64,000 nucleotides of DNA from contig JBNKKI010000092.1 of the NCBI GenBank assembly GCA_050291745.1, positions 13,103 through 77,102 of the forward strand, written 5' to 3'. Shown here one piece after another: positions 1 through 64,000 of the stretch. Numbering within the stretch: the first letter of the stretch is position 1; the number at the start of each line of letters is the position of its first letter. This stretch comes from Gammaproteobacteria bacterium (lineage in GTDB: Bacteria > Pseudomonadota > Gammaproteobacteria > GCA-001735895). The position numbers and the translations under genes were made by a program. The notes beneath the pieces were generated by a model. That model was not told the origin of the DNA. It ran no database searches and saw nothing but the letters and a program-made list of their open reading frames with translations.

Positions 1-1
1 T

Positions 2-223
2 GCTACCAGATTATTGCGGCATTTCCGGGCTACAACAATGAGCTGTCAACAGCATTCGTTTTCGATTACCTGTTCCATAGGTATTGCTTGCGCATTACCT
101 CATTACGAAAGTAATCCCGATGCATTGTTAATGGCTGCTGATGAAGCTTTATATGAAGCCAAAGATAATGGAAGAAATCAGATGAGCGTAGCAAATATTG
201 CTCCTCAGAACAGGGTGATTTAA
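2..223 (+). CDS. C-terminal fragment of a GGDEF-domain diguanylate cyclase; the gene begins upstream of the window
   Basis: Open frame from the window edge; the tail ...SIGIA...[25 protein letters not shown] matches the conserved GGDEF C-terminus (ADxALYxAKxxGRN). Confidence 0.6.
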
Positions 224-538
224 CTTTTTTTGATCGCTGTTAGTTTAAACCGGAAAAATCAGTTGATAACGGTGTTTTTGATTTCTTGGCAATTGCGCCT
301 GCATTGCTCTAACGACAGTCATCCCTGGCTTGGAGCAGGCACATCAATCTGTTACGCATCTTTTTCATGCTGATCTGATTTTTCCCGGTTCAAAAACTTC
401 GCAGATACATTCAATTTTTTTATAACTTCTGTTCTTTTCAACTTCGTAAATATCAACCAAACGAGTAAGTATAGAAATGCAGTCTTTCGTCTATAAATCT
501 AAATAATTTCAAAACCAGTTTTCAATAACTTCCATGAT

Positions 539-773
539 CCTGGATTCCGCAGTTGACCGCTCGCAATAGAAGTTAACCTACTGTTTCATAAACCATTACA
601 GTTGATATGTATAATCACCCAATAGGTGAATCCCGCTACGAACTGAATTGCACGTTTGAGGCATCGTATCTCTTCGTTGTAACTCCTTGGAATAGCTGGC
701 TATTCCGCGTCGCTACGCCTTGATCTACACCACCTCAAACGCACAATCAGCTCGTCCAACTGCGGATTCTAGG
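539..773 (+). repeat. MITE-like repeat, copy A (long subtype, about 235 bp) with terminal inverted repeats and a central hairpin
   Basis: Left end CCTGGATTCCGCAGTTGACCG, right end CGTCCAACTGCGGATTCTAGG (inverted); internal hairpin GGAATAGCtggCTATTCC; near-identical to 51678..51913 and inverted relative to 9466..9677 and 36181..36381. Confidence 0.85.
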
Positions 774-874
774 ATGATGATACTTTTAAATAATGACTAA
801 AGTTACAATAGTAAATGATTTCAGTTAAAGTGAAACTGAACTTATATAAATCAAACTATGGCCCTGTTATATTT

Positions 875-1240
875 TCAGGATACTAGCTTAAGCGTTGCTG
901 ATACGGATAGACCAAATACTTGCATGGTCACCCATCCAAGAATCATGACTAATATTGAAATTAAAATACTGCCAACAAATTGAACTTCTAATGCAATACT
1001 ATATGCAAGTGCCTGAGCTAAAAAGACTATTATTGGTGCAATAATGGTTATAGGACCACCAACAGAGCCTAGAAAAATTAATGAAAGAACAGAAAAAAAG
1101 AAAGCGTAGATAATAGCTTTAAACGATTTTGAAAGTGGAACTTTTGTTTTAGTAACTATAGAAGCACTAGTTTGTACGATCAATGCCGAAATAATGAGAA
1201 ATGCCGCAATAATCAAAAGTGCTTTAAGTGGTAATGCCAA
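875..1240 (-). CDS. small hydrophobic membrane protein of unknown function (about 4 TM)
   Basis: 121 aa ORF, almost entirely hydrophobic segments; no recognisable motif. Confidence 0.45.
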   Translation of the reverse strand: MALPLKALLIIAAFLIISALIVQTSASIVTKTKVPLSKSFKAIIYAFFFSVLSLIFLGSVGGPITIIAPIIVFLAQALAYSIALEVQFVGSILISILVMILGWVTMQVFGLSVSATLKLVS

Positions 1241-1662
1241 AAACAGGATCAGTAAAGTTAATCCTCCGAGTAAATAATGCCTATGTGCTCCTTGTTTAAA
1301 TATAGATAAATATCAGTAAGTTAAATAGCTGAAACCTCTGTGTGAGCAATGTGATACTCAGAAAGTAACAGAGCCTTTAGATGTCCTTGATAATGTGAGT
1401 AACTAAATTGTTTGTTCACTGAAGGAATAAAGGTTTTTTGTAACCAGGTTTTGAAATACTCACATGGCTTTTTAGGTGAGTTTTATAATGATGTTGTAGT
1501 TCCTTCACATTTATATATCCCGCTTTTAAAATTCAATGTATTGCAGAAGCCCCGGTGAGAAAATCTTTTCAGGCTAATAAGACATCTTTTAATCTACCAC
1601 AATTTATGTGTGAAGTTAATACTCTATTCATCATCATTCAATTTAGCTATTGGAAAGGAACT

Positions 1663-2409
1663 TTATTTTTCAGATGAGCAAACTGGACAGCTAGGGTTTT
1701 TGGGTATTTGAACTTGTTGCCATTGCATGTTCAGTGCATCAAATAATAATAATTTCCCAGTTATTTCTTCACTATTATTTGTTAAAACCAGCAAAGCCTG
1801 CAGGGCCTGGAAGGTTCCCATAATTCCGACTACCGGACCAAGAACGCCTTCCATCTCACAGGTTTGAGCATTCTCATATTCTCCGTTATATACACACTGG
1901 TAACAGGGGGTGTTAGTGTCTGGTATATAGCTCATGATTTGACCTTCCATACGAATTGCAGCAGCTGAGATGAGTGGTGTTTTAGTTTTGACACATAAAC
2001 GATTAACAGCAAAACGGGTAGGGAAGTTATCACTGCAATCCAGCACTATATCCGATTGAGATATGTAATGCTCAAGCTCTTCCTGATCAAGTTCATGATC
2101 GATCATATCTACTTTACAATCAGGATTAATGGAAACAATAGTTTGCTTAGCTGAATGTGTCTTCAGGTCACCAATAGTTGCAGTTTGATGGATAATTTGT
2201 CTTTGTAAATTAGATTCTTCAACTACATCATAGTCACTAATAATTAAGTGACCGACCCCAGCTGCAGCCAGGTACATTGCAGCAGGAGATCCTAAACCGC
2301 CCATTCCAATCATTAATATATTGCTATGTAAGATTTTATTTTGACCATCTTCACCTATTTGAGGTAATTTTATCTGCCGATCAAAACGTAATTTCTGTGC
2401 TGGTGTCAT
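1663..2409 (-). CDS. MoeB/ThiF/HesA-family E1-like adenylyltransferase
   Basis: Gly-rich nucleotide loop MIGMGGLGSPAAMYLAAAGVG, C-terminal CxxC...CxxC (PCYQC, CPVC) zinc motif; last gene of the AOR operon. Confidence 0.85.
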   Translation of the reverse strand: MTPAQKLRFDRQIKLPQIGEDGQNKILHSNILMIGMGGLGSPAAMYLAAAGVGHLIISDYDVVEESNLQRQIIHQTATIGDLKTHSAKQTIVSINPDCKVDMIDHELDQEELEHYISQSDIVLDCSDNFPTRFAVNRLCVKTKTPLISAAAIRMEGQIMSYIPDTNTPCYQCVYNGEYENAQTCEMEGVLGPVVGIMGTFQALQALLVLTNNSEEITGKLLLFDALNMQWQQVQIPKNPSCPVCSSEK

Positions 2410-2429
2410 AAGATATTCTGGTTGGTCAT

Positions 2430-2744
2430 TTAACCACCACCTTTATGAAAGTATTTGAAAAATTTATCAAAAAAGAAATCAGACTGCTCTTTTGTTGCTG
2501 ACGTAACTGAAAAACTTACTAGTAATACTGGAAGTGAAATTGCTCCAAGGGTTCTTGGAGGCTGTAATTGAGCTTCAATCTGAACAATCATTGAAGAATT
2601 TTTATGGGAAATTGTCCAGCTATTTTGTTTTTCTGAGAGACATTCAAGTTCTGAATGTTCGCCAGTAAAATTACCGTGGATAACATTATTAAATTCAGTT
2701 CTGGTATAACCCATGTCATATTGATATTTAATTGCTTCACTCAT
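2430..2744 (-). CDS. hypothetical 104 aa protein ending in -GGG, in the AOR/E1 operon
   Basis: ORF ends ...FHKGGG*; lies between the MoaD-like gene and the E1-like gene with 14-20 nt gaps; no motif recognised. Confidence 0.5.
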   Translation of the reverse strand: MSEAIKYQYDMGYTRTEFNNVIHGNFTGEHSELECLSEKQNSWTISHKNSSMIVQIEAQLQPPRTLGAISLPVLLVSFSVTSATKEQSDFFFDKFFKYFHKGGG

Positions 2745-2758
2745 GCAAAAGCCATCAA

Positions 2759-3010
2759 TTAACCACCTGCTACTGGTGGCCAGATTGATATAGTATCACC
2801 GGTTAGCAAGGTTTTATTTTTACGATCATCTCCACATACAAATAGGCCATTAAGCAATACGATATGAGCCTGTTCGTCAGTTATTTTAAAAGATTCAATC
2901 AACTGTTGTACTGTGGTTGAATCATCGATATTAATTTCTCTTCGAAAACGTTGATTGCCTGGAGGTAGTAAATGCATAAGTGATGCATATAATTCGATAT
3001 ATATTTTCAT
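2759..3010 (-). CDS. MoaD/ThiS-family ubiquitin-like sulfur-carrier protein
   Basis: 83 aa, C-terminus ...WPPVAGG* (Gly-Gly end), adjacent to the E1-like enzyme. Confidence 0.8.
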   Translation of the reverse strand: MKIYIELYASLMHLLPPGNQRFRREINIDDSTTVQQLIESFKITDEQAHIVLLNGLFVCGDDRKNKTLLTGDTISIWPPVAGG

Positions 3011-3015
3011 TGAAT

Positions 3016-4263
3016 TTAATTGAATTCCTGAGTACAGGACATATAGGCTTCCATAAGTTGAGTAGGATCCTGCATTAATCTGTCTTTCCAGATTCCCAGC
3101 TTTAAACGTGTTTCAATGAGACCTCTCAAAATGCCAATATGCTGTGTTAATCCTGTACAACTAGCACCGATAAGAATATCGTCTTCAAATTGCAGGTTTA
3201 AATATCGATAATCCTGTTCATTAAAAATTTCTACTGAATCACCACCATCAATGCCCATCCAGCTTCCAAAGGAACAGGAAATAAGCCCCAGTGTATCGAG
3301 GACATTCATATTGAGTGATCCTTGGTGATTTACTTTTTTTCCACACATATTCAGAGCTGCGATTCTACCATGATCGGTTGCTGTAGGCTGGATAGCCTGT
3401 ACCTCATGATCTCCTGAAGAAAAATCAAGTGCCTGAGCGACATCACCGGCTGCATAAATATTGGGGTTACTGCTTTGCAGGTATTGATTCACCAGAATTC
3501 CTTTATCAATTTGTATTTCGGTATTTTCGAGGAAATCAGTATTTGACATAACACCTGTTGCTGTTATCACAAGATCGGCTGGTAATAATTGACCATCAGA
3601 TAATTTGACTGAATATGAACCATTGCTATCTTTGATTATAGAGTCGATTTTACTGGAAGTCTTGACATTGATACCTTTATCTATACACCAGGATTTTATC
3701 AGGCCACCCGCTTTGTCATTGAGCATCCGGGGAACCATGCGATTGCCTGCTTCAACAACGGTTAAATTAATGCCACGTTTTAGTAATGACTCAAGGATAA
3801 TACAACCGATAAAACCTGCACCAATTAAAACGACATTAGAGCCAGGTTGAGCTAGTTGAATAATGTCACGAGCATCCTGTAGTGTCCAGCAACTGTGGAC
3901 TATATCCAGTTCAATACCTGGTATAGGTGGTGTATAAGGTTTCGAACCAGTTGAAATTAATAATTTATCGTAATGTATGTTATTAGTACTTTGCAAAATA
4001 ACCAACTGTGCTGTTGTATCGATACTGGTTACAGTATCCTGGATAATATTGATGTTTAAAGCGGCAAAATGTGTAGATGGATCACGTATATAAGTGCCTG
4101 CCTGTTCGATTTTTCCCTCCAGGAAATAGGGAATTGCCATTCGAGAATAGGGAGGCTCAGGCTCACTGCCAATGATGGTGATTTCAGCATCCTGATTATT
4201 CTTTCTGAGTGTTTCAGCTGCGATTACACCGGCTGTACCGGCACCGATTATGAGGAAATGCAT
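3016..4263 (-). CDS. FAD-dependent pyridine-nucleotide-disulfide oxidoreductase family protein (AorC-like NAD(P)H-binding subunit)
   Basis: Two Rossmann motifs (IIGAGTAGV near the N-terminus; VLIGAGFIGC mid-protein); immediately downstream of AOR. Confidence 0.8.
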   Translation of the reverse strand: MHFLIIGAGTAGVIAAETLRKNNQDAEITIIGSEPEPPYSRMAIPYFLEGKIEQAGTYIRDPSTHFAALNINIIQDTVTSIDTTAQLVILQSTNNIHYDKLLISTGSKPYTPPIPGIELDIVHSCWTLQDARDIIQLAQPGSNVVLIGAGFIGCIILESLLKRGINLTVVEAGNRMVPRMLNDKAGGLIKSWCIDKGINVKTSSKIDSIIKDSNGSYSVKLSDGQLLPADLVITATGVMSNTDFLENTEIQIDKGILVNQYLQSSNPNIYAAGDVAQALDFSSGDHEVQAIQPTATDHGRIAALNMCGKKVNHQGSLNMNVLDTLGLISCSFGSWMGIDGGDSVEIFNEQDYRYLNLQFEDDILIGASCTGLTQHIGILRGLIETRLKLGIWKDRLMQDPTQLMEAYMSCTQEFN

Positions 4264-4338
4264 AGGATTTCTCTTTGGTTCGTTATTATTTTATTTAAAG
4301 CTCATCCGGGTAATATTCCCCGGATGAGCTTTAGTTTA

Positions 4339-6189
4339 TTAAAGAGACAGGCGCTGTTTGGTCTCCTGAGTTATCTCACCTTTATCCGTCCATCCTCTAA
4401 TTTCATAATAATGAGGTAGCATTTCACCTAAACGATTAACCTGTCCTTCAGTTGGTCCACTTTTAATGGCTTCTTCCAGAAGTCTCTTTGGTAACTTGTC
4501 ATCATCTGATGTAAAACCGGCTTTATTATTAAATTGCCGTTCCAGATTCCAAACTCGCTCACCAACCTCAAGACATTTTTCAACGCTCCAGTCACCAGCG
4601 CAAGCACCATCAATTTGTGGTGCAATATTATCCATTCCCCAGGCAAAAGTGGTGAAAAGGCAGATTCCAGCAGAATCAACAAGTGCAGTCGCATCCTGAA
4701 AAGCTTTTACCAGTTCAGGCTTACCATCGGTATCTGTCTGTTCGGTTTTTACAGGAATGCCAAGAATTTCTGAGGCAATGGTATAACCCCGAACATGGCA
4801 GGCTCCACGGTTGGAAGTGGCATAGTTTAGACCTATTCCCTGTATCCCTCGAGGGTCGTAAGCCGGAAATTCCTGTCCCTTCACATGCATTGCTAATTCC
4901 GGGTGACCATATTTTTCACAAAGTCTTTTTGAGCCTAGAGCCAGATCTTTACCAAAGCCTTTTCCACTTACCAGTGCTTCAACCGCTGCCACAAAAGCTT
5001 TTGCTGAACCAAATTTTAATTCTATTCCGCCAGTATTTTCTAAAGTTAGAATACCATCTTCAAACATTTCCATTGCTGCAGCAAGAGTACAGCCAAAAGT
5101 AATAGGGTCAAAGCCATCTTCATTACATAGAAAATTGGCATAAGTTAATGCATCCAGATCATCTACGCCCGTATCAGCACCGAGCGCCCAGGCTGCTTCA
5201 TACTCAAGACCACCAGATGCACCCCAGTATTCAGGTTTATTTTCAACTGAGAAATGTCCTTTATCAATAGTCGATATACGACCACAGGCAATAGTGCATC
5301 CAAAGCAACCGGCATTCGTGGTTAGATTGGCTTTACCATCACTAGCACGAAGTTCATGCATTGCTTCTCCGGAAATATTTCCCGCACCTTCGAATCCAAC
5401 ATCTTTCATGTTTCGTGCAGGTAGACCACCGACTCCATTAATAACATTCATCAATACCTGTGTGCCATAAGCAGGTAAACCTTCTCCAGTAACCGCATTT
5501 TCTGCGAGTACGGCTTTGCCGGCATTTACAGCTTCAATAAATTTTGGCATGTCATCAATGTTACCAACTCCCAAAGTGCCTCTTACTGCAACAGCTTTAA
5601 GATTTTTGGATGCCATCACTGTACCAACACCAGAGCGACCTGCAGCTCGATGTTTATCGTTGATTACGGCTGAATAAAGACAACCGGCTTCAGCTGTTCT
5701 ACCAACACAGGCTATACGAATTTGGGGGTCCTGATGAATTTTATGCAGGATATCATCCGTCTCCCAGGCTGATTTACCCCAGAGAGTTTTAGCAGAGCGA
5801 AGTTCTGCTTTATCATTTTCTATCCATAGATAGACAGGTTTTTCTGATTTACCTTCAAAAATAAGCATATCCCATCCGGCATTTTTAAATTCAGCTCCCA
5901 GAAAACCTCCAGAGTTTGAACAGGCGATAGCGCCAGTTAGTGGGCCTTTAGTGATAACTGAGTAACGACCGGCGGTTGAAGCCATGGTTCCAGTCAAAGG
6001 TCCCGTCGCCATGATTAATTTATTATCAGGGCCTAGTGGGTCGCAGGTTGGATCAACTTCTTCACTCAGATATTTAGAAGCAAGACCTCGCTGACCAAGG
6101 TATTCATCAGCCCATTGCATATTTAAGGGCTCAGCTGTACAGGTTCCTTCAGTGAGGTTTACGCGTAATATTTTTCTTGTCCAGGACAT
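4339..6189 (-). CDS. aor: tungsten/molybdenum-pterin aldehyde:ferredoxin oxidoreductase (AOR family)
   Basis: 616 aa; N-terminal MSWTRKILRVNLTEG... and cysteine-containing stretches as in AOR; flanked by a polyferredoxin and MoaD/MoeB-like genes. Confidence 0.85.
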   Translation of the reverse strand: MSWTRKILRVNLTEGTCTAEPLNMQWADEYLGQRGLASKYLSEEVDPTCDPLGPDNKLIMATGPLTGTMASTAGRYSVITKGPLTGAIACSNSGGFLGAEFKNAGWDMLIFEGKSEKPVYLWIENDKAELRSAKTLWGKSAWETDDILHKIHQDPQIRIACVGRTAEAGCLYSAVINDKHRAAGRSGVGTVMASKNLKAVAVRGTLGVGNIDDMPKFIEAVNAGKAVLAENAVTGEGLPAYGTQVLMNVINGVGGLPARNMKDVGFEGAGNISGEAMHELRASDGKANLTTNAGCFGCTIACGRISTIDKGHFSVENKPEYWGASGGLEYEAAWALGADTGVDDLDALTYANFLCNEDGFDPITFGCTLAAAMEMFEDGILTLENTGGIELKFGSAKAFVAAVEALVSGKGFGKDLALGSKRLCEKYGHPELAMHVKGQEFPAYDPRGIQGIGLNYATSNRGACHVRGYTIASEILGIPVKTEQTDTDGKPELVKAFQDATALVDSAGICLFTTFAWGMDNIAPQIDGACAGDWSVEKCLEVGERVWNLERQFNNKAGFTSDDDKLPKRLLEEAIKSGPTEGQVNRLGEMLPHYYEIRGWTDKGEITQETKQRLSL

Positions 6190-6205
6190 TTTTTATCTCC
6201 TCAAT

Positions 6206-6691
6206 TCAAGATGCAGCTGTTTCAGCGGCAGGTAAACTTTTAGAAGCTGAAGCTAGCATACGATTATATCCAGTCCAGTCTGAATCGATATAAGTGATGG
6301 CTGCAGTAGGGCAGGCTTTTGCACAGGCAGGGTCTCCACCACAGAGATCACATTTCACGACTTTACCCGTTGCCTGGGAATAATTGATTGTTCCAAAAGG
6401 ACAGGCGATGGTGCAGACTTTACATCCAACACATTTATCATCAGACACTACTTTGGCACCGGTTGATACGTCTAAACTAATGGCATTGACAGGACAGGCG
6501 CGTTGACACCAGGCTTCATCACATTGTGTACAGGTATAAGGGGCAAATCTGCCTTCATGATGGAAGGTAAAAACTTTAATAAATGATCGAGAGGGATTGA
6601 ATAAACCGGTATGTTCATAAGAACAGGCCAATTCACATTGAAGGCATCCGGTACATTTCACCGGATCAATATGTAAAGATTTTTGCATCAT
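6206..6691 (-). CDS. 4x[4Fe-4S] polyferredoxin, electron-transfer subunit (AorA-like)
   Basis: Four CxxCxxCxxxCP clusters in 161 aa; first gene of the operon. Confidence 0.85.
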   Translation of the reverse strand: MMQKSLHIDPVKCTGCLQCELACSYEHTGLFNPSRSFIKVFTFHHEGRFAPYTCTQCDEAWCQRACPVNAISLDVSTGAKVVSDDKCVGCKVCTIACPFGTINYSQATGKVVKCDLCGGDPACAKACPTAAITYIDSDWTGYNRMLASASKSLPAAETAAS

Positions 6692-7014
6692 CTTCTCCTG
6701 GCTTTGGATTATAATTGTATTGTTTTTTGATTTTACATAAATATCGCCTTATATGTTAATAAAAATATTCTATAAATGGTTTTTTATAGTTATAAAATAC
6801 TACTAAATAAGGGGTTTATACTTTGTCTGGCGTCTTAAAATGACTGCTGATAGAGGAAATATAACTGATATATTTTCAAACTGAATATTACTGCCAGTTT
6901 TAAACATGAGTTAGATAAAAATTTCGTTATCGATTGTTCTTCTATAAAATGCCTGATTTTTTTTACAAATGTGAATTCCTGATGTTACACAAAGTTCAAT
7001 TATATCAATAGACT

Positions 7015-7719
7015 ATGGATACTTTATATGAAGCTACACGAGATGCATTTATGCTACTATTCAGTGGGGATCCGGAAATATGGGGTATCATTGGCATATC
7101 ATTTCGTGTTTCAACTATAGCAATTCTGTGTGCTATTCCTCCGGGTATAATGACAGCTTTTATACTGGCTCATTTCAGGTTTCCAGGTAGAAATCTTTTA
7201 ATATCTATATTTAGTGCATTATTGTCTGTACCTGCCGTAGTTGTTGGGCTGACTTTATTCATACTTTTATCCCGGCAGGGACCTTTTGGTGATTTTAGAT
7301 TATTGTTTACCCAGTCTGCGATGGTGATGGGACAATTTCTGTTAAGTTATCCAATTCTGGTTTCTATGTCTCTGGCTGCCATCCAGTCTGTTGATAATCG
7401 TGCCTGGGAAACTGCCAGAACTTTAGGTGCTAATCCCATTCAAGCTTTGTTGACACTCATGTATGAAGTTCGTTTTGGATTACTGACAGCATTGCTAGCT
7501 GGCTATGGACGTATTATTGCCGAAGTTGGCGCTTCTATGATGCTTGGTGGTAATATTATGCATTACACGAGAAATATTCCGACGGCCATTGCTCTTGAAA
7601 CCAGTAAAGGGAATTTTGCTCAGGGTATGGCGCTTGGCATTGTACTTGTCATTTTATCTTTTTTATTAAATGCTTTTCTTCACTCAATGGATCATAAATC
7701 TTCTACGGCTAATTCTTGA
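7015..7719 (+). CDS. ABC-transporter permease, ModB/TupB/CysT-type (molybdate/tungstate/sulfate class); no partner genes nearby
   Basis: About 5-6 TM; EAA-loop ETARTLGANPIQALLTLMYEVRFGLLTALLAGYGRIIAEVGASMMLGG; no binding-protein or ATPase gene adjacent. Confidence 0.6.
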   Translation: MDTLYEATRDAFMLLFSGDPEIWGIIGISFRVSTIAILCAIPPGIMTAFILAHFRFPGRNLLISIFSALLSVPAVVVGLTLFILLSRQGPFGDFRLLFTQSAMVMGQFLLSYPILVSMSLAAIQSVDNRAWETARTLGANPIQALLTLMYEVRFGLLTALLAGYGRIIAEVGASMMLGGNIMHYTRNIPTAIALETSKGNFAQGMALGIVLVILSFLLNAFLHSMDHKSSTANS

Positions 7720-7951
7720 TTTAGAGTTAATTATTATTCAGTTGAATTTTTCCTATATGGATTCGATGGCATTTAGAGCAGTCAGTGTTACCAAAAATTA
7801 TTGTTAATTTATCAGTATAAAAAACTATAACGATTCAATCCAAATCCGATATCTGATAACTAGAAAAATAAATAAATAGTTTTAAAAACAGCTAATATTT
7901 ATTTAACAGACCATAAAATATTTAAAAAAAGAGTTAAACAGGGAGAAACCT

Positions 7952-9337
7952 ATGTCTGAAAACACATTTGAAATATATTATTATGACGGTATAAAAGCTG
8001 GTCTGGATAAACAGGAAGTCATTCAAAAACTAGCTGCATTACTAAAGCTTCCTGAAGATAAGTCTGAACGAATAATCTCATCCTTCAATCGCGTCATTAG
8101 AAGCGGACTTACTCGAGAACAGGCTGAAAAATATCTTTATGCGCTTGATAATATTGGTTTACAGGTAAGAATGCAGACTCTTCAGGGTCAGGGTCAGGGT
8201 CAGGGTGAGGATGAGGTACCTTCCTCAGCTGAAAAAGATCAGCAGAAAGTTAAATCAGAGCAACCGGCGCAAACTGGTAAAAAACAGGTGGATTCTTCTT
8301 TAAAGGGTAAATCTCAACTTAATCAGACAAAAGATTTTGATCATTCCAGTAAAAGTGTTGCTGTTAAATTTAATGGAACTGGAATGGAATATTTCAAAAT
8401 CTGGATTGTAAATATTTTTCTGACGATTATTACTTTGGGTATATATTCTGCCTGGGCCAAAGTGCGAAATAAGCAATATTTTTATGGTAATACCATTATT
8501 GATGGTAGCAGTTTTCAATACACTGCAACACCGATTACAATTTTAAAAGGCCGTGTTATTGCTGTAGCTATATTTATTCTATACAGCCTGATTGTTAATT
8601 TGCTACCTTTACTGGGGCTTTTGCTTATGCTTATTTTAATCGGCTTTATACCCTGGCTAATCGTAAGATCACTGGCGTTCAATGCTCGTAACAGTATGTA
8701 TAGAAATATTCGTTTCAATTTTACCGGAAAAGCGATTGATGCTTTTAAAGTTTTTATACTTTGGCCTATTTTAATTATCTTTACCTTTGGATTAATTACA
8801 CCTCTAATCTGGTATAAACAAACCAGTTTCATCGTCAGTAATAGTGCTTATGGCGCTACTTCATTTAACTTCAACACATTGGTCGGTAAATATTTCAATA
8901 TATTTTTCATCGCTCTGGGTGGTTTATTCGGGGCGGGTATTCTACTTTCCTTTTTAACAACCATAGCAGGACCAGCGCTTGTAGTGGTTATTTCTCCGTT
9001 GTTTACATTAACTTATATTGTCTTCTTTGCGTACCTGACAACAGCTTTATCTAATTTACAATTCAATTCTACACATCTTGTCCAACATGGGTTTACTTCT
9101 TCTCTCAAAGTAAGTCAGGTAAGCTGGATATATTTCACCAATATTTTACTTATAATTTTAAGCCTTGGTTTAATGATTCCCTGGGCTATGGTCAGAATGG
9201 CTAGATATCGAGCTGAATGTCTCAGTTTACAGGTACAGGGATCAGTTGATAATTTTATCGCTGTAGAACAACAAAAAGTATCTGCTCTGGGTGACGAATT
9301 AAGTGGCGTGTTTGATGTGGAAGTTTCCTTTATATGA
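7952..9337 (+). CDS. DUF898 (YjgN-like) polytopic inner-membrane protein with a cytoplasmic N-terminal extension
   Basis: Threefold repeated TLGIYSAWAKVR / GLITPLIWYK / GLMIPWAMVR modules with following aromatic/Gly stretch; N-terminal approx. 130 aa Lys/Ser/Gln-rich with a QGQGQGQG run. Confidence 0.6.
   Translation: MSENTFEIYYYDGIKAGLDKQEVIQKLAALLKLPEDKSERIISSFNRVIRSGLTREQAEKYLYALDNIGLQVRMQTLQGQGQGQGEDEVPSSAEKDQQKVKSEQPAQTGKKQVDSSLKGKSQLNQTKDFDHSSKSVAVKFNGTGMEYFKIWIVNIFLTIITLGIYSAWAKVRNKQYFYGNTIIDGSSFQYTATPITILKGRVIAVAIFILYSLIVNLLPLLGLLLMLILIGFIPWLIVRSLAFNARNSMYRNIRFNFTGKAIDAFKVFILWPILIIFTFGLITPLIWYKQTSFIVSNSAYGATSFNFNTLVGKYFNIFFIALGGLFGAGILLSFLTTIAGPALVVVISPLFTLTYIVFFAYLTTALSNLQFNSTHLVQHGFTSSLKVSQVSWIYFTNILLIILSLGLMIPWAMVRMARYRAECLSLQVQGSVDNFIAVEQQKVSALGDELSGVFDVEVSFI
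8183..8206 (+). repeat. in-frame hexanucleotide repeat (CAGGGT)x4 encoding QGQGQGQG inside the DUF898 gene
   Basis: Four perfect tandem CAGGGT units seen directly. Confidence 0.9.
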
Positions 9338-9465
9338 TATCGATTCAGGGACCGTTCTTTTCAAACAGGAGGTCTCGTCGTCAAGCTTCTATATTAGCTT
9401 TCAATCAGTATGATCAGGTCGAAGTTTTTAATGATCAATGAAAATCATGAGTGACATCAAGTCAA

Positions 9466-9677
9466 CCTGGAATTCGCAGTTGGACGAGTTGATTGTGCGT
9501 TTGAGGTAGTGTAGATCTAGGCGTTACAACGAAGAGATACGCCGCCTCACACTTGCAATTCAGTTCGTAGCAGTATGCACCGATTGGGCGATTTTTCCAG
9601 GATTATACACACCAACTGTCATGGTTTATGAAACAGTGGGTTAACCGCTATTGCGAGCGGTCAACTGCGGAATCCAG
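9466..9677 (-). repeat. MITE-like repeat, copy B (short subtype, about 212 bp; central hairpin deleted, about 11 nt insertion)
   Basis: CCTGGAATTCGCAGTTGGACGAG...CGAGCGGTCAACTGCGGAATCCAG; inverted orientation relative to copy A. Confidence 0.85.
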
Positions 9678-10208
9678 ATTCATGTAGAGTTTCTCCGCGC
9701 CTGAGTAATACAACTCGTTACATTTTATTCAACAATGACGATTATTTCGAAACTCTCAGACGTAAAATATTTACACAGCATTACGTGCATAGTATGAACC
9801 GTCTGCAAGTTGAAAAAAATCGGAATTTAGATACGACAGTAAAAACTGATATTGAGAAACAAACGCTTAAAAAATATTCATCTTATCTTTCTAGGTTGAA
9901 ACACCGAAGCGAATTAAACGGTTTCTGGAGCTTGATAAGTAATCTATTACAAATTTAAGATATGGAAAATTGTATTAATCTTTGCAATATACTGATATTA
10001 ATGTATTTTAACTTTGAGGAACCCTTGATTAATGCCGGATCCAGAGAGTAGTGTGATGAAATGTTTCTGGACGCGACTAAAAGTGCAGGTAAATGCCAGT
10101 TATTACAAAACTTTTCAAGGTGGAATTGAAATTTTTGACCACTATTCACCTGTTCGCGTATTAATGAGAGATTCCACTATTAACACTTAATTTAAGAGTA
10201 CAGTTTCT

Positions 10209-13200
10209 ATGGCGACTAAATCTTTATCACTTGGCGAAATTTTAACCAGTCAGGTTATAACTCTACCGCCCGATAGCCAGGTTAGTCATGCTCTTGATAA
10301 AATGCGTGAGAAAAAAATAAGTGCAATTGTCATAGTTCAGGACAGCAAGCCGATAGGTATTTTTACTGAGCGTGATGCCGTGATGATGGTTTTCAATAAT
10401 GAAAATATCAGTCATATTCTGTTAAAAGATGTGATGACTACCCATCTTATTTCCGCTGCTGCGACGATGGATTATCGCGAAGCCTATCGAATGATTAAAA
10501 GTCATAACTTCCGTCATCTGGTCGTGGTTGATGAACAGAAAAATCTGTTAGGGATTCTCTCTGAATCAAATTTCCTGGATCATCTGGGAAATGAATTTCT
10601 TGTTCGATATAAAGAGGTTGGGTCTTTAATGACTCAGACTGTTATCACTTTACCAGTTGATGCGAGCATAAAAGATGCTATTCAACTTATGGCTCATAAT
10701 CGAATATCCTGCATAGTTCTGGAATCTAAAGGTCTACCGAAGGGGATCTTCACTGAGCGAGATTTAATTAAACTGGATAACCATTCTCCAGGTCTGCTTG
10801 CTAAACCAATCAGAAATATTATGTCTTCACCTGTTAAGACAATACTAAAAGAGGAATCTTTACCCAACGCTATTGAAAAAATGGAACGTTCAGGAATACG
10901 TCGCCTTGTTGTTGTTGATGATCAAAATAATATAATCGGACTGATAACACGAAGTGATATCGTTAAACAACTGTATGATCGCCATATAGAGCATTTACAG
11001 AATATTATTAGAGACCGTGAAGAAGAGTTAAAGCTGACTCAGAAACAGCTGAGTATAATGAATGAGCTGATTCAAACTCAACAGCTATTAGAGGAAAAGC
11101 AAATTGAGCTTGAACTTGCATTAGATGCAGGAAAAATTTTCACCTGGAAGCTGTACGCCCGTGATAAATTAATATTCAGTGATTCAAGGATGGCTCAAGT
11201 ATTTGATCTTGATACTGCTCAGATAGAAAAAGGAATTCCCCTTGAACTGTTTATTGCAATAATTGATGAGCAGGATCATGAGCTTATCTATAAATCTATA
11301 GAACATAGTATAAAGACCGGTGAGAATTTTCGTGTTGATTTTCGTATCAGTAAAGGCGATGAAGTAAAATATTTTAAAGCGAGGGGTAAAGCGTCGAAAA
11401 ATAAAGCCAATGAAATCCTAAGCCTGATAGGGATTATTGCTGATGTTACTGGTGATACTAAACATTTACTTTCGTATAAGAAAAGCCAGCAACAATTACT
11501 TCAGGCCCAGCGTATTGCGCGAATGGGTAATTGGGAACTGGATGCGAAAACGCTTAAAGCATTCTGGTCTGATGATTTACATAAGCTTTTAGGTACCACG
11601 GCTGAAATGGATGTGGGTCTTGGTTTACTTGAGTCTTATGTTCATAAAGCCGATTGGTCTGCTTTGAAGAAATCTATTGAATCAGCGATATTTGATGATA
11701 AAAAACATGAGGTTGAATATAGAGTTCAAGCAGCTGATGGATCTACGCACTGGGTATACTGTAAAGCCAAAAATATTAAAGATCATTCTGGGAAAGTCAA
11801 AAAACTGAGTGGGATTTTACAGGATATTACCGAACGTAAATATAAAGATGAAAAAATACGTTTATCAACAGCGGTATTTGAAAATTCACTGGAAGGCATA
11901 CTAATTACCGATATTGATGGAAATATTGTTGATGTAAATCCTGCTTTTTCCGATATTACAGGATACTCTTACGAGGATGTGATTGGTCAAAATACCAGAA
12001 TATTTAAATCGGGCCATCATGATGAAAAATTCTATGCTCAAATATGGCAGTCACTTAATGATTTCGGACAATGGCGCGGTGAAATCTGGAATCGACGTAG
12101 AGATGGTTCAGTTTTTCCTGAGTGGGAAAATATAAGTAGTGTGTTTGATGATCAGGGTAACAGGACGCATTATGTTTCTGTTTTTTCAGATATTAGTCAG
12201 ATTAAAAATACGCAGATAAAACTTGACTATCTGGCTCATCATGATGCTTTAACTGATTTACCTAACCGGCTGTTACTCAACGAGCGCTTAAATCAGGCAA
12301 TTCGTCATGCTAAACGATTATCCTCTAAGATGGCGATATTTTTTCTGGATCTGGATAATTTTAAGCACATTAATGACAGTCTGGGGCATCCTACCGGTGA
12401 TAGTTTACTTAAAGCTGTAACGGCTAAATTGCTGGAAACTGTTCGCCAGGATGACACAGTAGCTCGCATCGGCGGCGATGAATTTGTGTTATTACTGGAA
12501 GATATTTCCAGGCCTGAAAATGCAATTCTGATGGCTGATAAACTACTCGCTATTTTTCAGCATTCTTTTGATCTTAAGGATCATCAAATCGGTATCACAG
12601 CCAGTATGGGAATTTGTCTATATCCAGAGGATGGGGAGGATACTGAAACGCTTATGCGAAATGCAGATTCTGCTATGTATCTTGCGAAAACTGAAGGACG
12701 CAATACCTATCAGTTTTACACTAAGGAATTGACTCGAAATGCTTTTGAAAGAGTATTGCTTGAAAATAATTTACGAAAAGCTATCGATAATAAGGAATTC
12801 CTGCTTCATTTTCAGCCGCAATATAATTTAACGGATTTAAAGATAATAGGATTCGAAGCCCTGATTCGTTGGAATCATCCTGATCTAGGAATCTTATCTC
12901 CGGTGAAATTTATTCCTATCGCAGAAGATTCCGGTCTTATCATACCTATTGGAAAATGGGTTTTAACTGAAGCCTGTCTTGTTGCAAAACAATGGCTGGA
13001 CAGTGGCTATGACTTTGGCAGAATTGCCGTTAATATTGCCGGACCTCAATTACAGCGAGGTAATCTTATCAATGATGTCAATGAAGCATTAAAATTGAGC
13101 GGTTTAGCTGCCAATTATCTGGAGTTGGAAATTACGGAAGGTTTTATCATGCAACAGGCTAAGGATGCTATACAACAATTAAATGAATTAAGGATAATGG

Positions 13201-13508
13201 GTATCACAATTTCGATAGATGATTTTGGTACTGGATATTCCTCTCTCAGTTATTTAAAGCAGCTACCGGTTCAAAAAATTAAAATTGATCAATCTTTTAT
13301 CAGGGATATTCCTGATGATACAAATGATATGGCTATAGCAGATGCCATTATAGCCATGGGTAAATCTCTCGGATTAATTGTTATCGCTGAGGGTGTTGAA
13401 ACCCAGCAACAAGCTGATTTTTTAAAGCAGTTTGGTTGTCAGGAAGCGCAGGGTTTCTTATATAATAAACCATTAAGCATTGAAGAAATTCATAAACAGT
13501 TTATTTAA
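10209..13508 (+). CDS. CBS-pair(x2)-PAS-GGDEF-EAL c-di-GMP signalling protein
   Basis: 1099 aa; two CBS pairs at the N-terminus, PAS region, GGDEF (RIGGDEF present), EAL (EALIRW, DDFGTGYSS, QGF). Confidence 0.9.
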   Translation: MATKSLSLGEILTSQVITLPPDSQVSHALDKMREKKISAIVIVQDSKPIGIFTERDAVMMVFNNENISHILLKDVMTTHLISAAATMDYREAYRMIKSHNFRHLVVVDEQKNLLGILSESNFLDHLGNEFLVRYKEVGSLMTQTVITLPVDASIKDAIQLMAHNRISCIVLESKGLPKGIFTERDLIKLDNHSPGLLAKPIRNIMSSPVKTILKEESLPNAIEKMERSGIRRLVVVDDQNNIIGLITRSDIVKQLYDRHIEHLQNIIRDREEELKLTQKQLSIMNELIQTQQLLEEKQIELELALDAGKIFTWKLYARDKLIFSDSRMAQVFDLDTAQIEKGIPLELFIAIIDEQDHELIYKSIEHSIKTGENFRVDFRISKGDEVKYFKARGKASKNKANEILSLIGIIADVTGDTKHLLSYKKSQQQLLQAQRIARMGNWELDAKTLKAFWSDDLHKLLGTTAEMDVGLGLLESYVHKADWSALKKSIESAIFDDKKHEVEYRVQAADGSTHWVYCKAKNIKDHSGKVKKLSGILQDITERKYKDEKIRLSTAVFENSLEGILITDIDGNIVDVNPAFSDITGYSYEDVIGQNTRIFKSGHHDEKFYAQIWQSLNDFGQWRGEIWNRRRDGSVFPEWENISSVFDDQGNRTHYVSVFSDISQIKNTQIKLDYLAHHDALTDLPNRLLLNERLNQAIRHAKRLSSKMAIFFLDLDNFKHINDSLGHPTGDSLLKAVTAKLLETVRQDDTVARIGGDEFVLLLEDISRPENAILMADKLLAIFQHSFDLKDHQIGITASMGICLYPEDGEDTETLMRNADSAMYLAKTEGRNTYQFYTKELTRNAFERVLLENNLRKAIDNKEFLLHFQPQYNLTDLKIIGFEALIRWNHPDLGILSPVKFIPIAEDSGLIIPIGKWVLTEACLVAKQWLDSGYDFGRIAVNIAGPQLQRGNLINDVNEALKLSGLAANYLELEITEGFIMQQAKDAIQQLNELRIMGITISIDDFGTGYSSLSYLKQLPVQKIKIDQSFIRDIPDDTNDMAIADAIIAMGKSLGLIVIAEGVETQQQADFLKQFGCQEAQGFLYNKPLSIEEIHKQFI

Positions 13509-13584
13509 CTTAAGTAAAGAAATCCCTGGTTAAGTCAAAGCTTTCTAAATTATAAAAACGAGATAAATTTATCCTGATGAAAGA

Positions 13585-14301
13585 TTAAAATGATAACTGT
13601 TTTTTGACTTCCTTATAATCGATATGACGAACATCTTTGCCATGTTTTAGAAATAAAACATATTCACAGATATTGATTGCATGGTCACCCACTCGTTCAA
13701 GTGCTCTGGCACACCAGGATACACGTAGAGCGTTTTTTATTGTTCTGGGGTCTTCCATCATTAAAGTGATTAACTGTCGCATCAGGGATTCAAACTCTTC
13801 GTTTACTTTTTGATTCTTTTTGAGAGTTTTAAGTGCAACTTCATCATCGAGTCTGGCAAAAGAATTTAAGGCATTATTTAACATACGACTGACAAGTTGT
13901 CCCAGGTGTTCGAGCTTGGCGTATTGCAAGGAAGTTGAGCCTTCATCCAGTAACTCCAGTTCAAATTTACCTAGTTTTTCAGCCTGATCTCCTATTCTTT
14001 CCAGATCAGTTATGGTTTTTATAATGGCCACCACCAGACGAAGATCACTGGCTGCAGGTTGTCTTCTAGCGAGGATTTCAACACACTGGCTATCAATTTC
14101 AACTTCCATTGCATTTATCTTGTAATCTTCTGTAGATACAAGTTGTGCAATTTCTGAATTTGATTCCATTAAAGCCTTTATGCCATTGTTTAACTGGGTT
14201 TCAACCATGCCACCCATGGTTAATACTTTATTTCTAATGTCTTCCAGTTCGTTATCAAATCGTTTCGATATGTGACCGCCTAACGGAGATTCTGTATTCA
14301 T
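13585..14301 (-). CDS. phoU: phosphate-specific transport regulator PhoU
   Basis: 238 aa, duplicated PhoU helices (DxxIEVxxxRI-type motifs), last gene of the pst operon. Confidence 0.9.
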   Translation of the reverse strand: MNTESPLGGHISKRFDNELEDIRNKVLTMGGMVETQLNNGIKALMESNSEIAQLVSTEDYKINAMEVEIDSQCVEILARRQPAASDLRLVVAIIKTITDLERIGDQAEKLGKFELELLDEGSTSLQYAKLEHLGQLVSRMLNNALNSFARLDDEVALKTLKKNQKVNEEFESLMRQLITLMMEDPRTIKNALRVSWCARALERVGDHAINICEYVLFLKHGKDVRHIDYKEVKKQLSF

Positions 14302-14321
14302 AGAGTGTAATATCCTGATGA

Positions 14322-15230
14322 TTATCCAAATTTTCCAGTGATGTAATTTTCAGTCAATTCGTGACGTGGATTGGTAAATATCTGAGAGGTTTCACCAACT
14401 TCAATTATTTTTCCTAAATGAAAATAGGCAGTTCGTTGAGAAACTCTGGCAGCTTGCTGCATAGAGTGGGTTACGATTGCTATTGTGAAATTCTCTCGTA
14501 GTTCATCAATCAATTCCTCAATAATTGCTGTTGCAATAGGGTCAAGTGCAGAAGCGGGTTCATCCATCAGAATAACTTCAGGGCTGACCGCTATTGTCCT
14601 GGCAATACATAACCTTTGCTGTTGTCCACCAGAAAGACCTGTTCCAGGTTCATTTAAGCGATCTTTGACTTCTTTATATAGACCGGCTTTTTCAAGACTG
14701 GTTATGACTATTTCATCAAGATCAGAATTAGTTCTTGCCAGGCCATGTAAACGGGGACCATAAGCTACATTGTCATAAATTGACTTGGGAAAAGGATTAG
14801 GTTTCTGAAATACCATACCAACTCTGGCCCGTAATAATACTGGGTCCATTTTCCTGCTATAAATATCTTCATTATCCAGTAAAAACTCACCACTAACTCG
14901 ACAGCTTGAAATAGTGTCGTTCATTCGATTAAGTGTTCTTAGATAGGTGGATTTACCACAACCTGAAGGTCCAATCAGTGCAATTACTTCATTGCGGCCT
15001 ATATCAAGTGAAGCATCAAAAATCGCCTGTTTTTCACCATAAAATACATTCACATTTCGTGTTTTAAACTTGGCATTTTGCAGAATATTTTCACCAATCG
15101 TGACATGCTGCTTTTGTTTACTACCTGTATCAGTAGCATTATCTGTAATATCTTCTTGCATAGTATCGGGATTCGCTCGAAAAGACTTTGAGAATGTCGT
15201 TGTTGTCTCAGTTAACATCATTCTTACCAC
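14322..15230 (-). CDS. pstB: phosphate ABC transporter ATP-binding protein PstB; the true start is probably downstream of the annotated one
   Basis: Walker [10 protein letters not shown], signature LSGGQQQRL, Walker B ILMDEP; [16 protein letters not shown] matches the PstB N-terminus; annotated start overlaps the pstA stop. Confidence 0.9.
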
Positions 15231-16501
15231 CGCCTTTCAAAATGTTTTCGTAAAAAGATAGCTAAGGTATTCATAATAGCCAGAAAGACTAATAAAACCA
15301 GAATAGTCGCAGCTGTTAAAGCTGTGAATGCTCGTTCCGGGCTATCAGACCATAAGTAAATTTGAACGGGTAAAACGGTTGCTGAATCTACTATACCACC
15401 AGGCACATCGACAATAAAAGCAACCATTCCAATCATCAGTAGTGGGGCTGTTTCACCTAGAGCCTGTGCCATACCAATGATAGTACCAGTCAATATACCC
15501 GGCATAGCAAGTGGTAGAACATGATGAAATACCGTTTGCATATGAGATGCTCCGATGCCCAGAGCCGCTTCCTTAATAGAAGGTGGTACGGATTTAATGG
15601 CTGCGCGGCTTGAAATGATAATAGTCGGTAGCGTCATTAATGATAAAACCAGGCCACCGACAAGAGGAACAGAGCGGGGCATACCAAAAAAATTGATAAA
15701 TACGGCCAGTCCCAACAGACCAAAAACGATAGAAGGTACGGCAGCCAGGTTATTGATATTTATTTCAATAAAGTCAGTCAGTTTATTTTGAGGAGCAAAC
15801 TCTTCCAGATAAACTGCGGCACCTATTCCTACCGGTAATGAAATTAACAGGGTTACCAGTAAGGTCCAGAATGAACCAAGCAGGGCACCTTTAATACCTG
15901 CCTGTTCAGGTTCTCTGGAATCACTGGCTAACAAAAAATTTGTATTAAAACTGGTACGAATATGCTCATTCTGAATTAAATGATCGATATATATTGCCTG
16001 CCTGTCGCTAACGCGACTAGTTTTAGTTTGCAGCTTATAGAAAGTATCGATGTCATCATCTGCTTTCAACCAGACAGGGAGTACTGGATTTTCATTTTTA
16101 GAAGAAATTAATTCAGGGTGTTTCAATATATATTCACGCAGAGAAAACTCAGCACCACTGGATATCAATTTATATAATTGTTTCTTATCCTTTCTTTTGT
16201 GAACTTCAGGGAACATCTGGCTGAGTGATTTCTTTATCAAACCATAATAATTAATGGCAGATAGTGTTTCTTCATTAATAATCGCATCTGGAGAGAGCTC
16301 CAGTGCTTCTCTATCAATTGCAATCTCTAACAGGATTTCTGTGCTTTGAAACGCGGGTATTGCTTTGATGAATATATCCGCCAAAAGTAATGCAAGGAAT
16401 ACGAAACCCGTTAAAACCGCCAGTTTTCCATACCATTGAAATCGTTTTTCCCTGGCATAGCGCTTGCTCAATCCCTTCTTAACTATATCTGTATTATTCA
16501 T
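15224..16501 (-). CDS. pstA: phosphate ABC transporter permease PstA (long form)
   Basis: 425 aa, permease EAA region ...[20 protein letters not shown]; operon position. Confidence 0.85.
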
Positions 16502-17864
16502 ATTGTTCCCGATATTTTCTTACGATATGCAGAGCAATTACATTGAGTAATAATGTCGTAACAAAGAGCATCAAACCCAGCGCGAAAGCTGCCAGTGTCT
16601 TTGGGCTGTCAAATTCCTGATCCCCGGTTAACAGGGTTACAATTTGAACAGTAACAGTTGTCACTGCATCCAGCGGGTTGGCTGTCATATTAGCGGCCAT
16701 ACCAGCGGCCATAACGACAATCATGGTTTCACCTATTGCTCTGGAAGCAGCTAATAACACTCCACCGACAATACCGGGTAAAGCGGCTGGAATTATGACC
16801 TGTTTAATTGTCTCTGACTTAGTTGCACCGAGGCCAAGCGAACCATCTCGCATGGCCTGGGGGACAGCAGTGATAACATCATCTGATAATGATGAGACAA
16901 AAGGTATTATCATCACACCCATCACAACACCGGCAGCCAGCGCTGATTCGGAAGCGACACTCAGGCCGATAGATTCACCTGCAGATCGTATAAATGGAGC
17001 AACACTTAGCGCAGCAAAAAAACCATAAACAACAGTGGGAATTCCCGCCAGTAATTCAAGTGCTGGTTTTGCCAGAGAGCGAAACCTTTCTGAAGCATAT
17101 TCAGATAAATAAATAGCCGAAAGTAAACCAATTGGGACAGCTATGAACATCGCTATTGCGGATATCAGCATAGTACCAACAAATAAAGGAATAGCACCAA
17201 AGGATCCTGATGAACCAACCTGATCGGAACGAATTGCTGTTTGGGGACTCCAGTTAGTACCTAACATAAAATCTGTAAAAGGAATAGAGTCAAAAAATCT
17301 TAGAGCTTCGAAAAGAACTGATAAAACGATTCCAATAGTTGTAAAAATTGCAACTGCAGAACACAAAGCTAAAAGGCCTTTAATTACTTTTTCAACGCCA
17401 ACACGGGCATGGCTATTAAGTAGTTTTTTTGTTAAGCCTAATATGATGCCGGACAGGCTGAGTAATATAACCAGAATAGTTAAAATGATGCGGCCTTTTT
17501 TCTCGGCTGCATAGTAGCTATCAATAGCTTTTTGTATAACAGGGTCATCACTTGTCTCTCCGTTAGCAATAGCCAGATCAATGCTATTGATATACAAATC
17601 AAGAGAATCTGAACTTTGAATTGACAGATTATCAGGCAGACTAAGAACAATTTGATGATGCAAATAAGCCGGTTGAAACATCATCCAGAATAAAATTAAT
17701 ACTAAAGCAGGAATACCACTTATCAAAGCGGTTAAGACACCATAATGTTTTGGCAAAGATTTGAGTTTTGAACTTGTCCCATGAATAAACGCACGTTGAC
17801 GTGCGCTTATAAACGCGATTAGGCTCAGACCTATAACCAGCAGAAGTAGGGCAGAACTATTCAT
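16494..17864 (-). CDS. pstC: phosphate ABC transporter permease PstC (long form)
   Basis: 456 aa, polytopic, EAA-like region ...LGATKSETIKQVIIPAALPGI; between pstS and pstA. Confidence 0.85.
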   Translation of the reverse strand: MNSSALLLLVIGLSLIAFISARQRAFIHGTSSKLKSLPKHYGVLTALISGIPALVLILFWMMFQPAYLHHQIVLSLPDNLSIQSSDSLDLYINSIDLAIANGETSDDPVIQKAIDSYYAAEKKGRIILTILVILLSLSGIILGLTKKLLNSHARVGVEKVIKGLLALCSAVAIFTTIGIVLSVLFEALRFFDSIPFTDFMLGTNWSPQTAIRSDQVGSSGSFGAIPLFVGTMLISAIAMFIAVPIGLLSAIYLSEYASERFRSLAKPALELLAGIPTVVYGFFAALSVAPFIRSAGESIGLSVASESALAAGVVMGVMIIPFVSSLSDDVITAVPQAMRDGSLGLGATKSETIKQVIIPAALPGIVGGVLLAASRAIGETMIVVMAAGMAANMTANPLDAVTTVTVQIVTLLTGDQEFDSPKTLAAFALGLMLFVTTLLLNVIALHIVRKYREQYE

Positions 17865-17923
17865 TTAGGAAAGATTCAGTAAAAAGTTGAATGAATGTTA
17901 AAGGTAAATACAATTTCAAACCA

Positions 17924-17956
17924 GAAGAAACTCCCGGAATAAACGGGAATTTCTTC
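17924..17956 (-). promoter_or_regulatory. intercistronic stem-loop between pstS and pstC
   Basis: GAAGAAAcTCCCG-gaataaa-CGGGAaTTTCTTC: 12-13 bp stem, 7 nt loop, inside the 114 bp pstS-pstC gap. Confidence 0.5.
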
Positions 17957-17978
17957 AGGCAGGATGTCATAAACTCTC

Positions 17979-19019
17979 TTACATTTTAAACTTTTTACCC
18001 ATCATAATGCTTTTACGTAAAGCTGTACGATCTGCTGAAGATAATGGGATTAATCCTTTATCCAGTAAGTAACCGTCATCACCCATAGCCGCTTCTGTTG
18101 TAAACTCTTTTAGATATTCTTTCATACCTGGTATAGCATCTATGTGAGCATTCTTTACATAGAAAAATAATGGGCGAGAGATAGGGTAAGATCCATCAGA
18201 GATTGTTTCAAATTCTGGTGATTCACCTTCAACCAGTGAGCCCTGAACCTTATCATCGTTCTGCTCCAGGAATGAAAATCCAAAAATACCAAGGGCATTT
18301 GAATTTTTTTCCAGCTTTTGAACAATCAGGTTATCATTTTCACCCGCTTCAATATAAGGACCATCTTCACGAATAGTATGACAAATTGCTTTATAAGCCT
18401 TTTTGTCTTTCTTTTTCATGGCTTTGATCCAGTCAAATTTCTTACAACCACCTTCCATAGCCAATTCTGCAAAAGCATCACGTGTACCAGAAGTAGGTGG
18501 TGGTCCTAATACTTCAATTGTGGAATTTGGTAATGAACTATTGACCTGATTCCATGTTTTATAAGGATTTTCTACCAGTGTTTTACTACCATCAGGATTC
18601 GGTACCTGTTTGGCCAGAGCCAGAAATAAATCCTTACGGGTTAATGAAAATTTCGGTGCTTCTTTTGAATTAGCAATAGCAATTCCATCATAACCAATTT
18701 GTACTTCAGTAATATCTGTAACACCATTTTTCTGACATTTATCATACTCAGATTTTTTAATGGCTCGTGAAGCATTCGTGATGTCAGGAGTATCTAGTCC
18801 GACTCCAGCGCAGAATAGTTTCATACCACCACCTGAACCGGTTGATTCTATTTTTGGAGTATTAAATTTTGTTTTTTTCCCAAATTTTTCAGCTACAACT
18901 GTAGCGAAAGGGTACACTGTTGAGGATCCAACAATGTTAATAGTATCTCTACCTGCAGCCACTGCTGATAAAGAAACCAAGCTTGTTGCTATGGCTGCTG
19001 CCAATACTAATTTTTTCAT
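17979..19019 (-). CDS. pstS: periplasmic phosphate-binding protein PstS
   Basis: 346 aa with signal peptide, SGSGGG and binding-protein fold motifs; first gene of the pst operon. Confidence 0.9.
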   Translation of the reverse strand: MKKLVLAAAIATSLVSLSAVAAGRDTINIVGSSTVYPFATVVAEKFGKKTKFNTPKIESTGSGGGMKLFCAGVGLDTPDITNASRAIKKSEYDKCQKNGVTDITEVQIGYDGIAIANSKEAPKFSLTRKDLFLALAKQVPNPDGSKTLVENPYKTWNQVNSSLPNSTIEVLGPPPTSGTRDAFAELAMEGGCKKFDWIKAMKKKDKKAYKAICHTIREDGPYIEAGENDNLIVQKLEKNSNALGIFGFSFLEQNDDKVQGSLVEGESPEFETISDGSYPISRPLFFYVKNAHIDAIPGMKEYLKEFTTEAAMGDDGYLLDKGLIPLSSADRTALRKSIMMGKKFKM

Positions 19020-19081
19020 AATTTCTCCTACAAGAGTTTAATGTGACATAAATCAACTGATGAGCATTATGAAGATTAAAT

Positions 19082-19099
19082 ATGACAGAAATGTTACAA
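19082..19099 (-). promoter_or_regulatory. Pho box (PhoB binding site) upstream of pstS
   Basis: - strand reads TTGTAAC ATTT CTGTCAT (7-4-7 direct repeat) about 63 bp upstream of the pstS start. Confidence 0.6.
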
Positions 19100-19210
19100 A
19101 ACCAAATGTATTTAACGGCTAAATAGTTTAGCCTTCAAACATAATAAAAAATTCATATATCTTCTATTTTAAAATCAAAAATTCCATACATTTCGGGGTT
19201 AATAAATATC

Positions 19211-20779
19211 ATGGATCTTAAAAATATAAATCAAATTGAACAGGCCATAGAACCAAGTCAGAGTGAATTGCTGCGAATTGGTGTGGCATTTATGTTTATT
19301 ATTGTGATTTTATTATTTGCCGGTAATTCTTTTGCAGGCGTTCCTGGTGGTTATATGTTAATCACGGCAGCCATGATTGGTGGATATATGGCAATGAATA
19401 TTGGTGCCAATGATGTAGCCAATAATGTAGGTCCGGCGGTTGGTTCCAAAGCTGTTACCTTGTTTGGAGCAATTCTTATTGCAGCAATATTTGAAGCTGC
19501 AGGAGCATTAATTGCGGGTGGAGATGTTGTAAGTACCATAAAAAAAGGGATTATTAACCCATCTTTAATTGAGGATTCACAAACCTTTATCTGGCTGATG
19601 ATGGCTGCTCTGTTAGCTGGCGCTGTCTGGCTCAATATAGCCACTTCCCTTGGTGCTCCAGTATCTACAACACACTCTATTGTGGGTGGCGTTCTCGGTT
19701 CGGGTATTGCAGCGGGGGGGATGTCTATAGCCAACTGGACTACAATGGGAAAAATTGTTGCCAGTTGGGTTATTTCGCCTGTTCTGGGTGGGATTATTGC
19801 GGCTTTATTTCTATTGTTAATAAAACGGAAAATCACTTATCGTAGGAATATGCAGGCAGCAGCTAAACGTGTAGTACCGGTTCTGGTTGCAATGATGGCC
19901 TGGGCTTTTTCTACCTATCTCATTTTAAAAGGGCTAAAAAAATTAATTAAAGTCGAATTTCTGACCGCTTTGGGTATGGGGTTACTGTTCTCTATTGTTA
20001 TCTATCTAATAGTTAGACCATTAATAGCAACCGCTGCTGATAGGTATGCCAATGATAAACCGAGTGTAAACAAATTATTTACGATACCATTAATATTTTC
20101 TGCTGCTCTACTCAGTTTTGCACATGGAGCAAATGATGTAGCAAACGCTGTCGGACCTTTAGCAGCTATTAATGATGCAATTTTACATGGCGGAATAGCC
20201 AGCAAAGCGTCTATTCCTTTTTGGGTTATGTTAGTTGGTGCCCTTGGAATTGCCCTTGGATTAGCCTTATATGGCCCTAAATTAATAAGAACAGTAGGGT
20301 CTGAAATTACTGAACTTGATCAAATGAGAGCATTTTCAGTTGCTATGGCTGCTTCCATTACAGTTATTATTGCCAGTCAGTTAGGTTTACCGGTTAGTTC
20401 AACGCACATAGCGGTCGGTGCAATTTTTGGTGTAGGTTTTTTGCGAGAGTATCTGAAAGCAAGCTATGCAAGTATGGAACAGGAAATTATCGATCATCAT
20501 AGTGGACAGGATCAGCAGATTGTAGAGGATTTTCTGGAAGAGTTTCGACGAGGTAATGTGGAAACCAAAGGAATTATGATTAAACGTCTGAAAGAGCATT
20601 CAGCTGATGCCGATCTGACAAAAAGAGAGCGGAAAACTTTGACCAGAGTATATAGGAAGGAATTAGTAAAACGTTCGGCATTAATGAAAATTGTAGCAGC
20701 CTGGGTTATAACGGTACCAGCTTCAGCCATTATGTCGGCAATTATTTTCTTTACTATTAGAGGAATGATGCTTCCTTAA
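19211..20779 (+). CDS. pit: PiT-family inorganic phosphate transporter
   Basis: 522 aa; duplicated GANDVANxVGP signatures (GANDVANNVGPAVGS and GANDVANAVGPLAA) with a cytoplasmic central loop. Confidence 0.9.
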   Translation: MDLKNINQIEQAIEPSQSELLRIGVAFMFIIVILLFAGNSFAGVPGGYMLITAAMIGGYMAMNIGANDVANNVGPAVGSKAVTLFGAILIAAIFEAAGALIAGGDVVSTIKKGIINPSLIEDSQTFIWLMMAALLAGAVWLNIATSLGAPVSTTHSIVGGVLGSGIAAGGMSIANWTTMGKIVASWVISPVLGGIIAALFLLLIKRKITYRRNMQAAAKRVVPVLVAMMAWAFSTYLILKGLKKLIKVEFLTALGMGLLFSIVIYLIVRPLIATAADRYANDKPSVNKLFTIPLIFSAALLSFAHGANDVANAVGPLAAINDAILHGGIASKASIPFWVMLVGALGIALGLALYGPKLIRTVGSEITELDQMRAFSVAMAASITVIIASQLGLPVSSTHIAVGAIFGVGFLREYLKASYASMEQEIIDHHSGQDQQIVEDFLEEFRRGNVETKGIMIKRLKEHSADADLTKRERKTLTRVYRKELVKRSALMKIVAAWVITVPASAIMSAIIFFTIRGMMLP

Positions 20780-20816
20780 AAAAATTTATGGTTCAAAAAG
20801 TTCCAATATGGATGAG

Positions 20817-22139
20817 CTATAAAGTGTATACATTACTGATTTTAGTCATATGTTCTATGGTCCGGTAATTGGGGAAGGTTATTGTAAATCTACTACCCTG
20901 ATTCACTTTGCTTTCTATTTCAAGTGTAGCGCCATGTTTTTGAGCTGCTCTTTTGACTATGGCTAAGCCTAATCCAGAACCAGTAATTTGTTTTCTTGTC
21001 GTGTCACTGCCACGAAAGTAGCGATCAGTGATATAGGGTAAATCCTGCTCAACGATACCGGTACCCTTATCACTCACGCTAAAAACATATTCATTCTGTT
21101 TATTGATACTCCAGGTTACTAATACTGGTGTTTCAGGAGGGGAGTGTTTAATCGCATTTTCAATTAAATTGATACAAATGCCTTCTATTTCGCTTTGTAT
21201 TCCGAGTAAATATAATCCATCCGGTGTAATGCATTGGACTTGCCCCTGAATGAAATTTTTGCCGATGACGTTTTTTACATTATTCATACAATCAGAAATA
21301 GAGACTCTTTCTCCTTCTTCAGGTTGTAGCTGATAACTTTCAACTCGTGATAATAAGAGTAAATCCTGGATCAATTGTTTCATACGTTGAGCTTGTTGTT
21401 GCAGAATAGAAATGGATTTTTTACCTGTATCCGACAATTCAGCTTCCATTTCAAGTATTTCCAGGTAGCCTATGATTGAAGTTAATGGTGTTTTTAACTC
21501 GTGAGAGGCATTAGCAACGAAATGTTTGAGGGCTTCCTGTAATTTTTTCTGATCACTAATATTGCGGACTATTAAGAGGCGTTGGTTTTTGCCAAAGCTC
21601 ACTGCTTTCATTTGCAGGATAATATCCTTATCCAGTGGTGATTGAATTTCCAGGTTGACCTTGTTATCGGGTTCCAGCAGGTAATTCTGTATATCGGGAT
21701 GTCGAAGGAGGTTGTCAATTCGTTGACCGGTGTCATATCTGTTTATTCCAAGCAGGTATGAGGCTGGAGCATTTGACCATTCTATTTCTAAATTCTGATT
21801 GAGTAAAACCGTTGCATCGGGCAAAGCTGAGATATTGGTATTTAATCGGCGAAGAATATCTTTAGTTCGTTTTTTTCTTTTAATATGGACTTTCTTTTGT
21901 AAGTACAGGTGACGAATAATGAGCCCAATAAATCCATTATCATTAAATACTTCCCTTGTTTTAGTACCGCGTGAAAGCCATTTTTCCAGTTTGTACAAAC
22001 GGTAATATATCCAGGCTATATATGCTGAAAGTGGAATTAATATTGCTATAGGCCAGTTCTCAAAGACCAGTCCTAATAGAAAGATCAAGCTAACGGTAAA
22101 AAAAATCCAGCTTTTTTCCGTCTGCCATATTTTATTCAT
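20817..22139 (-). CDS. phoR: phosphate regulon sensor histidine kinase PhoR
   Basis: N-terminal TM pair, PAS, H-box ASHELKTPLTSI, N/G boxes (DKGTGI, GSGLGLAIVK); adjacent to phoB. Confidence 0.9.
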   Translation of the reverse strand: MNKIWQTEKSWIFFTVSLIFLLGLVFENWPIAILIPLSAYIAWIYYRLYKLEKWLSRGTKTREVFNDNGFIGLIIRHLYLQKKVHIKRKKRTKDILRRLNTNISALPDATVLLNQNLEIEWSNAPASYLLGINRYDTGQRIDNLLRHPDIQNYLLEPDNKVNLEIQSPLDKDIILQMKAVSFGKNQRLLIVRNISDQKKLQEALKHFVANASHELKTPLTSIIGYLEILEMEAELSDTGKKSISILQQQAQRMKQLIQDLLLLSRVESYQLQPEEGERVSISDCMNNVKNVIGKNFIQGQVQCITPDGLYLLGIQSEIEGICINLIENAIKHSPPETPVLVTWSINKQNEYVFSVSDKGTGIVEQDLPYITDRYFRGSDTTRKQITGSGLGLAIVKRAAQKHGATLEIESKVNQGSRFTITFPNYRTIEHMTKISNVYTL

Positions 22140-22151
22140 AATGAGATAAAG

Positions 22152-22850
22152 TTAAAAATTTTTTGAACTGAATCTGTAACCAGAGCCACGAATGGTTTTT
22201 ATCATTTTATCCAGTTTAAACTGTTTTAATACTTTTCGTAAGCGAAGAATATGAACATCAACTGTTCTGTCTCCCAGATAGGCATTTACTCCCCAAACCG
22301 CATTTAAAATCTGATCTCGAGAAAAAACCTTGTTTTCATTTGTAATAAAGAATTTTAGTAACTGGTATTCAGTTTTTGTCAGGTCAACCTGGTCATTATT
22401 AATGAAAACTTCATGTACTTCTGTGTTTATTACAATCGATCCAGATTGCAAAACATGGGCAGTATCCGTGTAATTGAAAGGGCGTCTTAATAATGCTTTA
22501 ACCCGGGATTGCAATTCGCGTAAGGATAGAGGTTTTGTCATGTAATCATCAGCGCCAGAGTCCAGTCCAATGATTTTATCCGATTCTTCCGATCTGGCTG
22601 TGAGCATAAGAGCTGGAATTTGTTTAAATTTTTCCTGGCGTCGTAACCAGCGGATCAATTCAATACCTGAACTGTCAGGTAGCATCCAGTCAACAATGAG
22701 GCAATCTGGTTTATTTTCGGCTATGGATTTTTTAGCGCATTTCACATCGATACAGCCGGATGTGTAGTAGTTGGCCTGTGATAAGGATAGACAAATCATG
22801 TCACGAATGGCCTGATCGTCCTCAATAACCAGTATGTTCATATTATTCAC
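22152..22850 (-). CDS. phoB: phosphate regulon response regulator PhoB (OmpR family); likely true start is the ATG at 22841
   Basis: Receiver domain (DD...D...K) plus winged-helix; annotated start is GTG, ATG three codons in gives MNILVIEDD. Confidence 0.9.
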   Translation of the reverse strand: MNNMNILVIEDDQAIRDMICLSLSQANYYTSGCIDVKCAKKSIAENKPDCLIVDWMLPDSSGIELIRWLRRQEKFKQIPALMLTARSEESDKIIGLDSGADDYMTKPLSLRELQSRVKALLRRPFNYTDTAHVLQSGSIVINTEVHEVFINNDQVDLTKTEYQLLKFFITNENKVFSRDQILNAVWGVNAYLGDRTVDVHILRLRKVLKQFKLDKMIKTIRGSGYRFSSKNF

Positions 22851-22881
22851 GTATCCAAAATCTGTATGACATCATAATAAT

Positions 22882-22899
22882 ATGACAGTAATGTGACAA
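22882..22899 (-). promoter_or_regulatory. Pho box upstream of phoB (autoregulation)
   Basis: - strand reads TTGTCAC ATTA CTGTCAT, near-consensus 7-4-7 Pho box about 40 bp upstream of the ATG. Confidence 0.7.
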
Positions 22900-22985
22900 T
22901 ATTTCTTTCTACTGATTTTATAAGCCCGGACAGCTTAGTCTGTTAGCTTTAGTGTATTTCAATGAGTTGAAAAATCCAGATAGCC

Positions 22986-23210
22986 TTATTTTTCTTTAGG
23001 TTTTATTTTCTTAGGAAGCAGCGACTGGTCATCAGGAAATAATTCCAGTAATTCTTCATGTCCCATGAAACGATTGAGTTTTTCATGTAATGCCCAGATT
23101 TTATCCCACTTATCATCGGTTAAATCGAATCCTATAGGTAATATGCACACCGCATCATTATTAAAGTCAGTTAATAATTTTGGTTCTTTAAGTATCTTGG
23201 CCATCAGCAT
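22986..23210 (-). CDS. hypothetical 74 aa protein, start overlaps the upstream gene's stop by 23 nt
   Basis: ORF only; 23 nt overlap suggests translational coupling with the acyltransferase/hydrolase gene. Confidence 0.4.
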   Translation of the reverse strand: MLMAKILKEPKLLTDFNNDAVCILPIGFDLTDDKWDKIWALHEKLNRFMGHEELLELFPDDQSLLPKKIKPKEK

Positions 23211-25530
23211 CCTGTGTTAGTTCAAGTTCATTTATCTGAACGATTGAATCAATGATTTTCTGCTGTGTATTATCAATATCTTCATACAAAATGCCATGCC
23301 TTTGTGAATTAATAATTTCGATTTGTTTATCTTTTGCTGAAATATGACGGCATAATAACTTAACACTTTCTGGCTCTACCACAGGATCTTCATTGGATTG
23401 AAATAATCTGACTGGACAGTTAATCGGCGCTGCTTGTTTAAAGAACTGGTCTATGAATTTTTGTAATTCATATAAAGCTCGTATTGGGATATGGGCATAA
23501 TTTACTTCGGGGTGTTCAGCTACATTAGGTCTAAATGGAATAATTCCTTCTGCGTTAACCCATCGGACAAGTTTATTTGCCTGGTGTAATAGTGGGACAA
23601 ACTTCAATTGCTTGCTCCTAAATTCAACTGGTGCAGAAACGGAAATAACTGATGCCAGCTTATCGTCAGGATGCTGAATCGCCTGTTGTAAAGCCAGTAA
23701 GCCACCGGTAGAAAAACCAATAACATGGATATTATTAGAGTAGGCACTGAGTATATCAAAACCGCGCTTAACAGATGCCACCCACTCGCTCCAGTCACGA
23801 TCCCGTAAATCCCATGGGGAAGTGCCATGTCCTTTTAAACGCACACCAATAACATGCCAGTCAAGTTGATAAAAACGTTCTCCAAGAGATATCATTTCAG
23901 CTGGTGAGGCAAGAAATCCATGTATTAACAAAATGCCGGGAACATTATCTTTTTTTGATAAAAAACGAAACCAGTTGGCATCTTTAACATAAGTTTGTGA
24001 CTTGTTTATTTCCTCATAACGGGGTTTGTCATATGCTTTTTTATCCCATTGATAGGCAATTAACTGGTCATCATAACGGTAATTTGCAATTTGTTTTTGA
24101 TCAACATTGTGAACGCTTTTAATCTTTTTATTAAGTAAATGGATAATAGATTTAAGCGGGGCTAATTCATTAGCGTATACACCAATCAAATTCTCTGTCC
24201 GAATAACATCAAAATCAAATTCATTAATTAATTTATCATGAAACAGGTAATGATCTTCTTCATCTTTAGTTTGTACCAGTTCGATCAAATTCATTTTCTC
24301 GGTGGTTTCCAGAAATTGATGTAAGCGACTACTGCCTCCTTCAATGACAGCTCCATATTCCTGCGGGTTTTTTAAGCTCCTATGCAGGTGCACTTTGCTT
24401 TTCTGAACAGCTTTAATGCATAGATACAGGGTTTTATGAAATTCATCAGCATTGATTGATTTAATACCTGACTTATAAAGCTTAAGGATTAAATAAGAGG
24501 CTATATGGCTTAAATTTATGGTTACACTACTGTACATTGCTTTCATATAATCGTCTCTTACGAGGTGAGATTTTTTCTTCATACCAATTGAATGTATGCT
24601 TCCTCCCCAGTGACCGGTTGCTGGCGTTAGATTAAATAGTTCCTCTATTGAATCAAAGCGATGAACTACATTTGGTAGCAATAATTTTTCCCACCATTTC
24701 CAGTATTTTCCCATAATTAATGGTCTGGAAAAATGTATGTCCATATCCGTATGTTTAAATAACAGGTTTCCTTCAATAATCAACTCTTCAGCAAAACGCT
24801 TATTAATACCTTTGTTGAATAGTTTTACAGCCTGATGAAGAATATTATCATTAACTCTGATGGGGTAAAAAGTGATATGACTGGGTACGATAATGGTTGG
24901 TTTGAGAGCCTTTATCAGCAGACTTTCATAGTCATCAAACTCCAGTTGTTTTGCCCAACGCTCTACCTGTTGATAATTTCCTTTTGAGTAGTCTCTCAGC
25001 AATGCAGTTTTAAATGCATCTACAGCCAGGGCGATGACTGCTGCACCTCGATGCTGTTTACGAATTTCCATGGCAGTACGAGAATAGATTCCATATTTTC
25101 CCTTATCATCAACTACCCGTTTGTTTTTAACCATGCCTCCTTCAGGAAAAATGACCAGTTTTCTACCATGCAGGATTTCTTTTGCTATAAATGGAAAAAG
25201 ACCTGGCATAGTGTTGGGAACAACACCAATAGATCTTAGAAACTTTGCAAAACGCTCATCATCGAAGAATTCTGGAGCAGCGATGGATCGGCAATAATCA
25301 CCGGTTTCAGCATGAATAAGATATTGAGGAATAAAGGTTTCAAAACGAGCAAAATGATTAAATAAAAAAATATCACCCTGTTTAATTGTCTGATGACAGG
25401 GTTGGGGAGATTCATCATGCAGTTTGATATTTAATTTGAGTAATTTTCGAGTAGTACGAAAAGCTCTGACACAGATATCATAATTATTCGTTATTTCATA
25501 ATTAGGTGATTTTGCACTGTTTTCAGACAT
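23188..25530 (-). CDS. fusion protein: N-terminal lysophospholipid/glycerol-phosphate acyltransferase-like domain plus C-terminal alpha/beta-hydrolase (lipase/esterase) domain
   Basis: N-terminal NHFARFE (HxxxxD/E-like) and VIFPEGG (FPEGxx acyltransferase motif III); C-terminal LLIHGF...GHGTSP...GFSTGG (GxSxG nucleophile elbow). Confidence 0.65.
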   Translation of the reverse strand: MSENSAKSPNYEITNNYDICVRAFRTTRKLLKLNIKLHDESPQPCHQTIKQGDIFLFNHFARFETFIPQYLIHAETGDYCRSIAAPEFFDDERFAKFLRSIGVVPNTMPGLFPFIAKEILHGRKLVIFPEGGMVKNKRVVDDKGKYGIYSRTAMEIRKQHRGAAVIALAVDAFKTALLRDYSKGNYQQVERWAKQLEFDDYESLLIKALKPTIIVPSHITFYPIRVNDNILHQAVKLFNKGINKRFAEELIIEGNLLFKHTDMDIHFSRPLIMGKYWKWWEKLLLPNVVHRFDSIEELFNLTPATGHWGGSIHSIGMKKKSHLVRDDYMKAMYSSVTINLSHIASYLILKLYKSGIKSINADEFHKTLYLCIKAVQKSKVHLHRSLKNPQEYGAVIEGGSSRLHQFLETTEKMNLIELVQTKDEEDHYLFHDKLINEFDFDVIRTENLIGVYANELAPLKSIIHLLNKKIKSVHNVDQKQIANYRYDDQLIAYQWDKKAYDKPRYEEINKSQTYVKDANWFRFLSKKDNVPGILLIHGFLASPAEMISLGERFYQLDWHVIGVRLKGHGTSPWDLRDRDWSEWVASVKRGFDILSAYSNNIHVIGFSTGGLLALQQAIQHPDDKLASVISVSAPVEFRSKQLKFVPLLHQANKLVRWVNAEGIIPFRPNVAEHPEVNYAHIPIRALYELQKFIDQFFKQAAPINCPVRLFQSNEDPVVEPESVKLLCRHISAKDKQIEIINSQRHGILYEDIDNTQQKIIDSIVQINELELTQDADGQDT

Positions 25531-25673
25531 TCACATTTTCCAGATTAAGCTTCTATACTCAGTATATGACAAGGTTGTGTTCAATTGTTAAAAACTGGAA
25601 AAGTTTACAATAGTATTCAATAAACAGGCTTTGATGCCGAATACAACTTAAAAGTACAAGGAATAATATACAA

Positions 25674-27509
25674 ATGTTACGTCTCATTACATGTTCAAAT
25701 AAGATACTTATCAAGCTTTATATTGGCCTTTTAAGTATGCTATTTGCACTACCTTTGCAGGCTGCTCAACAAGAGGATATTCGTGTTGTTATTGATGTTT
25801 CGGGCAGTATGCAGAAAACTGATCCGGAAAATCTTCGTATTCCTGCGCTTCATTTAATCAATGGTTTAATCCCTACCGGTTCAAAAGCAGGAGTCTGGAC
25901 TTTTGGACGTTATGTGAATATGGAAGTTAAATGGGGCACTGTTAATGCAAACTGGCGCAAACTAGCTGACCTTGGTGCGGATAAAATTCATTCCAGGGGG
26001 CAATATACCAATATTGAAAGTGCTCTTAAACGTGCCACTAAAGGATGGGAGAAAGCTGATCCTGATACAAATCGAAACCTTATTCTATTAACTGATGGTA
26101 AGGTGGATATTTCTAAAAATGCAGAAAAAAATGCTATATCACGATCAAATGTATTGAATAAATCTATTCCAGAGCTCAATAAGAGGGGCATAAAGGTTCA
26201 TACCATCGCTTTATCTGATCAGACTGATGAGACCTTATTGAAAAGACTGGCATTAAAAACTTCCGGCTCTTTTGAAGTTGCGAAATCAGCAGACGATTTA
26301 CAACGAATTTTTCTACACATGTTTGAGAGAGCAACAAAACCGGATACAGTCCCTATTAAAGATAATACTTTTATGATTGATAAAAGTATTAGCGAAATGA
26401 CATTACTTGTTTTCAGGAAAGATAATAAGCTAACTCAGTTAATTGGCCCTGATAATACTAAACAGTCGCAGTCTAAACATGCTAAAAATCTTAACTGGCG
26501 TGATGAGCTTGGATATGACCTGATAACTGTTAATAAACCAGAACCGGGAAAATGGTCGCTGGATGCAGATGTTGATGATGATAACCGAGTTATGATAGTG
26601 ACAAACTTGTCACTTGTTGTGGATGAATTACCTGCCTATATGAGTCCTGATGAAGCCTTAAATATTCATGTTGAACTGCATACTCAGAGTAAACGCATAA
26701 CTAAAAATAGTTTTTTAAAATTTGTCGATTTTCATTTAAGCCATAAAGTTGCGGATAAAACAGAAAACTTACCGTTAATATTAAAAAACTCACGGGATAT
26801 TAAAGATAAAGGTATCTATTTACAGAGTATTTCATCCCCTTTAGAGGAAGGCAGGCATGAAATTGAAGTTGTTGCTGACACACGTACTTTTACACGTAGT
26901 AAAAGGTTTAGTGTTGAGGTGCAATGGCCTGTCACAGTGGAAATTAATAAATCAGCTAATCCGGGTATTTATGAACTTACGATCAAAGCAAGAGATGAAT
27001 ATATTAAAGCGGATTCCCTACAGCTTGATGTGACGTTGATAAGACCCGATAAAACTGAAAAGAAAATCGAGATAAAAACAACTGGAAATCAAGATAAGCT
27101 GGAAATTCGAGCTAATGAACAGGATGGGTTGCATCAGTTACAGATTAAAATGAAGGCGGAATCCCTGGAAGGCAAAATGGTTGAACACAAACTGGATTCT
27201 TATCCTGTTTTTGGGGTATTACTAGAAGAAAAAATGCCTGTTGAAGCAGAACTGAAGCAAGAATCTAAAAAGGAAGAAATTAAAGATGAGAATAAGCCAG
27301 TTGAAATAATTGAAGAAGTTGAAGAAAGCAATGATTCTGACTGGGAAAATACCTTGATATTCATTGTATCCACCAATGTAATTATCATTTTAGTTGTTGT
27401 TGCTGTCGTTGTTTTTATACGTAAGCGTCTGAAAAATGATGATATTGATCTAATTGCTGAAGAATCAGATGATAAAGCCTCTTCGGACGAGGATGTATTT
27501 AATGTTTGA
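25674..27509 (+). CDS. secreted von Willebrand factor A (VWA) domain protein with a C-terminal transmembrane anchor and acidic cytoplasmic tail
   Basis: Signal peptide (...ALPLQAAQ), MIDAS motif VVIDVSGSM, C-terminal TM LIFIVSTNVIIILVVVAVVVFI followed by RKRLK and a D/E-rich tail. Confidence 0.8.
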   Translation: MLRLITCSNKILIKLYIGLLSMLFALPLQAAQQEDIRVVIDVSGSMQKTDPENLRIPALHLINGLIPTGSKAGVWTFGRYVNMEVKWGTVNANWRKLADLGADKIHSRGQYTNIESALKRATKGWEKADPDTNRNLILLTDGKVDISKNAEKNAISRSNVLNKSIPELNKRGIKVHTIALSDQTDETLLKRLALKTSGSFEVAKSADDLQRIFLHMFERATKPDTVPIKDNTFMIDKSISEMTLLVFRKDNKLTQLIGPDNTKQSQSKHAKNLNWRDELGYDLITVNKPEPGKWSLDADVDDDNRVMIVTNLSLVVDELPAYMSPDEALNIHVELHTQSKRITKNSFLKFVDFHLSHKVADKTENLPLILKNSRDIKDKGIYLQSISSPLEEGRHEIEVVADTRTFTRSKRFSVEVQWPVTVEINKSANPGIYELTIKARDEYIKADSLQLDVTLIRPDKTEKKIEIKTTGNQDKLEIRANEQDGLHQLQIKMKAESLEGKMVEHKLDSYPVFGVLLEEKMPVEAELKQESKKEEIKDENKPVEIIEEVEESNDSDWENTLIFIVSTNVIIILVVVAVVVFIRKRLKNDDIDLIAEESDDKASSDEDVFNV

Positions 27510-28368
27510 AGTTTCGTCAATTATATTCAGTTTACTGATCGAAGGATTTATTCTGTTACTGGTATTATTGTCTGTTTTACTTTATTTCCAGTATAAACGA
27601 AAAAGTAAGGATAAAGTGGCCAGCCAGAAACTGGTTAAAAAAATTAAGGATCAGGCAAAAGCAAGAAAGGAGTTAACTAGCACATTCCTGCGGGAAAAAT
27701 TTGGTTTAGAAGGCAAGGAGCTGGAAAAAGTAATGAATACTATCAATAAATCTGAATTAAAATTTATGCAAACTGTTATTAATATGTACCTGCATAGAGA
27801 CGATCAGACCTTAATGGTGATGGATGAAAATGTTGCCGAATTGATTGAAACATATAAGGACTTATCCCCTAAAATCTCAGAAGTTGGAAATCCTGCTGAT
27901 TTACCTGCCGGAGAGCCTGATCCAGCATTAATTGAAGAATTGAATGAATTACGCGAAAACAATGAAAGATTATCAGATGAGTTGAGTATTACCAAAAAGA
28001 CGATGGGTAATATGATTGCGGAATTTGGAAATATGTTTGGAGGTGGTAAAGAGTCTACTCTGGATGCTGATGAAGTTTTAAATAAAGTAAGTGATATTCA
28101 TTTTGAAGCAGATGGTAGAGAAGATGTTTTTGATGCTGCTTCCGTTCTGGATGAGTCGATGGCTACTGATGATATGAATATTGATGATGTTTTGATGGAA
28201 AATGTGACAGAACCACCTGAAGATGATCAGTTACAGGCGGATTTAATTACACAGGAAATAATGGAACAAGAGCAGGTGAAGAAGAAAGAAAACAAGCCCG
28301 TTGAAATATTTGATGAAGGAATCGATGATTTAATGGATGGGATAGATCTGTCAGATGATACTCTGTAA
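27493..28368 (+). CDS. membrane-anchored, highly acidic coiled-coil protein of unknown function (partner of the VWA protein)
   Basis: N-terminal TM IIFSLLIEGFILLLVLLSVLLYF then KRKSK; D/E-rich C-terminus; shares KKENKPVEI[IF] motif with the VWA protein; start chosen at ATG 27493/27502 after GAGGA (the annotated start 27454 overlaps VWA by 56 nt). Confidence 0.55.
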   Translation: MYLMFEVSSIIFSLLIEGFILLLVLLSVLLYFQYKRKSKDKVASQKLVKKIKDQAKARKELTSTFLREKFGLEGKELEKVMNTINKSELKFMQTVINMYLHRDDQTLMVMDENVAELIETYKDLSPKISEVGNPADLPAGEPDPALIEELNELRENNERLSDELSITKKTMGNMIAEFGNMFGGGKESTLDADEVLNKVSDIHFEADGREDVFDAASVLDESMATDDMNIDDVLMENVTEPPEDDQLQADLITQEIMEQEQVKKKENKPVEIFDEGIDDLMDGIDLSDDTL

Positions 28369-28470
28369 ATAATTCTAATAAGTTTTTACGACCTTGTATA
28401 ACAACCTGAATCTCTTTAAAAAGGTAGCTACCTGATCTGTAGCCACCTGTTGAATTAATAGTAATAGTAA

Positions 28471-29046
28471 TTAAAAATATTCTGGCTCATTGCCAGCTTT
28501 CCATTTGATATTACAACCCAAACTGGGAATTTGTTCGGTAGGTATAGCTTCATTATTTAATAGAGCTTCAGTAGCTGCTATTAAATCTTTCCCTGTAATT
28601 GGTATATCATTACCGGGTCTTGATCCATCAAACTGTCCTCGATAAACCAGCTTATGTTCCTTATCAAATAGAAATAAATCTGGTGTACAGGCAGCTTTAT
28701 AAGCTTTAGCCGTTTCCTGAGATTCATCATAAAGATAGGGAAATTGAAGATTATAATCGATTAATAGCTGAACCATTTTTTCGGGGCTATCTGCTTCGTA
28801 ATTATTGACATCATTGGCATTAATCATAATTATCGATAAGCCTTTCTGCTGATATTTTTGTGCATATTGTGAAAATTCATTGAGAATATGTAAAACATAG
28901 GGACAATGATTACAACTAAATACCACCAGTACAGGTTTATGAGAATAATCAGTCAGACTGATTTCTTTTCCAGTTGCAGGTTCGGGTAAACTAAAGTCCG
29001 GGGCAGTTGTACCCAGCTCTAGCATGGTTGAAGGTGTTTTAGACAT
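28471..29046 (-). CDS. thioredoxin-fold (redoxin/TlpA-like) thiol-disulfide oxidoreductase family protein
   Basis: 191 aa, VVFSCNHCPYV CxxC active-site motif. Confidence 0.65.
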   Translation of the reverse strand: MSKTPSTMLELGTTAPDFSLPEPATGKEISLTDYSHKPVLVVFSCNHCPYVLHILNEFSQYAQKYQQKGLSIIMINANDVNNYEADSPEKMVQLLIDYNLQFPYLYDESQETAKAYKAACTPDLFLFDKEHKLVYRGQFDGSRPGNDIPITGKDLIAATEALLNNEAIPTEQIPSLGCNIKWKAGNEPEYF

Positions 29047-29730
29047 TTAATAATTACTCCAGGAATCACGTTTTTTCCAGCGTATTCGAGTAACTATTAT
29101 ACCTAATAAAAAAGCAATTAGTGATACAGATGCTCCTCGAATAAACCAGTCCATAGCCGTACTATCTTTATATTGAGCATTTTCGGCAGATAGTTTTTGT
29201 TTATCGGCTTCCAGCTCATTAATTCTGGATTTTAGTGAATCATTTTGCTGTAAAACCAGAATAGTGTCATGAGTTGCAGTTTTCAAATCTTTCAATTCTT
29301 TCTCAGTTTTTGAGAGAGATGTTTCAAGAGTTGAGATACTTCTGGAGTCATCTGCTTTTTGAGTTTTATACTCACTCAGCTCTTTTCTGAGTAGTTCAAT
29401 CGTCTCTTTATGTTTATCTGTTATAAGCTGTAACTTAGCCAGACGATCTCGACCAGAAGGCAGAACTTCTAAAAAGCGAGTCAGCACATAACCTTTTTTT
29501 CCTCTCTCTGTTTCAACAAGTGAATACTTTGTTTCTGCATCCTGTTCGATAATTTCAACCTTATCTCCACTTTTTAACATTGAGAGGATATTGTTCGAGG
29601 TACTGGGGCCACTGCGTAAAGTTATTTCAAACTCATCAGTCACATAACGTGTTTCAGCCCATACCTGGGCAGTTATAAAAAGAGAAAATATGAGAAATAT
29701 TGTTCTGAAGGAAGATTTAATTTTAGTCAT
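29047..29730 (-). CDS. YgiM-like SH3-domain protein with a C-terminal membrane anchor
   Basis: Signal peptide, AETRYVTDEF...SGPS SH3b region, central coiled coil, C-terminal TM and RWKKRD tail, as in E. coli YgiM. Confidence 0.75.
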   Translation of the reverse strand: MTKIKSSFRTIFLIFSLFITAQVWAETRYVTDEFEITLRSGPSTSNNILSMLKSGDKVEIIEQDAETKYSLVETERGKKGYVLTRFLEVLPSGRDRLAKLQLITDKHKETIELLRKELSEYKTQKADDSRSISTLETSLSKTEKELKDLKTATHDTILVLQQNDSLKSRINELEADKQKLSAENAQYKDSTAMDWFIRGASVSLIAFLLGIIVTRIRWKKRDSWSNY

Positions 29731-29735
29731 GAATT

Positions 29736-30608
29736 TTAAAATTTATAAAAATAGTCCAAAGAAATTACATTACCAGTTAACTCAACGTTATTAGTCAAAA
29801 GATATTTGTTGTAATCATAAGAGAGGTCGATAGATTGATTCGATGTGAAAAAGTAATTAGTACCAACCCGTATAATAATATTTTTTGAACTGGTATCAAA
29901 ATCTTTACTGGAACTCGGTAATACAGGGGTGGGCATAGGCGATTCACCCGGAGTATGGTGAGTAGCAAAATCATTACGATTAGATATGGGTTGTTGTATG
30001 GCGATTGACGTAGAATTAGTACCAATAGTCTCATCTTCATATTTCAGATTAATGTAAACAATTAATTCTGGATCAATCTGTATATCGGTATTAATAAATA
30101 CTCCGGTACTTAATATATCCTCGATATCTGAATTTTTGGAAGAAAATTGAATTCCTGTTAACAGAGTAAGCTGATCATCAAGGCGTAAAGTATCAGCCAG
30201 GATTAGTGAAGTTATCGATCTGTTGAGATCGGAATTATCTAAAATCTCTATTTCATGTCTTAGAGCAATAGAATAAACCGGTTTAGTGTAACCACTGTCA
30301 GGAATATAACTATAAATTAATTCGCCTAATATCCCATCTCTATTTTTCCAGTCTGCATCATTATAATGTCGAGTAAACAGATCTGCATTAATGTTAACTA
30401 CAGAACGTCTGCTCAAGCCCTTGTAATAGTGAGCAGATCCAGTTAATTGATTATAGTTTTGCCTTTCTCCATCAAAAACTTCTGAAGCCAGTCCCAGTTG
30501 AATATTAAAGGCAGGCGCTGCAGCCTTTGCATTTAAAGCAAATAGCATTGCGGTAGTAATAAAAGTAATTTTTATTATATACCTGCCTGGCATCATGAAG
30601 TTTCTCAA
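29736..30608 (-). CDS. putative outer-membrane beta-barrel protein
   Basis: Signal peptide (...ALNAKAAAP), alternating amphipathic strands, C-terminal ...LDYFYKF aromatic end. Confidence 0.5.
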   Translation of the reverse strand: MRNFMMPGRYIIKITFITTAMLFALNAKAAAPAFNIQLGLASEVFDGERQNYNQLTGSAHYYKGLSRRSVVNINADLFTRHYNDADWKNRDGILGELIYSYIPDSGYTKPVYSIALRHEIEILDNSDLNRSITSLILADTLRLDDQLTLLTGIQFSSKNSDIEDILSTGVFINTDIQIDPELIVYINLKYEDETIGTNSTSIAIQQPISNRNDFATHHTPGESPMPTPVLPSSSKDFDTSSKNIIIRVGTNYFFTSNQSIDLSYDYNKYLLTNNVELTGNVISLDYFYKF

Positions 30609-30955
30609 AATAAGGAATATATTTACTATCCAGAAGACATCGTAGTGTGCCTGTTTACGTTATAAACAACAAGGCTCACTGATTAACTAAAAATTGTAAT
30701 TATTTTATATTATCTGAAAAATCACTAGTCCACTATAATTTACAGGTATATTAAATATGGCTGCTATCAACTTCTCAAATAAACAATTCATAAAGATATG
30801 CAAAAGTGGTAAGTGTAAGATAAATTAACTTAATTTTAGCAGGGAAAAGCAGGGCGTTCTCCATTGCCAGTAAACAACTGATTTTTCCAGGTTAAACAGG
30901 TCAAAATATTTAATGAGTTCAGCTTTTAAATAGAATAGGTTATGCTCACTTCATA

Positions 30956-31702
30956 ATGACTATAGAAGGTATCAGCATGAGCGAGAATATCGAAGATCCC
31001 CGAAGAGATTTTCTAATCAATGCACTAAGTCTGGGATTATTTACCACAGGTACTATGTCAGGTCTCATTCAACCAGCTTTTGCCATGGGGGATATTCCTG
31101 CCAAAATGCCACCCGGACAGTCTATCTATAAACTCAAAGGAGATGTGACAGTCAATGGCGAAAAAGCTACGATCAAAACTCAGATTACGGCTAACTCATT
31201 GATTAAAACCGGGCGTTCCAGTCAAATTATTTTTGTTGTAGGTGGTGATGCTTTTATTCTTCGTAGTCATAGTGTGTTACAACTCGAAGGCGATAGCTTG
31301 CTAATTAAGGGAATTCGAATGCTGTCTGGAAAACTACTATCGGTTTTCGGTAAACGCGTTGAACCACATAGAATTAGAACCCTGACCGCGACAATTGGTA
31401 TTAGAGGTACTGGTATTTATGTAGAATCAGATGAGGAAAAATCCTATATTTGCACCTGTTACGGGCATACCCTGATTGCTTCAGCAGAGAACCCGGATAC
31501 CCGGCAGGAAGTCATATCAAAGCATCATGACCAGCCCTTATATGTTTATTCAGCAAATTCCGGCAAAAAAATTATTGAACCAGCTCCATTTATCGACCAT
31601 ACGGATGTGGAACTGGCATTAATCGAAGAACTAGTGGGAAGAACAACACCTTTTGTAATTACTAATGGTGTGTATGATGCACCAAGAAAAAGATCTTATT
31701 GA
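30956..31702 (+). CDS. Tat-exported FecR-domain protein
   Basis: Twin-arginine motif PRRDFLINALSLGLFT...AFA; FecR-like core ...TIGIRGTGIYVE. Confidence 0.5.
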   Translation: MTIEGISMSENIEDPRRDFLINALSLGLFTTGTMSGLIQPAFAMGDIPAKMPPGQSIYKLKGDVTVNGEKATIKTQITANSLIKTGRSSQIIFVVGGDAFILRSHSVLQLEGDSLLIKGIRMLSGKLLSVFGKRVEPHRIRTLTATIGIRGTGIYVESDEEKSYICTCYGHTLIASAENPDTRQEVISKHHDQPLYVYSANSGKKIIEPAPFIDHTDVELALIEELVGRTTPFVITNGVYDAPRKRSY

Positions 31703-32634
31703 GCGCTATCTGGAGTTTGAGCCGGGATAATATCTTCCTCATTATCAGGAAGAGTCGCAGGTAATAGCACTGAGTCATCTACAGTTTCAACCTCAGACTT
31801 TTCATAGGGCGTGATCAATATCAGCATCCCAAATTGTGGATTATCCAGATAATGAAGCTTTCTACTACGCATACGACGCTTTTCATTTAAACCATAATTT
31901 AAAAGTTTTTTGCCAATAAAACTATCATTTTCGATTTCAGTATTTAAATTATCGGTTCTTTCTACCATATTTTGCATAGTAGCAGGCTTACGCAAAACCA
32001 GGTCAGCCTGAGTATGTAAGTATCGTGATAGAGTTATAATTATTCTTCCTTCAAGCTCATAAAAACCTTCTTTCTTTTGCAGCGGTGTGACTAAGGTATT
32101 ATCATTTTCAGTTTCTGTATCTATCTCCGGGGTGACAGCTAAAGCAGGGTTTAAGATTTCTGTTTGTTCAACTGAAACTGGTTCCTGCTGGTCAATTGAT
32201 GAATACCCCTTATCATATATTTTACCACCTGTTATCCAGACCGGAATAGACTCAGAGCTACTTAATCCGGGCTGTCGCCAGCCAATATGTGTCAGTAAGT
32301 CATAGCGACTGGATACGACTATTTGATGTACCAGATCTGATAATCTGAGATTTTCCTGTTGTAATGTGCTAAAGCCAAACTGCAGGGCCTTTTGCAGACT
32401 GTTCGGATCAGATAAATCAACTGTAAGTGCAGTTTTTGAAGGAGACGGGGTGGGTAGATTAAGTTCATCTCCTTTAGGGACAGATTTGTTTTTAAATACG
32501 ACTATTTCAATATCATAATATTTTTTATCGCTAGCTTCTGAAGATGTAGGTAAATCTTGTGCAGTACTGCCAGCTGAATACAACAGGACAATTGATAAAG
32601 TGAAGAGAGAGGTAATAAATCTGTTTATATGCAT
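31696..32634 (-). CDS. secreted hypothetical protein immediately downstream of mfd (possibly CsiV-like)
   Basis: Signal peptide MHINRFITSLFTLSIVLLYSAGSTAQ; stop/start overlap with mfd at 32634. Confidence 0.4.
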   Translation of the reverse strand: MHINRFITSLFTLSIVLLYSAGSTAQDLPTSSEASDKKYYDIEIVVFKNKSVPKGDELNLPTPSPSKTALTVDLSDPNSLQKALQFGFSTLQQENLRLSDLVHQIVVSSRYDLLTHIGWRQPGLSSSESIPVWITGGKIYDKGYSSIDQQEPVSVEQTEILNPALAVTPEIDTETENDNTLVTPLQKKEGFYELEGRIIITLSRYLHTQADLVLRKPATMQNMVERTDNLNTEIENDSFIGKKLLNYGLNEKRRMRSRKLHYLDNPQFGMLILITPYEKSEVETVDDSVLLPATLPDNEEDIIPAQTPDSAQ

Positions 32635-35600
32635 TAACTGGTCAACTCGTTTAGAAAATTCTGCAGTTGCATAAATCTTTTATCCAAATCTTCATGTAAC
32701 TCGCTAATGGTTAAAGTTTGTTTACCATCAAATTGATAGTGTAATGGTTTTTTCTGGATTAATTGAATAATTTTCATTGGATCAATGTTTGGCTTTTCAG
32801 AAAATATAATTTTGCCAGTTTCTACTCCAAAATCAATTTTCTGAATACCCATTTCTCTGGTGATGGACTTTAATTCGGTAATTCTAAATAGATTTTGTAA
32901 AGGTTCTGGTAATAATCCGAATCGATCAATCATTTCCATTTTTAGATTTTTAATATCTTCAGCCGTATTTGAAGAGGATATTCTTTTATATTCAATCAAA
33001 CGGTTGTGTACATCGGGTATATAATCCTCCGGGATTAAAGCCGGTATATGAAAGTCAATTTCAGATGCCCGCATCAGTGGTTGATCAAAATCCAGATCTT
33101 TATTAGATTTCAGAGAGTGTACTGCTCGCTCCAGTAATTCGGAATAGAGTGTAAAGCCTATTTCAGTTATCTGTCCACTTTGGTCATCACCCAGTAATTC
33201 TCCAGCGCCGCGTATTTCCAGGTCATGAGTGGCCAGTGTAAAGCCAACCCCTAAATCTTCCAGTGATTCTATAGCCTGTAATCGTTTTTTTGCGTCAGCT
33301 GTGATGGATTTTGGATGTGGTGTAATCAGGTAGGCAAAGGCTCTATGATGCGATCGTCCAACTCGGCCACGTATTTGATGTAATTGCGCAAGTCCCAGTT
33401 TATCTGCTCGATTGATGAAAATCGTGTTTGCTGATGGTACGTCAATACCACTTTCTATAATCGTTGTGCAGACAAGCATATTGCATCGATGGTGATAAAA
33501 ATCGAGCATGACATGTTCCAGCTCTTTTTCATTCATCTGACCATGAGCTATTCCTATTCGAGCCTCAGGAATTAGTTCCTGCAATTCAGAAGCTGTTTTT
33601 TCAATACTCTTAACTTCATTATGTAAAAAATAAATTTGCCCTCCACGTTTTAATTCACGTTGGCAACCTTCAATGATGGAATCATTATTCCATTGTGATA
33701 CAAAGGTCTTAATTGCATGACGCTGCATTGGAGGGGTTGCTATGATCGATAAGTCTCGCATGCCTGCCAGTGACATATTTAAAGTTCTGGGAATCGGGGT
33801 AGCGGTTAATGTCAGTAAGTCAACCTGGGCTCTCAACGCTTTCAGCTTTTCTTTGTGACGAACACCGAAACGATGCTCTTCATCGATAATAACTAATCCT
33901 AAATCCTTGTATTTGATATCATCAGATAACAGTTTATGTGTACCAATAACGATATCGATTCTGCCGGTTTTTATCTGAGATAGACTTTCAGTTAATTCCT
34001 TTTTAGATGTGAAACGGGAAAGAAGTGTAAGTTTGAATGGCCACTCGGCAAAACGATCCTGGAAATTTTGATGATGCTGTTGTGCAAGCAGGGTAGTAGG
34101 CACCAGTACCACAACCTGCTTTCCGGCATTAGCGGCAATAAAGGCTGCACGCATGCTGACTTCTGTCTTTCCAAATCCTACATCTCCACAGACGACTCGA
34201 TCCATCGGCTTTTCAGAGATCATATCATTCAGTACTGATTCGATAGCTAACTTTTGATCAGGTGTTTCTTCAAAAGGGAAATCACTGGAAAATTTCTGAT
34301 ACTCATCATGATTGAGTAAGAATGCATGGCCCTTCAATGCTTCTCTACGAGCGTGAATTTCCAGTAATTCTGTGGCGATATCATGAATTTTCTGCTGTGC
34401 TTTTTTACGTACTTTTTGCCAGTAATCATTGCCCAGCTTGTGCAGTGGGGCTTTATCTTCGGATGCGCCGGTATATCGTGAAATTAAATGTAATGATGAT
34501 ACAGGAACATATAATTTATCGTGATTGGCATACTCTATACATAAGAATTCAGTTTCTATTTCCGCTACTGTTAAGGTTTTCAGACCCAGGTATCGGCCTA
34601 TGCCGTGATCTTCATGAACAACCGGTGCGCCTTCATTTAAATCGGCGAGATTATTGATTATGGCTTCTGAATCACGCGTTTTTCGATATTTTCTGCGCTG
34701 TGTTTGCTTGGCTCTATCACCGAATAGCTGTGTTTCTGTGATAAAAGTGACTAACTCATCATCAAGTTGCAATCCACTTTCCAGAGGTGAAGTGGTGATA
34801 AATAATTTATCGAGTGTATTTGATTTGAAGTCGCTGTAACTGTTGACAACATGAACCCTGATATCATGATGTCTTAATAACTCGATTAAAAATTCTCGTC
34901 GACCACTAGATTCTGAGCAGAATAAAACTTTGTGACTCTGTATGCTTTGCAGGTATTCCTTCAGTGCTGATAAAGGTTCCTCATTATGTTGTTTGATAGT
35001 AAGAAGAGGAGGAGCAGACAATGCCATATTGATGGTAGACTGATCTTCTTTTTCATACTTAAAAGCTGAAAATATACTGACAGGATAATCTTTTAATGAC
35101 TGTTGGAATAGCTGTTCAGATAAATACAACAATTCGGGTTTTATCAAAGGGTGTTGCAGATTATAACGTCGTGATTCATATCTTTGCTCAACCTGTCCGA
35201 GAAAATGCTGAACTCCATCAAATGCTGTCTGTTCCATTAGGAATTGAGTTTTTAATGGCAGGTAATTAAATAGGGTACTAAGTTTTTCGAAAAACAGAGG
35301 AAGATAGTATTCAATACCCGGTGATGAGATTCCCTGACTGATATCTTCATAAACGGGACAGCTTTTAGGATCAACTTCAAAGGTTTGACGGAAGCTCTGG
35401 CGAAATTGCTTAATACCATCTTCATCCAGCGGAAATTCACGTGCCGGTAATAATTCAATCGAATTCAGTTTTTCAATAGATCTTTGACTATCCGCATCAA
35501 AACTACGTATAGATTCAATTTCATTATCAAAAAATTCCAGTCTGAATGGAGTGGGTGACCCCATCGGAAATATATCCATGATGGAGCCCCTTGCGGCAAA

Positions 35601-36080
35601 TTCTCCATGTTGTTCAACTTGAGAAACACTTTGATAGGCCTGTTCTGTCAGGCGCTTTTTGAATTGTGATAAATCCAGAGTTTCTCCGGTTTTGATAGAA
35701 AAAGACCGACTGGAAATATAATCGACTGGTGATATTTTCTGTAAAAGAGTGCCTATTGAAAGAAACAGGACTGCCCGTGATTTAAGTTGTGGTAATTTTG
35801 CCAGGCAACGTAATCTATCAGAAATAATATCCTGGTGAGGAGAAAAATTATCATAAGGAAGCGTTTCCAGATCAGGGAAATTTAGTATGCTTAATTGACC
35901 GTCTCGAAAAAAACGAATTTCTTTTTCGAGTTGTTCGGCTTCTGCCATATCATTTGTAACCACTACCGATAATCCTTTGAACTGGCGGATTTGTTGAGCG
36001 ACAAACAGACTTTTACCGGCTCCATAGAGTTGTCCGGTTTTCAGGATAGTTTGTTTGTCTGGTACTGGCCTTTGTAGCAT
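32634..36080 (-). CDS. mfd: transcription-repair coupling factor Mfd
   Basis: 1148 aa; UvrB-homology N-terminus, RNAP-interaction domain, SF2 helicase motifs (GDVGFGKTEV, DEEHRFG, TATPIPRT), TRG motif. Confidence 0.95.
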   Translation of the reverse strand: MLQRPVPDKQTILKTGQLYGAGKSLFVAQQIRQFKGLSVVVTNDMAEAEQLEKEIRFFRDGQLSILNFPDLETLPYDNFSPHQDIISDRLRCLAKLPQLKSRAVLFLSIGTLLQKISPVDYISSRSFSIKTGETLDLSQFKKRLTEQAYQSVSQVEQHGEFAARGSIMDIFPMGSPTPFRLEFFDNEIESIRSFDADSQRSIEKLNSIELLPAREFPLDEDGIKQFRQSFRQTFEVDPKSCPVYEDISQGISSPGIEYYLPLFFEKLSTLFNYLPLKTQFLMEQTAFDGVQHFLGQVEQRYESRRYNLQHPLIKPELLYLSEQLFQQSLKDYPVSIFSAFKYEKEDQSTINMALSAPPLLTIKQHNEEPLSALKEYLQSIQSHKVLFCSESSGRREFLIELLRHHDIRVHVVNSYSDFKSNTLDKLFITTSPLESGLQLDDELVTFITETQLFGDRAKQTQRRKYRKTRDSEAIINNLADLNEGAPVVHEDHGIGRYLGLKTLTVAEIETEFLCIEYANHDKLYVPVSSLHLISRYTGASEDKAPLHKLGNDYWQKVRKKAQQKIHDIATELLEIHARREALKGHAFLLNHDEYQKFSSDFPFEETPDQKLAIESVLNDMISEKPMDRVVCGDVGFGKTEVSMRAAFIAANAGKQVVVLVPTTLLAQQHHQNFQDRFAEWPFKLTLLSRFTSKKELTESLSQIKTGRIDIVIGTHKLLSDDIKYKDLGLVIIDEEHRFGVRHKEKLKALRAQVDLLTLTATPIPRTLNMSLAGMRDLSIIATPPMQRHAIKTFVSQWNNDSIIEGCQRELKRGGQIYFLHNEVKSIEKTASELQELIPEARIGIAHGQMNEKELEHVMLDFYHHRCNMLVCTTIIESGIDVPSANTIFINRADKLGLAQLHQIRGRVGRSHHRAFAYLITPHPKSITADAKKRLQAIESLEDLGVGFTLATHDLEIRGAGELLGDDQSGQITEIGFTLYSELLERAVHSLKSNKDLDFDQPLMRASEIDFHIPALIPEDYIPDVHNRLIEYKRISSSNTAEDIKNLKMEMIDRFGLLPEPLQNLFRITELKSITREMGIQKIDFGVETGKIIFSEKPNIDPMKIIQLIQKKPLHYQFDGKQTLTISELHEDLDKRFMQLQNFLNELTS

Positions 36081-36180
36081 TTATTTCAGCAGCGATTAAA
36101 AAGTTTGCGATTGTACACCTTCAACGGCTGTAATGCAGTATTGCCTGCCTGGATTATCTGCATCGATATAAAGAAGTCAT

Positions 36181-36381
36181 CCTGGAATGCGCAGTTGGAC
36201 GAGTTGATTGTGCGTTTGAGGTAGGTAGATCAAGGCGTTACAACGAAGAGATATGCCGCTTCAAACCTGCAATTCAATTCGTAGCAGGATGCACCGATTG
36301 GGTGATTATAAATATCAACTGTCATGGTCTATGAAACAGTGGCTTAACCTCTATTGCGAGCGGTCAACTACGGAATCCTGG
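36181..36381 (-). repeat. MITE-like repeat, copy C (short subtype, about 201 bp)
   Basis: CCTGGAATGCGCAGTTGGACGAG...CGAGCGGTCAACTACGGAATCCTGG; lacks the central hairpin seen in copies A and D. Confidence 0.85.
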
Positions 36382-36413
36382 GGCATGCAAAATGAGATGA
36401 AATTTATGCAGGT

Positions 36414-36446
36414 AAAAAAAACGACGGTCAAGACCGTCGTTTTTTA
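36414..36446. terminator. bidirectional Rho-independent terminator (after the rhodanese gene on - ; abuts MITE copy C)
   Basis: AAAAAAA-ACGACGGTcaagACCGTCGT-TTTTT: 8 bp GC-rich stem flanked by A and T runs. Confidence 0.8.
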
Positions 36447-36492
36447 AAATAACCTGAAAATAAGTTTTCAAATCATAAAAGGTGAAGGAAAG

Positions 36493-37149
36493 TTAGTCAA
36501 CGGCTTTAGCTGTTGTTAAACCTAAAATTTCCCAGTCCTGCATACCACCACGGTACCATTTAATTTTATGGGCAGGATAACCAAATTTAAGCAGGTTTTT
36601 AATGTTATTAGGTGATTGACCACACCACATACCATTACAGAACATTACCAGCGTTTTTGCTTTTGAAAAATCCCACAGACCTTCAAGGTTTTCGGCATTA
36701 AAGGAACCTTCCATAATTTCACCAATAGAAATCGGGTCAGCACCTTTAGCTGGATTTAACTTTGTCCAGGGAATATTGACAGCACCAGGTATTGTTCCTT
36801 TGGCTGCCCAGTCAGGTGTTCTGGAATCAACGACCAGAACTGAATCATCTCCGCTATTCACCATTTTTAGATAATGAAGCACTTCATTTTCAGCAATAGT
36901 TTCAACACCTGGTGCTAAAGTAGCAGGCTGTATACAAAAAGGAGGGCATTTGCGAGAAGTTTTTGCAAAAGCTGGATTTACAGTGTTTTTCTGGTTTTGA
37001 TTACGCATGATCGTTACAGTTTTACCACCATGCTTTACGTCTATACTCTCCAGGTCAGGTGTAATATTAACAGCGGCAGAAAAAACAGGGCTACTAATAA
37101 CAATACTTAAAGCTATAGCGCTCGCTGAAAGAATTTTTCTGAATTTCAT
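36493..37149 (-). CDS. periplasmic rhodanese-domain sulfurtransferase
   Basis: Signal peptide; rhodanese-fold region with candidate active-site Cys in FCNGMWCGQS. Confidence 0.6.
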   Translation of the reverse strand: MKFRKILSASAIALSIVISSPVFSAAVNITPDLESIDVKHGGKTVTIMRNQNQKNTVNPAFAKTSRKCPPFCIQPATLAPGVETIAENEVLHYLKMVNSGDDSVLVVDSRTPDWAAKGTIPGAVNIPWTKLNPAKGADPISIGEIMEGSFNAENLEGLWDFSKAKTLVMFCNGMWCGQSPNNIKNLLKFGYPAHKIKWYRGGMQDWEILGLTTAKAVD

Positions 37150-37307
37150 ATTTTACTCTCCAATTTAGTTTTATATAGTTTATAAGGTTTATATTTATTC
37201 TACTTGCCCTACTAACTTATTATCATTCAATAACTTAACTTATGTAAATGAATGAGAATAAATTATAGATTTGTTGGAAATGCCAGTGAGGTTTTTATTG
37301 TATGTGA

Positions 37308-37505
37308 TTAATCACATTCTGGTTCTTCATCCTCTTCATCCTGCTTCTTTTTCTTTTTTTCATCAGTCTGTGTTTCATCAGCACAATATAGAGGTGAACT
37401 GATAGAATCGAGTGATTTTTTTGATAATATTGTGGTAGAAGCAAAAGCCTGACCAAAGACTAGAAATGTAAAAGACATAAATAGTACAGCTAAAATATGC
37501 TTCAT
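37308..37505 (-). CDS. small secreted peptide (65 aa) with a lysine-run and acidic, Cys-containing tail
   Basis: Signal peptide MKHILAVLFMSFTFLVFGQAFA then ...CADETQTDEKKKKKQDEEDEEPECD. Confidence 0.4.
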   Translation of the reverse strand: MKHILAVLFMSFTFLVFGQAFASTTILSKKSLDSISSPLYCADETQTDEKKKKKQDEEDEEPECD

Positions 37506-37684
37506 ATGATACTCCTCAGATAAATTGCTTGTATATGGTTATTTATTATAATGCTATCGGATTGTAATGAATTGGCATATTTATGCAATTAAAAAAGAAA
37601 GCTAAAAATCACTATAACTTTTTCAGAAGAATGAAGCATTGTTTCCATGTGGATTTGAAATCAAGATTCTTACATTTTTCTGAT

Positions 37685-38002
37685 TTATTGCGGCATGATC
37701 AATGTGGTGAGATTTAACGAATGTAATACTGTCTGATATTCAAAAAATACTCTAAATTCTCCATAGTCCCATTCAGTAATTGGTGGTTCACCTATAGCAC
37801 CAATACGTCTATCTGGTTCCCCAAATTCTTCCAGAACTCGATCCATACTGTATCCACGTTGAGGCATTTTTATTGTTGATCCAGATTCAAAATGTCCGGG
37901 AATAGAGAGATTATCAGCCATTAATGGGGTAGATAATAATGCAATCAAGATGAAAGTAAGATTTGTTTTAAAAGGCATTTCCGGTGTCTCCTTAAAGCCC
38001 AT
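37685..38002 (-). CDS. small secreted hypothetical protein (about 95-105 aa)
   Basis: Signal peptide MPFKTNLTFILIALLSTPLMA; no motif recognised. Confidence 0.4.
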   Translation of the reverse strand: MGFKETPEMPFKTNLTFILIALLSTPLMADNLSIPGHFESGSTIKMPQRGYSMDRVLEEFGEPDRRIGAIGEPPITEWDYGEFRVFFEYQTVLHSLNLTTLIMPQ

Positions 38003-38301
38003 GGTATTTTGAAGAAGCTAATAGTCTAACTATAGCATGCCTCAAATGTTCGGCAACTGAACAGTTATATTTTTTTAACATTCTTTAGAATCAATATCTT
38101 AAGATGATAACCTATAGTGAAGCAGCAAGTACATTGACTGTATAGAAATATCTCTTTTTTTTCAATTTTATTGTTTAAGTCTGAATTTTAAAATGAACAA
38201 TAATGAGCGAAATATACACAAGACACATCTATTAATCAGTCATTTAAATATGTAAATAGTTTTAAAGATACATATTGGAGCTTAAGGCTAAACGTGTTTA
38301 A

Positions 38302-39558
38302 ATGCCGCGCATGAATTTACCTGTCGAATTGTTTATCGGATTGCGCTATACACGCGCCAAACGTCGGAATCATTTTATATCTTTTATATCGATGATTTCG
38401 ATGTTTGGTATTGCCTTGGGTGTTACGGCTTTAATTGTCGTTTTATCAGTCATGAATGGCTTTGAACAGGAGTTAAAAGGGCGAATTCTCGGCATGGTTT
38501 CCCATGTGACAGTCTCTACTTATGATAACAAACTGGCTGACTGGCAGGAATTGAGAGACCGGGTATCAGTCAATAAAGAAGTCATTGGCTCTTCTCCTTA
38601 TGTTGATGCCGAAGCTATGCTATCAAATATGGCATCTGTAAGTGGCGCTATTATCCGGGGAGTTTTACCTGAAACAGAGCCTCAGGTTTCTGAAATCCAT
38701 GAACACATGACATTTGGCAGTTTGAACGATCTGGTTGCTGGAGAATACGGCATAATTCTTGGGTCTGGATTAGCTTCTAATCTTGATGTTGTACCAGGTG
38801 ATAGAGTCACCATGATTACCCCTCAATCAACTATGTCGCCACTTGGATTTTTACCGCGTTTAAGACGTTTTAAAGTTGTCGGCGTTTTTGAGATAGGTGT
38901 TTATGAATATGATCGTAGTTCCGCCATAATTCATGCTGAAGATGCTTCAAAACTGTTTCGACTGAATGGTGCAATGAGTGGATTGCGCCTTAAGGTATCG
39001 AATATGGATGAAGCTCCAATGGTACGTCATGAACTTCGACAACAACTCGGGGTGGATTACTGGGTTTCTGACTGGACTCTTCGGCATAATAATTATTTCA
39101 AAGCTGTACGAACGGAAAAAACTGTCATGTTTGTTATTCTTTCGCTGATTGTTGCAGTGGCAGCTTTTAATATTGTTTCTACCCTCGTTATGGTGGTTAC
39201 CGATAAGCAGGCTGATATTGCAATTTTGAGGACGCTGGGATTATCACCCGGTTCTGTGACATTAGTATTTATGGTACAGGGTACTATGATAGGTTTTGTC
39301 GGTACTTTTTTCGGTTTGATAGCGGGAGTGGGGGTAGCTGCGAATATTGATGTCATTATTCCTGCTCTGGAGCATTTCTTTCATACACAATTTTTACCAT
39401 CAGGTGTTTATCCCATCACTGAACTGCCTGCTGAATTAAAGCTTTCTGATGTGATCAGGATAGGTGTTCTTTCATTTACCCTGTCTATTATTGCGACTAT
39501 CTATCCGGCTTTAAAAGCTTCTAAAACCCGACCTGCTGAGGCTTTAAGTTATGAGTGA
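38302..39558 (+). CDS. lolC: lipoprotein-release ABC transporter permease (LolC/LolE family; single copy)
   Basis: 418 aa, 4 TM with large periplasmic loop, FtsX-like C-terminal half; followed by lolD with 8 nt overlap. Confidence 0.85.
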   Translation: MPRMNLPVELFIGLRYTRAKRRNHFISFISMISMFGIALGVTALIVVLSVMNGFEQELKGRILGMVSHVTVSTYDNKLADWQELRDRVSVNKEVIGSSPYVDAEAMLSNMASVSGAIIRGVLPETEPQVSEIHEHMTFGSLNDLVAGEYGIILGSGLASNLDVVPGDRVTMITPQSTMSPLGFLPRLRRFKVVGVFEIGVYEYDRSSAIIHAEDASKLFRLNGAMSGLRLKVSNMDEAPMVRHELRQQLGVDYWVSDWTLRHNNYFKAVRTEKTVMFVILSLIVAVAAFNIVSTLVMVVTDKQADIAILRTLGLSPGSVTLVFMVQGTMIGFVGTFFGLIAGVGVAANIDVIIPALEHFFHTQFLPSGVYPITELPAELKLSDVIRIGVLSFTLSIIATIYPALKASKTRPAEALSYE

Positions 39559-40237
39559 TCTTGTGCTGGATGTTAAGGGTTTATGCAAATCTTATGAGCA
39601 GGGTAAGATTTCAGTTGATGTTTTAAATAATCTTGACCTGCAGGTTCAAAAAGGACAACGACACGCAATTATTGGAGCTTCCGGGGCCGGTAAGAGTACT
39701 TTGTTGCATTTACTGGGTGGTCTCGATCGACCAACTGCTGGCAGTATCATGGTTATGGGTAAAGCAATGGATAAACTCTCAGAGAAAAAACTGGGGTTAC
39801 TGAGAAATAAACATTTGGGTTTTATTTATCAATTCCATCATTTGCTTGCTGAATTTACAGCACTTGAAAATATCATGATGCCGCTGTTGATAAGACGAGA
39901 GTCGAAACTGGATGCAACTGAGCAGGCGATGATATTACTCCAACAGGTTGAGCTGGAAAAAAGAGCAGACCACAAACCGGGAGAATTATCTGGCGGAGAG
40001 CGTCAGCGTATTGCTTTGGCAAGAGCTCTGGTGACTCATCCTGATTGTGTTCTAGCCGATGAACCGACCGGAAATCTGGATGAAAAAACAGCATCAGCTA
40101 TGATGGATTTAATGTTGAATTTGAATGAATTACATCATACTTCACTAGTCATTGTAACACATGATATGTCTATCTCCCGCAGCATGGAATATCAATGGGA
40201 AATGCATGATGGCAAGCTTATTGGATCTGACCAATAG
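39551..40237 (+). CDS. lolD: lipoprotein-release ABC transporter ATPase LolD
   Basis: Walker A GASGAGKST, signature LSGGERQRIA, Walker B VLADEPTGNLD. Confidence 0.9.
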   Translation: MSDLVLDVKGLCKSYEQGKISVDVLNNLDLQVQKGQRHAIIGASGAGKSTLLHLLGGLDRPTAGSIMVMGKAMDKLSEKKLGLLRNKHLGFIYQFHHLLAEFTALENIMMPLLIRRESKLDATEQAMILLQQVELEKRADHKPGELSGGERQRIALARALVTHPDCVLADEPTGNLDEKTASAMMDLMLNLNELHHTSLVIVTHDMSISRSMEYQWEMHDGKLIGSDQ

Positions 40238-40337
40238 GCCGCAAATTTGCTGAGTAATGTTACCAGCGTGATAAATATAGATTTAAGCTATCCCTGAATA
40301 ATTTTTATTGTTATTTTCCGGGTAAGATAAGATACAT

Positions 40338-40859
40338 TCAGGGACAGTTACATCTTTGTTTACGCTTTTGCATTTGTCTCCAGATCATGTAACGCCAGAA
40401 TAGTCTAACAAATATATAGCCCAGTAATGCAGAGGTTGAAGCCACGACCAGGCAGCCAAGCAGAAAAGGTTGCCAGATTAATTGCAGTTCATTAGCCAGC
40501 CATGTAAATGACAGTTCAAAATTAAAATCCCGGGTGGCAGTATCAAGTATTGATACACCGACGATATAACAAAAATAAAATAGGGGTGGTATGGTTATCG
40601 GGTTACTAACCCAGACCATGGGAACAGAAATAAGTATATTAACCCGAAAAAGGATGGCAGCTACAGCAGCCAGTAACATCTGGAATGGTACGGGTATGAA
40701 AGCGCAAAATAAACCAACAGCAACAGCACCAGAAACTGATCGGCGATTAACATGCCAGATGCCTGGATCCTGAAGTTTTGGTCCCAGTTTCCTGATATAG
40801 CGGTTTTCAGTTATGCTCGAAGGGTGTGGCATAAACTTCCTGATAATTTTTCTGGGCAT
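40338..40859 (-). CDS. DUF2062-family membrane protein
   Basis: 173 aa, N-terminal basic region then 3 TM; conserved position between lolCD and comEC in other Gammaproteobacteria. Confidence 0.55.
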   Translation of the reverse strand: MPRKIIRKFMPHPSSITENRYIRKLGPKLQDPGIWHVNRRSVSGAVAVGLFCAFIPVPFQMLLAAVAAILFRVNILISVPMVWVSNPITIPPLFYFCYIVGVSILDTATRDFNFELSFTWLANELQLIWQPFLLGCLVVASTSALLGYIFVRLFWRYMIWRQMQKRKQRCNCP

Positions 40860-40910
40860 ATCTCGATTGTAATTTATAGTAATTTCTATTAAGTTACTTT
40901 CTCCTGAATA

Positions 40911-43205
40911 ATGGGAAAGGGACTTATGCTTAAAACTGGGATCGTTGTCTTAATTGCTACAGTGGTAGCCTGTTATTCTCCATATCTCATCGATCGTTTC
41001 TGGGTATCGTTTCTTCCAGTAAGTCTATTTATTTCTTTAGTAAATCCGCGAATAAGATTGACTGGTTTGTTCATGAGTTGTTTTCTATGGACTACTGCAG
41101 TTATTTACTGGCAGCTAGATCATCGTCTTAATTCGGACATGAATAATAAAAGAGTTGTTGCTGTTGGGGAAGTTATAAATATCCCTAAAACCTCACCTAC
41201 ATCAACTAATTTTCTGTTTAAGCCTGTTTCTATTGAAGGATATAATAGTCACTATCCACAAAAAATCAGGCTTAACTGGAGAAATGCACCTGAAACTTTA
41301 AAGCCTGGTCAGTTTTGGCAATTACAGATAAAACTAAAACAACCACATGGGTTTCAAAATCCTGGTGGTTTCGATTATGAACGATGGATGTTTGTCCGTG
41401 GAATCCAGGCAAGGGGCTATGTGCTGGATTCAGAGTTGAATGAATTACAGAAAACGACTTGGTTTTCACTCAATTCTCTACGTAATCATTTAAAAAAGCA
41501 TATTGAAAAGTCCTGTCTGGGCTGTAATCACATAGGCTTGATAGAAGCGTTAGCGATTGGTTTCAGGGGCGATATTTCTATGCAAACCAGAAATTTATTG
41601 AGTCAGACTGGAACTGCTCATTTAATAGCTGTATCAGGTTTACATATAGGTATTGTATCAACCGCTTTCTACTATATGGGATTATTGCTCTGGTCTAAAT
41701 TATTATATGCAGGAAGATTAAAGAGAAAGGAAATCGCATTACTGCTGGCCTGGTTTGGTGGTTTAAGTTATAGCCTGCTATCAGGCTTTGATTTACCAGC
41801 TCAGCGCGCCATGATTATGTTGACTGTTGTTCTATTCAGTCTTTATGTCAGATCTCCATTTAACCTGTTAAATAGCATTGCAAGTGCGCTTGTGATCGTT
41901 CTTCTTATTTTTCCTCTTGCGGTTTTATCGGAATCATTCTGGCTGACATTCAGCGCATTGATGATTATTTCTTTTGGTAGTTTTTTACTGCAATTGCAAA
42001 CTTCCCGTTTAAAACAACTGGTGATTATCCAGATTTTATTTTCAGTGCTTTTTATTCCTTTAAGCGTTTATATATTTGGTCAGATTCATGTTGCCAGTAT
42101 GGCCGCTAATTTAATAGCTGTTCCATTTATTAGTTTTATCATAGTGCCATTTAATTTTGTTTTGCTGTTATTTTTCTGGTTACCTGATCAATTGTTACAG
42201 CTTATGTATCGTTTTTTGGACAATATGTTAAATGTATTGATCCAATATCTTGAATGGTTACAGGATAATGGTTTAGCTGCCATCCAAGTTGCTGATATTG
42301 AGGGCTGGAAGCTTATCCTGTTATTAATATTGACTGTATTACTGCTAATGCCCAGAGGATTTGTTTCCAGGGCAGTGATTTTATTTTTGTTACCACCAGT
42401 GTTTTTGTGGAATCTGCATCCATTATCAGCTGCACAGTTTAAAATGACCGTTCTGGATGTGGGCATGGGAACTTCAGTGGTTATTCAAACACATAACCAT
42501 AGTTTGATCTACGATTTCGGACCAGGTAATAGACAGGGTTTTAGTCTAGGCAAATGGGTAGTATTACCCTATATGTTTTCGGAAGGTATTGATGCACCAG
42601 ACCGAATCGTGCTTAGTCATGCTGACCAGGATCATTCCGGTGGCTTTTATGCGGTGCAGGAAAGCTATCAGAATATTCCAGTTTTTTCGGGCACCCCTTT
42701 TGAGGTAAAGCGAAGTTTCCCTAATTTGAAATATATTCGAAATTGTCATGACACAATGAGCTGGATGTGGGATGGTGTTAAATTTGAATTTATCGGTAAT
42801 CAACCAGTACAGTCATCTAAAAATAATCGCTCATGTGTATTAAAAATTTCAATCAATAACAAAAGTGTTTTACTGGCGGGAGATATTGAACACGAAAGGG
42901 AAAGTCAGCTGGTTAAGGAAACTAAGAATAATCTCAGATCTACGTTTCTCGTGGTACCTCACCATGGTAGCGATAGATCATCCTCGAAAGAATTTATTGC
43001 TTCAGTCAGTGCTCATTACATATTGTTTACGACAGGATATTTAAATATGTGGCATTTTCCACGACAGGAAATTGTACAGAGATATAAAAAAACAGGTGCA
43101 AACACTCTGCAAACAGATAAAACTGGAGCTATTCAGATCATTTGTTCTTCAGATAAATGTGAAATAGAAAAATTTCGTAGCAAGCATCCGCGAGTATGGT
43201 ACTGA
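40911..43205 (+). CDS. comEC: DNA internalization-related competence protein ComEC/Rec2 (with C-terminal metallo-beta-lactamase domain)
   Basis: 764 aa, N-terminal DUF4131-like TMs, competence core (AHLIAVSGLHIG), C-terminal MBL HxHxDH (LSHADQDHSGG). Confidence 0.9.
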   Translation: MGKGLMLKTGIVVLIATVVACYSPYLIDRFWVSFLPVSLFISLVNPRIRLTGLFMSCFLWTTAVIYWQLDHRLNSDMNNKRVVAVGEVINIPKTSPTSTNFLFKPVSIEGYNSHYPQKIRLNWRNAPETLKPGQFWQLQIKLKQPHGFQNPGGFDYERWMFVRGIQARGYVLDSELNELQKTTWFSLNSLRNHLKKHIEKSCLGCNHIGLIEALAIGFRGDISMQTRNLLSQTGTAHLIAVSGLHIGIVSTAFYYMGLLLWSKLLYAGRLKRKEIALLLAWFGGLSYSLLSGFDLPAQRAMIMLTVVLFSLYVRSPFNLLNSIASALVIVLLIFPLAVLSESFWLTFSALMIISFGSFLLQLQTSRLKQLVIIQILFSVLFIPLSVYIFGQIHVASMAANLIAVPFISFIIVPFNFVLLLFFWLPDQLLQLMYRFLDNMLNVLIQYLEWLQDNGLAAIQVADIEGWKLILLLILTVLLLMPRGFVSRAVILFLLPPVFLWNLHPLSAAQFKMTVLDVGMGTSVVIQTHNHSLIYDFGPGNRQGFSLGKWVVLPYMFSEGIDAPDRIVLSHADQDHSGGFYAVQESYQNIPVFSGTPFEVKRSFPNLKYIRNCHDTMSWMWDGVKFEFIGNQPVQSSKNNRSCVLKISINNKSVLLAGDIEHERESQLVKETKNNLRSTFLVVPHHGSDRSSSKEFIASVSAHYILFTTGYLNMWHFPRQEIVQRYKKTGANTLQTDKTGAIQIICSSDKCEIEKFRSKHPRVWY

Positions 43206-43295
43206 CAAACACACTCTTTATCAGTATTATGCCGTTTCACTTTTTAGGGGCGAGTAAATGGCTTGCCACTTTTGAATTTTTTCCAGGAGATAAAT

Positions 43296-43928
43296 GTGCT
43301 AGAACTGTTTCAGGCAGGTGGATTCTTAATGTATCCGATTCTGCTATGTTCAATCTTTGCTGCAGGCATTATTGCAGAACGTTTGTGGACATTGCAGACT
43401 AAAAAAGTTATACCTCAGCAACTTATGACGGGTATCTGGAATTTATTAGAGAAAAATCAACTAACTGATAAAAATATTCTCGAAATTGAACGTGGCTCTC
43501 CTTTGGGGAAAGTTTTAGCAGCCGGATTAATTAATCGCCATCTTACCAGAGAGCTGGTACGTGAAAGTATTGAAGAAACAGGTCGTTTTGTAACCCATGA
43601 TCTGGAAAAATTTCTAAATACACTAGGTACAATTTCTACCATAACACCTCTTCTGGGATTACTGGGTACTGTCATAGGAATGATTAAGGTATTTACCGCT
43701 ATCACCACTGTTGGAGTAGGTGATCCTACAGTATTGGCCGGTGGTATTTCTGAAGCATTAATTACCACAGCAGCCGGATTGAGTGTCGCTATTCCAAGTC
43801 TTATTTTTTACCGTTTCCTGAAACGTAAGATTGATGAGCTTATAGTCGGCATGGAACAGGAAGCTATGAAACTGGTTGAAGTATTACATGGCGAACGTAA
43901 AGTAAACTCCAGTAAGAAGGCTTCATAA
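43296..43928 (+). CDS. exbB: MotA/TolQ/ExbB-family proton-channel protein (start reassigned to GTG after AGGAGA)
   Basis: 3 TM, conserved C-terminal ...GLLGTVIGMI...ALITTAAGL; the annotated start is TTG at 43263. Confidence 0.8.
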   Translation: MLELFQAGGFLMYPILLCSIFAAGIIAERLWTLQTKKVIPQQLMTGIWNLLEKNQLTDKNILEIERGSPLGKVLAAGLINRHLTRELVRESIEETGRFVTHDLEKFLNTLGTISTITPLLGLLGTVIGMIKVFTAITTVGVGDPTVLAGGISEALITTAAGLSVAIPSLIFYRFLKRKIDELIVGMEQEAMKLVEVLHGERKVNSSKKAS

Positions 43929-43929
43929 G

Positions 43930-44346
43930 ATGCAATTTCGAACACAGGCTCAGGAAGATGAAACCAGTGTAAACCTGACACCTTTGATTGATGTCGTTTT
44001 TTTACTACTTATCTTTTTTATGGTTTCAACAACCTTCGATAAAAATTCAGAATTAAAAATCAATTTACCTGAAGCTTCCGCTAATGAGAATGTGGAGCAG
44101 AATAAAATGATTATTATGATTGATACAGAGGGTAATTTTTATATCAATAGTAAAAGACTTAAAAATCAGTCTGCAGAGTTATTACTGGTCGAATTACATC
44201 GCTTAATCGGCAGTAAAAAAGAAACACCGGTCATTATACAGTCCGATGCAAAGTCCCCTGTACAATCTCTGGTAACTGCAATGGATATTGTCGGTCAGAT
44301 GGGCTTAACACACCTCTCTATTGCTACTACAAAATCGACCCAATAA
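43930..44346 (+). CDS. exbD: ExbD/TolR-family biopolymer transport protein
   Basis: 138 aa, single N-terminal TM (INLTPLIDVVFLLLIFFMV), periplasmic domain. Confidence 0.85.
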   Translation: MQFRTQAQEDETSVNLTPLIDVVFLLLIFFMVSTTFDKNSELKINLPEASANENVEQNKMIIMIDTEGNFYINSKRLKNQSAELLLVELHRLIGSKKETPVIIQSDAKSPVQSLVTAMDIVGQMGLTHLSIATTKSTQ

Positions 44347-44364
44347 GTCTTTCAGGGGATTAAT

Positions 44365-46140
44365 TTGCAACCATTAGATCAAAAACTCTCCGGGAAAAAA
44401 GCCTATAAAGCTTTGGTTATCATGGCTTTAGAGTTTAGATCCTATTTTTTTCTAGCGATTATCGGGATGATTGTTTTTGCTCTTTCCGAGGCATCTTTTG
44501 CGTATTTAATGAAACCAATGCTGGATGAGGGATTTATCAATCGAGATGAATTTATTCTTAAAATCATACCTTTTGCTATCGTATTGATATTTATTGTTCG
44601 CATGGTGGCTTCTTTCGTACGAACTTATTGTATGGCATTTATAGGGCGTCAGGTTATCAATAAGCTGCGTAATCAAATGTTTGACAAGCTGTTGACCATG
44701 TCTACGACTGAATATGATAAAGCTTCCAGCGGTTCCATCATAACCAGATTTTCATTTGATATTGAACAGATAGCAGCCTCGGTATCAACAGCTTTAACGA
44801 CTTTTATTCAGGATTCGTTGCGGATTGTTGTATTGATGAGTTATATGCTCTGGTTAAGCTGGCAATTATCCGCAATTTTTCTAACTGTTGGCCCGTTAGT
44901 ATTTTTTATTGTGGTAAAAGTATCCGGACGGTTTAGAAAAATCAGTAAGAATATACAAAAATCCATGGGAGAAGTCTCACATATTTCTCAGGAAGTGATT
45001 GATTCTAACAGGGTAGTGAAAATATTTGGTGGTGAACAATTCGAATCGAAAAAATTTGCAGTAATAAATCAGAAAAATCTCAGGCTAAATCTGAAATTGA
45101 CCACTGCCCAGGCAATCAGTATGCCACTAATCCAGCTGATTGTTGCGGTTGCCTTTGCTGTTATTATCGCTTTTGCTACTTCAGACTCGATGCAAAATCA
45201 TATTACCTCCGGCGATTTTATTTCTTTCATATTCGCATTAACCAGTCTATTACAGCCTATGCGTAGTCTGTCAACTGTGAATGAAAAAATTCAAAAGGGA
45301 ATAGCGGCTGGTGAATCTGTATTTGAATTTCTGGCTAAACCTGAAGAACAAGACAATGGTTCTAAACATATCGAAAAAGCCAGCGGTATGCTTGAGTTTA
45401 AACAAATAACATTTAGTTATCCGGAGCATGAAAATAAGGTACTGGATAATGTCAATTTTAAAGTTTATCCAGGCCAAACTATTGCTATAGTCGGACGCTC
45501 AGGCAGTGGTAAATCAACTCTGGCTAATTTATTACCACGTCTGTATGAATTGACTGATGGTCAAATTATTATGGATGATTTCGATATACGCGACTATACA
45601 CTGGCCGATCTTCGCAGACAGATTGCCTATGTTGGACAGGATGTGCGCTTATTCAACGATACTATAAGAAATAATATTGCCTATGGCGTGTTAAATGGCG
45701 CTGATGAATCATTAATTATTGATGCTGCCAAACAGTCATATGCCTGGGAATTTATTCAAAGAATGCCTCAGGGTCTGGATACAGTGGTTGGTGAGAAAGG
45801 GGTTTTACTGTCTGGTGGACAACGACAGCGACTGGCTATTGCAAGGGCTTTATTAAAAGATTCCCCTATTCTTATTCTGGATGAAGCTACATCTGCGCTG
45901 GATACTGAATCTGAGCGTCATATACAATATGCGATTCAAAACTTGATTACAAATCGTACAACACTGGTTATAGCGCATCGTTTATCTACTATAGAGCATG
46001 CTGATTTAATTCTGGTTTTGCAGGATGGTGTTATAGTAGAGCAGGGCAATCATCGTGAATTAATTGAAATTGATGGTATTTATGGTCGATTACATGCTAT
46101 GCAATTTGCCGATGAAAAACCTACTGTTATTGAAAACTGA
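44365..46140 (+). CDS. msbA: lipid A export ABC transporter MsbA
   Basis: 6 TM plus NBD (Walker A GRSGSGKST, LSGGQRQRLAIARAL, ILDEATSALD); followed by lpxK and kdsB as in E. coli. Confidence 0.9.
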   Translation: MQPLDQKLSGKKAYKALVIMALEFRSYFFLAIIGMIVFALSEASFAYLMKPMLDEGFINRDEFILKIIPFAIVLIFIVRMVASFVRTYCMAFIGRQVINKLRNQMFDKLLTMSTTEYDKASSGSIITRFSFDIEQIAASVSTALTTFIQDSLRIVVLMSYMLWLSWQLSAIFLTVGPLVFFIVVKVSGRFRKISKNIQKSMGEVSHISQEVIDSNRVVKIFGGEQFESKKFAVINQKNLRLNLKLTTAQAISMPLIQLIVAVAFAVIIAFATSDSMQNHITSGDFISFIFALTSLLQPMRSLSTVNEKIQKGIAAGESVFEFLAKPEEQDNGSKHIEKASGMLEFKQITFSYPEHENKVLDNVNFKVYPGQTIAIVGRSGSGKSTLANLLPRLYELTDGQIIMDDFDIRDYTLADLRRQIAYVGQDVRLFNDTIRNNIAYGVLNGADESLIIDAAKQSYAWEFIQRMPQGLDTVVGEKGVLLSGGQRQRLAIARALLKDSPILILDEATSALDTESERHIQYAIQNLITNRTTLVIAHRLSTIEHADLILVLQDGVIVEQGNHRELIEIDGIYGRLHAMQFADEKPTVIEN

Positions 46141-46157
46141 TTTAATACATTTAAATA

Positions 46158-47138
46158 ATGTCGCTGTCTACTAGACAAACAGGCTGGTGGTTATGGAGTT
46201 ATAACCCTGTTTCCCTGATTTTATGGCCATTTTCATTACTCTTTTGCCTATTGGTAAAAATTCGCTTTCAACTTTATCGTTGGCAATTGCTGAAAAGTGA
46301 AAAACTACCCATTCCTGTCATAGTCGTGGGTAATATATCTTTAGGAGGTAATGGTAAAACTCCCTTCGTAGTCAGTCTGGTTAAATTTTTACAACGACAT
46401 AATTATAACCCCGCCATTCTAACTCGAGGTTATAAAAGTGATCATGAACAGGAAACAACGATTCTCAGTCAGGGGCTGATATCGAATCGAGCAGGTGATG
46501 AAGCAAATATGTTATCTGAACTCTGTGCCTGTCCTGTGGGAGTAGGTGCTAACAGGGTTAGTTCAGCAACCGCTTTAATCGAACAATTTCCACAGATCAA
46601 TATCCTGGTTACCGATGATGGACTGCAACATTACGCTTTACAACGGGATTTAGAAATTATTGTACAACGTAAAGCAGCTTATGGTAATGGTTTCTGTTTA
46701 CCGGCGGGACCACTAAGAGAAGCGCGAAGTCGATTACAGAATTCTGATCTGGTGGTTGATCGTGATGGACATGATTTGAGCGAAACATTGACTAGCTGCT
46801 GGAATTTGAATCATCCCGAACAGGTTTGTGAATTAACTGATTTTAAACAGCAGAAAGTCAATGCTCTGGCAGGCATAGGTTTTCCGGAACTTTTTTTCGA
46901 ACTCTTGCGCAAATATGGGTTGCAGGTGAATGGTAGATCTTTTCGTGATCATGAAACTTTTACCCGACAGGATTTACTTGAGTTTAAAGATGCACCATTA
47001 TTGGTTACTCATAAAGATGCTGTAAAATTACGACCTTTCGCCACCGATAATATTTGGGTGGTTCCACTCGAATTAATCCTGTCAGATGATTTACAATGTC
47101 GTCTGTTAACACTTATAGAGTTAAAACTAAATGGATAA
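46158..47138 (+). CDS. lpxK: tetraacyldisaccharide 4'-kinase LpxK
   Basis: [15 protein letters not shown]-loop, about 326 aa; synteny msbA-lpxK. Confidence 0.9.
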
Positions 47139-47316
47139 ACATTTATTAGATATTTTAGTTGATCCGGTCACTAAGGGGCCGTTGACTTACGATAAAAAAA
47201 ATCAGGAATTACTATCCCGTAGTTCCCGTCTGGCTTATCCCATTCGTGATGGCATACCGGTTATGCTGCCGGAAGAAGCCCGTGAAATGACTGCTGAAGA
47301 AGTCGAAAAGTTTTGA
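47131..47316 (+). CDS. ycaR: Trm112/YcaR-family small protein (DUF343)
   Basis: 61 aa, [14 protein letters not shown]...IRDGIPVML; conserved position between lpxK and kdsB. Confidence 0.8.
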
Positions 47317-48056
47317 TCAATAATAAATTTAAAGTTGTTATACCTGCACGTTATGCCTCCACCCGGTTGCCAGGTAAACCTTTAATCAATATTCTGGGTA
47401 AACCTATGATCGAGTGGGTTTATCAGGCTGCAATTGCCAGTGAAGCTCAACAGGTGATAGTAGCAACTGACGATGAACGTATTAAATCAGCCGTTGAATC
47501 ATTCGGTGGACAATGCTGTAAAACTTCAAATGATCACCAGACAGGAACTGATCGTATAGTTGAAGTGACCGAGTTGATGGAATGGTCGGATGAAGAGATC
47601 ATAGTTAATCTACAGGGTGACGAACCATTAATGCCGGCAGAAAATTTGACTCAGGTTGCTAATAATCTGGTTAAATCTGGATATGAAATGGCTACCTTGC
47701 ATAAACAAGTTACCTCATTAGCCGCAGATGACCCGAATCTGGTTAAGCTGGTCAGTGATAAAAATGGCAGGGCTTTATATTTTAGTCGCAGTAAGATTCC
47801 ATTTGAGAGAGAATTTCCACAGGTTAGTTACACTGGTCATATAGGCCTTTATGCTTATCGAGTTGGTTTTTTAAGAAAATATGCCTGCTTAAAGCCCTGT
47901 ATGTTAGAGCAAAGTGAAAAGCTGGAACAACTTCGAGCTCTTTATTATGGCTTTAATATTCATACTGAGCAGGCAATAAAATTACCGGGAATCGGTGTTG
48001 ATACTGAACAGGACCTGATACAGGTGACAAAACAATTAGAAAAAATGAATCAATGA
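47313..48056 (+). CDS. kdsB: 3-deoxy-manno-octulosonate cytidylyltransferase KdsB
   Basis: N-terminal [16 protein letters not shown], 247 aa. Confidence 0.9.
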
Positions 48057-48649
48057 AATATCAATGGAAAGTTATCAATCACGAAATCATCTTCCAGGGT
48101 TATTTTCGGATGGAAAAATATGAACTTCAGCATGAGAAATATGCTGGAGGATGGACTGACACTTTTCAACGTGAAATATTTGAAAGGGGTTCAGCTGTCG
48201 CTGTTTTACCTTATGACCCGATTCTTGACAGAGTTGTATTAATTGAACAATTCAGAGTTGGCGGTATTGGTACGATAGATCCACCCTGGATGAAAGAAAT
48301 TGTCGCAGGCATTATCGAACCAGGCGAAACTCACCAGGATGTGGCCGAACGAGAGACTCTGGAAGAGGCTGGCTGCCATATAAAACAACTGGAAAAAATC
48401 ACCCAATTTTATGTTAGCCCGGGCGGTACCACTGAGCAATGTATTTTATTTTGTGGTCGGGTAGATAGTAAAGATGTTGGCGGTATTTATGGGCTTGATC
48501 ATGAATTTGAAGATATTCAGGTAGAAAGCGTCGATTTAAAGCAGGCTGAAGCCTGGTTACAGGATGGTACAATCAGTTCAGCCCCCAGTATTATTGCATT
48601 GCAATGGTTACTTTTGAACAGAGATCGATTACGCAAGGAATGGATATGA
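48053..48649 (+). CDS. nudF: ADP-ribose pyrophosphatase (Nudix hydrolase NudF-like)
   Basis: Nudix box GIIEPGETHQDVAERETLEEAG. Confidence 0.8.
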   Translation: MKYQWKVINHEIIFQGYFRMEKYELQHEKYAGGWTDTFQREIFERGSAVAVLPYDPILDRVVLIEQFRVGGIGTIDPPWMKEIVAGIIEPGETHQDVAERETLEEAGCHIKQLEKITQFYVSPGGTTEQCILFCGRVDSKDVGGIYGLDHEFEDIQVESVDLKQAEAWLQDGTISSAPSIIALQWLLLNRDRLRKEWI

Positions 48650-48689
48650 CAGTATCACTGAATAGCTTAAACTTACTCAGGAAAATATT

Positions 48690-49463
48690 TTGGAATTAGG
48701 CGGTTTTTCTATAGAAATCCTGCTTTTTTTAATCAGCATTTCAATTATTGCCGGACTCCTTGATACGCTGGCGGGTGGTGGTGGCTTACTGTCATTACCG
48801 GCACTCATTGTCAGTGGTATTCCGCCACTGGCCGCTTTGGGAACCAATAAATTACAGGGTAGTATGGGTACGGCGACAGCAACATTGATGATGTTTAGGA
48901 AGAGGAAAGTTCATTTTCAGGATGTGAAGTTGTTAATGCTTTCTGCCTTTATAGGGTCTGCGGCGGGGTCGATTGCAGTTCAATTTATGGATACTGAATT
49001 ACTGAATTTTATTGTGCCTGGAATTCTTATCCTGATTGCTATTTATTTTCTGTTATCTCCCAGAGCCAATGAGATTGAGACTAAGCAAAAAATATCACAA
49101 AAAAAATATCAAACACTGATTGTACCTGCTATAGGCTGGTATGACGGTATGTTTGGACCAGGGACAGGGTCTTTTTTTGCGCTTGCTGGTGTCTCACTTC
49201 AGGGTTATGGTTTAATAAATTCAACAGCTATTGCTAAATCACTTAATTTTTCAACCAATTTTGCATCCTTAGTGATTTTCCTGATGGCTGGCAAAGTAGT
49301 CTGGATTGTTGGATTACTCATGATGTTAGGGCAATTTATAGGTGCCTGGATCGGCTCTCATTTATTATTTAAAATTAACCCTCAAATTCTCAAATTTATC
49401 ATTGTTATCATGTGCCTTGGAATGCTGTTCAGGTATTTTCTTGAAAAAGGATGGATCAGCTAA
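48690..49463 (+). CDS. TauE/SafE-family (DUF81) membrane permease
   Basis: 257 aa, 7-8 TM with duplicated halves and the ...LGTNKLQG... region. Confidence 0.65.
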   Translation: MELGGFSIEILLFLISISIIAGLLDTLAGGGGLLSLPALIVSGIPPLAALGTNKLQGSMGTATATLMMFRKRKVHFQDVKLLMLSAFIGSAAGSIAVQFMDTELLNFIVPGILILIAIYFLLSPRANEIETKQKISQKKYQTLIVPAIGWYDGMFGPGTGSFFALAGVSLQGYGLINSTAIAKSLNFSTNFASLVIFLMAGKVVWIVGLLMMLGQFIGAWIGSHLLFKINPQILKFIIVIMCLGMLFRYFLEKGWIS

Positions 49464-49467
49464 GTTC

Positions 49468-50415
49468 TCAACGCAAAAACTCTTCCACAACCGCTGGCCA
49501 GGCAAGTGTAATATTGTCCATATTATATCCACCTCCACCAAGTCCTAAAACTCTTCCATCACAAATTTCATCAGCTATTTTGCACAGACTTTGAGCTGCA
49601 TGGCGGTAAGATTTTTCGGTATATTCAAGATGTGTAATAGGATCGCCTTTTAAACTATCTGCGCCACATTGCAGGATGATGAATTGTGGTTCCATTGATC
49701 GAATAAAGTCTTCTGCTATTGCCCACTCTCTGAAAAAATCCTCATCTTTGGCATGTTTTGGCATAGGTATATTCATTTTATAACCTTTTGCAGGACCTGT
49801 ACCAGTTTCATCGGCATCGCCTGTCCCTGGATATAAATATCGGCCATCTTCATGAAAGTCTACAATAATGACACCGGTATCTGATTCATAGTTGTAATAG
49901 ACTCCGTCACCATGATGCGCATCAATATCGACATATAACACTCTCTCAAGATTATATTTGTCACGCAAATGTTCTATGACGATTGAGCAATCATTAAATA
50001 TACAGAAACCACTACAGTGATCCTTATAGCCATGATGTAATCCGGCAATAGGAACGAAGCCCCGACGAATTTCTTTATTCATAATTCTGTCGGAAATATC
50101 TATCACAGAGCCAACCACAAAAGAAGCTGCTTCATAGATACCATCACGAGCTGGTGTATCACCATGATCAAGAAAACCTTTACCCTGTGCCGAACCCTGA
50201 ATTATCTTTTCGATATAATCTTCAGTATGAAAGCGCATTAAATCATGTAAATGGCAACGAACCGGGTTTAAATACTCAACCTGAGTAAATAAACCCGTGT
50301 TCAACATACCATTTATAAATGCCTGATGTCTTAAAGGGCCGAATGGGTGTTTATCTCCAAAATGATAATCGGCAAGTTCATCTCCAATAGAGATAGCTAC
50401 AGAAGTTTTTTTCAT
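49468..50415 (-). CDS. histone-deacetylase-superfamily protein (AcuC/acetylpolyamine amidohydrolase-like)
   Basis: DIDAHHGDG zinc-site motif, 315 aa. Confidence 0.8.
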   Translation of the reverse strand: MKKTSVAISIGDELADYHFGDKHPFGPLRHQAFINGMLNTGLFTQVEYLNPVRCHLHDLMRFHTEDYIEKIIQGSAQGKGFLDHGDTPARDGIYEAASFVVGSVIDISDRIMNKEIRRGFVPIAGLHHGYKDHCSGFCIFNDCSIVIEHLRDKYNLERVLYVDIDAHHGDGVYYNYESDTGVIIVDFHEDGRYLYPGTGDADETGTGPAKGYKMNIPMPKHAKDEDFFREWAIAEDFIRSMEPQFIILQCGADSLKGDPITHLEYTEKSYRHAAQSLCKIADEICDGRVLGLGGGGYNMDNITLAWPAVVEEFLR

Positions 50416-50573
50416 TTTTTCAGGATCTATTATTTGTTAATATATATTAATTCTTAATTTTTCTATTTTAATTATAAGTTTTTAGGAATAGGCTACACTA
50501 AATGAGCAAAAGTTACTTGAAATATATAAGATACCCTGTATATTAGCATAATCTAATATAGATATAAAATTAA

Positions 50574-51206
50574 ATGAATACAAATTTTCTTACAGAACTG
50601 GAATTCGAATTTTCCTTAAAACCATCTGACACTGAAGAATTTAGTGAATTGCTGGTTGATTTTAAAGGACAGGCTGTCATCTGGGATGATGATGCAGAAG
50701 AAAAAGTGATTGCCCAACTAAAAGGTCATCGACTGGATCTTGCCATTGCCCGAAGAAATTATGATGATATTCAGGAATTATTTGACTCTATTTCCCCTGA
50801 AATTTCTGATCTGGGTTCACATATTGTTTCAAATAATAATTGTTTTGTAGAATGTTGTAGTAAACAACAGGATGAGAAAACACCATGTGAGAGCCTGGTG
50901 TATATCGATGAGCTGGTTGTTGAAAAGGAATTTCGCAATCGTAAAATAGGTACCGAAATGCTCAAGCGAATGAGTCAGATTGTCGATATGAATAAGACAC
51001 TGGTTGCACTAAAGGCTTATCCAATAATTGATAAGGAAACTGAAGAGCGTACTCCTGAATTAAAAAAGCAGCTTAAACATTTTTATAGCAAACTTGGATT
51101 TCATCATTCGGGGGAACACTATATGGTTAAAGATGCCAGAGATTGTCATGCACAAAGAGTCAGAGCTTTGGCAGAAGAGGGTGTTGAATTAAGAATGACT
51201 TCCTGA
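50574..51206 (+). CDS. hypothetical protein with a GNAT-like acetyl-CoA-binding motif
   Basis: LVYIDELVVEKEFRNRKIGTEMLKRM resembles GNAT motif A (Q/RxxGxG/A). Confidence 0.4.
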   Translation: MNTNFLTELEFEFSLKPSDTEEFSELLVDFKGQAVIWDDDAEEKVIAQLKGHRLDLAIARRNYDDIQELFDSISPEISDLGSHIVSNNNCFVECCSKQQDEKTPCESLVYIDELVVEKEFRNRKIGTEMLKRMSQIVDMNKTLVALKAYPIIDKETEERTPELKKQLKHFYSKLGFHHSGEHYMVKDARDCHAQRVRALAEEGVELRMTS

Positions 51207-51244
51207 TGCCTGACCGCAAAGCCGTATTGTTCCAGATCTAAAGT

Positions 51245-51619
51245 TCAGCTTGAAAGAATGAAAGCAGCAAATACATTTCGATCTTCCGCAACCAGAATAT
51301 TATAAGTTCTACAAAGAGCCCCGGTATTCATCACATCTAAAGCAAAACCATTTTTAGCAAAGTAATGGTAAATTTCCTGAGCAGGAAAAATTTGCTTTTC
51401 GCCTGTACCTAATAAAATAACATCAGGTTTTAATTCAAAAATGCAATCGAAGTGTTCTGGTTTTAGCTCAGTTACAGCTTTAACAGACCAGGGCTGAATA
51501 ATTTTATTGGCTGAGAGTACCAGACTTTCCGAATAAATTCTTTCATTTACCGTAATTTGACCCTGTTCATAAGCCTGGATACTGTACCGGTTGGAGATAA
51601 TGTTTTCTGCTAATGCCAT
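51245..51619 (-). CDS. Mth938-like/DUF498 family protein
   Basis: 124 aa, ...PDVILLGTGEKQ... core typical of DUF498. Confidence 0.55.
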   Translation of the reverse strand: MALAENIISNRYSIQAYEQGQITVNERIYSESLVLSANKIIQPWSVKAVTELKPEHFDCIFELKPDVILLGTGEKQIFPAQEIYHYFAKNGFALDVMNTGALCRTYNILVAEDRNVFAAFILSS

Positions 51620-51677
51620 TTATGCAGAGTATAATATTTAAAGCGCTATATCCAGTAAATCCATTATAATTGAAGAT

Positions 51678-51913
51678 CCTGGATTCTGCAGTTGACCGCT
51701 CGCAATAGAGGTTAACCCACTGTTTCATAAACCATGACAGTTGATGTGTATAATTACCCAATCGGTGAATCCCGCTACGAACTGAATTGCAGGTTTGAGG
51801 CGGTGTATCTCTTCGTTGTAACGCCCAGGAATAGCAATCTATTCCGCGTCGTTGCGCCTTGATCTCCACCACCTCAAACGCTCACTTCAATTCGTCCAAC
51901 TGCGGATTCTAGG
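51678..51913 (+). repeat. MITE-like repeat, copy D (long subtype, about 236 bp, about 90% identical to copy A)
   Basis: CCTGGATTCTGCAGTTGACCG...CGTCCAACTGCGGATTCTAGG; central hairpin GGAATAGcaatCTATTCC. Confidence 0.85.
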
Positions 51914-52126
51914 ATGATGCCTGATACAGTAGCCTGATTATTTTGATATAGCCAATGTGTTAATAAATAATTCAGCTGTCGAATTAAAAACCCGGCCTTT
52001 AAATTCTCCAGTTTCCAGAAATAATCAATCGTATTTTTTGCACCAAAATTAAATAAACATTCTTCCAGTGATCCTGACCCTATGTTATGGTTGCCGGTCC
52101 ATTAACTTAACATTAGAGTAACTTCC

Positions 52127-53317
52127 TTGAACGACGATTTTCAACGTATTAAACGCCTTCCTCCGTATGTTTTTAATATTGTAAATGAATTAAAGGCAGC
52201 CGCACGAGCGAGAGGTGAAGATATTATTGATTTTGGTATGGGCAATCCAGATCAACCTACACCCAGTCATATCGTCGATAAATTATGTGAAGCCGCTCAG
52301 CGTAGTGATACACACCGTTATTCGTTATCACGTGGTATTCCGCGTTTACGACAGGCAGTTTGTAGCTGGTATAAACGTAAATATGATGTAGACCTTGATC
52401 CGGAATCTGAGGCTATTGTGACTATCGGGTCAAAAGAAGGTTTAGCTCACCTGGCAATGGCTACAGTTGGTCCTGGTGATGCGGTCCTGGTTCCAAATCC
52501 GTCATACCCTATACATCCTTATGGTTTTGTCATTGCAGGTGCAGATATTCGTCATGTACCTTTAACTCCCGGTATAGATTTTTTTGGTGAACTTGAAAAT
52601 GCGATCAAAAATAGCTGGCCAAAACCAAAGATGCTGATTATCAGTTTTCCCGGTAATCCGACTACACAATGCGTAGAACTTGAATTCTTTGAAAAAGTGG
52701 TAGCAATAGCAAAAGAACATAAGATATGGGTAGTTCATGATATAGCATATGCCGAAATCACTTTTGATGGCTACAAAGCACCGTCAATCCTTGAAGTAGA
52801 AGGTGCTAAAGATATTGCTGTTGAGTTTTATTCACTTTCAAAAACTTATAATATGCCAGGTTGGCGTGTTGGATTTATGTGTGGTAATAAAACACTGGTA
52901 GCCGCTTTACAACGAATCAAATCCTATATGGATTACGGTATGTTTACTCCTATCCAGGTGGCTGCTGTAAGTGCACTTGAAGGAGATCAAAGTGTCGTTG
53001 AGGATATTCGTGAAATGTATAAGAAACGACGCGATACTCTATGTAATGGTTTGAGTTCAATTGGCTGGGTAGTTGAAGTGCCAAAGGCAACTATGTTTGT
53101 CTGGGCTAAAATCCCACCACAGTTTAGTCATCTGACATCATTAGAATTTAGTAAGCTTCTTTTACAGGAAGCGAAAGTTGCTGTATCTCCTGGTATTGGA
53201 TTTGGTGAATATGGTGATGACCATGTGCGTTTTAGTTTAATTGAAAATGAGCACCGAACACGTCAGGCTATTCGCGGTATACGTGAACTTTTCAAAAATA
53301 CAATCGCTGAAAAATAA
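52127..53317 (+). CDS. class I/II pyridoxal-phosphate aminotransferase (alanine/aspartate transaminase-like)
   Basis: 396 aa; [14 protein letters not shown] Lys-PLP region; adjacent to hom, a common arrangement in Gammaproteobacteria. Confidence 0.8.
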
Positions 53318-53380
53318 AGGATTGTTTAACCAGACTAAAAATCAGTCGCTTTAACAACGTAAAATAACAGAGGTAAGACA

Positions 53381-54697
53381 TTGAAACCAGTTAACATTGG
53401 GTTATTAGGATTAGGCACAGTAGGTGGTGGAACTGCCAGTGTATTAGCTGAAAATGCAGCTGAAATTGCACGACGTGCAGGAAGAGAAATTCAGGTTATT
53501 CATGCTGCAGCTCGTGGTTTAGGGGATAGCAAACCTGAAGGTACGGAACATGTAGAAATTACCGAAGATGCTTTTGCCGTCGTTAATAACCCTGATGTTG
53601 ATATTATTGTTGAATTGATCGGGGGGGATTCTCCGGCACGCGAACTTGTTATGCAAGCGATTCAAAATGGTAAACATGTTGTAACAGCTAACAAGGCGTT
53701 AATTGCAAAATATGGTAATGAAATTTTTGCAGCTGCACAGGAAAAAGGTGTGGTTGTGGCTTTTGAAGCTGCAGTTGCAGGTGGTATTCCCATAATTAAA
53801 GCCATTCGTGAAGGTTTAAGTGCCAACAGGATTCAGTGGATAGCCGGTATAATCAATGGAACCGGCAATTTTATTCTGACTGAAATGCGTGACAAGGGGA
53901 GGGATTTTGATGATGTTCTAGCCGAAGCCCAGGCCCTCGGTTATGCTGAAGCAGATCCAACTTTTGATGTCGAAGGCATTGATGCAGCACATAAACTATG
54001 TATTCTGTCCTCTATTGCTTTTGGTGTGCCTTTACAGTTTGATAAAGTTTATACAGAAGGTATTAGTAAGATTTCACAGGATGATGTAACGTTTGCTTCT
54101 GAGCTGGGATATCGTATCAAGCATCTTGGTATGACCAGAGTAACTGAAAAAGGGATAGAAATGCGTGTTCATCCTACACTAATCCCTGAGAAACGACTTA
54201 TTGCCAATGTTGATGGCGTTATGAATGCCGTTTTAATCATGGCAGATCGATTGGGACCATCTCTTTATTATGGTGCTGGAGCAGGGGCTGCACCAACTGC
54301 CTCAGCTGTAGTTGCAGATATTGTCGATGTTACACGCTCACTAACAACTGACCCTGATAATCGCGTACCTCACCTGGCTTTTCAGCCAGATCAAATAAAT
54401 GATACCGAAATACTCGCTATGGAAGATATTGAAACTGCCTATTATCTTCGCTTAAATGCGCTGGATAAACCGGGTGTTATGGCGGATATAACTCGTATTC
54501 TCGGAGAAAAAGAAATTTCGATTGAAGCGATTCTGCAGAAAGAACCAGTTGATGGAGAGTTAAGTGCGACAATTATTATGTTGACACAGCGAATAAAAGA
54601 ATCGCAGATGGATCAGGCTATTGAAGCGATACAGCATCTTGATAAGGTGAGTGGTCTTGTTACAAGAATTCGAGTTGAAAATTTATCTTCTGATTAA
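53381..54697 (+). CDS. hom: homoserine dehydrogenase with C-terminal ACT domain (TTG start)
   Basis: N-terminal MKPVNIGLLGLGTVGGG Rossmann motif, catalytic region, ACT domain at the C-terminus. Confidence 0.9.
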   Translation: MKPVNIGLLGLGTVGGGTASVLAENAAEIARRAGREIQVIHAAARGLGDSKPEGTEHVEITEDAFAVVNNPDVDIIVELIGGDSPARELVMQAIQNGKHVVTANKALIAKYGNEIFAAAQEKGVVVAFEAAVAGGIPIIKAIREGLSANRIQWIAGIINGTGNFILTEMRDKGRDFDDVLAEAQALGYAEADPTFDVEGIDAAHKLCILSSIAFGVPLQFDKVYTEGISKISQDDVTFASELGYRIKHLGMTRVTEKGIEMRVHPTLIPEKRLIANVDGVMNAVLIMADRLGPSLYYGAGAGAAPTASAVVADIVDVTRSLTTDPDNRVPHLAFQPDQINDTEILAMEDIETAYYLRLNALDKPGVMADITRILGEKEISIEAILQKEPVDGELSATIIMLTQRIKESQMDQAIEAIQHLDKVSGLVTRIRVENLSSD

Positions 54698-54718
54698 CTG
54701 ATCTCGTGAATATTATTT

Positions 54719-54744
54719 AAAAAAGGGGCAATGCCCCTTTTTTT
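54719..54744. terminator. bidirectional Rho-independent terminator between hom (+) and thrC (-)
   Basis: AAAAAA-GGGGCaatGCCCC-TTTTTTT. Confidence 0.85.
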
Positions 54745-54767
54745 GATTTCAGCGGATGAATACATAC

Positions 54768-56243
54768 CTATTGATCAAGGAATGACATTATTTCATCTTC
54801 GATATCTTCTTTATCTATAACACTATCCTGGGCAATATCCTTTTCAAATAAATCACTTATAACGGCAGGTATTTTAATATTAGCAATTGCTGCTATAGAG
54901 TTTAATGCATCAATATCGCGGGTATCAAGGTGTCCAGTCAGCGCATTATCTATAACGGGTGAAAATTTGGTCCACTCGGCAGTGGAATAGATTATTGATT
55001 TTAAGGGCTTTTCTCGACAGTTAAGATGAGCCTGAAAACAGGTGGCTGTATGTGGATCCATTAAATAACCATTTTCAAAAGTCTTTTTAATATGCTTTTT
55101 GCCCTGCTCATCATCACAAAAATCGGCAATAAAATGTTGTTGTAACAGCTTTAGTTCATCCTCGGATAGCTGGTAACTTTTCTGCGTTTTTAATGATTGC
55201 ATTAATTCATGAGTACGCTCAGCACCAAATAAATCAAAGATAATTCTTTCTACATTTGAAGATATTAAAATATCCATAGCTGGCGAAGTAGTGGCTATCA
55301 AATTTCGTTCGGATATATCGTAATACCCGCTGGAGATGAATTCAGTCAGCACATTGTTCCGGTTAGAGGCAACGATTAATTTTTCAACCGGTAAGCCCAT
55401 TTTCCTTGCATAGTAACCACCCAGCACATTTCCGAAGTTTCCGCATGGTACATTGAGATAAATTTTCTCTCCCAGAGTAATGGCCTGTTGGCGAACCAGT
55501 TCAAGATAAGAGTGAATATGATAGATAATCTGAAAAATAATTCGGCCAAAATTAACTGAATTGGCTGCTGATAGAGAAATGTTTTTTTCTTCAAGCCTGG
55601 CATTAAATGATTTTGAACTGAGTAAACGCTTTAAAGCATTTTGAGCATCATCAAAAGAACCCTTAATACCAATTACCTTTAGATTATTAGCATCTTCAGT
55701 CACCATTTGCAGGCGTTGAACATCTGATGTACCTCCATCAGGGTATAAACAGACAACTCGAACGTTAGCACGATTTTTAAATGTCTCTAGCGCTGCAGGA
55801 CCGGTATCACCACTGGTAGCGGCAAGAATTAAATATTGTTCATCGAGTTTCTGAGCTAATGAAGATAAAACAACACCAAAAGGCTGTAATGCCATATCTT
55901 TAAAGGCTCTGGTAGGCCCGTGATATAGTTCACTGACATACAGGTCTTCTTCAACTTCGATGACTGGTACAGGATTAGCTGTATCATCAAACTTACCATA
56001 CAAACTTAATGCTTCATTGATAACTGCATCATCAATGTCTACTTCAAAAGCATTCAAAATAGCTTTTGATAATTGCTGATAATTTGAATTTAGCTGAGAT
56101 TTTAAAAATTCACTGGTGATCTTAGGTAAAGATTGAGGGCTGTAAAGTCCACCAAATGAAGCCATCGGATTGAGGATGGCACTGGAAAATGGGACAGTCG
56201 TTTCATGATGGCCATCATTGCCACGTGTTTCAATAAATTGCAT
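54768..56243 (-). CDS. thrC: threonine synthase (long form)
   Basis: 491 aa; PLP-lysine motif region ...GPTRAFKD; with hom. Confidence 0.85.
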   Translation of the reverse strand: MQFIETRGNDGHHETTVPFSSAILNPMASFGGLYSPQSLPKITSEFLKSQLNSNYQQLSKAILNAFEVDIDDAVINEALSLYGKFDDTANPVPVIEVEEDLYVSELYHGPTRAFKDMALQPFGVVLSSLAQKLDEQYLILAATSGDTGPAALETFKNRANVRVVCLYPDGGTSDVQRLQMVTEDANNLKVIGIKGSFDDAQNALKRLLSSKSFNARLEEKNISLSAANSVNFGRIIFQIIYHIHSYLELVRQQAITLGEKIYLNVPCGNFGNVLGGYYARKMGLPVEKLIVASNRNNVLTEFISSGYYDISERNLIATTSPAMDILISSNVERIIFDLFGAERTHELMQSLKTQKSYQLSEDELKLLQQHFIADFCDDEQGKKHIKKTFENGYLMDPHTATCFQAHLNCREKPLKSIIYSTAEWTKFSPVIDNALTGHLDTRDIDALNSIAAIANIKIPAVISDLFEKDIAQDSVIDKEDIEDEIMSFLDQ

Positions 56244-56492
56244 GGAATCCTGTTTGGAGGAATTAAAAATGAAGCATATTATAACGGTTAAAAAGACCAG
56301 CGAAAGTGTTGATTAGATCTGTTTAGCGGGATGATTGTGAATAACTGCTGTTAAATTCAAAAAAAGTGACAATTTTTTTAACAAATTAAGCTTGATAACT
56401 TCTGTTAATGGTCAAACACGCGTAAAATCAGCCGGTTATTAGATAACCCTTCAAATGGACTCAACGGGTTTAGTTAAAAATTTGAGATATCC

Positions 56493-57611
56493 ATGTTAAC
56501 TGAAGCAAAAGTCAATTTATTAGATCTGGATCGTTCTTCAATGGAACAGTTTTTTCTGTCCATAGGAGAGAAGCCTTTTCGTGCCCGTCAGGTAATGCAG
56601 TGGATTCATCAGCGTGGTGTGACCGATTTCGATTTAATGACGGATCTTGCCAAATCTTTACGAGCCAGGTTGTATGAGAAGGCAGAGGTAAAACTACCAC
56701 AGGTAACTGTTGATCAAAAATCAAAAGATGGTACACGAAAATGGTTATTACATATGGATGGTATTGAAAATGCTGTTGAATGTGTATTAATCCCTGAAGA
56801 AAAGCGGATGACTTTATGCATTTCATCTCAGGTTGGCTGTACTTTGAATTGCTCTTTTTGCTCTACTGGAAAACAGGGCTTTAATCGTAATCTAACGACG
56901 GCTGAAATTATCAGCCAACTGTATCTTGCTCATCATGCCCTGTTAAAAGATGGTTATGAAAATGGGGTTACTAATGTAGTGATGATGGGAATGGGAGAGC
57001 CCCTGTTAAATTTCGATCCTGTCATGTCAGCATTAAATATTATGTGTGATGACTTTGCTTATAGTTTGAGTAAGCGTCGTGTTACTATAAGCACTGCTGG
57101 AGTTGTTCCTGCAATGATGAAACTTAGTGAATACACCGATGTCTGTCTTGCAGTTTCATTACATGCTCCAAATGATGAATTACGTGATCAATTAGTACCG
57201 CTGAATAGCAAATATCCAATTAAACAGTTACTGGACGCCTGTAAAGCTTATTTAGGTGGGCATAGCCGGCGTAGAATTACATTTGAATATGTTATGCTTA
57301 AGGATATTAATGATAGCCTGGATCATGCAAGAGAACTGGTTAAAATTCTTAAAGATATTCCAAGTAAATTGAATCTTATTCCTTTTAACCCTTATCCACA
57401 TGCAGTTTATGAATGTTCCAGTGGTAATGCAATTCATCGCTTTCGTGAATATGTGGTGAATCATGGAATAGTAACTGTTACGCGTAAAACGCGTGGTGAG
57501 GATATTGATGCCGCCTGTGGTCAATTAGTTGGTCGGGTCAATGATAAAAGTAGAAGACACCAGAAATATCAGGTGAGCTTGAAAAATATTACAGGACAAG
57601 TGAATGCTTAG
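56493..57611 (+). CDS. rlmN: 23S rRNA/tRNA m2A methyltransferase RlmN (radical SAM)
   Basis: [11 protein letters not shown] radical-SAM cluster motif, conserved C-terminal Cys (DAACGQL); synteny rlmN-pilF-rodZ. Confidence 0.9.
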
Positions 57612-58365
57612 GATTAAAATTCCAACTATATTAATTCTGTTGATGGTTTTATTGTTATCGTCCTGTGTGACGGTAACAGATGGAGGCGCTGATTATGAAA
57701 AAGCCAGTAAAATAAATGTGCAATTGGGAATAGGTTATTACAATCGGGGAAATCTCGAATTGGCCAATCAGAAATTGCTTAAAGCCATGAAACAGGATCC
57801 TAAGTCATCTCAGGCTCACCATGCTTATGCTGTTTTACAGAATCGATTCCTGGATAAGGCAAAAGCCGAAGAATATTTTAAAAAGGCAATATCATTAGAT
57901 CCTGAAAATTCAGAAGCACTTAATAATTATGGTGTGTTTTTGTGTGCTGATAATCGTATCCTTGAAGCAGAGAAGATGTTTATGCAAGCAGTTGATAATG
58001 ATTCTTATCGTTCTCCTGAAGTTGCTTACACCAGTGCAGCAATATGTTTACTCAAAGAAGGCGAGTCTAAACAACCTCAGGCAAAAGAGTATCTAAAAAG
58101 AGCTTTGGCCATAGGTAATAATTATCGGCCAGCATTATTCAATATGGCTAAAATTACTCTAGCAGAACAAAATTATGAATTGACAGGAGTTTATCTTAAT
58201 AGGTTTCATTTAACTGGAGAAGAAACCTCGCAAAGCTTATGGCTTAATATTCAAAATGAACTGGCTCAGGGGCATATTGCTAAAGTAAATGAACTGGTGG
58301 AAAATTTAAAAACTAAATTTCCTGATTCTGAAGAATACAAACAGTGGTTGGAATCAAATAAATGA
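57604..58365 (+). CDS. pilF: type IV pilus biogenesis/stability TPR lipoprotein PilF (PilW)
   Basis: Lipobox LLSSC, about 6 TPR repeats, conserved position after rlmN. Confidence 0.75.
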
Positions 58366-59345
58366 ATCAACAAGCGACTCAAGCTACTGAGCAATCTCTA
58401 CCAACACAGGGCCCTGGTGACAAATTACAGGCTGCCAGAATATCAAAAGGACTGTCTCTGGATGAAGTCGCCAGTAAAATGCACTTATCCAAAGCAATTT
58501 TAAGCAGTCTGGAAGACAATAGTTTTGAAGAAATTACAGCCCCAATATTTGTAAAAGGCTATCTGAGAGCCTATTCCCGACTGGTAAATATTGATGAAGA
58601 TGAAATTATTCAGCAATATACAACACATTATATGGAGGGTGATCCACCTATAACATCAACCAGTAATACCGCGCCGGAATTAAATGCGGATAATAGTAAA
58701 GTTAAATGGATTACCTATCTGGTGATAATTGGGTTGATTGCACTACTATCCAGCTGGTGGTGGAATCGCTATCAGCAGGAACCGGAAACAGTAAGTCTTG
58801 ATAGTAGCCAACCTTCTTTAACAGAGGATATTAAAATATCCGAAGCAAATGAAGCTACTGATAATCTTGAAGCTAATCCGGAAAAAGAGGCTTTACAGCT
58901 TGAAATAAAAACAGTTGCAGATTCAATTCAACTGCAATCTCCAGACAGCGAAAAAGTTGCTGAAAGCCATAATGTTCCAATAAATTCTCAGACAGAGCAA
59001 TTATCGGTCTCAGAAGCTAATACAGATGAAGCTGATACAGAGGAAGTTTCAGCAGAAATTGATCAACCGGCTTCAGCCCCGCAAATTGATTCAGTTAAGA
59101 ATAATAAAGACTTACAAATAACAGTTAACGCTGATACCTGGGCGACTATCAAAGACGCTGATGGTAAGAGACTGGTCTATGACCTGTTGAAATCAGGTGA
59201 ACAGATTTCAGTACAGGGAAAAGCACCTTATAAAGCGTTTCTGGGTAATGGTTATGGTGTGACAATGATATACAAGGGAGAAAAAATCGACCTGAGTAAA
59301 GTTATCAGGTCTGATAATACAGCCAGGATTAAAATAGGGCAGTAA
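58362..59345 (+). CDS. rodZ: RodZ-like cytoskeleton protein (XRE HTH, TM, C-terminal DUF4115)
   Basis: HTH LQAARISKGLSLDEVASKMHLS, single TM WITYLVIIGLIALLSSWWW, C-terminal DUF4115-like beta domain. Confidence 0.75.
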   Translation: MNQQATQATEQSLPTQGPGDKLQAARISKGLSLDEVASKMHLSKAILSSLEDNSFEEITAPIFVKGYLRAYSRLVNIDEDEIIQQYTTHYMEGDPPITSTSNTAPELNADNSKVKWITYLVIIGLIALLSSWWWNRYQQEPETVSLDSSQPSLTEDIKISEANEATDNLEANPEKEALQLEIKTVADSIQLQSPDSEKVAESHNVPINSQTEQLSVSEANTDEADTEEVSAEIDQPASAPQIDSVKNNKDLQITVNADTWATIKDADGKRLVYDLLKSGEQISVQGKAPYKAFLGNGYGVTMIYKGEKIDLSKVIRSDNTARIKIGQ

Positions 59346-59346
59346 T

Positions 59347-60627
59347 ATGGCTGAACAAATTAAAGTTATTCGTGGTATGCATGACATACTGCCAGTCGAT
59401 ATGGATGCCTGGTATCAGGTTGAAGATAACTGGAGGCAATTAGCAGAAGCTTATGGATATCGACAGATCCGTACGCCTATTATGGAAAAAACTGCATTAT
59501 TCAAGCGATCAATCGGTGAAGTAACCGATATTGTTGAAAAAGAAATGTATAGTTTTGACGATCGTGGTGGAGATAATCTCAGTTTACGGCCAGAGGGGAC
59601 AGCAAGTATCGTACGCGCAGGTATCGAAAATGGTTTGCTGGTTAATCAGCAGCAACGTCTCTGGTATAGCGGTCCCATGTTCCGAAGAGAGCGACCACAG
59701 AAAGGACGTTACAGACAGTTTTTTCAATTAGGTGCAGAAACTTTTGGAATGCCGGGTGCAGATATTGAAGCTGAACTCATATTCATGGCTTCACGTTTCT
59801 GGAAGCTATTGGGTCTGGAAAATATCGAGCTTCAATTAAATACCCTGGGTACTGCTGACTGTAGAATACAATATAAGGATTTACTGGTTTCCTATTTACG
59901 TGACCATGTTGATGAACTGGATGGCGATAGTCTGCGCCGTCTGGAATCTAATCCCTTACGAATTCTTGATAGTAAAAATCCTGAGATGCAGGGATTGATT
60001 GAAGCTGCGCCTAAATTAAAAGATCATCTTGATCAGCAATCTGCTGAACATTTTTCTGAATTACTTGAAATTCTGGATTTCAATGACTTATCGTACAGGA
60101 TTAATCCCCGTCTTGTCAGAGGATTAGATTATTACAGTCATACTGTTTTTGAATTTGTGACGACTTCTCTTGGCTCACAGGGAACAGTTTGTGCCGGAGG
60201 ACGGTATGATAGTTTGATTGATCATTTAGGTGGAAAATCTACTCACGCAGCGGGATTCGCAATGGGTATTGAACGACTTGTTCTGATGTTACAGGATCAG
60301 CAAAAAGTAACCAAAAAGACAGAAACAGAAATTTATTTTGCAATGTCGGGAGTTAATTCGACCAGGCATGGTCAAAAGCTTGCAGAAATGCTACGAAATG
60401 CAATACCCGGAATCAAGTTGATCGCTCACTCAGGTGGTGGAAGCTTTAAGAGTCAGTTGAAAAAAGCTGATAAATCGGGCGCTCTGTTAGCATTAATACT
60501 GGGTGAATCTGAAATTCAGAATTCAACCATTAATATTAAATTTTTACGTCAGGATCAACCGCAGATTGAAATTAGTCAATCACAGCTGGTTGATCAAATT
60601 AAAACATTATTGAAAACAAAAGTATAA
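59347..60627 (+). CDS. hisS: histidyl-tRNA synthetase
   Basis: Class II aaRS motifs (RYRQFFQLGAE, GGRYD) and anticodon-binding domain. Confidence 0.95.
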   Translation: MAEQIKVIRGMHDILPVDMDAWYQVEDNWRQLAEAYGYRQIRTPIMEKTALFKRSIGEVTDIVEKEMYSFDDRGGDNLSLRPEGTASIVRAGIENGLLVNQQQRLWYSGPMFRRERPQKGRYRQFFQLGAETFGMPGADIEAELIFMASRFWKLLGLENIELQLNTLGTADCRIQYKDLLVSYLRDHVDELDGDSLRRLESNPLRILDSKNPEMQGLIEAAPKLKDHLDQQSAEHFSELLEILDFNDLSYRINPRLVRGLDYYSHTVFEFVTTSLGSQGTVCAGGRYDSLIDHLGGKSTHAAGFAMGIERLVLMLQDQQKVTKKTETEIYFAMSGVNSTRHGQKLAEMLRNAIPGIKLIAHSGGGSFKSQLKKADKSGALLALILGESEIQNSTINIKFLRQDQPQIEISQSQLVDQIKTLLKTKV

Positions 60628-60648
60628 ATTAAAAAACTGGAAAAAAGC

Positions 60649-61290
60649 ATGAATGATTTTGTAACAGATGATGAACAGGTGGAACGCATCAAAAAATGGT
60701 GGGCAGACAATGGTACTTCTGTCATTGCCGGCCTGGTCATAGGTATTGGTGGTCTCTATGGCTGGAAATACTGGGTTGATTATAAAGCTAATGTCGCTGC
60801 TGAAGCATCTTCACATTTTGCCAAAATGGTTAGTTTTACTGAAACTAATAAAAATGAACAGGCTATTGAAGAAGGCACTACCATTCTGGATAATTACTCA
60901 TCTACCGCTTATAGTGAATTAGCGCGTTTTTCTCTGGCTAAAGTTTATGTCGAGACAAAAAAATATGATCTGGCTGAACAACAATTACAGTCTATTGTAG
61001 ATTCCTCTAAAGATAGACCATTACAAATGTTAGCTCGTAAAAGATTATCTGCAGTAATGTTACAACAGGGCAAATATGATCAATCTTTAAAGTTGCTTGA
61101 AGTAGAATACCCCGCGCAATTTGCTGCGGCCTTTGAAGAACTGAAGGGTGATATTCTGCTTGCAAAAGGTAATAAAGATGAAGCAAGAATGGCTTATCAA
61201 CGAGCCAGTCTGGCGCAACCTGCCGCAGCTAATCCACAATTTTTAAAACAAAAAATGGATAATTTAGGTTCATCTGAGGCCAGCAGTTAA
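60649..61290 (+). CDS. yfgM: YfgM-family membrane-anchored TPR-like protein
   Basis: 213 aa, N-terminal TM, conserved position between hisS and bamB. Confidence 0.75.
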   Translation: MNDFVTDDEQVERIKKWWADNGTSVIAGLVIGIGGLYGWKYWVDYKANVAAEASSHFAKMVSFTETNKNEQAIEEGTTILDNYSSTAYSELARFSLAKVYVETKKYDLAEQQLQSIVDSSKDRPLQMLARKRLSAVMLQQGKYDQSLKLLEVEYPAQFAAAFEELKGDILLAKGNKDEARMAYQRASLAQPAAANPQFLKQKMDNLGSSEASS

Positions 61291-61293
61291 TTC

Positions 61294-62511
61294 ATGTTTT
61301 TCAATAGATCCCTATTAATTCGAACAATATTGATTCGACTGCTTTTTCTTGTTCCGTTACTGTCTTTGACAGCCTGCTCTACGCCCAGCAATGATGAACC
61401 GCCTGCAGAATTAACTGAAATCAGTCATGCGGAATATATCAAACTTCTGTGGAGCAGGGATACAGGAAAGGGAGTCGTTAACAAATATGTGAGCATGGAG
61501 CCTTTTATTCAGGGAAATAAAATTTATACCATTGATGTGACAGGTTTAATATCCCAGATGGATTCTGATTCCGGTAAGCTTGACTGGTTTTATGAAAGTG
61601 GACTTAAAACTAACACTGGACTCGCCGGAGATGCCGCCAGTCTGGTTGCTACTTCGCCGAATGGAGAAGTGGTTTTGTTCGACTATGATGAAAATTCTAT
61701 TAAGCAACGCTGGAAACAACAGTTAAAAAGTGAAATTAGAACAAAAGCTGTGTTATCCGGTACACAGGTTTTTATACGAACTGTTGATGGTAAACTATCT
61801 TCTCTGGACTCTTCAAATGGAGAGATACAATGGACTGTATCGCATCGAGTACCAGCTTTATCTCTGACAGGTAATAGTTTTCCCTTAGTGACAGATAACC
61901 TGGTTCTTAGCGGTTTTGATGATGGAAAGTTAATTGCTTTCGATCGAAAGAATGGCTCTACAGTCTGGGAACATACAGTCAGTGCGCCAAGAGGTCGATC
62001 TGAAATAGAACGTCTGGTTGATCTTGATGGACAGTTTGTTTTACTTAATAACATTATTTATATCAGCTCTTTTCAGGGCAATCTGAGCGCTGTTACAGTG
62101 GATAGTGGTCAGGTACTGTGGTCACGTGAATTTTCCAGCTTTAAGGCAATGGATGCTGACCAGCAGGCACTATATCTTACAGATAGTAAAAGTCATGTCT
62201 GGTCTATCGATCGGCGAACTGGTAGTGCCTTCTGGAAACAGGATGTGATGAATGCACGTAAGTTAACGGCTCCCCGTTTAATTGGTGATAAAATTGTGGT
62301 TGCAGATTTAGAGGGGTTTGTTCATATTCTGGATAAATCTGATGGTCGTGTTCTGGCTCGCATTCAACCTTCGGATGTACGTTATATTGCTCAACCTGAA
62401 ATAATCGACAATAAAATAATATTACTTGATACCAGTGGACTATTATCCGTAGTCACTCAGGATGAATCGTTAGAATCACCCCATTTTTCAAATATCAAAT
62501 TTGCCCAGTAA
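61294..62511 (+). CDS. bamB: outer-membrane assembly lipoprotein BamB (PQQ beta-propeller)
   Basis: Lipobox LTAC, repeated PQQ-like blades (...VW/LW... motifs). Confidence 0.85.
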   Translation: MFFNRSLLIRTILIRLLFLVPLLSLTACSTPSNDEPPAELTEISHAEYIKLLWSRDTGKGVVNKYVSMEPFIQGNKIYTIDVTGLISQMDSDSGKLDWFYESGLKTNTGLAGDAASLVATSPNGEVVLFDYDENSIKQRWKQQLKSEIRTKAVLSGTQVFIRTVDGKLSSLDSSNGEIQWTVSHRVPALSLTGNSFPLVTDNLVLSGFDDGKLIAFDRKNGSTVWEHTVSAPRGRSEIERLVDLDGQFVLLNNIIYISSFQGNLSAVTVDSGQVLWSREFSSFKAMDADQQALYLTDSKSHVWSIDRRTGSAFWKQDVMNARKLTAPRLIGDKIVVADLEGFVHILDKSDGRVLARIQPSDVRYIAQPEIIDNKIILLDTSGLLSVVTQDESLESPHFSNIKFAQ

Positions 62512-62523
62512 AAGCGATTTATT

Positions 62524-63912
62524 ATGATTCCTGTTATTGCACTTATTGGCCGACCTAATGTCGGAAAATCAACCCTGTTTAATGCACTCACGCGTACACG
62601 TGATGCAATTGTGGCTGATGTACCCGGCTTAACAAGAGATCGTCAGTATGGCATCGGCAAAGTAGGAGATAAAAAATTTATTATTGTCGATACTGGTGGT
62701 CTGAGTGGACAACAACAGGATCTGGATGATTTGATGGCCAGGCAAACGCTATTGGCATTACAGGAAGCTGACATTATTTTATTTATGGTTGATGCAAGAG
62801 CCGGCATAAATAGTGGCGATGAAGTCATTGCTTCTATGGTTCGTAAGGCCGGTAAGCAAACTACAGTTGTTTTAAATAAAATCGATGGAGTCAATCCAGA
62901 TCACGCAGAAGCCGATTTTTATGCCCTTGGATTTCCTGACATGGCATTAACAGCTGCTTCTCAACGCAAAGGTATTAATCCTCTTATTGAACAGGTTTTA
63001 CGGGATTATCCAGATGATACTGAAGCCGAAGAAGAACCGGAAGGCCCTTCAATTGCAATTATAGGTCGTCCTAATGTTGGAAAATCTACACTTATAAACA
63101 GACTGGTTGGTGAAGATCGCGTGGTCGCTTTTGATGAACCCGGTACTACGCGTGATTCGATCCCCGTCCCTTTTGTACGCCATGGAAAAAATTATACGCT
63201 TATTGATACTGCCGGTGTCAGACGGCGTGGAAAAGTCCATGAAACAGTTGAAAAATTTAGTGTAATAAAAACGCTTGATGCGATTGAAAAAGCCAATGTT
63301 GTCGTGCTGGTAGTCGATGCCCGTGATGGATTGACCGACCAGGATTTAACACTATTGGGTTATGTTTTGAACAGTGGTCGTTCGTTGGCGATTGCAATTA
63401 ATAAATGGGATGGTCTGGAGCCTGAGCAGCGCGAATATAACAAAACGGAATTACAGCGTCGTTTATCATTTGTGGATTTTGCCAATCAACATTTTATTTC
63501 TGCCCTGCATGGAACGGGGGTAGGGGATTTAATGAAATCAATTGATCAGGCTTATGCATCAGCTTTCAGACAGTTTAATACCCGTGAATTAACTGATCTT
63601 CTGGAAGAAGCTGTTTTTAAACATAATGCACCCATGCAGAATAGTCGTAGAGCCAAATTACGCTATGCTCATCAGGGTGGTAAAAATCCTCCTATTATCA
63701 TTATTCATGGTAGTAAAACGGATTCACTACCTGAATCCTATAAGCGCTATTTAATGAGTTTTTACATTAAAAAACTTAAGTTGATGGGGACGCCAATTCG
63801 AATTGAATTTAAAGTGGGTGACAATCCATTTGCCGGAAAACGCAACAAACTGACTAAACGCCAGCAGACAAAGAAACAGCGTTTAATGAAGTTTGTGAAA
63901 AAGAAGAAATAA
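62524..63912 (+). CDS. der: ribosome-assembly GTPase Der (EngA), tandem GTPase domains plus KH-like domain
   Basis: Two G1 motifs GRPNVGKST and G4 NKID/NKWD, Lys-rich C-terminal tail. Confidence 0.95.
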   Translation: MIPVIALIGRPNVGKSTLFNALTRTRDAIVADVPGLTRDRQYGIGKVGDKKFIIVDTGGLSGQQQDLDDLMARQTLLALQEADIILFMVDARAGINSGDEVIASMVRKAGKQTTVVLNKIDGVNPDHAEADFYALGFPDMALTAASQRKGINPLIEQVLRDYPDDTEAEEEPEGPSIAIIGRPNVGKSTLINRLVGEDRVVAFDEPGTTRDSIPVPFVRHGKNYTLIDTAGVRRRGKVHETVEKFSVIKTLDAIEKANVVVLVVDARDGLTDQDLTLLGYVLNSGRSLAIAINKWDGLEPEQREYNKTELQRRLSFVDFANQHFISALHGTGVGDLMKSIDQAYASAFRQFNTRELTDLLEEAVFKHNAPMQNSRRAKLRYAHQGGKNPPIIIIHGSKTDSLPESYKRYLMSFYIKKLKLMGTPIRIEFKVGDNPFAGKRNKLTKRQQTKKQRLMKFVKKKK

Positions 63913-64000
63913 TTAAACAAACCCCTGATTAACTAGAATACATCGGGGGGCTCATTGCTTTAACCTGGAATCTGCATATTCCGGCGAATCCGATCACCCA

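Follow-up and report, generated by a model that had tools for sequence, protein, structure and literature searches.

[quoted passage not shown] Among much smaller elements, Correia elements carry 26-bp terminal inverted repeats (TIRs) and a TA duplication. Transposition of ISEcp1 yields 5-bp duplications, TATGA being one example (PMC2887853). [quoted passage not shown]

Here we analyse a repeat found in a stretch of 64,000 nucleotides (hereafter, the window) of a contig assigned to an uncultured gammaproteobacterium (JBNKKI010000092.1). Like the bacterial MITEs MaeMITEa-h of Microcystis and Correia/NEMIS of Neisseria, this repeat is about 200 bp long, is bounded by TIRs, has a strong hairpin potential, occurs as dispersed intergenic copies and falls into subfamilies that differ by indels, yet its sequence is unrelated to theirs, and in contrast to Correia/NEMIS its TIRs are 17-21 nt long and of a different sequence and its duplication measures 5 bp. 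Like the ERIC/IRU elements of enterobacteria, it is an imperfect intergenic palindrome, one to two hundred bp in length, in which internal insertions vary, but there is no sequence similarity to them and no Rfam match, and the repeat has clear IS-like TIRs and 5-bp duplications. A first-pass annotation of the window, made from the sequence alone, had likened the repeat to Correia or ERIC elements; this likeness holds as an analogy, whereas the ends and duplications that define those elements are not those seen here.

The ISEcp1 group shares with the repeat the terminal 9-10 nt (CCTAGATTC[C/T]), a palindrome placed 76-77 nt from the left terminus, a 5-bp duplication and AT-rich targets. The two differ in size and content (0.2 kb and no transposase gene, compared with ~1.65 kb for ISEcp1), at TIR positions 11-21 (GCAGTTGACCG in the repeat, ACGTCAGTAC in ISEcp1) and in the interior, where the repeat has a long hairpin that does not resemble the IS sequence. 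Below we present the evidence that the repeats are a non-coding MITE family, probably mobilised in trans by an ISEcp1-like (IS1380 family) transposase.

Four intergenic copies of the repeat in the window

The window holds exactly four copies of the repeat, which are 201-236 bp long, lie in both orientations and are all intergenic. Their number, places and orientations, as first annotated, were reproduced by alignment, by a TIR search and by a profile search: a profile built from 15 family members (nhmmer) gave four matches in the window and no further degenerate copies, and an 18-nt TIR core, allowing up to three mismatches, was found four times in the window, compared to zero times expected from 100 shuffles. 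A self-BLAST of the window revealed no second repeat family. The bounds of three copies were likewise reproduced, while the end of copy 2 was found to lie at 9678 and not at 9677. A whole-length alignment of the four copies with 20-nt flanks had a mean column identity of 81%, and the pairwise identities spanned 74-90%, a wider range than the 85-90% first reported. Copies 1 and 4 were 89.8% identical and copies 2 and 3 86.6%, while pairs of a long and a short copy reached 74-77%, owing to a 33-bp indel and not to base substitution.

Copy 1 (c1; 539..773, + strand, 235 bp) is a long form with an apical hairpin module and lies between convergent genes, namely a GGDEF-like ORF fragment ending at 223 and a 121-aa membrane ORF (875-1240, - strand). 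Copy 2 (c2; 9466..9678, - strand, 213 bp) is a short form that lacks the 33-bp module, and is located between a DUF898 gene (3' end at 9337) and a PAS-GGDEF-EAL gene starting at 10209. The first TIR base of c2 is mutated from C to T, and an 11-nt insertion follows its element nt 74. This insertion, AATCCTGGAAA (window 9588-9598, - strand), is found directly before the +77 palindrome described below, and in part it is similar to the terminus of the element itself (ATCCTGGA). Copy 3 (c3; 36181..36381, - strand, 201 bp), also a short form, is found downstream of a rhodanese-domain gene and precedes the start codon of mfd (36080, - strand) by 100 nt. Copy 4 (c4; 51678..51913, + strand, 236 bp) is a long form located in the spacer that separates alaT (+ strand, start 52127) from a divergent DUF498 gene (- strand, start 51619). 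Beyond c4 (window 51914-52100), ~150 nt have no counterpart in the 106-bp spacer found upstream of alaT in relatives.

The first-pass annotation had placed all copies between genes, and this was borne out: the sole ORF overlapping a copy is a 101-aa ORF with a GTG start (51567-51872), which spans the DUF498 start into c4 and seems to be no more than a by-product of listing ORFs mechanically. Around the copies lie common gammaproteobacterial housekeeping genes, namely mfd, alaT, moeB and the gene of the PAS-GGDEF-EAL protein, and the G+C content of the window is ~38%. Its alanine transaminase is 93-95% identical to proteins recorded as 'MAG: Gammaproteobacteria bacterium' and 83-84% identical to those of lucinid-clam symbionts and Thiohalomonas. 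Two further intergenic palindromes, perfect to near-perfect and 38 and 30 nt long (4296-4333 and 36416-36445), are probably transcription terminators; the second adjoins copy 3, downstream of the rhodanese gene.

Anatomy of the element and its variants

Read from its left end, the element is composed of a ~21-nt terminus (CCTAGATTCCGCAGTTGACCG), a conserved spacer of ~55 nt, a palindrome starting at position +77, a hairpin of ~115 nt and the right TIR, such that TIR, conserved spacer and palindrome make up a left arm (nt 1-95) and the imperfect hairpin covers nt 100-214. The two ends, as read, are CCTAGATTCCGCAGTTGACC and CCTAGAATCCGCAGTTGGAC. The TIRs are imperfect but kept in all copies, with 16 of the first 17 positions pairing and 18 of 21 overall. 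In c1, the left TIR (539..559, + strand) reads CCTGGATTCCGCAGTTGACCG, the family consensus being CCTAGATTCCGCAGTTGACCG, and the right TIR (753..773) reads CCTAGAATCCGCAGTTGGACG on the - strand and pairs with the left one at 16/17 positions. The subterminal palindrome of c1 is 15 nt long (TCACCCAATAGGTGA; 615..629, + strand) and starts at element position +77. The right half of the element is formed by an internal imperfect palindrome (638..752, + strand, in c1), the arms of which include CGTTTGAGG and CCTCAAACG. Internal inverted repeats had been noted before and are indeed present (CGTTTGAGG...CCTCAAACG), though the right arm is ACCTCAAACG and not GCCTCAAACG as first given.

The 33-bp apical hairpin module (ACTCCTTGGAATAGCTGGCTATTCCGCGTCGCT; 682..714, + strand, in c1) is found in copies 1 and 4 and is missing from copies 2 and 3, the deletion being bordered by the short direct repeats GTAACTCCTTG and GTTACGCCTTG. 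Change is concentrated at the tip of the hairpin, which carries optional modules. A 47-bp unit, TTGCCTATAGGGACATAGGTAAGGGGCGTGAGCAGGACGCGGAAGCC, was observed at the tip in 0, 1, 2.8 or 5.7 tandem copies, resembling a minisatellite (tandem units at L005:5799-6068 and L006:6444-6575; single copies in L010, L012, L013 and L007). One variant contains a 97-bp tandem duplication (L006:6190-6385), and a variant of 1007 bp (L005:5727-6733) holds a fragment of an IS256-type transposase gene (PF00872, Mutator family; L005:6282-6476). In several composite sub-variants, the left arm of the +77 palindrome is replaced by another module.

The element has no conserved ORF and no transposase gene, and its window copies, at 201-236 bp, fall below the ~600 bp usual for MITEs. 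Its sole internal ORF is a 38-aa frame in c1, which a stop interrupts in most copies; a small-protein reading was rejected, since this ORF is not kept in the other copies. An outward or inward promoter was rejected as well: the TATAAT at nt 69-74 lacks an acceptable -35, and the scan called neither a promoter nor a terminator inside the copies.

Target-site duplications border the copies

According to the first-pass annotation, no target-site duplication was obvious, yet duplications emerged when 19 elements with both ends, taken from the window and from related MAGs, were compared (15 full copies were aligned with their flanks). Direct repeats of 5 bp immediately outside the CC...GG termini were exact in 7/19 elements and agreed in at least four of the five positions in 14/19, the seven exact repeats being TTGAA, TTCAA, TTAAA (twice), ATGAA, ATGAT and TTGAA. 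Because the flanks share an AT-rich target consensus, WTNAW, the right flanks were permuted among the elements, which gave a mean of 2.2 exact matches, with seven being reached at P = 0.0015. The repeats are direct (ATGAT with ATGAT, and not with ATCAT), and therefore represent duplications and not an extension of the TIRs. In the window, c1 is bordered by an exact duplication, ATGAT (534-538 and 774-778), and the flanks of c4 (AAGAT/ATGAT) match in 4/5 positions; read in element orientation, those of c2 (ATGAA/TTGAC) match in 3/5 and those of c3 (ATGCC/ATGAC) in 4/5. With perfect duplications in only 7/19 elements and a divergence of 10-26% among the four window copies, the latter are old, and perhaps no longer able to move.

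Dispersal of the family and polymorphism at the DUF498-alaT locus

Searching a species-representative genome collection with a 19-mer of the element gave matches on at least 18 contigs, at least 17 of them in the MAG JBNKMF01 and at least one in JBNLGQ01, often within 40-75 nt of the contig ends. Thus, as first suggested, the repeat is in the genomes searched a dispersed family and not a local segmental duplication. Contigs ending inside copies are the usual signature of a multicopy repeat, and the same was seen in short-read (Logan) contigs of the window's own sample (SRR36185843), which are 100% identical to window positions 749-9495 and 45245-51707 and stop 25-30 nt inside c1, c2 and c4. 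The MAG copies are 92-98% alike, a likeness that suggests a recent burst there.

The DUF498-alaT locus was found in three states. In six related contigs (L021-L023, L029, L030 and L035) the spacer is 106 bp long and element-free; in the window it is occupied by c4 (+ strand); and in L031, the AlaT of which is 94% identical, it contains a 289-bp element of a sister subfamily (L031:2574-2862) in the orientation opposite to c4. The L031 subfamily shares with the family of the window its 20-23 nt ends and the palindrome at +77, while its interior and spacer are unrelated. This spacer looks like an insertion hot spot. At this locus no base-precise empty site was obtained from the relatives, whose spacers have diverged too far or hold another element.

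Two scans of viral contigs yielded one more MITE and one solo 21-mer. The former lies on an IMG/VR contig classed as viral (L118:~7600-7822, ~220 bp), is flanked by an exact ATCAT/ATCAT duplication, and has a left end reading CCTAGATTCCGCAGTTGG, a diverged right end and, at +55, the palindrome TCACCCAATAGGTGA. The latter is a 21-nt match to the left TIR of the MITE on a second viral contig (L119:7116-7136), placed in G+C-rich DNA with the rest of the element absent, and is probably a chance match or a remnant. A BLASTN search with c4 in distant mode against 72,556 plasmids gave no match.

The left end of the element resembles that of the ISEcp1 group

ISEcp1 was retrieved from plasmids via its transposase sequence and its ends were read. 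Its left inverted repeat (IRL) is CCTAGATTCTACGT (CCTAGATTCTACGTCAGTAC) and the reverse complement of its right inverted repeat (IRR) is CCTAAATTCCACGT (CCTAAATTCCACGTGTGT). For comparison we used 80 ISEcp1-like metagenome loci (L038-L117), with transposases 84-100% identical to that of ISEcp1. The IS ends of these metagenome elements take the form CCTAGATTCYACG, and those of the MITE the form CCTAGATTCCGCAG. The MITE end, CCTAGATTCC, matches the IRL of ISEcp1 at 9/9 positions and the reverse complement of its IRR at 13/18, and the IRL of one ISEcp1-like element (L081; CCTAGATTCCACGCG) equals the MITE terminus CCTAGATTCC over the first 10 nt.

When 15 distinct ISEcp1-like left ends were aligned, the stretch from the terminus to the promoter region of the transposase gene proved highly variable, the only blocks conserved in it, besides scattered single columns, being the 14-nt IRL and a 20-nt palindrome, TTTCACCCAWTGGGTGAAAG. 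The left end of ISEcp1 itself (L037:596-790) carries this palindrome. Across 20 distinct left ends of the ISEcp1 group, the TCACC of the palindrome starts at +76 (+75 in one of them), and in the MITE TCACCCAATCGGTGA starts at +77 in 14/15 core copies and also in the L031 subfamily. The motif common to both is the palindrome TCACCC-N3-GGTGA, at +77 in the MITE versus +76 in the ISEcp1-like elements, a criterion that was derived in this analysis and not taken from a publication; the string TTTCACCCAWTGGGTGAAAG was not found in a full-text literature search. In addition, the 5-bp duplications of the MITE, of the WTGAW type, fit the length of the ISEcp1 duplication and the 4-5 bp expected of the IS1380 family, the ends of which likewise begin with CC.

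When the MITE arms were aligned locally to the ISEcp1 ends with no anchoring, the result was not significant, the left-versus-left score being reached in 209/1000 shuffles, and the case for a relationship therefore rests on two short, position-specific islands together with the length of the duplication. By our estimates, this two-island match would be unlikely to arise by chance (~1e-6 for the 10-nt terminus, and ~1e-4 to 1e-6 for a palindrome within 1-2 nt of +76).

The MITE TIR, allowing up to five mismatches, was found in 0/80 ISEcp1-like loci, and tblastn with the ISEcp1 transposase revealed no IS1380-type transposase in the window or in L001-L019. An autonomous IS bounded by the MITE ends, CCTAGATTCCGCAGTTG...CAACTGCGGATTCTAGG, was not found in the window, in L001-L019, in the 80 ISEcp1-like loci or in the two viral-contig scans. 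The identity of the mobilising transposase is therefore an inference.

The flanks of the ISEcp1-like IS are AT-rich (TAnTA), but are of little use for comparing target preference, since exact repeats directly at IRL and IRR were present in only 2/41 metagenome copies, whereas the MITE carries its duplications directly at both ends. The low count in the ISEcp1-like copies is consistent with the use of surrogate right ends by ISEcp1 (PMC2887853). Transposases 83-90% identical to that of clinical ISEcp1 were found to be abundant in environmental metagenomes (P0121-P0240; L038-L117), including records that bear the names of Labilibaculum and ANME-2 archaeon MAGs, so that the ISEcp1 group extends widely beyond the plasmids of enterobacteria.

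Discussion

The first-pass annotation proposed that the repeats are a MITE family that it could not assign to any named one, and this proposal is supported by copies with defined ends, 5-bp duplications at their borders, dispersal over several genomes, presence or absence at one orthologous locus, the lack of RNA-type conservation, and a left end shared with the ISEcp1 group. In the mechanism that we consider probable, an ISEcp1-like IS would supply a DDE transposase in trans, and this enzyme would bind the terminal repeats, possibly recognise the +77 palindrome as well, and insert the MITE into AT-rich 5-bp targets (WTNAW), thereby duplicating them.

As an alternative, the first-pass annotation had offered a structured small-RNA gene family, in which the hairpins would be the transcribed and functional product. 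Folding of both strands is indeed far more favourable than that of shuffled sequences (+ strand, z = -5.2; - strand, z = -7.9), with additional G-U pairs in the - strand (-95 versus -72.5 kcal/mol), and a perfect TATAAT occupies element nt 69-74; the fold scores do not discriminate, however, because any long DNA palindrome folds well. A search of the window with Rfam 15 gave no match at gathering scores, and neither did the elements of L005, L008 and L031 at E <= 1. In the RNAalifold consensus of 15 copies, a double change was seen in 1/52 pairs, with that pair lying inside the TIR, the covariation term was unfavourable (+0.98), and the changes mostly break pairs. Given that the scan called neither promoter nor terminator inside the copies, and that a small-RNA family leaves unexplained the direct 5-bp border repeats, the orthologous presence and absence, the two orientations and the optional modules, we regard it as very improbable. 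Still harder to credit is that the copies are a local segmental duplication or a repeat maintained by the host, of the REP/BIME or ERIC kind, and not a transposable element at all. The intergenic position of all four window copies, none of which interrupts a gene, would suit this explanation, but the copies lie 9-27 kb apart in flanks unrelated to one another (self-BLAST), the family is present on at least 18 contigs of other genomes, 5-bp duplications border the copies, and the orthologous spacer is empty in relatives. REP units, moreover, are palindromes of 20-40 nt with neither TIRs nor duplications.

A further alternative accepts that the repeat is a MITE, but derives it from, or has it moved by, a transposon outside the IS1380 family, such as a Tn3-derived TIME or an IS256-type element. 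A 5-bp duplication is common to the Tn3 family (PMC2887853). The 1-kb variant (L005:5727-6733) contains an IS256-like (PF00872) fragment, and the true parent was not found in the loci searched; yet this fragment is present in one copy only, and is therefore taken to be a nested insertion. Tn3-family ends are ~38 bp long and begin with GGGG, and IS256-family elements make 8-9 bp duplications. The CCTAG ends of the repeat, at 17-21 nt and with 5-bp repeats, fit neither family: a Tn3-derived TIME would account for the length of the duplication, but its inverted repeats of ~38 bp with GGGG are not those seen here. Moreover, two separate islands match the left ends of the ISEcp1 group by position, which would be unlikely by chance. 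We thus consider a source outside the IS1380 family unlikely, and favour mobilisation by an ISEcp1-like transposase.

The palindrome at +76 in the ISEcp1 group may conceivably serve as a second cis-acting site for transposition, bound by the transposase or by a host factor, and not as a regulator of transposase expression, a tentative idea that we hold to be somewhat doubtful. It is suggested by the fact that a MITE, which has no gene to regulate, keeps the palindrome at the same distance from its terminus; on the other hand, the replacement of the left arm of the +77 palindrome in several sub-variants implies that the palindrome may not be required. If the idea is true, the left end of ISEcp1 would be bipartite, which would help explain why its left end is strictly used while surrogate right ends are freely accepted.

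The family is apparently undescribed, being absent from Rfam and from the literature searched: four TIR strings had no match in a full-text search, and no described IS1380-derived MITE was found in a literature represented mostly by titles and abstracts. As a genome parasite the element is unremarkable, being of the same kind as many known bacterial MITEs. For the uncultured gammaproteobacterial lineage that carries it, the family explains the fragmentation of short-read assemblies, with contigs ending inside copies. The copies also mark rapidly changing intergenic spacers, including those just upstream of mfd and alaT, and provide presence/absence markers for strain typing. The family may still be active and may affect neighbouring genes, for instance if transcription of mfd or alaT runs through the element and so places a strong hairpin in their 5' leaders. 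Beyond this lineage, the family appears, from the comparison of its ends, to be tied to the IS1380 family, and the same comparison points to a conserved left-end palindrome in ISEcp1-group elements.

Follow-up and report, generated by a model that had tools for sequence, protein, structure and literature searches.

It was asked whether six adjacent genes in a 64-kb stretch of gammaproteobacterial DNA (the window) form an aldehyde oxidoreductase operon with a maturation module of its own, and whether the two small Gly-Gly-ended proteins encoded there are both ubiquitin-like. The locus was an ordinary member of the known bacterial cluster in which the genes of the AorABC tungsten aldehyde oxidoreductase are accompanied by cofactor-maturation genes. 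Its notable point was the second "Gly-Gly" protein, which was not ubiquitin-like and came from an uncharacterised family ending in Gly-Gly-Gly (the GGG family).

Gene arrangement of the locus

The six minus-strand ORFs were all present in the window (Table 1), with ATG as the start codon of each, and their order and domain content were as the first-pass annotation had described. The intergenic gaps across the cluster were 16, 75, 5, 14, and 20 nt, and the tight spacing given earlier (5–76 nt) was thus measured as 5 to 75 nt. The Pfam search proposed for each protein was run and returned, in gene order, Fer4, AFOR_N with AFOR_C, Pyr_redox_2, ThiS, no family for the 104-aa protein, and ThiF/MoeB.

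Table 1. Position and assignment of the features at the locus, numbered from the first nucleotide of the window.
Feature	Position	Strand	Size and basis
aorA: small electron-transfer subunit (WorS)	6206..6691	-	161 aa; Fer4 families, 8c0z_C match
aorB: tungsten-bis-pyranopterin catalytic subunit (WorL)	4339..6189	-	616 aa; AFOR_N + AFOR_C, 8c0z_A match
Palindromic hairpin in the aorB–aorC spacer; candidate partial terminator or mRNA-stabilising element	4295..4334	-	Stem-loop prediction
aorC: FAD-containing NAD(H)-linked subunit (WorN)	3016..4263	-	415 aa; Pyr_redox_2, 8c0z_E match
aorD (WorX): MoaD/ThiS-type sulfur-carrier protein (predicted)	2759..3010	-	83 aa; Pfam ThiS; ends PPVAGG
aorE-like gene; uncharacterised GGG family, DUF1952/TBP-like fold (model)	2430..2744	-	104 aa; ends KGGG
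moeB/thiF-type E1-like adenylyltransferase (predicted), without rhodanese domain	1663..2409	-	248 aa; Pfam ThiF, NF004281
AT-rich divergent intergenic region aorA/tupB; presumed promoter region	6692..7014	.	Promoter-like hexamers
tupB-like tungstate ABC-transporter permease, divergent from aorA	7015..7719	+	NCBIfam ABC_perm1

Subunits of the predicted aldehyde oxidoreductase

The first three genes had been called AorABC-type, and the solved enzyme of Aromatoleum aromaticum (cryo-EM entry 8c0z) was indeed the best PDB match for each of the three subunits. AorA possessed 16 Cys in four CxxCxxCxxxC-type [4Fe-4S] motifs, matched Fer4 Pfam families, and had 8c0z_C (A. aromaticum AorA) as its best solved relative (E 4.9e-81). 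AorB matched AFOR_N (E 2.6e-78) and AFOR_C (E 2.9e-133) and was aligned over its full length with 8c0z_A (E 7e-291, 969 bits). The scores of AorB against the Pyrococcus furiosus AOR (1aor), FOR (1b25), and the GAPOR model were 567 bits (E 5.5e-169), 247 bits, and 47 bits, respectively. Judged by bit scores, AorB was closer to bacterial AorB than to archaeal AOR, FOR, or GAPOR. Furthermore, Glu331, Tyr443, His464, and Cys509 (A. aromaticum numbering) were all identical in the alignment to 8c0z_A; the first three are active-site residues of the A. aromaticum enzyme and the fourth is a [4Fe-4S] ligand (PMC10413684). AorB shared as much as 90% identity with proteins from marine Gammaproteobacteria MAGs but just 67–69% with AorB of the Rhodocyclales (Thauera and Aromatoleum). 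AorC matched Pyr_redox_2 (E 6.6e-55) and 8c0z_E (E 2.6e-131), with GxGxxG motifs at residues 7 and 148.

By sequence, AorA, AorB, and AorC are clear orthologues of the structurally solved A. aromaticum AorABC. The likeness extended to gene order, since the aorABCDE operon of A. aromaticum EbN1, reported in 2019, encodes in the same order ferredoxin-like, W, and FAD subunits, a MoaD-like protein, and a second small protein (PMC6365974). The likely products of the locus are a tungsten-dependent aldehyde oxidoreductase of three subunits, linked to NAD (Class III WOR, WorS/WorL/WorN), and a three-gene cofactor-maturation module. For tungsten in the predicted cofactor, the neighbouring tupB-like permease was the only pointer and gives an indirect hint. 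Such an enzyme had been regarded as unusual in an organism of aerobic appearance. This view was not in agreement with Arndt et al., according to whom bacterial three-subunit AORs are found in aerobic or denitrifying mesophiles (PMC6365974).

Spacer hairpin and upstream region

The aorB–aorC spacer contained a hairpin with a 16-bp stem and an 8-nt loop (dG −28.5 kcal/mol). Of 70 related loci, 60 had a stable hairpin at most 70 nt after the aorB stop codon (median dG −24.1), compared with 20 of 70 (median −14) for control segments inside aorB, and a T-rich tail was also present at 17 of the 70 loci. Through the conserved hairpin, aorC and the maturation genes are probably expressed at a lower level than aorAB, which would fit the stoichiometry of an (AorAB)n-AorC filament. 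A stoichiometry of (LS)3N has been given (PMC13328260). Because this strong hairpin sits in the 75-nt spacer, a single transcript spanning all six genes of the predicted operon is put no higher than plausible.

Promoter-like hexamers (TTAACA-18-TAAAAT) were located at 6759..6730 on the minus strand as a consensus match only, and the total count of promoter-like sites was not above the shuffled expectation. No Rfam family, including the Moco/Wco riboswitch, was detected at E ≤ 0.1 in positions 1–10000. The tupB-like permease scored 209.5 bits with NCBIfam ABC_perm1 (cut-off 100) and 204.8 bits with the TupB model NF041773, which was below the cut-off of 320. No tupA was found by tblastn anywhere in the 64-kb window, and neither tupA nor tupC adjoined the tupB-like gene. 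In relatives, the aor genes adjoined tupA-tupB (L004) or tupB-tupC-tupA (L061).

AorD and the E1-like enzyme

AorD matched Pfam ThiS with 37.3 bits (cut-off 22.5). A profile of 34 AorD orthologues, among which the PP-x-AGG C-terminus was invariant, matched the solved MoaD/SAMP1 structures 2m19 (7.8e-6), 1vjk, and 2q5w (full length). The single-sequence AF2 model of AorD had a pLDDT of only 49.5, and the beta-grasp fold is inferred from the matches to solved MoaD structures only. In agreement with the earlier description of the fourth gene, these matches identify AorD as a predicted carrier of the MoaD/ThiS type whose C-terminal Gly-Gly is free.

The last gene product gave an E value of 2.8e-78 with Pfam ThiF and 306.6 bits with NCBIfam NF004281 MoeB (cut-off 266). 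It contained GMGGLG at residue 35, Cys184, and two Zn-type CxxC motifs at residues 169 and 241, which bore out the annotated MoeB/ThiF E1 with a Zn CxxC. Its similarity to E. coli ThiF (1zud, 218 bits) and MoeB (1jw9, 216 bits) was nearly equal, and it was under the cut-off for both equivalog models, TIGR02355 (MoeB) and TIGR02356 (ThiF). On these profile matches, the last gene is assigned as a MoeB/ThiF-type adenylyltransferase. Like the MoeB-MoaD and ThiF-ThiS pairs of E. coli, it kept the nucleotide-binding loop, the Cys184/187 equivalent, and both Zn CxxC motifs, and AorD kept the MoaD-type PPVAGG end. Unlike in E. coli, neither a MoaE nor a ThiG partner was encoded nearby, and the locus had instead a second protein with a glycine tail, whose fold is different. 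Moreover, no moaE, moaA/C, moeA, or mogA was found within the 64-kb window; therefore, the module would be unable to make the pterin alone. The E1 could be the only MoeB/ThiF of the cell rather than a dedicated copy.

A dedicated role in cofactor maturation had been suggested for these genes, and this is also how such clusters are interpreted in the literature (PMC1779556, PMC6365974, PMC9295118). Clusters of AOR-linked MoaD, MoeB, flavoprotein, and ferredoxin genes were reported in 2006 and proposed to make the pterin for the W cofactor (Iyer, Burroughs & Aravind, PMC1779556). The present locus was like those neighbourhoods, in which MoaD strictly adjoins AOR and is frequently accompanied by MoeB, a pyridine-nucleotide-disulfide oxidoreductase, and a 4Fe-4S ferredoxin (PMC1779556). 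It was also like those in the WOR classification of 2026, where WorX/ThiF adjoin the WOR genes and a part in pterin biosynthesis is presumed for 'worX and thiF' (PMC13328260).

Conservation of the module among relatives

Gene neighbourhoods were counted for the 59 species-level genomes whose sequence extended far enough beyond aorB. Downstream of aorB, aorC and aorD were each present in 59/59 and the GGG family in 56/59. The gene directly after the GGG gene was moeB in 33 of the 59 loci, mostly from Gammaproteobacteria MAGs, and tupB in 19, while six had neither at that position. The six-gene arrangement was far beyond chance. Dozens of species-level genomes had the same gene order, as did metagenomic relatives at a greater distance.

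Loci with tupB in place of moeB, or with neither, would be expected if moeB were a housekeeping MoeB/ThiF, syntenic by accident, and the small genes were dispensable passengers outside any dedicated module. The E1, which scored equally for ThiF and MoeB and fell into no special subfamily, and the other Moco genes, none of which was seen in the window, also favour this explanation. It is nevertheless quite unlikely. The adjacency of aorD, the GGG gene, and moeB persisted as AorB identity fell from 90% to about 70%, and a remote member of the GGG family (P0085, profile E 2.9e-5) lay within the same six-gene order. In addition, the called ORFs abutted or overlapped by a few bases in many loci (e.g., L020 and L029), and aorDE measurably improve the recombinant enzyme (PMC9295118).

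The 104-aa protein with a Gly-Gly-Gly end

The 104-aa protein had the C-terminus KGGG, with a free Gly-Gly. Its model (pLDDT 84.5) showed a beta-alpha-beta4-alpha fold, for which the best structural matches were KA1/TBP-like domains. The hhalign probability between the GGG-family profile and the AorD/MoaD profile was 0.2%, with no detectable kinship. A beta-grasp or ubiquitin-like identity of the 104-aa protein was ruled out by these two results. The claim of two ubiquitin-like Gly-Gly proteins therefore stood for the MoaD/ThiS-type product of the fourth gene and failed for the 104-aa protein, which lacked the beta-grasp fold in structure prediction, the very outcome that the first-pass annotation had named as contrary to its reading.

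Clustering at 50% identity gave 138 clusters for the GGG family, and the GGG end was present in 140 of the 150 sequences listed. The Gly-Gly-Gly was preceded by Lys or Arg, and one Arg and this flexible [KR]GGG end were the sole universally conserved polar features. No cysteine was conserved in the family, and the Thauera-type members had none at all. In the model, the GGG tail came straight after a long helix and was not an extended tail of the beta-grasp kind; its geometry may not fit an E1 active site.

The modelled fold was the same as that of the C-terminal DUF1952 domain of 1v8c, the 'MoaD related protein' of Thermus thermophilus HB8, which consists of a MoaD and a DUF1952 domain and has an RGGG end. 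By sequence, the 104-aa protein itself matched neither PF09189 (DUF1952) nor 1v8c, and PF09189 was matched by 7 of 131 GGG-family members (best E 6e-4). The GGG-family profile aligned with 1v8c at E 1.5, which was not significant alone, and the aligned part covered the xLGxLxLPxLxV hairpin motif, which both have in common, and the RGGG end. Unlike in the present locus, MoaD and DUF1952 are fused in one polypeptide in Thermus, and therefore its MoaD Gly-Gly is internal. No function of 1v8c was found in the literature.

The 104-aa protein is the putative positional equivalent of AorE, and its identity with the published A. aromaticum AorE is suggested by the position of the gene in related Rhodocyclales genomes. 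The Thauera and Denitromonas loci had a GGG-family gene at the aorE position, while Aromatoleum anaerobium had none there. The Thauera/Denitromonas operons were without moeB, and tupB(-tupC-tupA) followed the small genes, where moeB lies in the present locus. Both AorD and AorE of A. aromaticum were termed 'MoaD-like' (PMC6365974), whereas the protein at the AorE position here was not. A GGG/DUF1952-like protein appears as a separate conserved component in neither PMC1779556 nor PMC13328260.

Proposed maturation of the enzyme

By analogy with the established MoeB-MoaD pathway, MoeB would adenylate the terminal glycine of AorD, and a persulfide donor would turn the AorD-adenylate into a thiocarboxylate. 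The sulfur would then be passed to the pyranopterin dithiolene (four S per tungsten centre) or used for sulfuration of the finished cofactor, giving fully active AOR upon operon induction. In a previous study, the specific activity of AOR was 4.5 U/mg without and 16 U/mg with co-expressed aorDE, the W content dropped from 1.06 to 0.39, and the activity with extra tungstate was 85 U/mg (PMC9295118 Table 1).

The same three proteins might instead form a sampylation-like conjugation system, in which AOR subunits or other proteins are tagged via the C-terminal glycines of AorD and the GGG protein and no sulfur is transferred. Archaeal SAMP1-type proteins act both as MoaD and as protein modifiers, and the CBASS Cap2/CD-NTase system is a precedent for E1-dependent conjugation of a non-beta-grasp protein via a C-terminal glycine. 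AorD and MoeB gave weak matches to the NCBIfam SAMP1 and UbaA models, and the AOR-adjacent Ubl on an Azospirillum plasmid was annotated as 'ubiquitin-like small modifier protein 1'. Such a system is highly improbable here, as no E2-like, JAMM/deconjugating, or ligase gene occurred in any inspected locus, and purified AOR consists of three unmodified subunits of the expected masses, with AorD and AorE absent (PMC6365974).

The GGG protein, whose gene always comes directly behind aorD, is most likely a separate, non-beta-grasp partner in complex with AorD, and its glycine tail would enter an active site. One conceivable role is that of a cofactor chaperone or insertase that is not an E1 substrate: its TBP/Bet v1/KA1-like sheet-and-helix domain would take up pyranopterin or W-pterin and deliver it to apo-AorB, and the GGG tail would serve for docking only, for example at the partner site of AorD. 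Other molybdo- and tungsto-enzymes are served by dedicated chaperones, and the lack of a conserved cysteine, complete in Thauera-type members, is consistent with this role. The aorDE genes raise the activity per tungsten and not the W content (PMC9295118), as would be expected if the cofactor were being correctly inserted or finished. A chaperone is possible but rather unlikely, since it leaves unexplained the invariant, Lys/Arg-preceded Gly-Gly-Gly end across 138 clusters, the constant MoaD-type neighbour, and the frequent E1 neighbour; a domain of about 100 aa is also too small for a closed Bet v1 pocket.

For the glycine tail, the active site preferred as a hypothesis is that of MoeB, so that the GGG protein would be a second adenylated or thiocarboxylated carrier. 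In its general form, this proposal makes the GGG family a new class of proteins without the beta-grasp fold, in which a MoeB-type E1 would adenylate the C-terminal glycine for conversion into a thiocarboxylate and which would work in tandem with AorD; as such it is speculative and, on balance, unlikely. If true, it would bear on the activation of AOR-family enzymes by sulfide, which is a long-standing observation. One possible role of the GGG protein would then be to provide a sulfur not supplied by the classical MoaD/MoaE route, for instance a labile sulfur ligand of the tungsten. The cryo-EM/QM model prefers two oxo ligands on W and no sulfido ligand (PMC10413684).

Gene Organization and Relation to Known Clusters

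The six open reading frames that the first-pass annotation had placed on the minus strand were found at exactly those coordinates, and family searches against Pfam and NCBIfam returned the expected domains for genes 1–4 and 6. The successive gaps from gene 1 to gene 6 were 16, 75, 5, 14, and 20 nt. At the sequence level, the locus was shown to code for an enzyme of the AorABC type together with a carrier of the MoaD type, an adenylyltransferase of the E1 type, and a fifth protein that is conserved and glycine-tailed (hereafter the GGG protein).

Features of the aor locus and its surroundings in the window (families from Pfam/NCBIfam)
Feature	Position	Strand	Size and start	Family or description
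Gene 1 (aorA)	6691..6206	-	161 aa, ATG	Four-cluster ferredoxin
Gene 2 (aorB)	6189..4339	-	616 aa, ATG	AFOR_N + AFOR_C
Gene 3 (aorC)	4263..3016	-	415 aa, ATG	Pyr_redox_2
Gene 4 (aorD)	3010..2759	-	83 aa, ATG	ThiS
Gene 5 (GGG protein)	2744..2430	-	104 aa, ATG	No Pfam or NCBIfam family
Gene 6 (moeB)	2409..1663	-	248 aa, ATG	ThiF/MoeB
Hairpin	4295-4334		16-bp stem	Fills most of the aorB-aorC spacer; dG -28.5 kcal/mol
Orphan tupB-like tungstate permease	7015-7719	+		Divergent from aorA; no adjacent tupA or tupC

In Iyer, Burroughs and Aravind (2006), MoaD genes stand in strict adjacency to AOR genes, often in the company of genes for MoeB, a 4Fe-4S ferredoxin and a pyridine-nucleotide-disulfide oxidoreductase, and the adjacent MoaD/MoeB genes were proposed to supply the pterin for the tungsten cofactor (PMC1779556). 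The name aorABCDE for the operon comes from Arndt et al. (2019), who called AorD and AorE MoaD-like maturation factors (PMC6365974). Furthermore, Winiarska et al. (2022) added plasmid-borne aorDE, which raised the specific activity from 4.5 to 16 U/mg and lowered the tungsten content from 1.06 to 0.39, and aorDE with extra tungstate gave 85 U/mg (PMC9295118). The 2026 tungsten oxidoreductase classification lists the ThiS-like gene as WorX, "exact function unknown" (PMC13328260). From these four papers, the central idea of the first-pass annotation, an AOR operon with its own MoaD/MoeB-type maturation genes, was therefore already published. The locus is a further case of a known gene-cluster type, and as an operon it adds little. 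The cluster had also been considered odd for an aerobic-looking organism, a view that did not hold, since three-subunit AORs are found in aerobic or denitrifying mesophiles (PMC6365974).

A foreign origin was rejected on composition: the operon genes had 33–44% GC against 38% for the window, with no convincing island signal. Downstream of moeB by 422 nt, a very hydrophobic 121-aa protein of no family is encoded at 875-1240 (-); it also occurred in an identical Logan contig and is probably unrelated to the operon.

Enzyme Subunits

For all three subunits, the best solved-structure match was 8c0z, the AorABC of Aromatoleum aromaticum determined by cryo-EM, with E values of 4.9e-81 for AorA, 7e-291 for AorB, and 2.6e-131 for AorC. 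The AorB match was full length and well above those of P. furiosus AOR, FOR, and WOR5. Residues Glu331, Tyr443, and His464 and the cluster ligand Cys509 have roles in catalysis and electron transfer in the A. aromaticum enzyme (PMC10413684), and their equivalents in the window AorB were identical. In addition, AorA carried four cluster motifs with 16 cysteines, and AorC two GxGxxG motifs. Judged by sequence, the enzyme is a Class III (WorL/WorS/WorN) member under the 2026 classification, a class whose sole characterised member is the A. aromaticum AOR (PMC13328260). AorABC-type tungsten enzymes attract interest chiefly as biocatalysts that reduce acids and oxidise aldehydes.

AorD Carrier and E1-Like Enzyme

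The proposed MoaD-like identity of gene 4 was borne out: AorD scored above the Pfam ThiS threshold, and its profile, built on 34 orthologues whose PP-x-AGG end is invariant, matched solved MoaD and SAMP1 structures. The single-sequence structure prediction of AorD reached a pLDDT of 49.5, too poor to serve as fold evidence. Likewise, the MoeB/ThiF E1-like reading of gene 6 agreed with a score above the NCBIfam MoeB subfamily cut-off. The protein resembled E. coli ThiF and E. coli MoeB to the same degree and possessed a nucleotide loop, a loop cysteine, and two CxxC motifs; no rhodanese domain was present in its 248 residues.

Conservation of the Cluster

A scan with AorB, taking one genome per species, yielded 80 loci, mostly from marine and environmental gammaproteobacterial MAGs (AorB identity 79–90%), together with Rhodocyclales (67–69%) of the genera Thauera, Denitromonas, and Aromatoleum. 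Open reading frames were called in these loci and searched with the window proteins and an HMM of the 104-aa family. Gene order was counted in the 59 loci in which 3.3 kb or more of sequence followed aorB. There, aorC and the MoaD-like gene were each present in 59/59 and the 104-aa family in 56/59; moeB occupied the position after the 104-aa slot in 33 loci, and a tupB-like permease gene did so in 19. Moreover, a distant GGG-family member (P0085, profile E 2.9e-5 to the window protein) was surrounded by the same six-gene order. These counts and the order around the distant member establish that the cluster is real and conserved with two main variants, the window having the moeB variant.

Several individual loci departed from the common order. 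In L048, aorD was without a GGG-family gene after 5958, and in L077, the stretch matching the GGG-gene slot was a 224-base run of N. Locus L089 (6468-9804) carried an AorC-like flavoprotein gene, a ThiS-like gene, and a GGG-family gene, followed by tupB-like and ABC ATPase genes; its upstream neighbor was an aminotransferase class V gene, without aorA or aorB. A relative of the aorD-GGG-moeB module lay on a 56.7-kb bacterial-looking contig (GCA_024449465.1, JAANSR013044344.1). Its accession number points to a very large assembly, possibly a eukaryotic one, in which the contig may represent a symbiont or contaminant.

Annotated plasmid AOR loci were set aside, the best of them (Azospirillum, 52% identity) having a different architecture. 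On the Azospirillum lipoferum plasmid NC_016586.1 (5513-13791), ferredoxin, AOR, and "ubiquitin-like small modifier protein 1" genes preceded NuoL/NuoB/NuoC-like genes and one for a Ni-hydrogenase large subunit, an arrangement that suggests a membrane-bound complex.

The GGG Protein Family

The GGG/DUF1952-like family is the most interesting element of the locus. The 104-aa protein matched no Pfam or NCBIfam family, and every one of its named relatives was annotated "hypothetical protein". Searching 1.84 billion representative proteins with the family profile gave 138 clusters. Among the 150 sequences listed, 140 ended in Gly-Gly-Gly, and the preceding residue was nearly always Lys or Arg. The first-pass annotation had taken this protein for a second ubiquitin-like Gly-Gly protein, a reading that did not hold up; no link to MoaD was found, the profile–profile comparison of the GGG and AorD families giving a probability of 0.2%. 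The family appears to be distinct, widespread, and unannotated, with an invariant Gly-Gly-Gly end.

The family profile aligned weakly to the last 44 residues of the Thermus thermophilus HB8 "MoaD related protein" (crystal structure PDB 1v8c), including a common xLGxLxLPxLxV hairpin motif, and the 1v8c chain ends in RGGG. Pfam DUF1952, a model built on the C-terminal domain of 1v8c, was weakly matched by seven GGG-family members. A word-index search with the 44-residue fragment found a single metagenomic fragment. In its Thermus-like contig (695 bp, with a frameshift), the MoaD domain was directly followed by the DUF1952 domain (49-584). The Thermus protein is a natural MoaD-DUF1952 fusion in which the MoaD Gly-Gly is apparently internal; the two parts form one polypeptide there, whereas AorD and the AorE-like protein are encoded by neighboring genes in the window. 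No discussion or published function of the 1v8c C-terminal domain was found in the literature searched.

By position, on the basis of the Thauera and Denitromonas loci, the 104-aa protein is the equivalent of A. aromaticum AorE (published as WP_041646407, with AorD as WP_041646405); the GGG gene was lacking from the AorE slot in one Aromatoleum species. In this species, Aromatoleum anaerobium, aorD had no GGG-family gene after it (10499-10592), and tupB followed almost directly. The positional equivalence, the structure model, and the weak link to 1v8c indicate, indirectly, that the AorE-position factor would not be a second MoaD.

Proposed Role in Cofactor Maturation

Following the MoeB–MoaD paradigm, the E1 would adenylate AorD, which would next be thiocarboxylated and might pass its sulfur either into the dithiolene of the pyranopterin or onto the cofactor once assembled. 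The presence of a labile sulfur ligand in AOR-family enzymes was explicitly called an open question (PMC12727526); in the A. aromaticum structure, however, two oxo ligands gave the best fit (PMC10413684). No moaE, moaA/C, mogA, or moeA was found within the 64-kb window.

For the GGG protein, the favoured reading is an obligate AorD partner that would place its own tail in an enzyme active site, most plausibly that of the E1. Four observations favour this reading. Beyond one arginine and the [KR]GGG end, no polar feature is conserved throughout the family; the GGG gene always follows aorD; the two domains are fused in Thermus, a classical indication of proteins working together; and the E1 gene is often directly next, the called ORFs abutting or overlapping. 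The main alternative is a chaperone that binds pterin, a role that the predicted fold class would suit. An E2-like role was ruled out, since the family has no conserved cysteine. In addition, activity per tungsten was roughly ten times higher with aorDE (computed from the published data of PMC9295118), which fits a cofactor finishing step better than simple metal loading.

Tungsten cofactor finishing in AOR-family enzymes is described as poorly understood in recent literature, and knowledge of an AorE-type factor would sharpen experiments on it. Highly active recombinant AOR needs a second maturation factor co-expressed, and the heterologous production of AOR-family enzymes could benefit.

Hairpin, Tungstate Transport, and Neighboring Genes

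A stable hairpin directly 3' of aorB was present in 60/70 related loci (L004-L083) compared with 20/70 control segments. Its position was kept and its sequence was not; a T-rich tail was added in 17 loci. The aorB-aorC hairpin is a candidate partial terminator or stabiliser setting the AorAB:AorC stoichiometry. Its probable effect is that aorC and the maturation genes are expressed less strongly than aorAB, which would agree with the (LS)3N stoichiometry of the filament (PMC13328260). No leader riboswitch (Moco/W-co) or other Rfam family was detected at E <= 0.1 in 1-10000.

No tupA was detectable in the 64-kb window, and no tupC beyond generic ABC ATPases. By comparison, the close relative L004 had tupA-tupB at the place of the window's tupB, and Denitromonas had tupB-tupC-tupA after aorE.

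Between tupB and the pst-phoU operon lie genes for a DUF898 membrane protein whose N terminus is extended by a long Gln/Gly-rich stretch (7952-9337, +) and for a 1099-aa protein (10209-13508, +), CBS-PAS-GGDEF-EAL signalling-like when read by eye; in L004, phoU abuts tupB directly. A complete phosphate-uptake and regulation block follows at 13585-22850, comprising phoU-pstB-pstA-pstC-pstS on the minus strand, a PitA/sulfate-permease-like gene, and phoR-phoB.

Follow-up and report, generated by a model that had tools for sequence, protein, structure and literature searches.

The window, that is, the whole 64-kb stretch of DNA that was analysed, contains on its minus strand an operon of six co-directional and tightly packed genes. 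Their order was checked in the window, and they are given here in the direction of transcription, together with two segments of the fifth gene:

6206–6691, minus strand: AorA-like poly-ferredoxin with four clusters (Pfam Fer4 families)
4339–6189, minus strand: AorB-like catalytic subunit of a tungsten aldehyde oxidoreductase (AOR; Pfam AFOR_N, E = 3e-78, and AFOR_C, E = 3e-133)
3016–4263, minus strand: AorC-like FAD/NAD subunit, a flavoprotein (Pfam Pyr_redox_2, E = 7e-55)
2759–3010, minus strand: AorD-like beta-grasp sulfur carrier of the ThiS/MoaD family, 83 aa, ending in WPPVAGG (Pfam ThiS, E = 4e-9, plus NCBIfam thiS/moaD matches)
2430–2744, minus strand: GGG open reading frame in the AorE slot, 104 aa, ATG start, ending in HKGGG, with a predicted KA1/TBP-like fold
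2448–2492, minus strand: codons of the predicted C-terminal amphipathic helix, residues 85–99 (DSSP on the AlphaFold2 models, column conservation)
2433–2447, minus strand: codons of the tail H100-K101-G102-G103-G104 (low pLDDT, [HQ][KR]GGG conservation, synonymous variation)
1663–2409, minus strand: MoeB-type E1 adenylyltransferase, 248 aa, with CxxC...CxxC motifs and without a rhodanese domain (Pfam ThiF, E = 3e-78; NCBIfam MoeB subfamily, 306.6 bits against a cutoff of 266)

The fifth gene is the subject of this report. It is separated by 14 nt from the AorD-like gene upstream and by 20 nt from the E1 gene downstream, and its product ends in ...FFDKFFKYFHKGGG, the stop codon TAA occupying positions 2430–2432. 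A preliminary description of this DNA had presented it as an open reading frame of 104 residues that ends in HKGGG, lies between a MoaD-like carrier and an E1 and has no recognisable motifs. All of this was borne out, the neighbours matching the ThiS and ThiF families as listed and the product itself having no Pfam or NCBIfam match at E ≤ 1. As to the meaning of the terminal glycines, the same description had considered a second carrier or adduct substrate, a fused accessory such as a carrier-like domain with an N-terminal extension, and coincidence.

Within the operon, the gap between aorB and aorC is filled by a perfect 16-bp inverted repeat (TTAAAGCTCATCCGGG...CCCGGATGAGCTTTAG, window positions 4295–4334) with a loop of 8 nt, which could form an intra-operon hairpin that sets the expression ratio of AorAB to AorCDE and the E1. 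No Rfam family reached threshold across the whole 64 kb, and a search of the operon leader (6692–7014) gave no Moco/Tuco riboswitch, even at E ≤ 1.

The protein encoded by the fifth gene belongs to a widespread family that has no name and no Pfam or NCBIfam model. A word-indexed search returned 13 homologues with identities of 48–67%, all of which share the same 14 residues at the C-terminal end. When 1.84 billion representative proteins were searched exhaustively with a profile, 138 matches at E ≤ 1e-3 were obtained, nearly all of them about 90–120 aa long and aligned up to their own C-terminus, and a second profile search led to 434 clusters at 90% identity, for which the name, where a source gives one, is always 'hypothetical protein'. 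Mean pairwise identity among the approximately 170 distinct homologues is only about 31%. Apart from one spurious match of 2878 aa, no member is longer than 152 aa; N-terminal extensions, where present, look like mis-called starts, and a fusion to an N-terminal MoaD domain was found in none of the members, the two being encoded by separate genes here. The closest NCBI homologues (P0005 and its locus L001, GCA_024449465.1, contig JAANSR013044344.1) come from assemblies of millions of contigs and have no protein accession, and their source seems to be known only from metagenome-assembled genomes (MAGs) or from contigs of contaminants or symbionts. Within GTDB, Gammaproteobacteria MAGs match best, with an AorB identity of 90% in two loci (L011 and L012).

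The most constant feature of the family is its C-terminus. Among the profile-search matches the endings are HKGGG (55), QRGGG (33), HRGGG (26) and QKGGG (10), plus close variants. Of the 173 distinct sequences of a merged set, from which the column conservation was derived, 172 have a glycine at each of the last two positions, the third position from the end is a glycine in 166, and the residue before it is a lysine or arginine in 172, whilst none of the full-length members extends beyond the final glycine. A survey of the C-terminal glycines in orthologous AOR operons, as proposed in the preliminary description, gave an equally clear answer, since all 74 complete proteins from the AorE slot end in GGG, preceded by a basic residue in 73 of them and by a glutamine in the other. 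Further strongly conserved positions of the merged set are M11, E17, F18, L22, I56, R64, G67, L71, P72 and V76. In the last helix, the conserved phenylalanines F91, F95 and F99 lie on one face, and positions 94 and 97, which precede the tail, are mostly basic.

This constancy of the tail is found in the fastest-evolving product of the operon, with a mean pairwise difference of 0.69 for the GGG protein, compared with 0.52 for AorD, 0.40 for AorC and 0.23 for AorB. Moreover, it is maintained at the level of the protein. In the clade ending in KYFHKGGG there is free variation between TTT and TTC, AAA and AAG, and CAT and CAC, as well as among the four glycine codons and in the stop codon, which indicates selection on the peptide and not on a signal in the DNA or RNA. 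A ribosome-binding site of the E1 gene or an RNA element as the cause of the invariant tail can be excluded on the same grounds, and the GGG tail is retained even in loci without a following gene. A GGG terminus is expected by chance in about 3e-4 of open reading frames, as estimated here from the glycine frequency, and its conservation throughout the family rules out a chance ending.

Structure prediction with AlphaFold2 gave a mean pLDDT of 84.5 and a pTM of 0.74 from an alignment of 13 sequences, and a mean pLDDT of 90.5 and a pTM of 0.80 from one of 109 sequences. The two models agree on the topology, with beta1 at residues 5–11, alpha1 at 15–26, beta2 to beta5 at 33–81 and alpha2 at 85–99, so that the body of the protein is predicted to be a compact, KA1/TBP-like beta-alpha-beta4-alpha fold instead of the beta-grasp fold for which a structure prediction had been proposed. 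Residues 101–104 have a mean pLDDT of only 42 and 48 in the two runs, and the five-residue tail [HQ][KR]GGG-COOH that follows the last helix is predicted to be flexible. The closest folds in Foldseek searches are the KA1 domain (SAD kinase, probability 1.0, TM 0.64), the C-terminal domain of AMPK and Aha1, together with chain A of the Thermus thermophilus 'MoaD related protein' 1v8c (1v8c_A, probability 1.0). No stand-alone structure of ubiquitin, MoaD or ThiS appeared in the match lists, and MoaE was found neither among the structural matches nor as a Pfam or NCBIfam match. With regard to the KA1 domain of the MARK, SAD and Chk1 kinases and the C-terminal domain of AMPK alpha, the likeness is one of fold only, at 7–12% identity. 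Those are regulatory modules of eukaryotic kinases that lack a GGG tail and share no context with the window protein, a standalone bacterial protein in which the Pfam KA1 model has no match.

The nearest relative appears to be the DUF1952-type domain of 1v8c. Judging from the topology, from the Pfam signal described below and from the lack of stand-alone ubiquitin, MoaD or ThiS structures among the Foldseek matches, we infer that the match to this structure falls on its C-terminal domain, which is not a beta-grasp domain and which we take to be the one on which Pfam DUF1952 (PF09189) was built. PF09189 is the sole Pfam family to match more than two of 109 members. Five of these do so at E < 0.1, the best with E = 6e-4 and 20.0 bits against a gathering cutoff of 22, and for one member (P0110) a PF09189 match was already precomputed; the window protein itself has no match to this model. 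Sequence searches of the PDB, for which the family profile and two members (P0040 and P0110) served as queries, retrieved nothing meaningful and did not recover 1v8c, so the link is structural, with a weak Pfam signal in addition. The GGG family would so be remotely related, in a way not recognised before, to a domain that follows a MoaD domain in a Thermus fusion protein, whereas in the window the corresponding protein is encoded by a separate, neighbouring gene.

The genomic context of the family was examined in 80 GTDB loci obtained via a scan for AorB and annotated with HMMs built from the window proteins. Ten of them could not be assessed because the sequence ends too early, and in 65 of the remaining 70 an intact gene for a GGG protein lies on the strand of aorB and downstream of it. 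In most loci the MoaD-like gene is found immediately upstream of it, often with an overlap, and in the five loci where the MoaD-like gene has been relocated upstream of aorA, the GGG gene directly follows aorC. Conversely, the GGG gene is immediately followed by the E1 gene in just 16 of the 65 loci, mostly those of the closest relatives of the window, and in one locus the E1 gene is placed upstream of aorA. The order AorD, GGG protein, E1 is also present in three loci beyond these 16 (L001, L003 and L004). More distant members, with 21–26% identity to the window protein and from alphaproteobacterial or other metagenomic contigs, are found in the arrangement AorA-AorB-AorC-ThiS-GGG without an E1; one member on a short contig is part of a ThiS-GGG pair, and another lies on a short, uninformative contig. 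The GGG gene is thus stably associated with the MoaD-like carrier and AorB rather than with the E1, and the family is a near-obligate neighbour of the MoaD-like aorD in operons for three-subunit tungsten AORs. Taken together with the fold and the tail, the fifth gene is very probably a real gene for a protein of non-beta-grasp fold with a conserved GGG tail, which AOR operons pair with the MoaD-like gene.

The association is not universal. Four loci (L033, L069, L083 and L089, the last three of Methylococcales type) contain aorABC and the MoaD-like gene and lack the GGG gene, and in a further one (L030, positions 5241–5438) it is reduced to a frameshifted remnant (...EMSYTEAEFRKTL...). The GGG protein is therefore dispensable in some lineages, three or four of which keep AorD without it. 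A search of plasmids with tblastn yielded archaeal-type AORs only and no member of the GGG family. The only clearly non-AOR context seen is that of a protein ending in YFQRGGG (P0099), encoded in two loci (L005, 6001–6294, and L006, 2810–3103) 42 nt behind a gene with Bact_transglu_N and Transglut_core domains, in a neighbourhood devoid of AOR, MoaD-like and E1 genes.

A characterised counterpart of this operon is available in Aromatoleum aromaticum, whose three-subunit AOR is encoded by aorABC. The N-terminus of the window AorA, MMQKSLHIDP, corresponds to the MWKSLHIDP encoded by the published forward primer for aorA (PMC9295118, supplement), which supports the orthology of the two AorA proteins and points to the window operon as orthologous to the aor operon of A. 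aromaticum. In aorABCDE of A. aromaticum the AorE slot is that of the fifth gene, after aorA, aorB, aorC and the MoaD-like aorD, as it is in the window; for the sixth gene of the window operon, the MoeB-type E1, no counterpart is described in A. aromaticum. On the basis of this synteny the GGG family can with good confidence be equated with AorE. The published reverse primer for the whole operon lacks the terminal glycine codons (PMC9295118, supplement); it may anneal downstream of aorE, or this may be a discrepancy. AorE of A. aromaticum (WP_041646407) has been labelled a 'putative W-cofactor maturation factor', and aorD and aorE have been described as 'resembling MoaD' (PMC6365974), a label that would be inaccurate for AorE if the GGG family is indeed AorE. 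The addition of aorDE to an expression plasmid with aorABC raised the specific activity of the enzyme from 4.5 to 16 U/mg and its phosphorus content from 5.2 to 8.9 per enzyme, and an activity of 85 U/mg was reached with extra tungstate (PMC9295118). No further statements on AorE were found in the literature searched.

The GGG protein shares several properties with the carriers MoaD, ThiS, SAMP and Urm1: it is small, it has a flexible Gly-Gly-COOH tail, it has a MoeB/ThiF-type E1 as a neighbour and it is linked to the synthesis of a metallopterin cofactor. Of the features by which MoaD and ThiS are recognised, it has the free C-terminal Gly-Gly on a flexible tail and lacks both the beta-grasp fold and a match to the ThiS/MoaD profiles (Pfam ThiS, PF02597), its three glycines following a helix and a conserved basic residue. 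An exact chain end at Gly-Gly-COOH is characteristic of tails threaded into narrow active sites, such as that of MoaD into MoeB and MoaE, that of ThiS into ThiF and ThiG and that of ubiquitin into its E1. Furthermore, the CBASS Cap2 protein, an E1, activates a substrate that is not a beta-grasp protein, namely the C-terminal glycine of the CD-NTase. This is a precedent for the adenylation of such a glycine by a bacterial E1-type enzyme, although CBASS, in which an E1-E2 fusion carries out conjugation for anti-phage defence, is unrelated to the GGG protein in both sequence and context.

The GGG protein is best read as the maturation factor of the AorE slot for the tungsten cofactor. The flexible GGG tail would be its working part and would enter a narrow site specific for chains that end in Gly-Gly, as do the tails of MoaD, ThiS and ubiquitin. 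The likeliest such site would be the adenylation pocket of the MoeB-type E1, which is encoded next door here and would act in trans in most relatives. The E1 would adenylate the terminal glycine and then thiocarboxylate it, and AorE, as a second and non-beta-grasp protein sulfur carrier alongside AorD, would help to provide AorB with the dithiolene sulfur of its bis-metallopterin tungsten cofactor. Activation by the E1 is favoured here because the exact chain end is hard to explain without carboxylate chemistry, because the length of the tail equals those of MoaD and ubiquitin, and because E1s are not restricted to beta-grasp substrates, as CBASS shows. As the destination of the sulfur, an extra sulfido ligand on the tungsten was also considered; the published cofactor model, which has two oxo ligands and lacks such a sulfido ligand, gives it no support (PMC10413684). 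The mechanism as a whole, with an E1-activated tail and a second carrier working with AorD, has somewhat less than an even chance of being correct. The further claim that the protein represents a structurally new class of sulfur carrier, KA1/TBP-like, thiocarboxylated by an E1 and acting in tandem with AorD for the cofactor of bacterial AORs, is put forward still more tentatively.

Several observations are consistent with this carrier function: the invariance of the tail in a protein with a mean pairwise difference of 0.69, against 0.23 for AorB, the free synonymous variation in the tail codons, the predicted disorder of the tail after a confidently folded domain, the gene order AorD, GGG protein, E1, the intact GGG gene in nearly all assessable AOR loci and in the AOR operons of members with only 21–26% identity, and the published effect of aorDE on the activity and phosphorus content of the enzyme. 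Nevertheless, the adenylation and thiocarboxylation of the GGG protein are putative steps, and E1 enzymes recognise MoaD, ThiS and ubiquitin through a beta-grasp surface which this protein does not have. In addition, roughly three quarters of the operons have no adjacent E1, whose presence elsewhere is explained well enough by AorD alone, the lineages that retain AorD without a GGG gene indicate that the protein is not indispensable, and metallopterin synthesis is not known to need a second carrier. Nearly as likely is a non-covalent role, in which the GGG protein would be an adaptor or a MoaE-like partner that binds AorD and/or AorB, MoaE or MoeB and serves as a scaffold or chaperone for the synthesis or insertion of the metallopterin, its tail merely plugging a pocket for Gly-Gly tails by mimicry of MoaD, without ever being activated. 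MoaE, the large subunit of molybdopterin synthase, is likewise encoded directly after a MoaD-type gene, often with an overlap, so that the order of aorD and the GGG gene mirrors that of moaD and moaE and makes the GGG protein a candidate carrier partner. In MoaD-MoaE fusions, MoaE occupies the position behind MoaD, as does the related DUF1952-type domain in 1v8c. Moreover, KA1, the AMPK C-terminal domain and Aha1, which come nearest in fold, serve as co-chaperones or bind other proteins, the majority of the operons lack an E1, and the gain in activity and phosphorus upon addition of aorDE is compatible with cofactor supply or insertion (PMC9295118). Against such a passive partner, the GGG protein resembles MoaE in neither sequence nor fold and MoaE has no conserved GGG terminus; a mere plug should tolerate variation or extension, whereas the chain ends exactly in the glycines in 172 of 173 members. 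A mirror-tree comparison was not discriminating, with a partial r of 0.46 for AorD and AorE compared with 0.45 for AorC and AorE, and thus gave no sign of a special coupling between AorD and AorE.

Other explanations for the tail are much less probable than either of these. A ubiquitin-like tag, whose E1-activated glycine would become linked to a lysine of a target protein, for instance AorB or MoaE, in the manner of archaeal sampylation and would so regulate the assembly or turnover of the AOR, is improbable. The free and flexible [KR]GGG terminus does resemble the LRGG tail of ubiquitin, the E1 adjoins the GGG gene in the clade of the window, and one member is encoded behind a transglutaminase-like gene outside AOR operons (L005 and L006), yet no gene for an E2-like protein, a JAMM/MPN protease or another deconjugating protease was found in any AOR locus examined, the MoeB-type E1 of the window has no extra domains, and the family is tightly linked to a sulfur carrier and an enzyme that depends on a cofactor. 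The interpretation offered in the preliminary description was upheld in part and failed in its beta-grasp reading. A second beta-grasp carrier of the MoaD/ThiS type with an N-terminal extension, suggested by the Gly-Gly terminus, by the position between a MoaD-like gene and an E1 and by the published resemblance of aorD and aorE to MoaD (PMC6365974), is refuted by the AlphaFold2 fold, on which both models agree down to the C-terminal helix (mean pLDDT 90.5 in the better one), and by the lack of a ThiS, MoaD or ubiquitin match in Pfam or NCBIfam at E ≤ 1, so that only a very slight chance is left to it. Even less credit can be given to coincidence, i.e. a spurious open reading frame with a meaningless ending: nothing favours it except the low prior of any small unannotated frame, and it is contradicted by the 138 representative homologues and 434 clusters, the Gly-Gly end of virtually every member, the conserved synteny, the protein-level selection on the tail and the confident fold.

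Tungsten AORs are attracting growing interest as catalysts for the reduction of acids and for the H2-driven recycling of NADH, and their heterologous production is limited by the maturation of the cofactor, for which the increase in AOR activity upon co-expression of aorDE has so far been the only functional hint (PMC9295118). If the GGG family is the same as AorE, the second 'MoaD-like' helper is not MoaD-like in its predicted fold and belongs to a large and unnamed family of hypothetical proteins, defined by an invariant and exactly terminal [KR]GGG tail. Should this tail be activated by the E1, it would be the first protein thiocarboxylate carrier without a ubiquitin fold and, as a new class of carrier, would extend E1-dependent thiocarboxylate chemistry beyond that fold. 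Should it not be activated, the family would represent a new partner of MoaD-type carriers and would provide a role for DUF1952 and for the orphan Thermus structure 1v8c.

Some features of the surrounding DNA may be added. Divergently from the AOR operon, positions 7015–7719 on the plus strand encode a TupB-like tungstate/molybdate ABC permease (NCBIfam TupB, E = 1.5e-60, under the equivalog cutoff), beside which neither a binding-protein gene nor an ATPase gene was found; it is followed at 7952–9337 by a gene for a DUF898 membrane protein with a QGQGQG repeat. Downstream of the E1 gene, a hydrophobic open reading frame of 121 aa without a Pfam match lies at 875–1240 on the minus strand, and the near-identical contig L002 has a gene call for it too. 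Further along the window, positions 13585–19019 of the minus strand hold a complete phosphate transport cluster, phoU-pstB-pstA-pstC-pstS, in which both PstC (456 aa) and PstA (425 aa) carry long N-terminal extensions.

Follow-up and report, generated by a model that had tools for sequence, protein, structure and literature searches.

The window, a stretch of 64,000 nucleotides of gammaproteobacterial DNA, encodes a 780-aa protein that is a cytoplasmic or peripheral fusion of two enzymes, an N-terminal acyltransferase and a C-terminal serine esterase. Judged from its sequence and from those of its relatives, the fusion enzyme would turn over the ester-linked acyl chains of glycerolipids and would not be a specific phosphate-starvation enzyme, a reading to which we give about an even chance. 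The substrate would most likely be a lysophospholipid or a monoacylglycerol: the esterase domain would take off one acyl chain, the acyltransferase domain would re-esterify an acceptor using an activated fatty acid, and a FadD-type ligase, fused or adjacent in many relatives, would activate the freed fatty acids for re-use or beta-oxidation. The original prediction had called the fusion from its motifs and had recognized no described enzyme of this kind. Domain assignment bears out the call, giving an acyltransferase core (PF01553, sub-threshold in the window protein) and a PF12146 hydrolase, and our literature search likewise found no paper describing an acyltransferase–hydrolase architecture in bacteria.

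Table 1. Positions of genes, protein domains and motifs, and upstream elements in the window.
Feature	Position	Strand	Basis or remark
780-aa acyltransferase–hydrolase fusion gene	23188..25530	-	ORF
Acyltransferase catalytic core, LPLAT/GPAT fold, ~aa 33-230	24841..25434	-	
Motif I, N58-H59-F-A-R-F-E64-T65, HX4E form of HX4D	25336..25359	-	Residue conservation
Motif III, F128-P-E-G-G132	25135..25149	-	Residue conservation
Helical/winged-helix middle region, ~aa 231-515, including motif-IV-like IVPSHITFYP (214-223)	23986..24840	-	
Alpha/beta hydrolase domain, monoacylglycerol lipase/Est30 type, ~aa 525-765	23236..23958	-	
Nucleophile elbow G605-F-S607-T-G609	23704..23718	-	Residue conservation
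Small conserved gene, 74 aa from ATG 23210 or 72 aa from ATG 23204	22986..23210	-	ORF
phoB	22152..22850	-	Same strand, 3' of small gene
phoR	20817..22139	-	Same strand, 3' of phoB
Predicted Pho-like site TGAACAC-AACC-TTGTCAT	25566-25583	-	One half-site only
Conserved promoter-proximal block TTGTC(W)TATAC-TGA-GTATAGAAGCTTAA	25545..25572	-	Relatives' upstream regions
Genuine Pho box/promoter of phoB, TTGTCAC-ATTA-CTGTCAT-ATTA-TTATGAT	22871..22899	-	0-2 mismatches
pstS Pho box	19082-19099		1 mismatch to degenerate pattern

The fusion gene and the small gene that overlaps it are both real, the former because it has thousands of homologues (2104 at E ≤ 1e-5, with 60–100% identity among the 120 matches listed) and the latter because it has 29 homologue clusters and a dN/dS of ~0.03 against its counterpart in the related locus L002. 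The predicted coordinates of the two ORFs were correct, as was their overlap of 23 nt, which applies to the start at 23210 and shrinks to 17 nt with the second ATG, 23204. The genes also lie, as predicted, on the same strand directly upstream of phoB and phoR, which here belong to a complete pho cluster (phoBR-PiT-pstSCAB-phoU). An Rfam scan of the whole window returned no RNA families.

The N-terminal ~515 residues of the 780-aa protein have the fold and motifs of a GPAT/PlsC-type, acyl-CoA/ACP-dependent acyltransferase, with a His59/Glu64 dyad and a GPAT1-like helical extension. Of the features that define the LPLAT/GPAT superfamily, the protein has the motif I dyad (HX4D, with HX4E accepted in the LpxL/LpxM branch), the (F/Y)PEG sequence of motif III and the acyltransferase fold, the predicted structure being of low confidence in the catalytic loops (~aa 131–160 and 223–261). 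All three motifs named in the original prediction, NHFARFE (58–64), FPEGG (128–132) and, in the hydrolase, GFSTGG (605–610), are present and conserved. Among 50 diverse family members, N58 and E64 are invariant and H59 is kept in 49; P129, E130 and G131 are each kept in 49 of 50 and K135 in 47 of 50. Against PF01553 the window protein reaches 19.1 bits, under the Pfam cut-off of 23; 29 of 46 close homologues match this model at E ≤ 0.01, and distant homologues, which connect to the query with E-values of 6e-47 to 1e-32, exceed the cut-off (44.1, 38.3 and 27.7 bits). PDB sequences were searched with the protein itself and with a profile of 46 sequences; both searches retrieved alpha/beta hydrolases only, leaving the N-terminal module without a match. 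No NCBIfam family reached its own cut-off when the window protein and distant members were scanned, and the window protein matched neither the PlsB nor the PlsC model. No signal peptide or transmembrane helix is predicted in the 780-aa protein, no 19-residue stretch of which is hydrophobic enough to span a membrane (maximum Kyte-Doolittle value 1.36).

In glycerol-3-phosphate acyltransferases, the arginines of motif II (FxxR) and motif III bind the phosphate of the substrate. In the window protein, the motif-II position reads S-I-G102-V-V-P-N, where G102 alone is invariant and an arginine is lacking, and motif III is followed by M-V-K135-D-K, not T/G-R-S. Because these phosphate-binding arginines are absent, assignment as a glycerol-3-phosphate acyltransferase (GPAT/PlsB) proper was rejected. 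The module is 11–12% identical in sequence to GPAT1/PlsB-type enzymes (PDB: 8e4y, 8e50), from which the window protein further differs in the HX4E form of motif I, the fused esterase and the lack of membrane-spanning segments.

The C-terminal domain is a serine esterase of the monoacylglycerol-lipase/Est30 type with the predicted triad Ser607-Asp715-His745. It scores above threshold for PF12146 (Hydrolase_4), has the alpha/beta hydrolase fold, and carries the GxSxG nucleophile, D715, H745 and the oxyanion HG (H537-G538). Across 47 diverse members, G605 and G609 are invariant, D715 and H745 are each kept in 44, and S607 is kept in 39; in the other eight S607 is replaced by Ala or Gly, and the nucleophile serine is thus missing. 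Weak NCBIfam matches of the window protein were to lysophospholipase L2 (E 2e-3) and to intracellular PHA depolymerases (45 bits vs a cut-off of 300); PldB is a lysophospholipase L2 of the Hydrolase_4 type. The bacterial monoacylglycerol lipases and Est30 (PDB: 5xks, 3rli, 7e04, 1tqh) are stand-alone proteins of ~250 aa, whereas the corresponding domain here forms the C-terminus of a 780-aa chain. Both sets of active-site motifs are conserved down to ~24% identity, an argument for catalytic activity in each domain.

The family is large, with members in marine as well as other Alpha- and Gammaproteobacteria; the acyltransferase module alone falls into 389 clusters at 50% identity. In public databases its members go by no other names than 'alpha/beta fold hydrolase' and 'esterase/lipase', and the family lacks a curated NCBIfam model. 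The fusion predominates, most full-length matches to the N-terminal module being 720–800 aa long, and members consisting of this module alone (~440–510 aa) also exist. A third architecture, of 1308–1418 aa, unites the acyltransferase, the hydrolase and a C-terminal AMP-binding domain in one chain; it accounts for 13 of the 120 profile matches listed, and the top NCBIfam matches of its AMP-binding domain are all long-chain-fatty-acid-CoA ligases. The gene is directly followed by or fused to fadD in four loci (L013, from Varunaivibrio sulfuroxidans, L014, L017 and L018), where fadD precedes a thiolase gene, a 3HCDH/ECH gene and an acyl-CoA dehydrogenase gene in that order. The gene heads fad operons in four of six distant loci. 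These fad-linked relatives are the more distant ones (~43–47% identity), and the linkage was not seen in the gammaproteobacterial clade of the window. The family-wide context points to fatty-acid activation and beta-oxidation.

The same context, with the FadD fusions of many members, would suit a purely catabolic intracellular lipase or esterase that feeds beta-oxidation, in which the GPAT-like module, having given up acyl transfer, would bind lipid or acyl-CoA, target the protein to the membrane or regulate it. The missing motif-II arginine, the change of Asp to Glu in motif I and the low PF01553 score are in keeping with such an enzyme. We nevertheless consider it unlikely: N58, H59, E64, P129, E130, G131 and K135 show little or no variation across ~24% identity, which is unusual for a dead site; the HX4E form is used catalytically by LpxM-type members of the superfamily (PMC6286764); the existence of members with the N-terminal module alone does not fit; and what some members have lost is the serine of the hydrolase rather than the dyad of the acyltransferase.

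Two known groups of fused acyltransferases were compared with the family. Aas of E. coli, a 2-acyl-GPE acyltransferase fused to an acyl-ACP synthetase, re-acylates lysophospholipid, and its combination of a PlsC-type acyltransferase with an AMP-forming domain recurs in the 1308–1418-aa relatives. The window protein, in contrast, has no AMP-binding domain and does not match the NCBIfam Aas model, and its acyltransferase module, of the GPAT1-like kind, far exceeds that of Aas in size; the fused ligase of the relatives is FadD-like, and the Aas model does not appear among the 25 families listed for it. An Aas-type bifunctional enzyme was ruled out on the missing AMP-binding domain and on the better match of the relatives' domain to FadD-type ligases. 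In the plant fusions, the acyltransferase is DGAT2-like, not PF01553/GPAT-like; no DAGAT-family match occurs among 46 members of the present family. According to two reports (10.64898/2026.07.28.741266; PMC12048435), phytyl ester synthase/PYP1 proteins are hydrolase–acyltransferase fusions that both form and cleave neutral esters. These and ELT resemble the window protein in placing a hydrolase and an acyltransferase with lipid-ester substrates in one polypeptide, but they are plastid enzymes of phytol/xanthophyll ester synthesis with the opposite domain order. An ELT/PES-type fusion was ruled out on this reversed order and on the absent DAGAT match.

By analogy with the plant enzymes, the family might instead synthesize and mobilize neutral storage lipids or other esters such as triacylglycerol, wax ester or polyhydroxyalkanoate. 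The fad context would suit the mobilization of stored acyl chains, and the PHA depolymerase matches lean the same way; these scores are, however, far under the cut-off, WS/DGAT matches are lacking as DAGAT matches are, the domain order is the opposite of that in the plant enzymes, and none of the loci read has storage-lipid genes in the vicinity. This function is decidedly improbable.

The original prediction had proposed, from the position of the gene and a weak Pho-box-like site, that the enzyme remodels membrane lipids towards phosphorus-free ones by acyl exchange under PhoB control during phosphate starvation. The position of the gene, immediately upstream of phoBR on the same strand within a complete pho cluster, would favor this. 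However, the window's own contig (L009) alone has phoBR downstream; L002, L003, L008, L010–L012, L004, L006 and L013–L018 do not have it in this place. The adjacency is missing in all seven close relatives with readable downstream sequence, in the clade at 60% identity and in the distant relatives. Seven relatives (67–80% identity) have the same gene pair followed by genes other than phoBR: four carry a Sel1-repeat gene with convergent NUDIX/HAD genes, one has a NUDIX gene immediately after the pair, and in another an unidentified ORF follows. The conserved neighbor in the gammaproteobacterial clade of the window is a divergent VWA/TIGR03503-like gene, and linkage with pho genes, as looked for in a member of the Pho regulon, is not conserved. 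On the gene orders compared, the position beside phoBR-PiT-pstSCAB-phoU is a lineage-specific juxtaposition and no evidence for a function in phosphate starvation.

The window was searched for Pho boxes with a strict (CTGTCATN4CTGTCAT) and a degenerate (YTGTCAYN4YTGTCAY) 18-mer, allowing up to three mismatches, and both searches recovered the boxes of phoB (22882–22899, no mismatch to the degenerate pattern) and pstS. The predicted site has the sequence, the position and the single good half-site ascribed to it, TTGTCAT 36 nt upstream of the start, but it differs from the degenerate pattern at three positions and from the strict one at six. Sites with three mismatches to the degenerate 18-mer number 46 in the window vs 55 ± 8 expected; the site is at noise level, no better than chance. 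Nor is it conserved. In an alignment of eight orthologous upstream regions, the good half-site falls within a promoter-proximal block that occurs once in the window; the block is kept in most of the eight close relatives, while the remaining intergenic sequence has diverged. Four relatives have T at the W position, which destroys TGTCA, and this core is missing at the site in six of seven close relatives. A deletion of ~11 nt, seen in the window by comparison with its close relatives, has placed TGAACAC and TTGTCAT at the spacing of a Pho box, which could be taken in favor of PhoB control. A Pho box is defined by two or more direct repeats of the TGTCA type, each of 7 bp, which are spaced at 11 bp and replace the -35 element; the fusion gene has one half-site, which is not conserved.

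The interval from the small gene to phoB contains a promoter-like element of phoB (TTGTCA-17-TATGAT), and the Pho box of phoB marks the boundary between the two units. Because no terminator was detected on the coding strand before phoB, which would itself fit the PhoB proposal, transcripts of the fusion unit may read through into phoBR. The known PhoB-dependent lipid remodeling systems are PlcP-Agt, OlsBA and BtaAB. The window gene resembles them only in its proximity to phoBR in one genome, and shares with them neither domains nor a Pho box nor conserved linkage. The protein lacks phosphoesterase, glycosyltransferase and aminolipid-forming domains, and so any domain that would cleave head groups or form phosphorus-free lipids; moreover, de- and re-acylation saves no phosphorus. 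With a window-only adjacency, a site at noise level, a phoB that has its own promoter and a family context of fatty-acid metabolism, the proposed PhoB-controlled remodeling is unsupported, and we regard it as very improbable.

Turnover of glycerolipid acyl chains would join two opposite activities, ester hydrolysis and ester synthesis, in one protein; many lineages have a fatty-acid-CoA ligase in addition, or the gene at the head of a beta-oxidation operon. Candidate roles are the clearance and repair of lysolipids, the exchange of acyl chains, or the channeling of lipid-bound acyl chains into catabolic routes, and this large, unstudied family offers a testable lead to a step of bacterial lipid turnover. 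More tentatively, and with real doubt, the family may be a self-contained bacterial 'Lands-cycle' enzyme, in which one polypeptide takes an acyl chain off a membrane (lyso)lipid and puts a new one on, the three-domain relatives also activate the fatty acid, and the 72-aa partner is a clade-specific regulatory or targeting subunit. If so, it would be the first bacterial single-chain system for deacylation, activation and reacylation, by which abundant marine Alpha- and Gammaproteobacteria would tailor or recycle their membrane acyl chains.

The small gene is translationally coupled to the fusion gene, and the two form a two-gene unit. It is directly downstream of the large gene in all eight close loci, but neither the 60% clade nor the distant relatives have it; a 70-aa ORF downstream in L004 is unrelated to it. 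Its product has no match in Pfam, NCBIfam or PDB, and a weak in-frame similarity to a distant homologue, at about residues 393–422 of the latter (E 0.018, the database being tiny), was judged uninformative. The small protein is 88–91% identical in L002 and L003, vs ~76–77% for the large one, with a dN of ~0.05 and saturated dS against L002, and an alignment of 24 sequences has 22 invariant columns. The start at ATG 23204 agrees with the N-termini of the homologues and is preceded by AGGA 5 nt upstream.

An ORF scan reproduced the coordinates of the predicted 780-aa ORF (the fusion gene) and 74-aa ORF (the small gene), including their 23-nt overlap, and domain searches agreed with it in placing phoB and phoR downstream on the same strand. 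Beyond phoR lie an opposite-strand PiT/PHO4 transporter gene and then pstS, pstC, pstA, pstB and phoU, so that the pair adjoins a complete pho cluster. The PiT/PHO4 gene is divergent from pstS, and the two have a common Pho-box region.

Features of the fusion gene locus and its surroundings in the window
Feature	Coordinates	Strand	Remarks
Fusion gene, 780 aa	23188..25530	-	ORF scan
Small gene, 74-aa ORF	22986..23210	-	ORF scan
phoB	22152..22850	-	downstream of small gene, same strand
phoR	20817..22139	-	downstream of phoB, same strand
Complete pho block	13585-22850		phoU, pstB, pstA, pstC, pstS (-); PiT/PHO4 (+); phoR, phoB (-)
phoB Pho box	22871-22899		TTGTCAC-ATTA-CTGTCAT-ATTA-TTATGAT
pstS Pho box	19082-19099		
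Proposed Pho site	25566-25583	-	upstream of fusion gene
Promoter-proximal block	25545-25572	-	TTGTC(W)TATAC-TGA-GTATAGAAGCTTAA
VWA/TIGR03503-like gene and overlapping membrane protein gene	25674-28368	+	611 aa and ~300 aa, divergent from fusion gene
Signalling protein gene	10209-13508	+	1099 aa, directly beyond phoU
Oxidoreductase cluster	1663-6691	-	
ThiF/MoeB-like	1663-2409	-	
Pyridine-nucleotide-disulphide oxidoreductase	3016-4263	-	
Aldehyde:ferredoxin oxidoreductase	4339-6189	-	
4Fe-4S ferredoxin	6206-6691	-	

The large protein has 2104 database matches at E<=1e-5. The best 120 of these, full-length at 754-795 aa except for one partial sequence, share 60-100% identity, come almost wholly from uncultured marine Gammaproteobacteria and are named just 'alpha/beta fold hydrolase' or 'esterase/lipase'. 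Domain assignment, run as a check on the predicted acyltransferase-hydrolase architecture, gave Hydrolase_4 at the C-terminus and, by homologues and predicted fold, a PF01553-type module at the N-terminus; Pfam, structural and motif evidence all uphold the fusion. Residues ~525-765 match Hydrolase_4 far over threshold (E 5.7e-21), and the closest solved structures by sequence are thermostable bacterial monoacylglycerol lipases (5xks, E 1e-28; 3rli; 7e04), with Est30-type carboxylesterases likewise among the closest solved proteins.

On its own, the window protein falls just short of the PF01553 Acyltransferase threshold (19.1 vs 23 bits, E 1.2e-3). The family is matched by 29 of 46 close homologues, and the distant homologues P0224 (44.1 bits), P0264 (38.3) and P0199 (27.7) exceed the threshold, the first two being linked to query residues 1-520 at E 6e-47 and 1e-32, respectively. 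An AlphaFold model made separately for residues 1-515 (pLDDT 78, pTM 0.79) retrieved human GPAT1 as the top Foldseek match (E 2e-9, 481 aligned columns), with PlsC next, and the middle region has a weak GPAT_C match in one member. The close-homologue matches, the distant homologues over threshold and the GPAT1-like predicted fold together argue that the module belongs with PF01553 acyltransferases despite its sub-threshold score. In an alignment of 50 members with identity down to 24%, N58 and E64 are conserved in all 50, H59 and each of P129, E130 and G131 in 49, and K135 in 47; P216 and P223, within the motif-IV-like IVPxxITFYP, are invariant. Motif I has Glu in place of Asp, which is compatible with catalysis since LpxM uses HX4E/D (PMC6286764). 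The module lacks the motif-II arginine that true glycerol-3-phosphate acyltransferases carry, and we therefore do not class it as a GPAT and assign it no particular acyl acceptor.

The large protein joins a GPAT1-like acyltransferase module to a monoacylglycerol-lipase-like esterase. It is soluble or peripheral, none of its 19-residue segments reaching the hydrophobicity of a transmembrane helix, and both predicted active-site motif sets are strongly conserved. Set against this conservation, a catabolic lipase carrying a non-catalytic acyltransferase-like module appears unlikely.

The fusion is the standard form of the family. A search of 1.84 billion cluster representatives that used only residues 1-520 yielded 389 clusters at E<=1e-3, 124 of them at E<=1e-30, and most complete matches are 720-800 aa long; a few members (~440-510 aa) are without the hydrolase. 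A separate long set (~1308-1418 aa; 13 of 120 among the profile matches listed) carries a C-terminal AMP-binding domain, so that acyltransferase and hydrolase are followed by a ligase. All top NCBIfam matches for this third domain are long-chain-fatty-acid-CoA ligases, but under equivalog cut-offs, and JGI names these proteins 'acyl-CoA synthetase/esterase/lipase'. The fusion is also visible to automated annotation in some two-domain members, labelled 'esterase/lipase/1-acyl-sn-glycerol-3-phosphate acyltransferase' by the JGI pipeline. Members also occur in cultured organisms, among them Varunaivibrio sulfuroxidans and Rhodospirillaceae bacterium SYSU D60014. Scans of the window protein and distant members found no curated NCBIfam family for the fusion, and a literature search found no bacterial paper on the architecture. 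The family is widespread and uncharacterised, built of two well-known enzyme folds. In a family-wide alignment, the hydrolase nucleophile Ser607 is replaced by Ala or Gly in 8 of 47 diverse members with the acyltransferase dyad intact, which suggests a non-hydrolytic C-terminal domain in some lineages.

For the small gene, the second ATG (23204, MAKILKEP...) is the most likely start; it fits homologue N-termini, has AGGA 5 nt upstream and shortens the overlap to 17 nt. Its product has 29 homologue clusters (63-100% identity), with 22 of ~72 aligned columns invariant, and no match in Pfam, NCBIfam or PDB. In loci with ~76-77% identity of the large protein, the small protein is 88-91% identical, with dN ~0.05 and saturated synonymous sites. 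The gene lies directly 3' of the fusion gene in 8/8 close-clade loci, mostly overlapping it, and was not found in the 60%-identity clade or in any distant relative examined. Its identity, low dN, constant position and limited distribution mark it as a real, clade-restricted partner, to judge from sequence tightly and translationally coupled to the fusion gene.

The association with pho genes does not extend to relatives. Close relatives (L001-L003, L008, L010-L012; 67-80% identity) share both flanks of the fusion gene: the divergent VWA/TIGR03503-like gene with its downstream partner, and opposite them the small gene. The L001 contig stops shortly past the small gene; none of the other six, readable downstream, has phoBR there. 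The small gene is followed by a Sel1-repeat gene and then convergent NUDIX and HAD genes in L002 and L010-L012, by a NUDIX gene directly in L008, and by an unassigned 334-aa ORF in L003. Downstream in the 60%-identity clade is an NtrB/NtrC-type two-component pair or a GGDEF gene. Among the loci examined, phoBR follows only in the window's own contig, and the pho adjacency is thus a lineage-specific juxtaposition.

Within the window, only the upstream regions of phoB, whose textbook Pho box sits in the 135-nt spacer downstream of the small gene, and pstS come within one mismatch of the degenerate Pho-box 18-mer. The site proposed upstream of the fusion gene has a single good half-site, with six mismatches to the strict 18-mer and three to the degenerate one; its supposed significance is not borne out, as 46 sites in the window are as good vs 55 +/- 8 expected by chance. 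The half-site falls within a promoter-proximal block that contains the palindrome TATAC-TGA-GTATA, occurs once in the window and is kept in most of eight close relatives, the remaining intergenic region having diverged. This block may act as a promoter, an operator or a 5'-leader. The half-site reads TTGTCTT in four of seven close relatives and the TGTCA core is also missing in two more; with the core absent in six of seven, TGTCA is not what is conserved. TGAACAC lies ~15 nt upstream of the block in several relatives vs 4 nt in the window, where the Pho-box-like spacing is the outcome of an ~11-nt deletion. An incipient PhoB site could be read here, though nothing else supports it. A terminator search between the small gene and phoB detected none, so read-through from the fusion gene unit into phoBR is possible; it would set phoBR under the fusion gene promoter, not the fusion gene under PhoB. 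With a chance-level site and a lineage-specific adjacency, the phosphate connection of the original prediction is wrong on present evidence, and a phosphate-starvation role under PhoB is very improbable.

More distant relatives (~43-47% identity) point to fatty-acid metabolism. In four of six sampled loci (L013 from Varunaivibrio, L014, L017 and L018), the fusion gene is first in a fatty-acid degradation operon, followed by genes for a FadD-like ligase, thiolase, FadB-like 3HCDH/ECH and FadE-like acyl-CoA dehydrogenase; the ligase gene abuts or overlaps the fusion gene and in L014 is fused to it. The gammaproteobacterial L016 (62-6835; 46% identity) has the fusion gene beside an MlaDEF-like lipid transporter, and the context of L015 is uninformative. 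The fused or adjacent FadD, the fad operons and the substrate classes of the closest solved enzymes argue for acyl turnover, a mechanism we hold with moderate confidence. The esterase domain would strip ester-bound acyl chains off a glycerolipid, most plausibly a lysophospholipid or monoacylglycerol; the acyltransferase domain would re-esterify an acceptor from activated fatty acid; and released fatty acids would be activated for re-use or beta-oxidation. Turnover of a neutral lipid or another ester is a rather improbable alternative. In E. coli, Aas and PldB do what this mechanism would conceptually combine, but the fusion protein belongs to neither family. The fusion and its FadD/fad-operon linkage open an unstudied step of bacterial lipid acyl turnover to direct testing.

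Several neighbouring genes were also recorded. The VWA/TIGR03503-like protein is secreted and C-terminally anchored, and its gene is overlapped by that of a ~300-aa membrane protein without a family above threshold; the two are divergent neighbours of the fusion gene in all of the gammaproteobacterial relatives examined, including those with as little as 46% identity. In L016, the fusion gene is divergent from genes for a SpoIIE/HDOD phosphatase, an anti-sigma-factor-like kinase, a STAS protein and the MlaE/MlaF/MlaD-like set. The signalling protein beyond phoU contains four CBS domains, PAS domains, GGDEF and EAL, and a GGDEF gene is also downstream of the fusion gene in locus L006. GC content rises to 0.434 at 4001-6000 vs ~0.37 in the surroundings, and the oxidoreductase cluster there may thus have been acquired.
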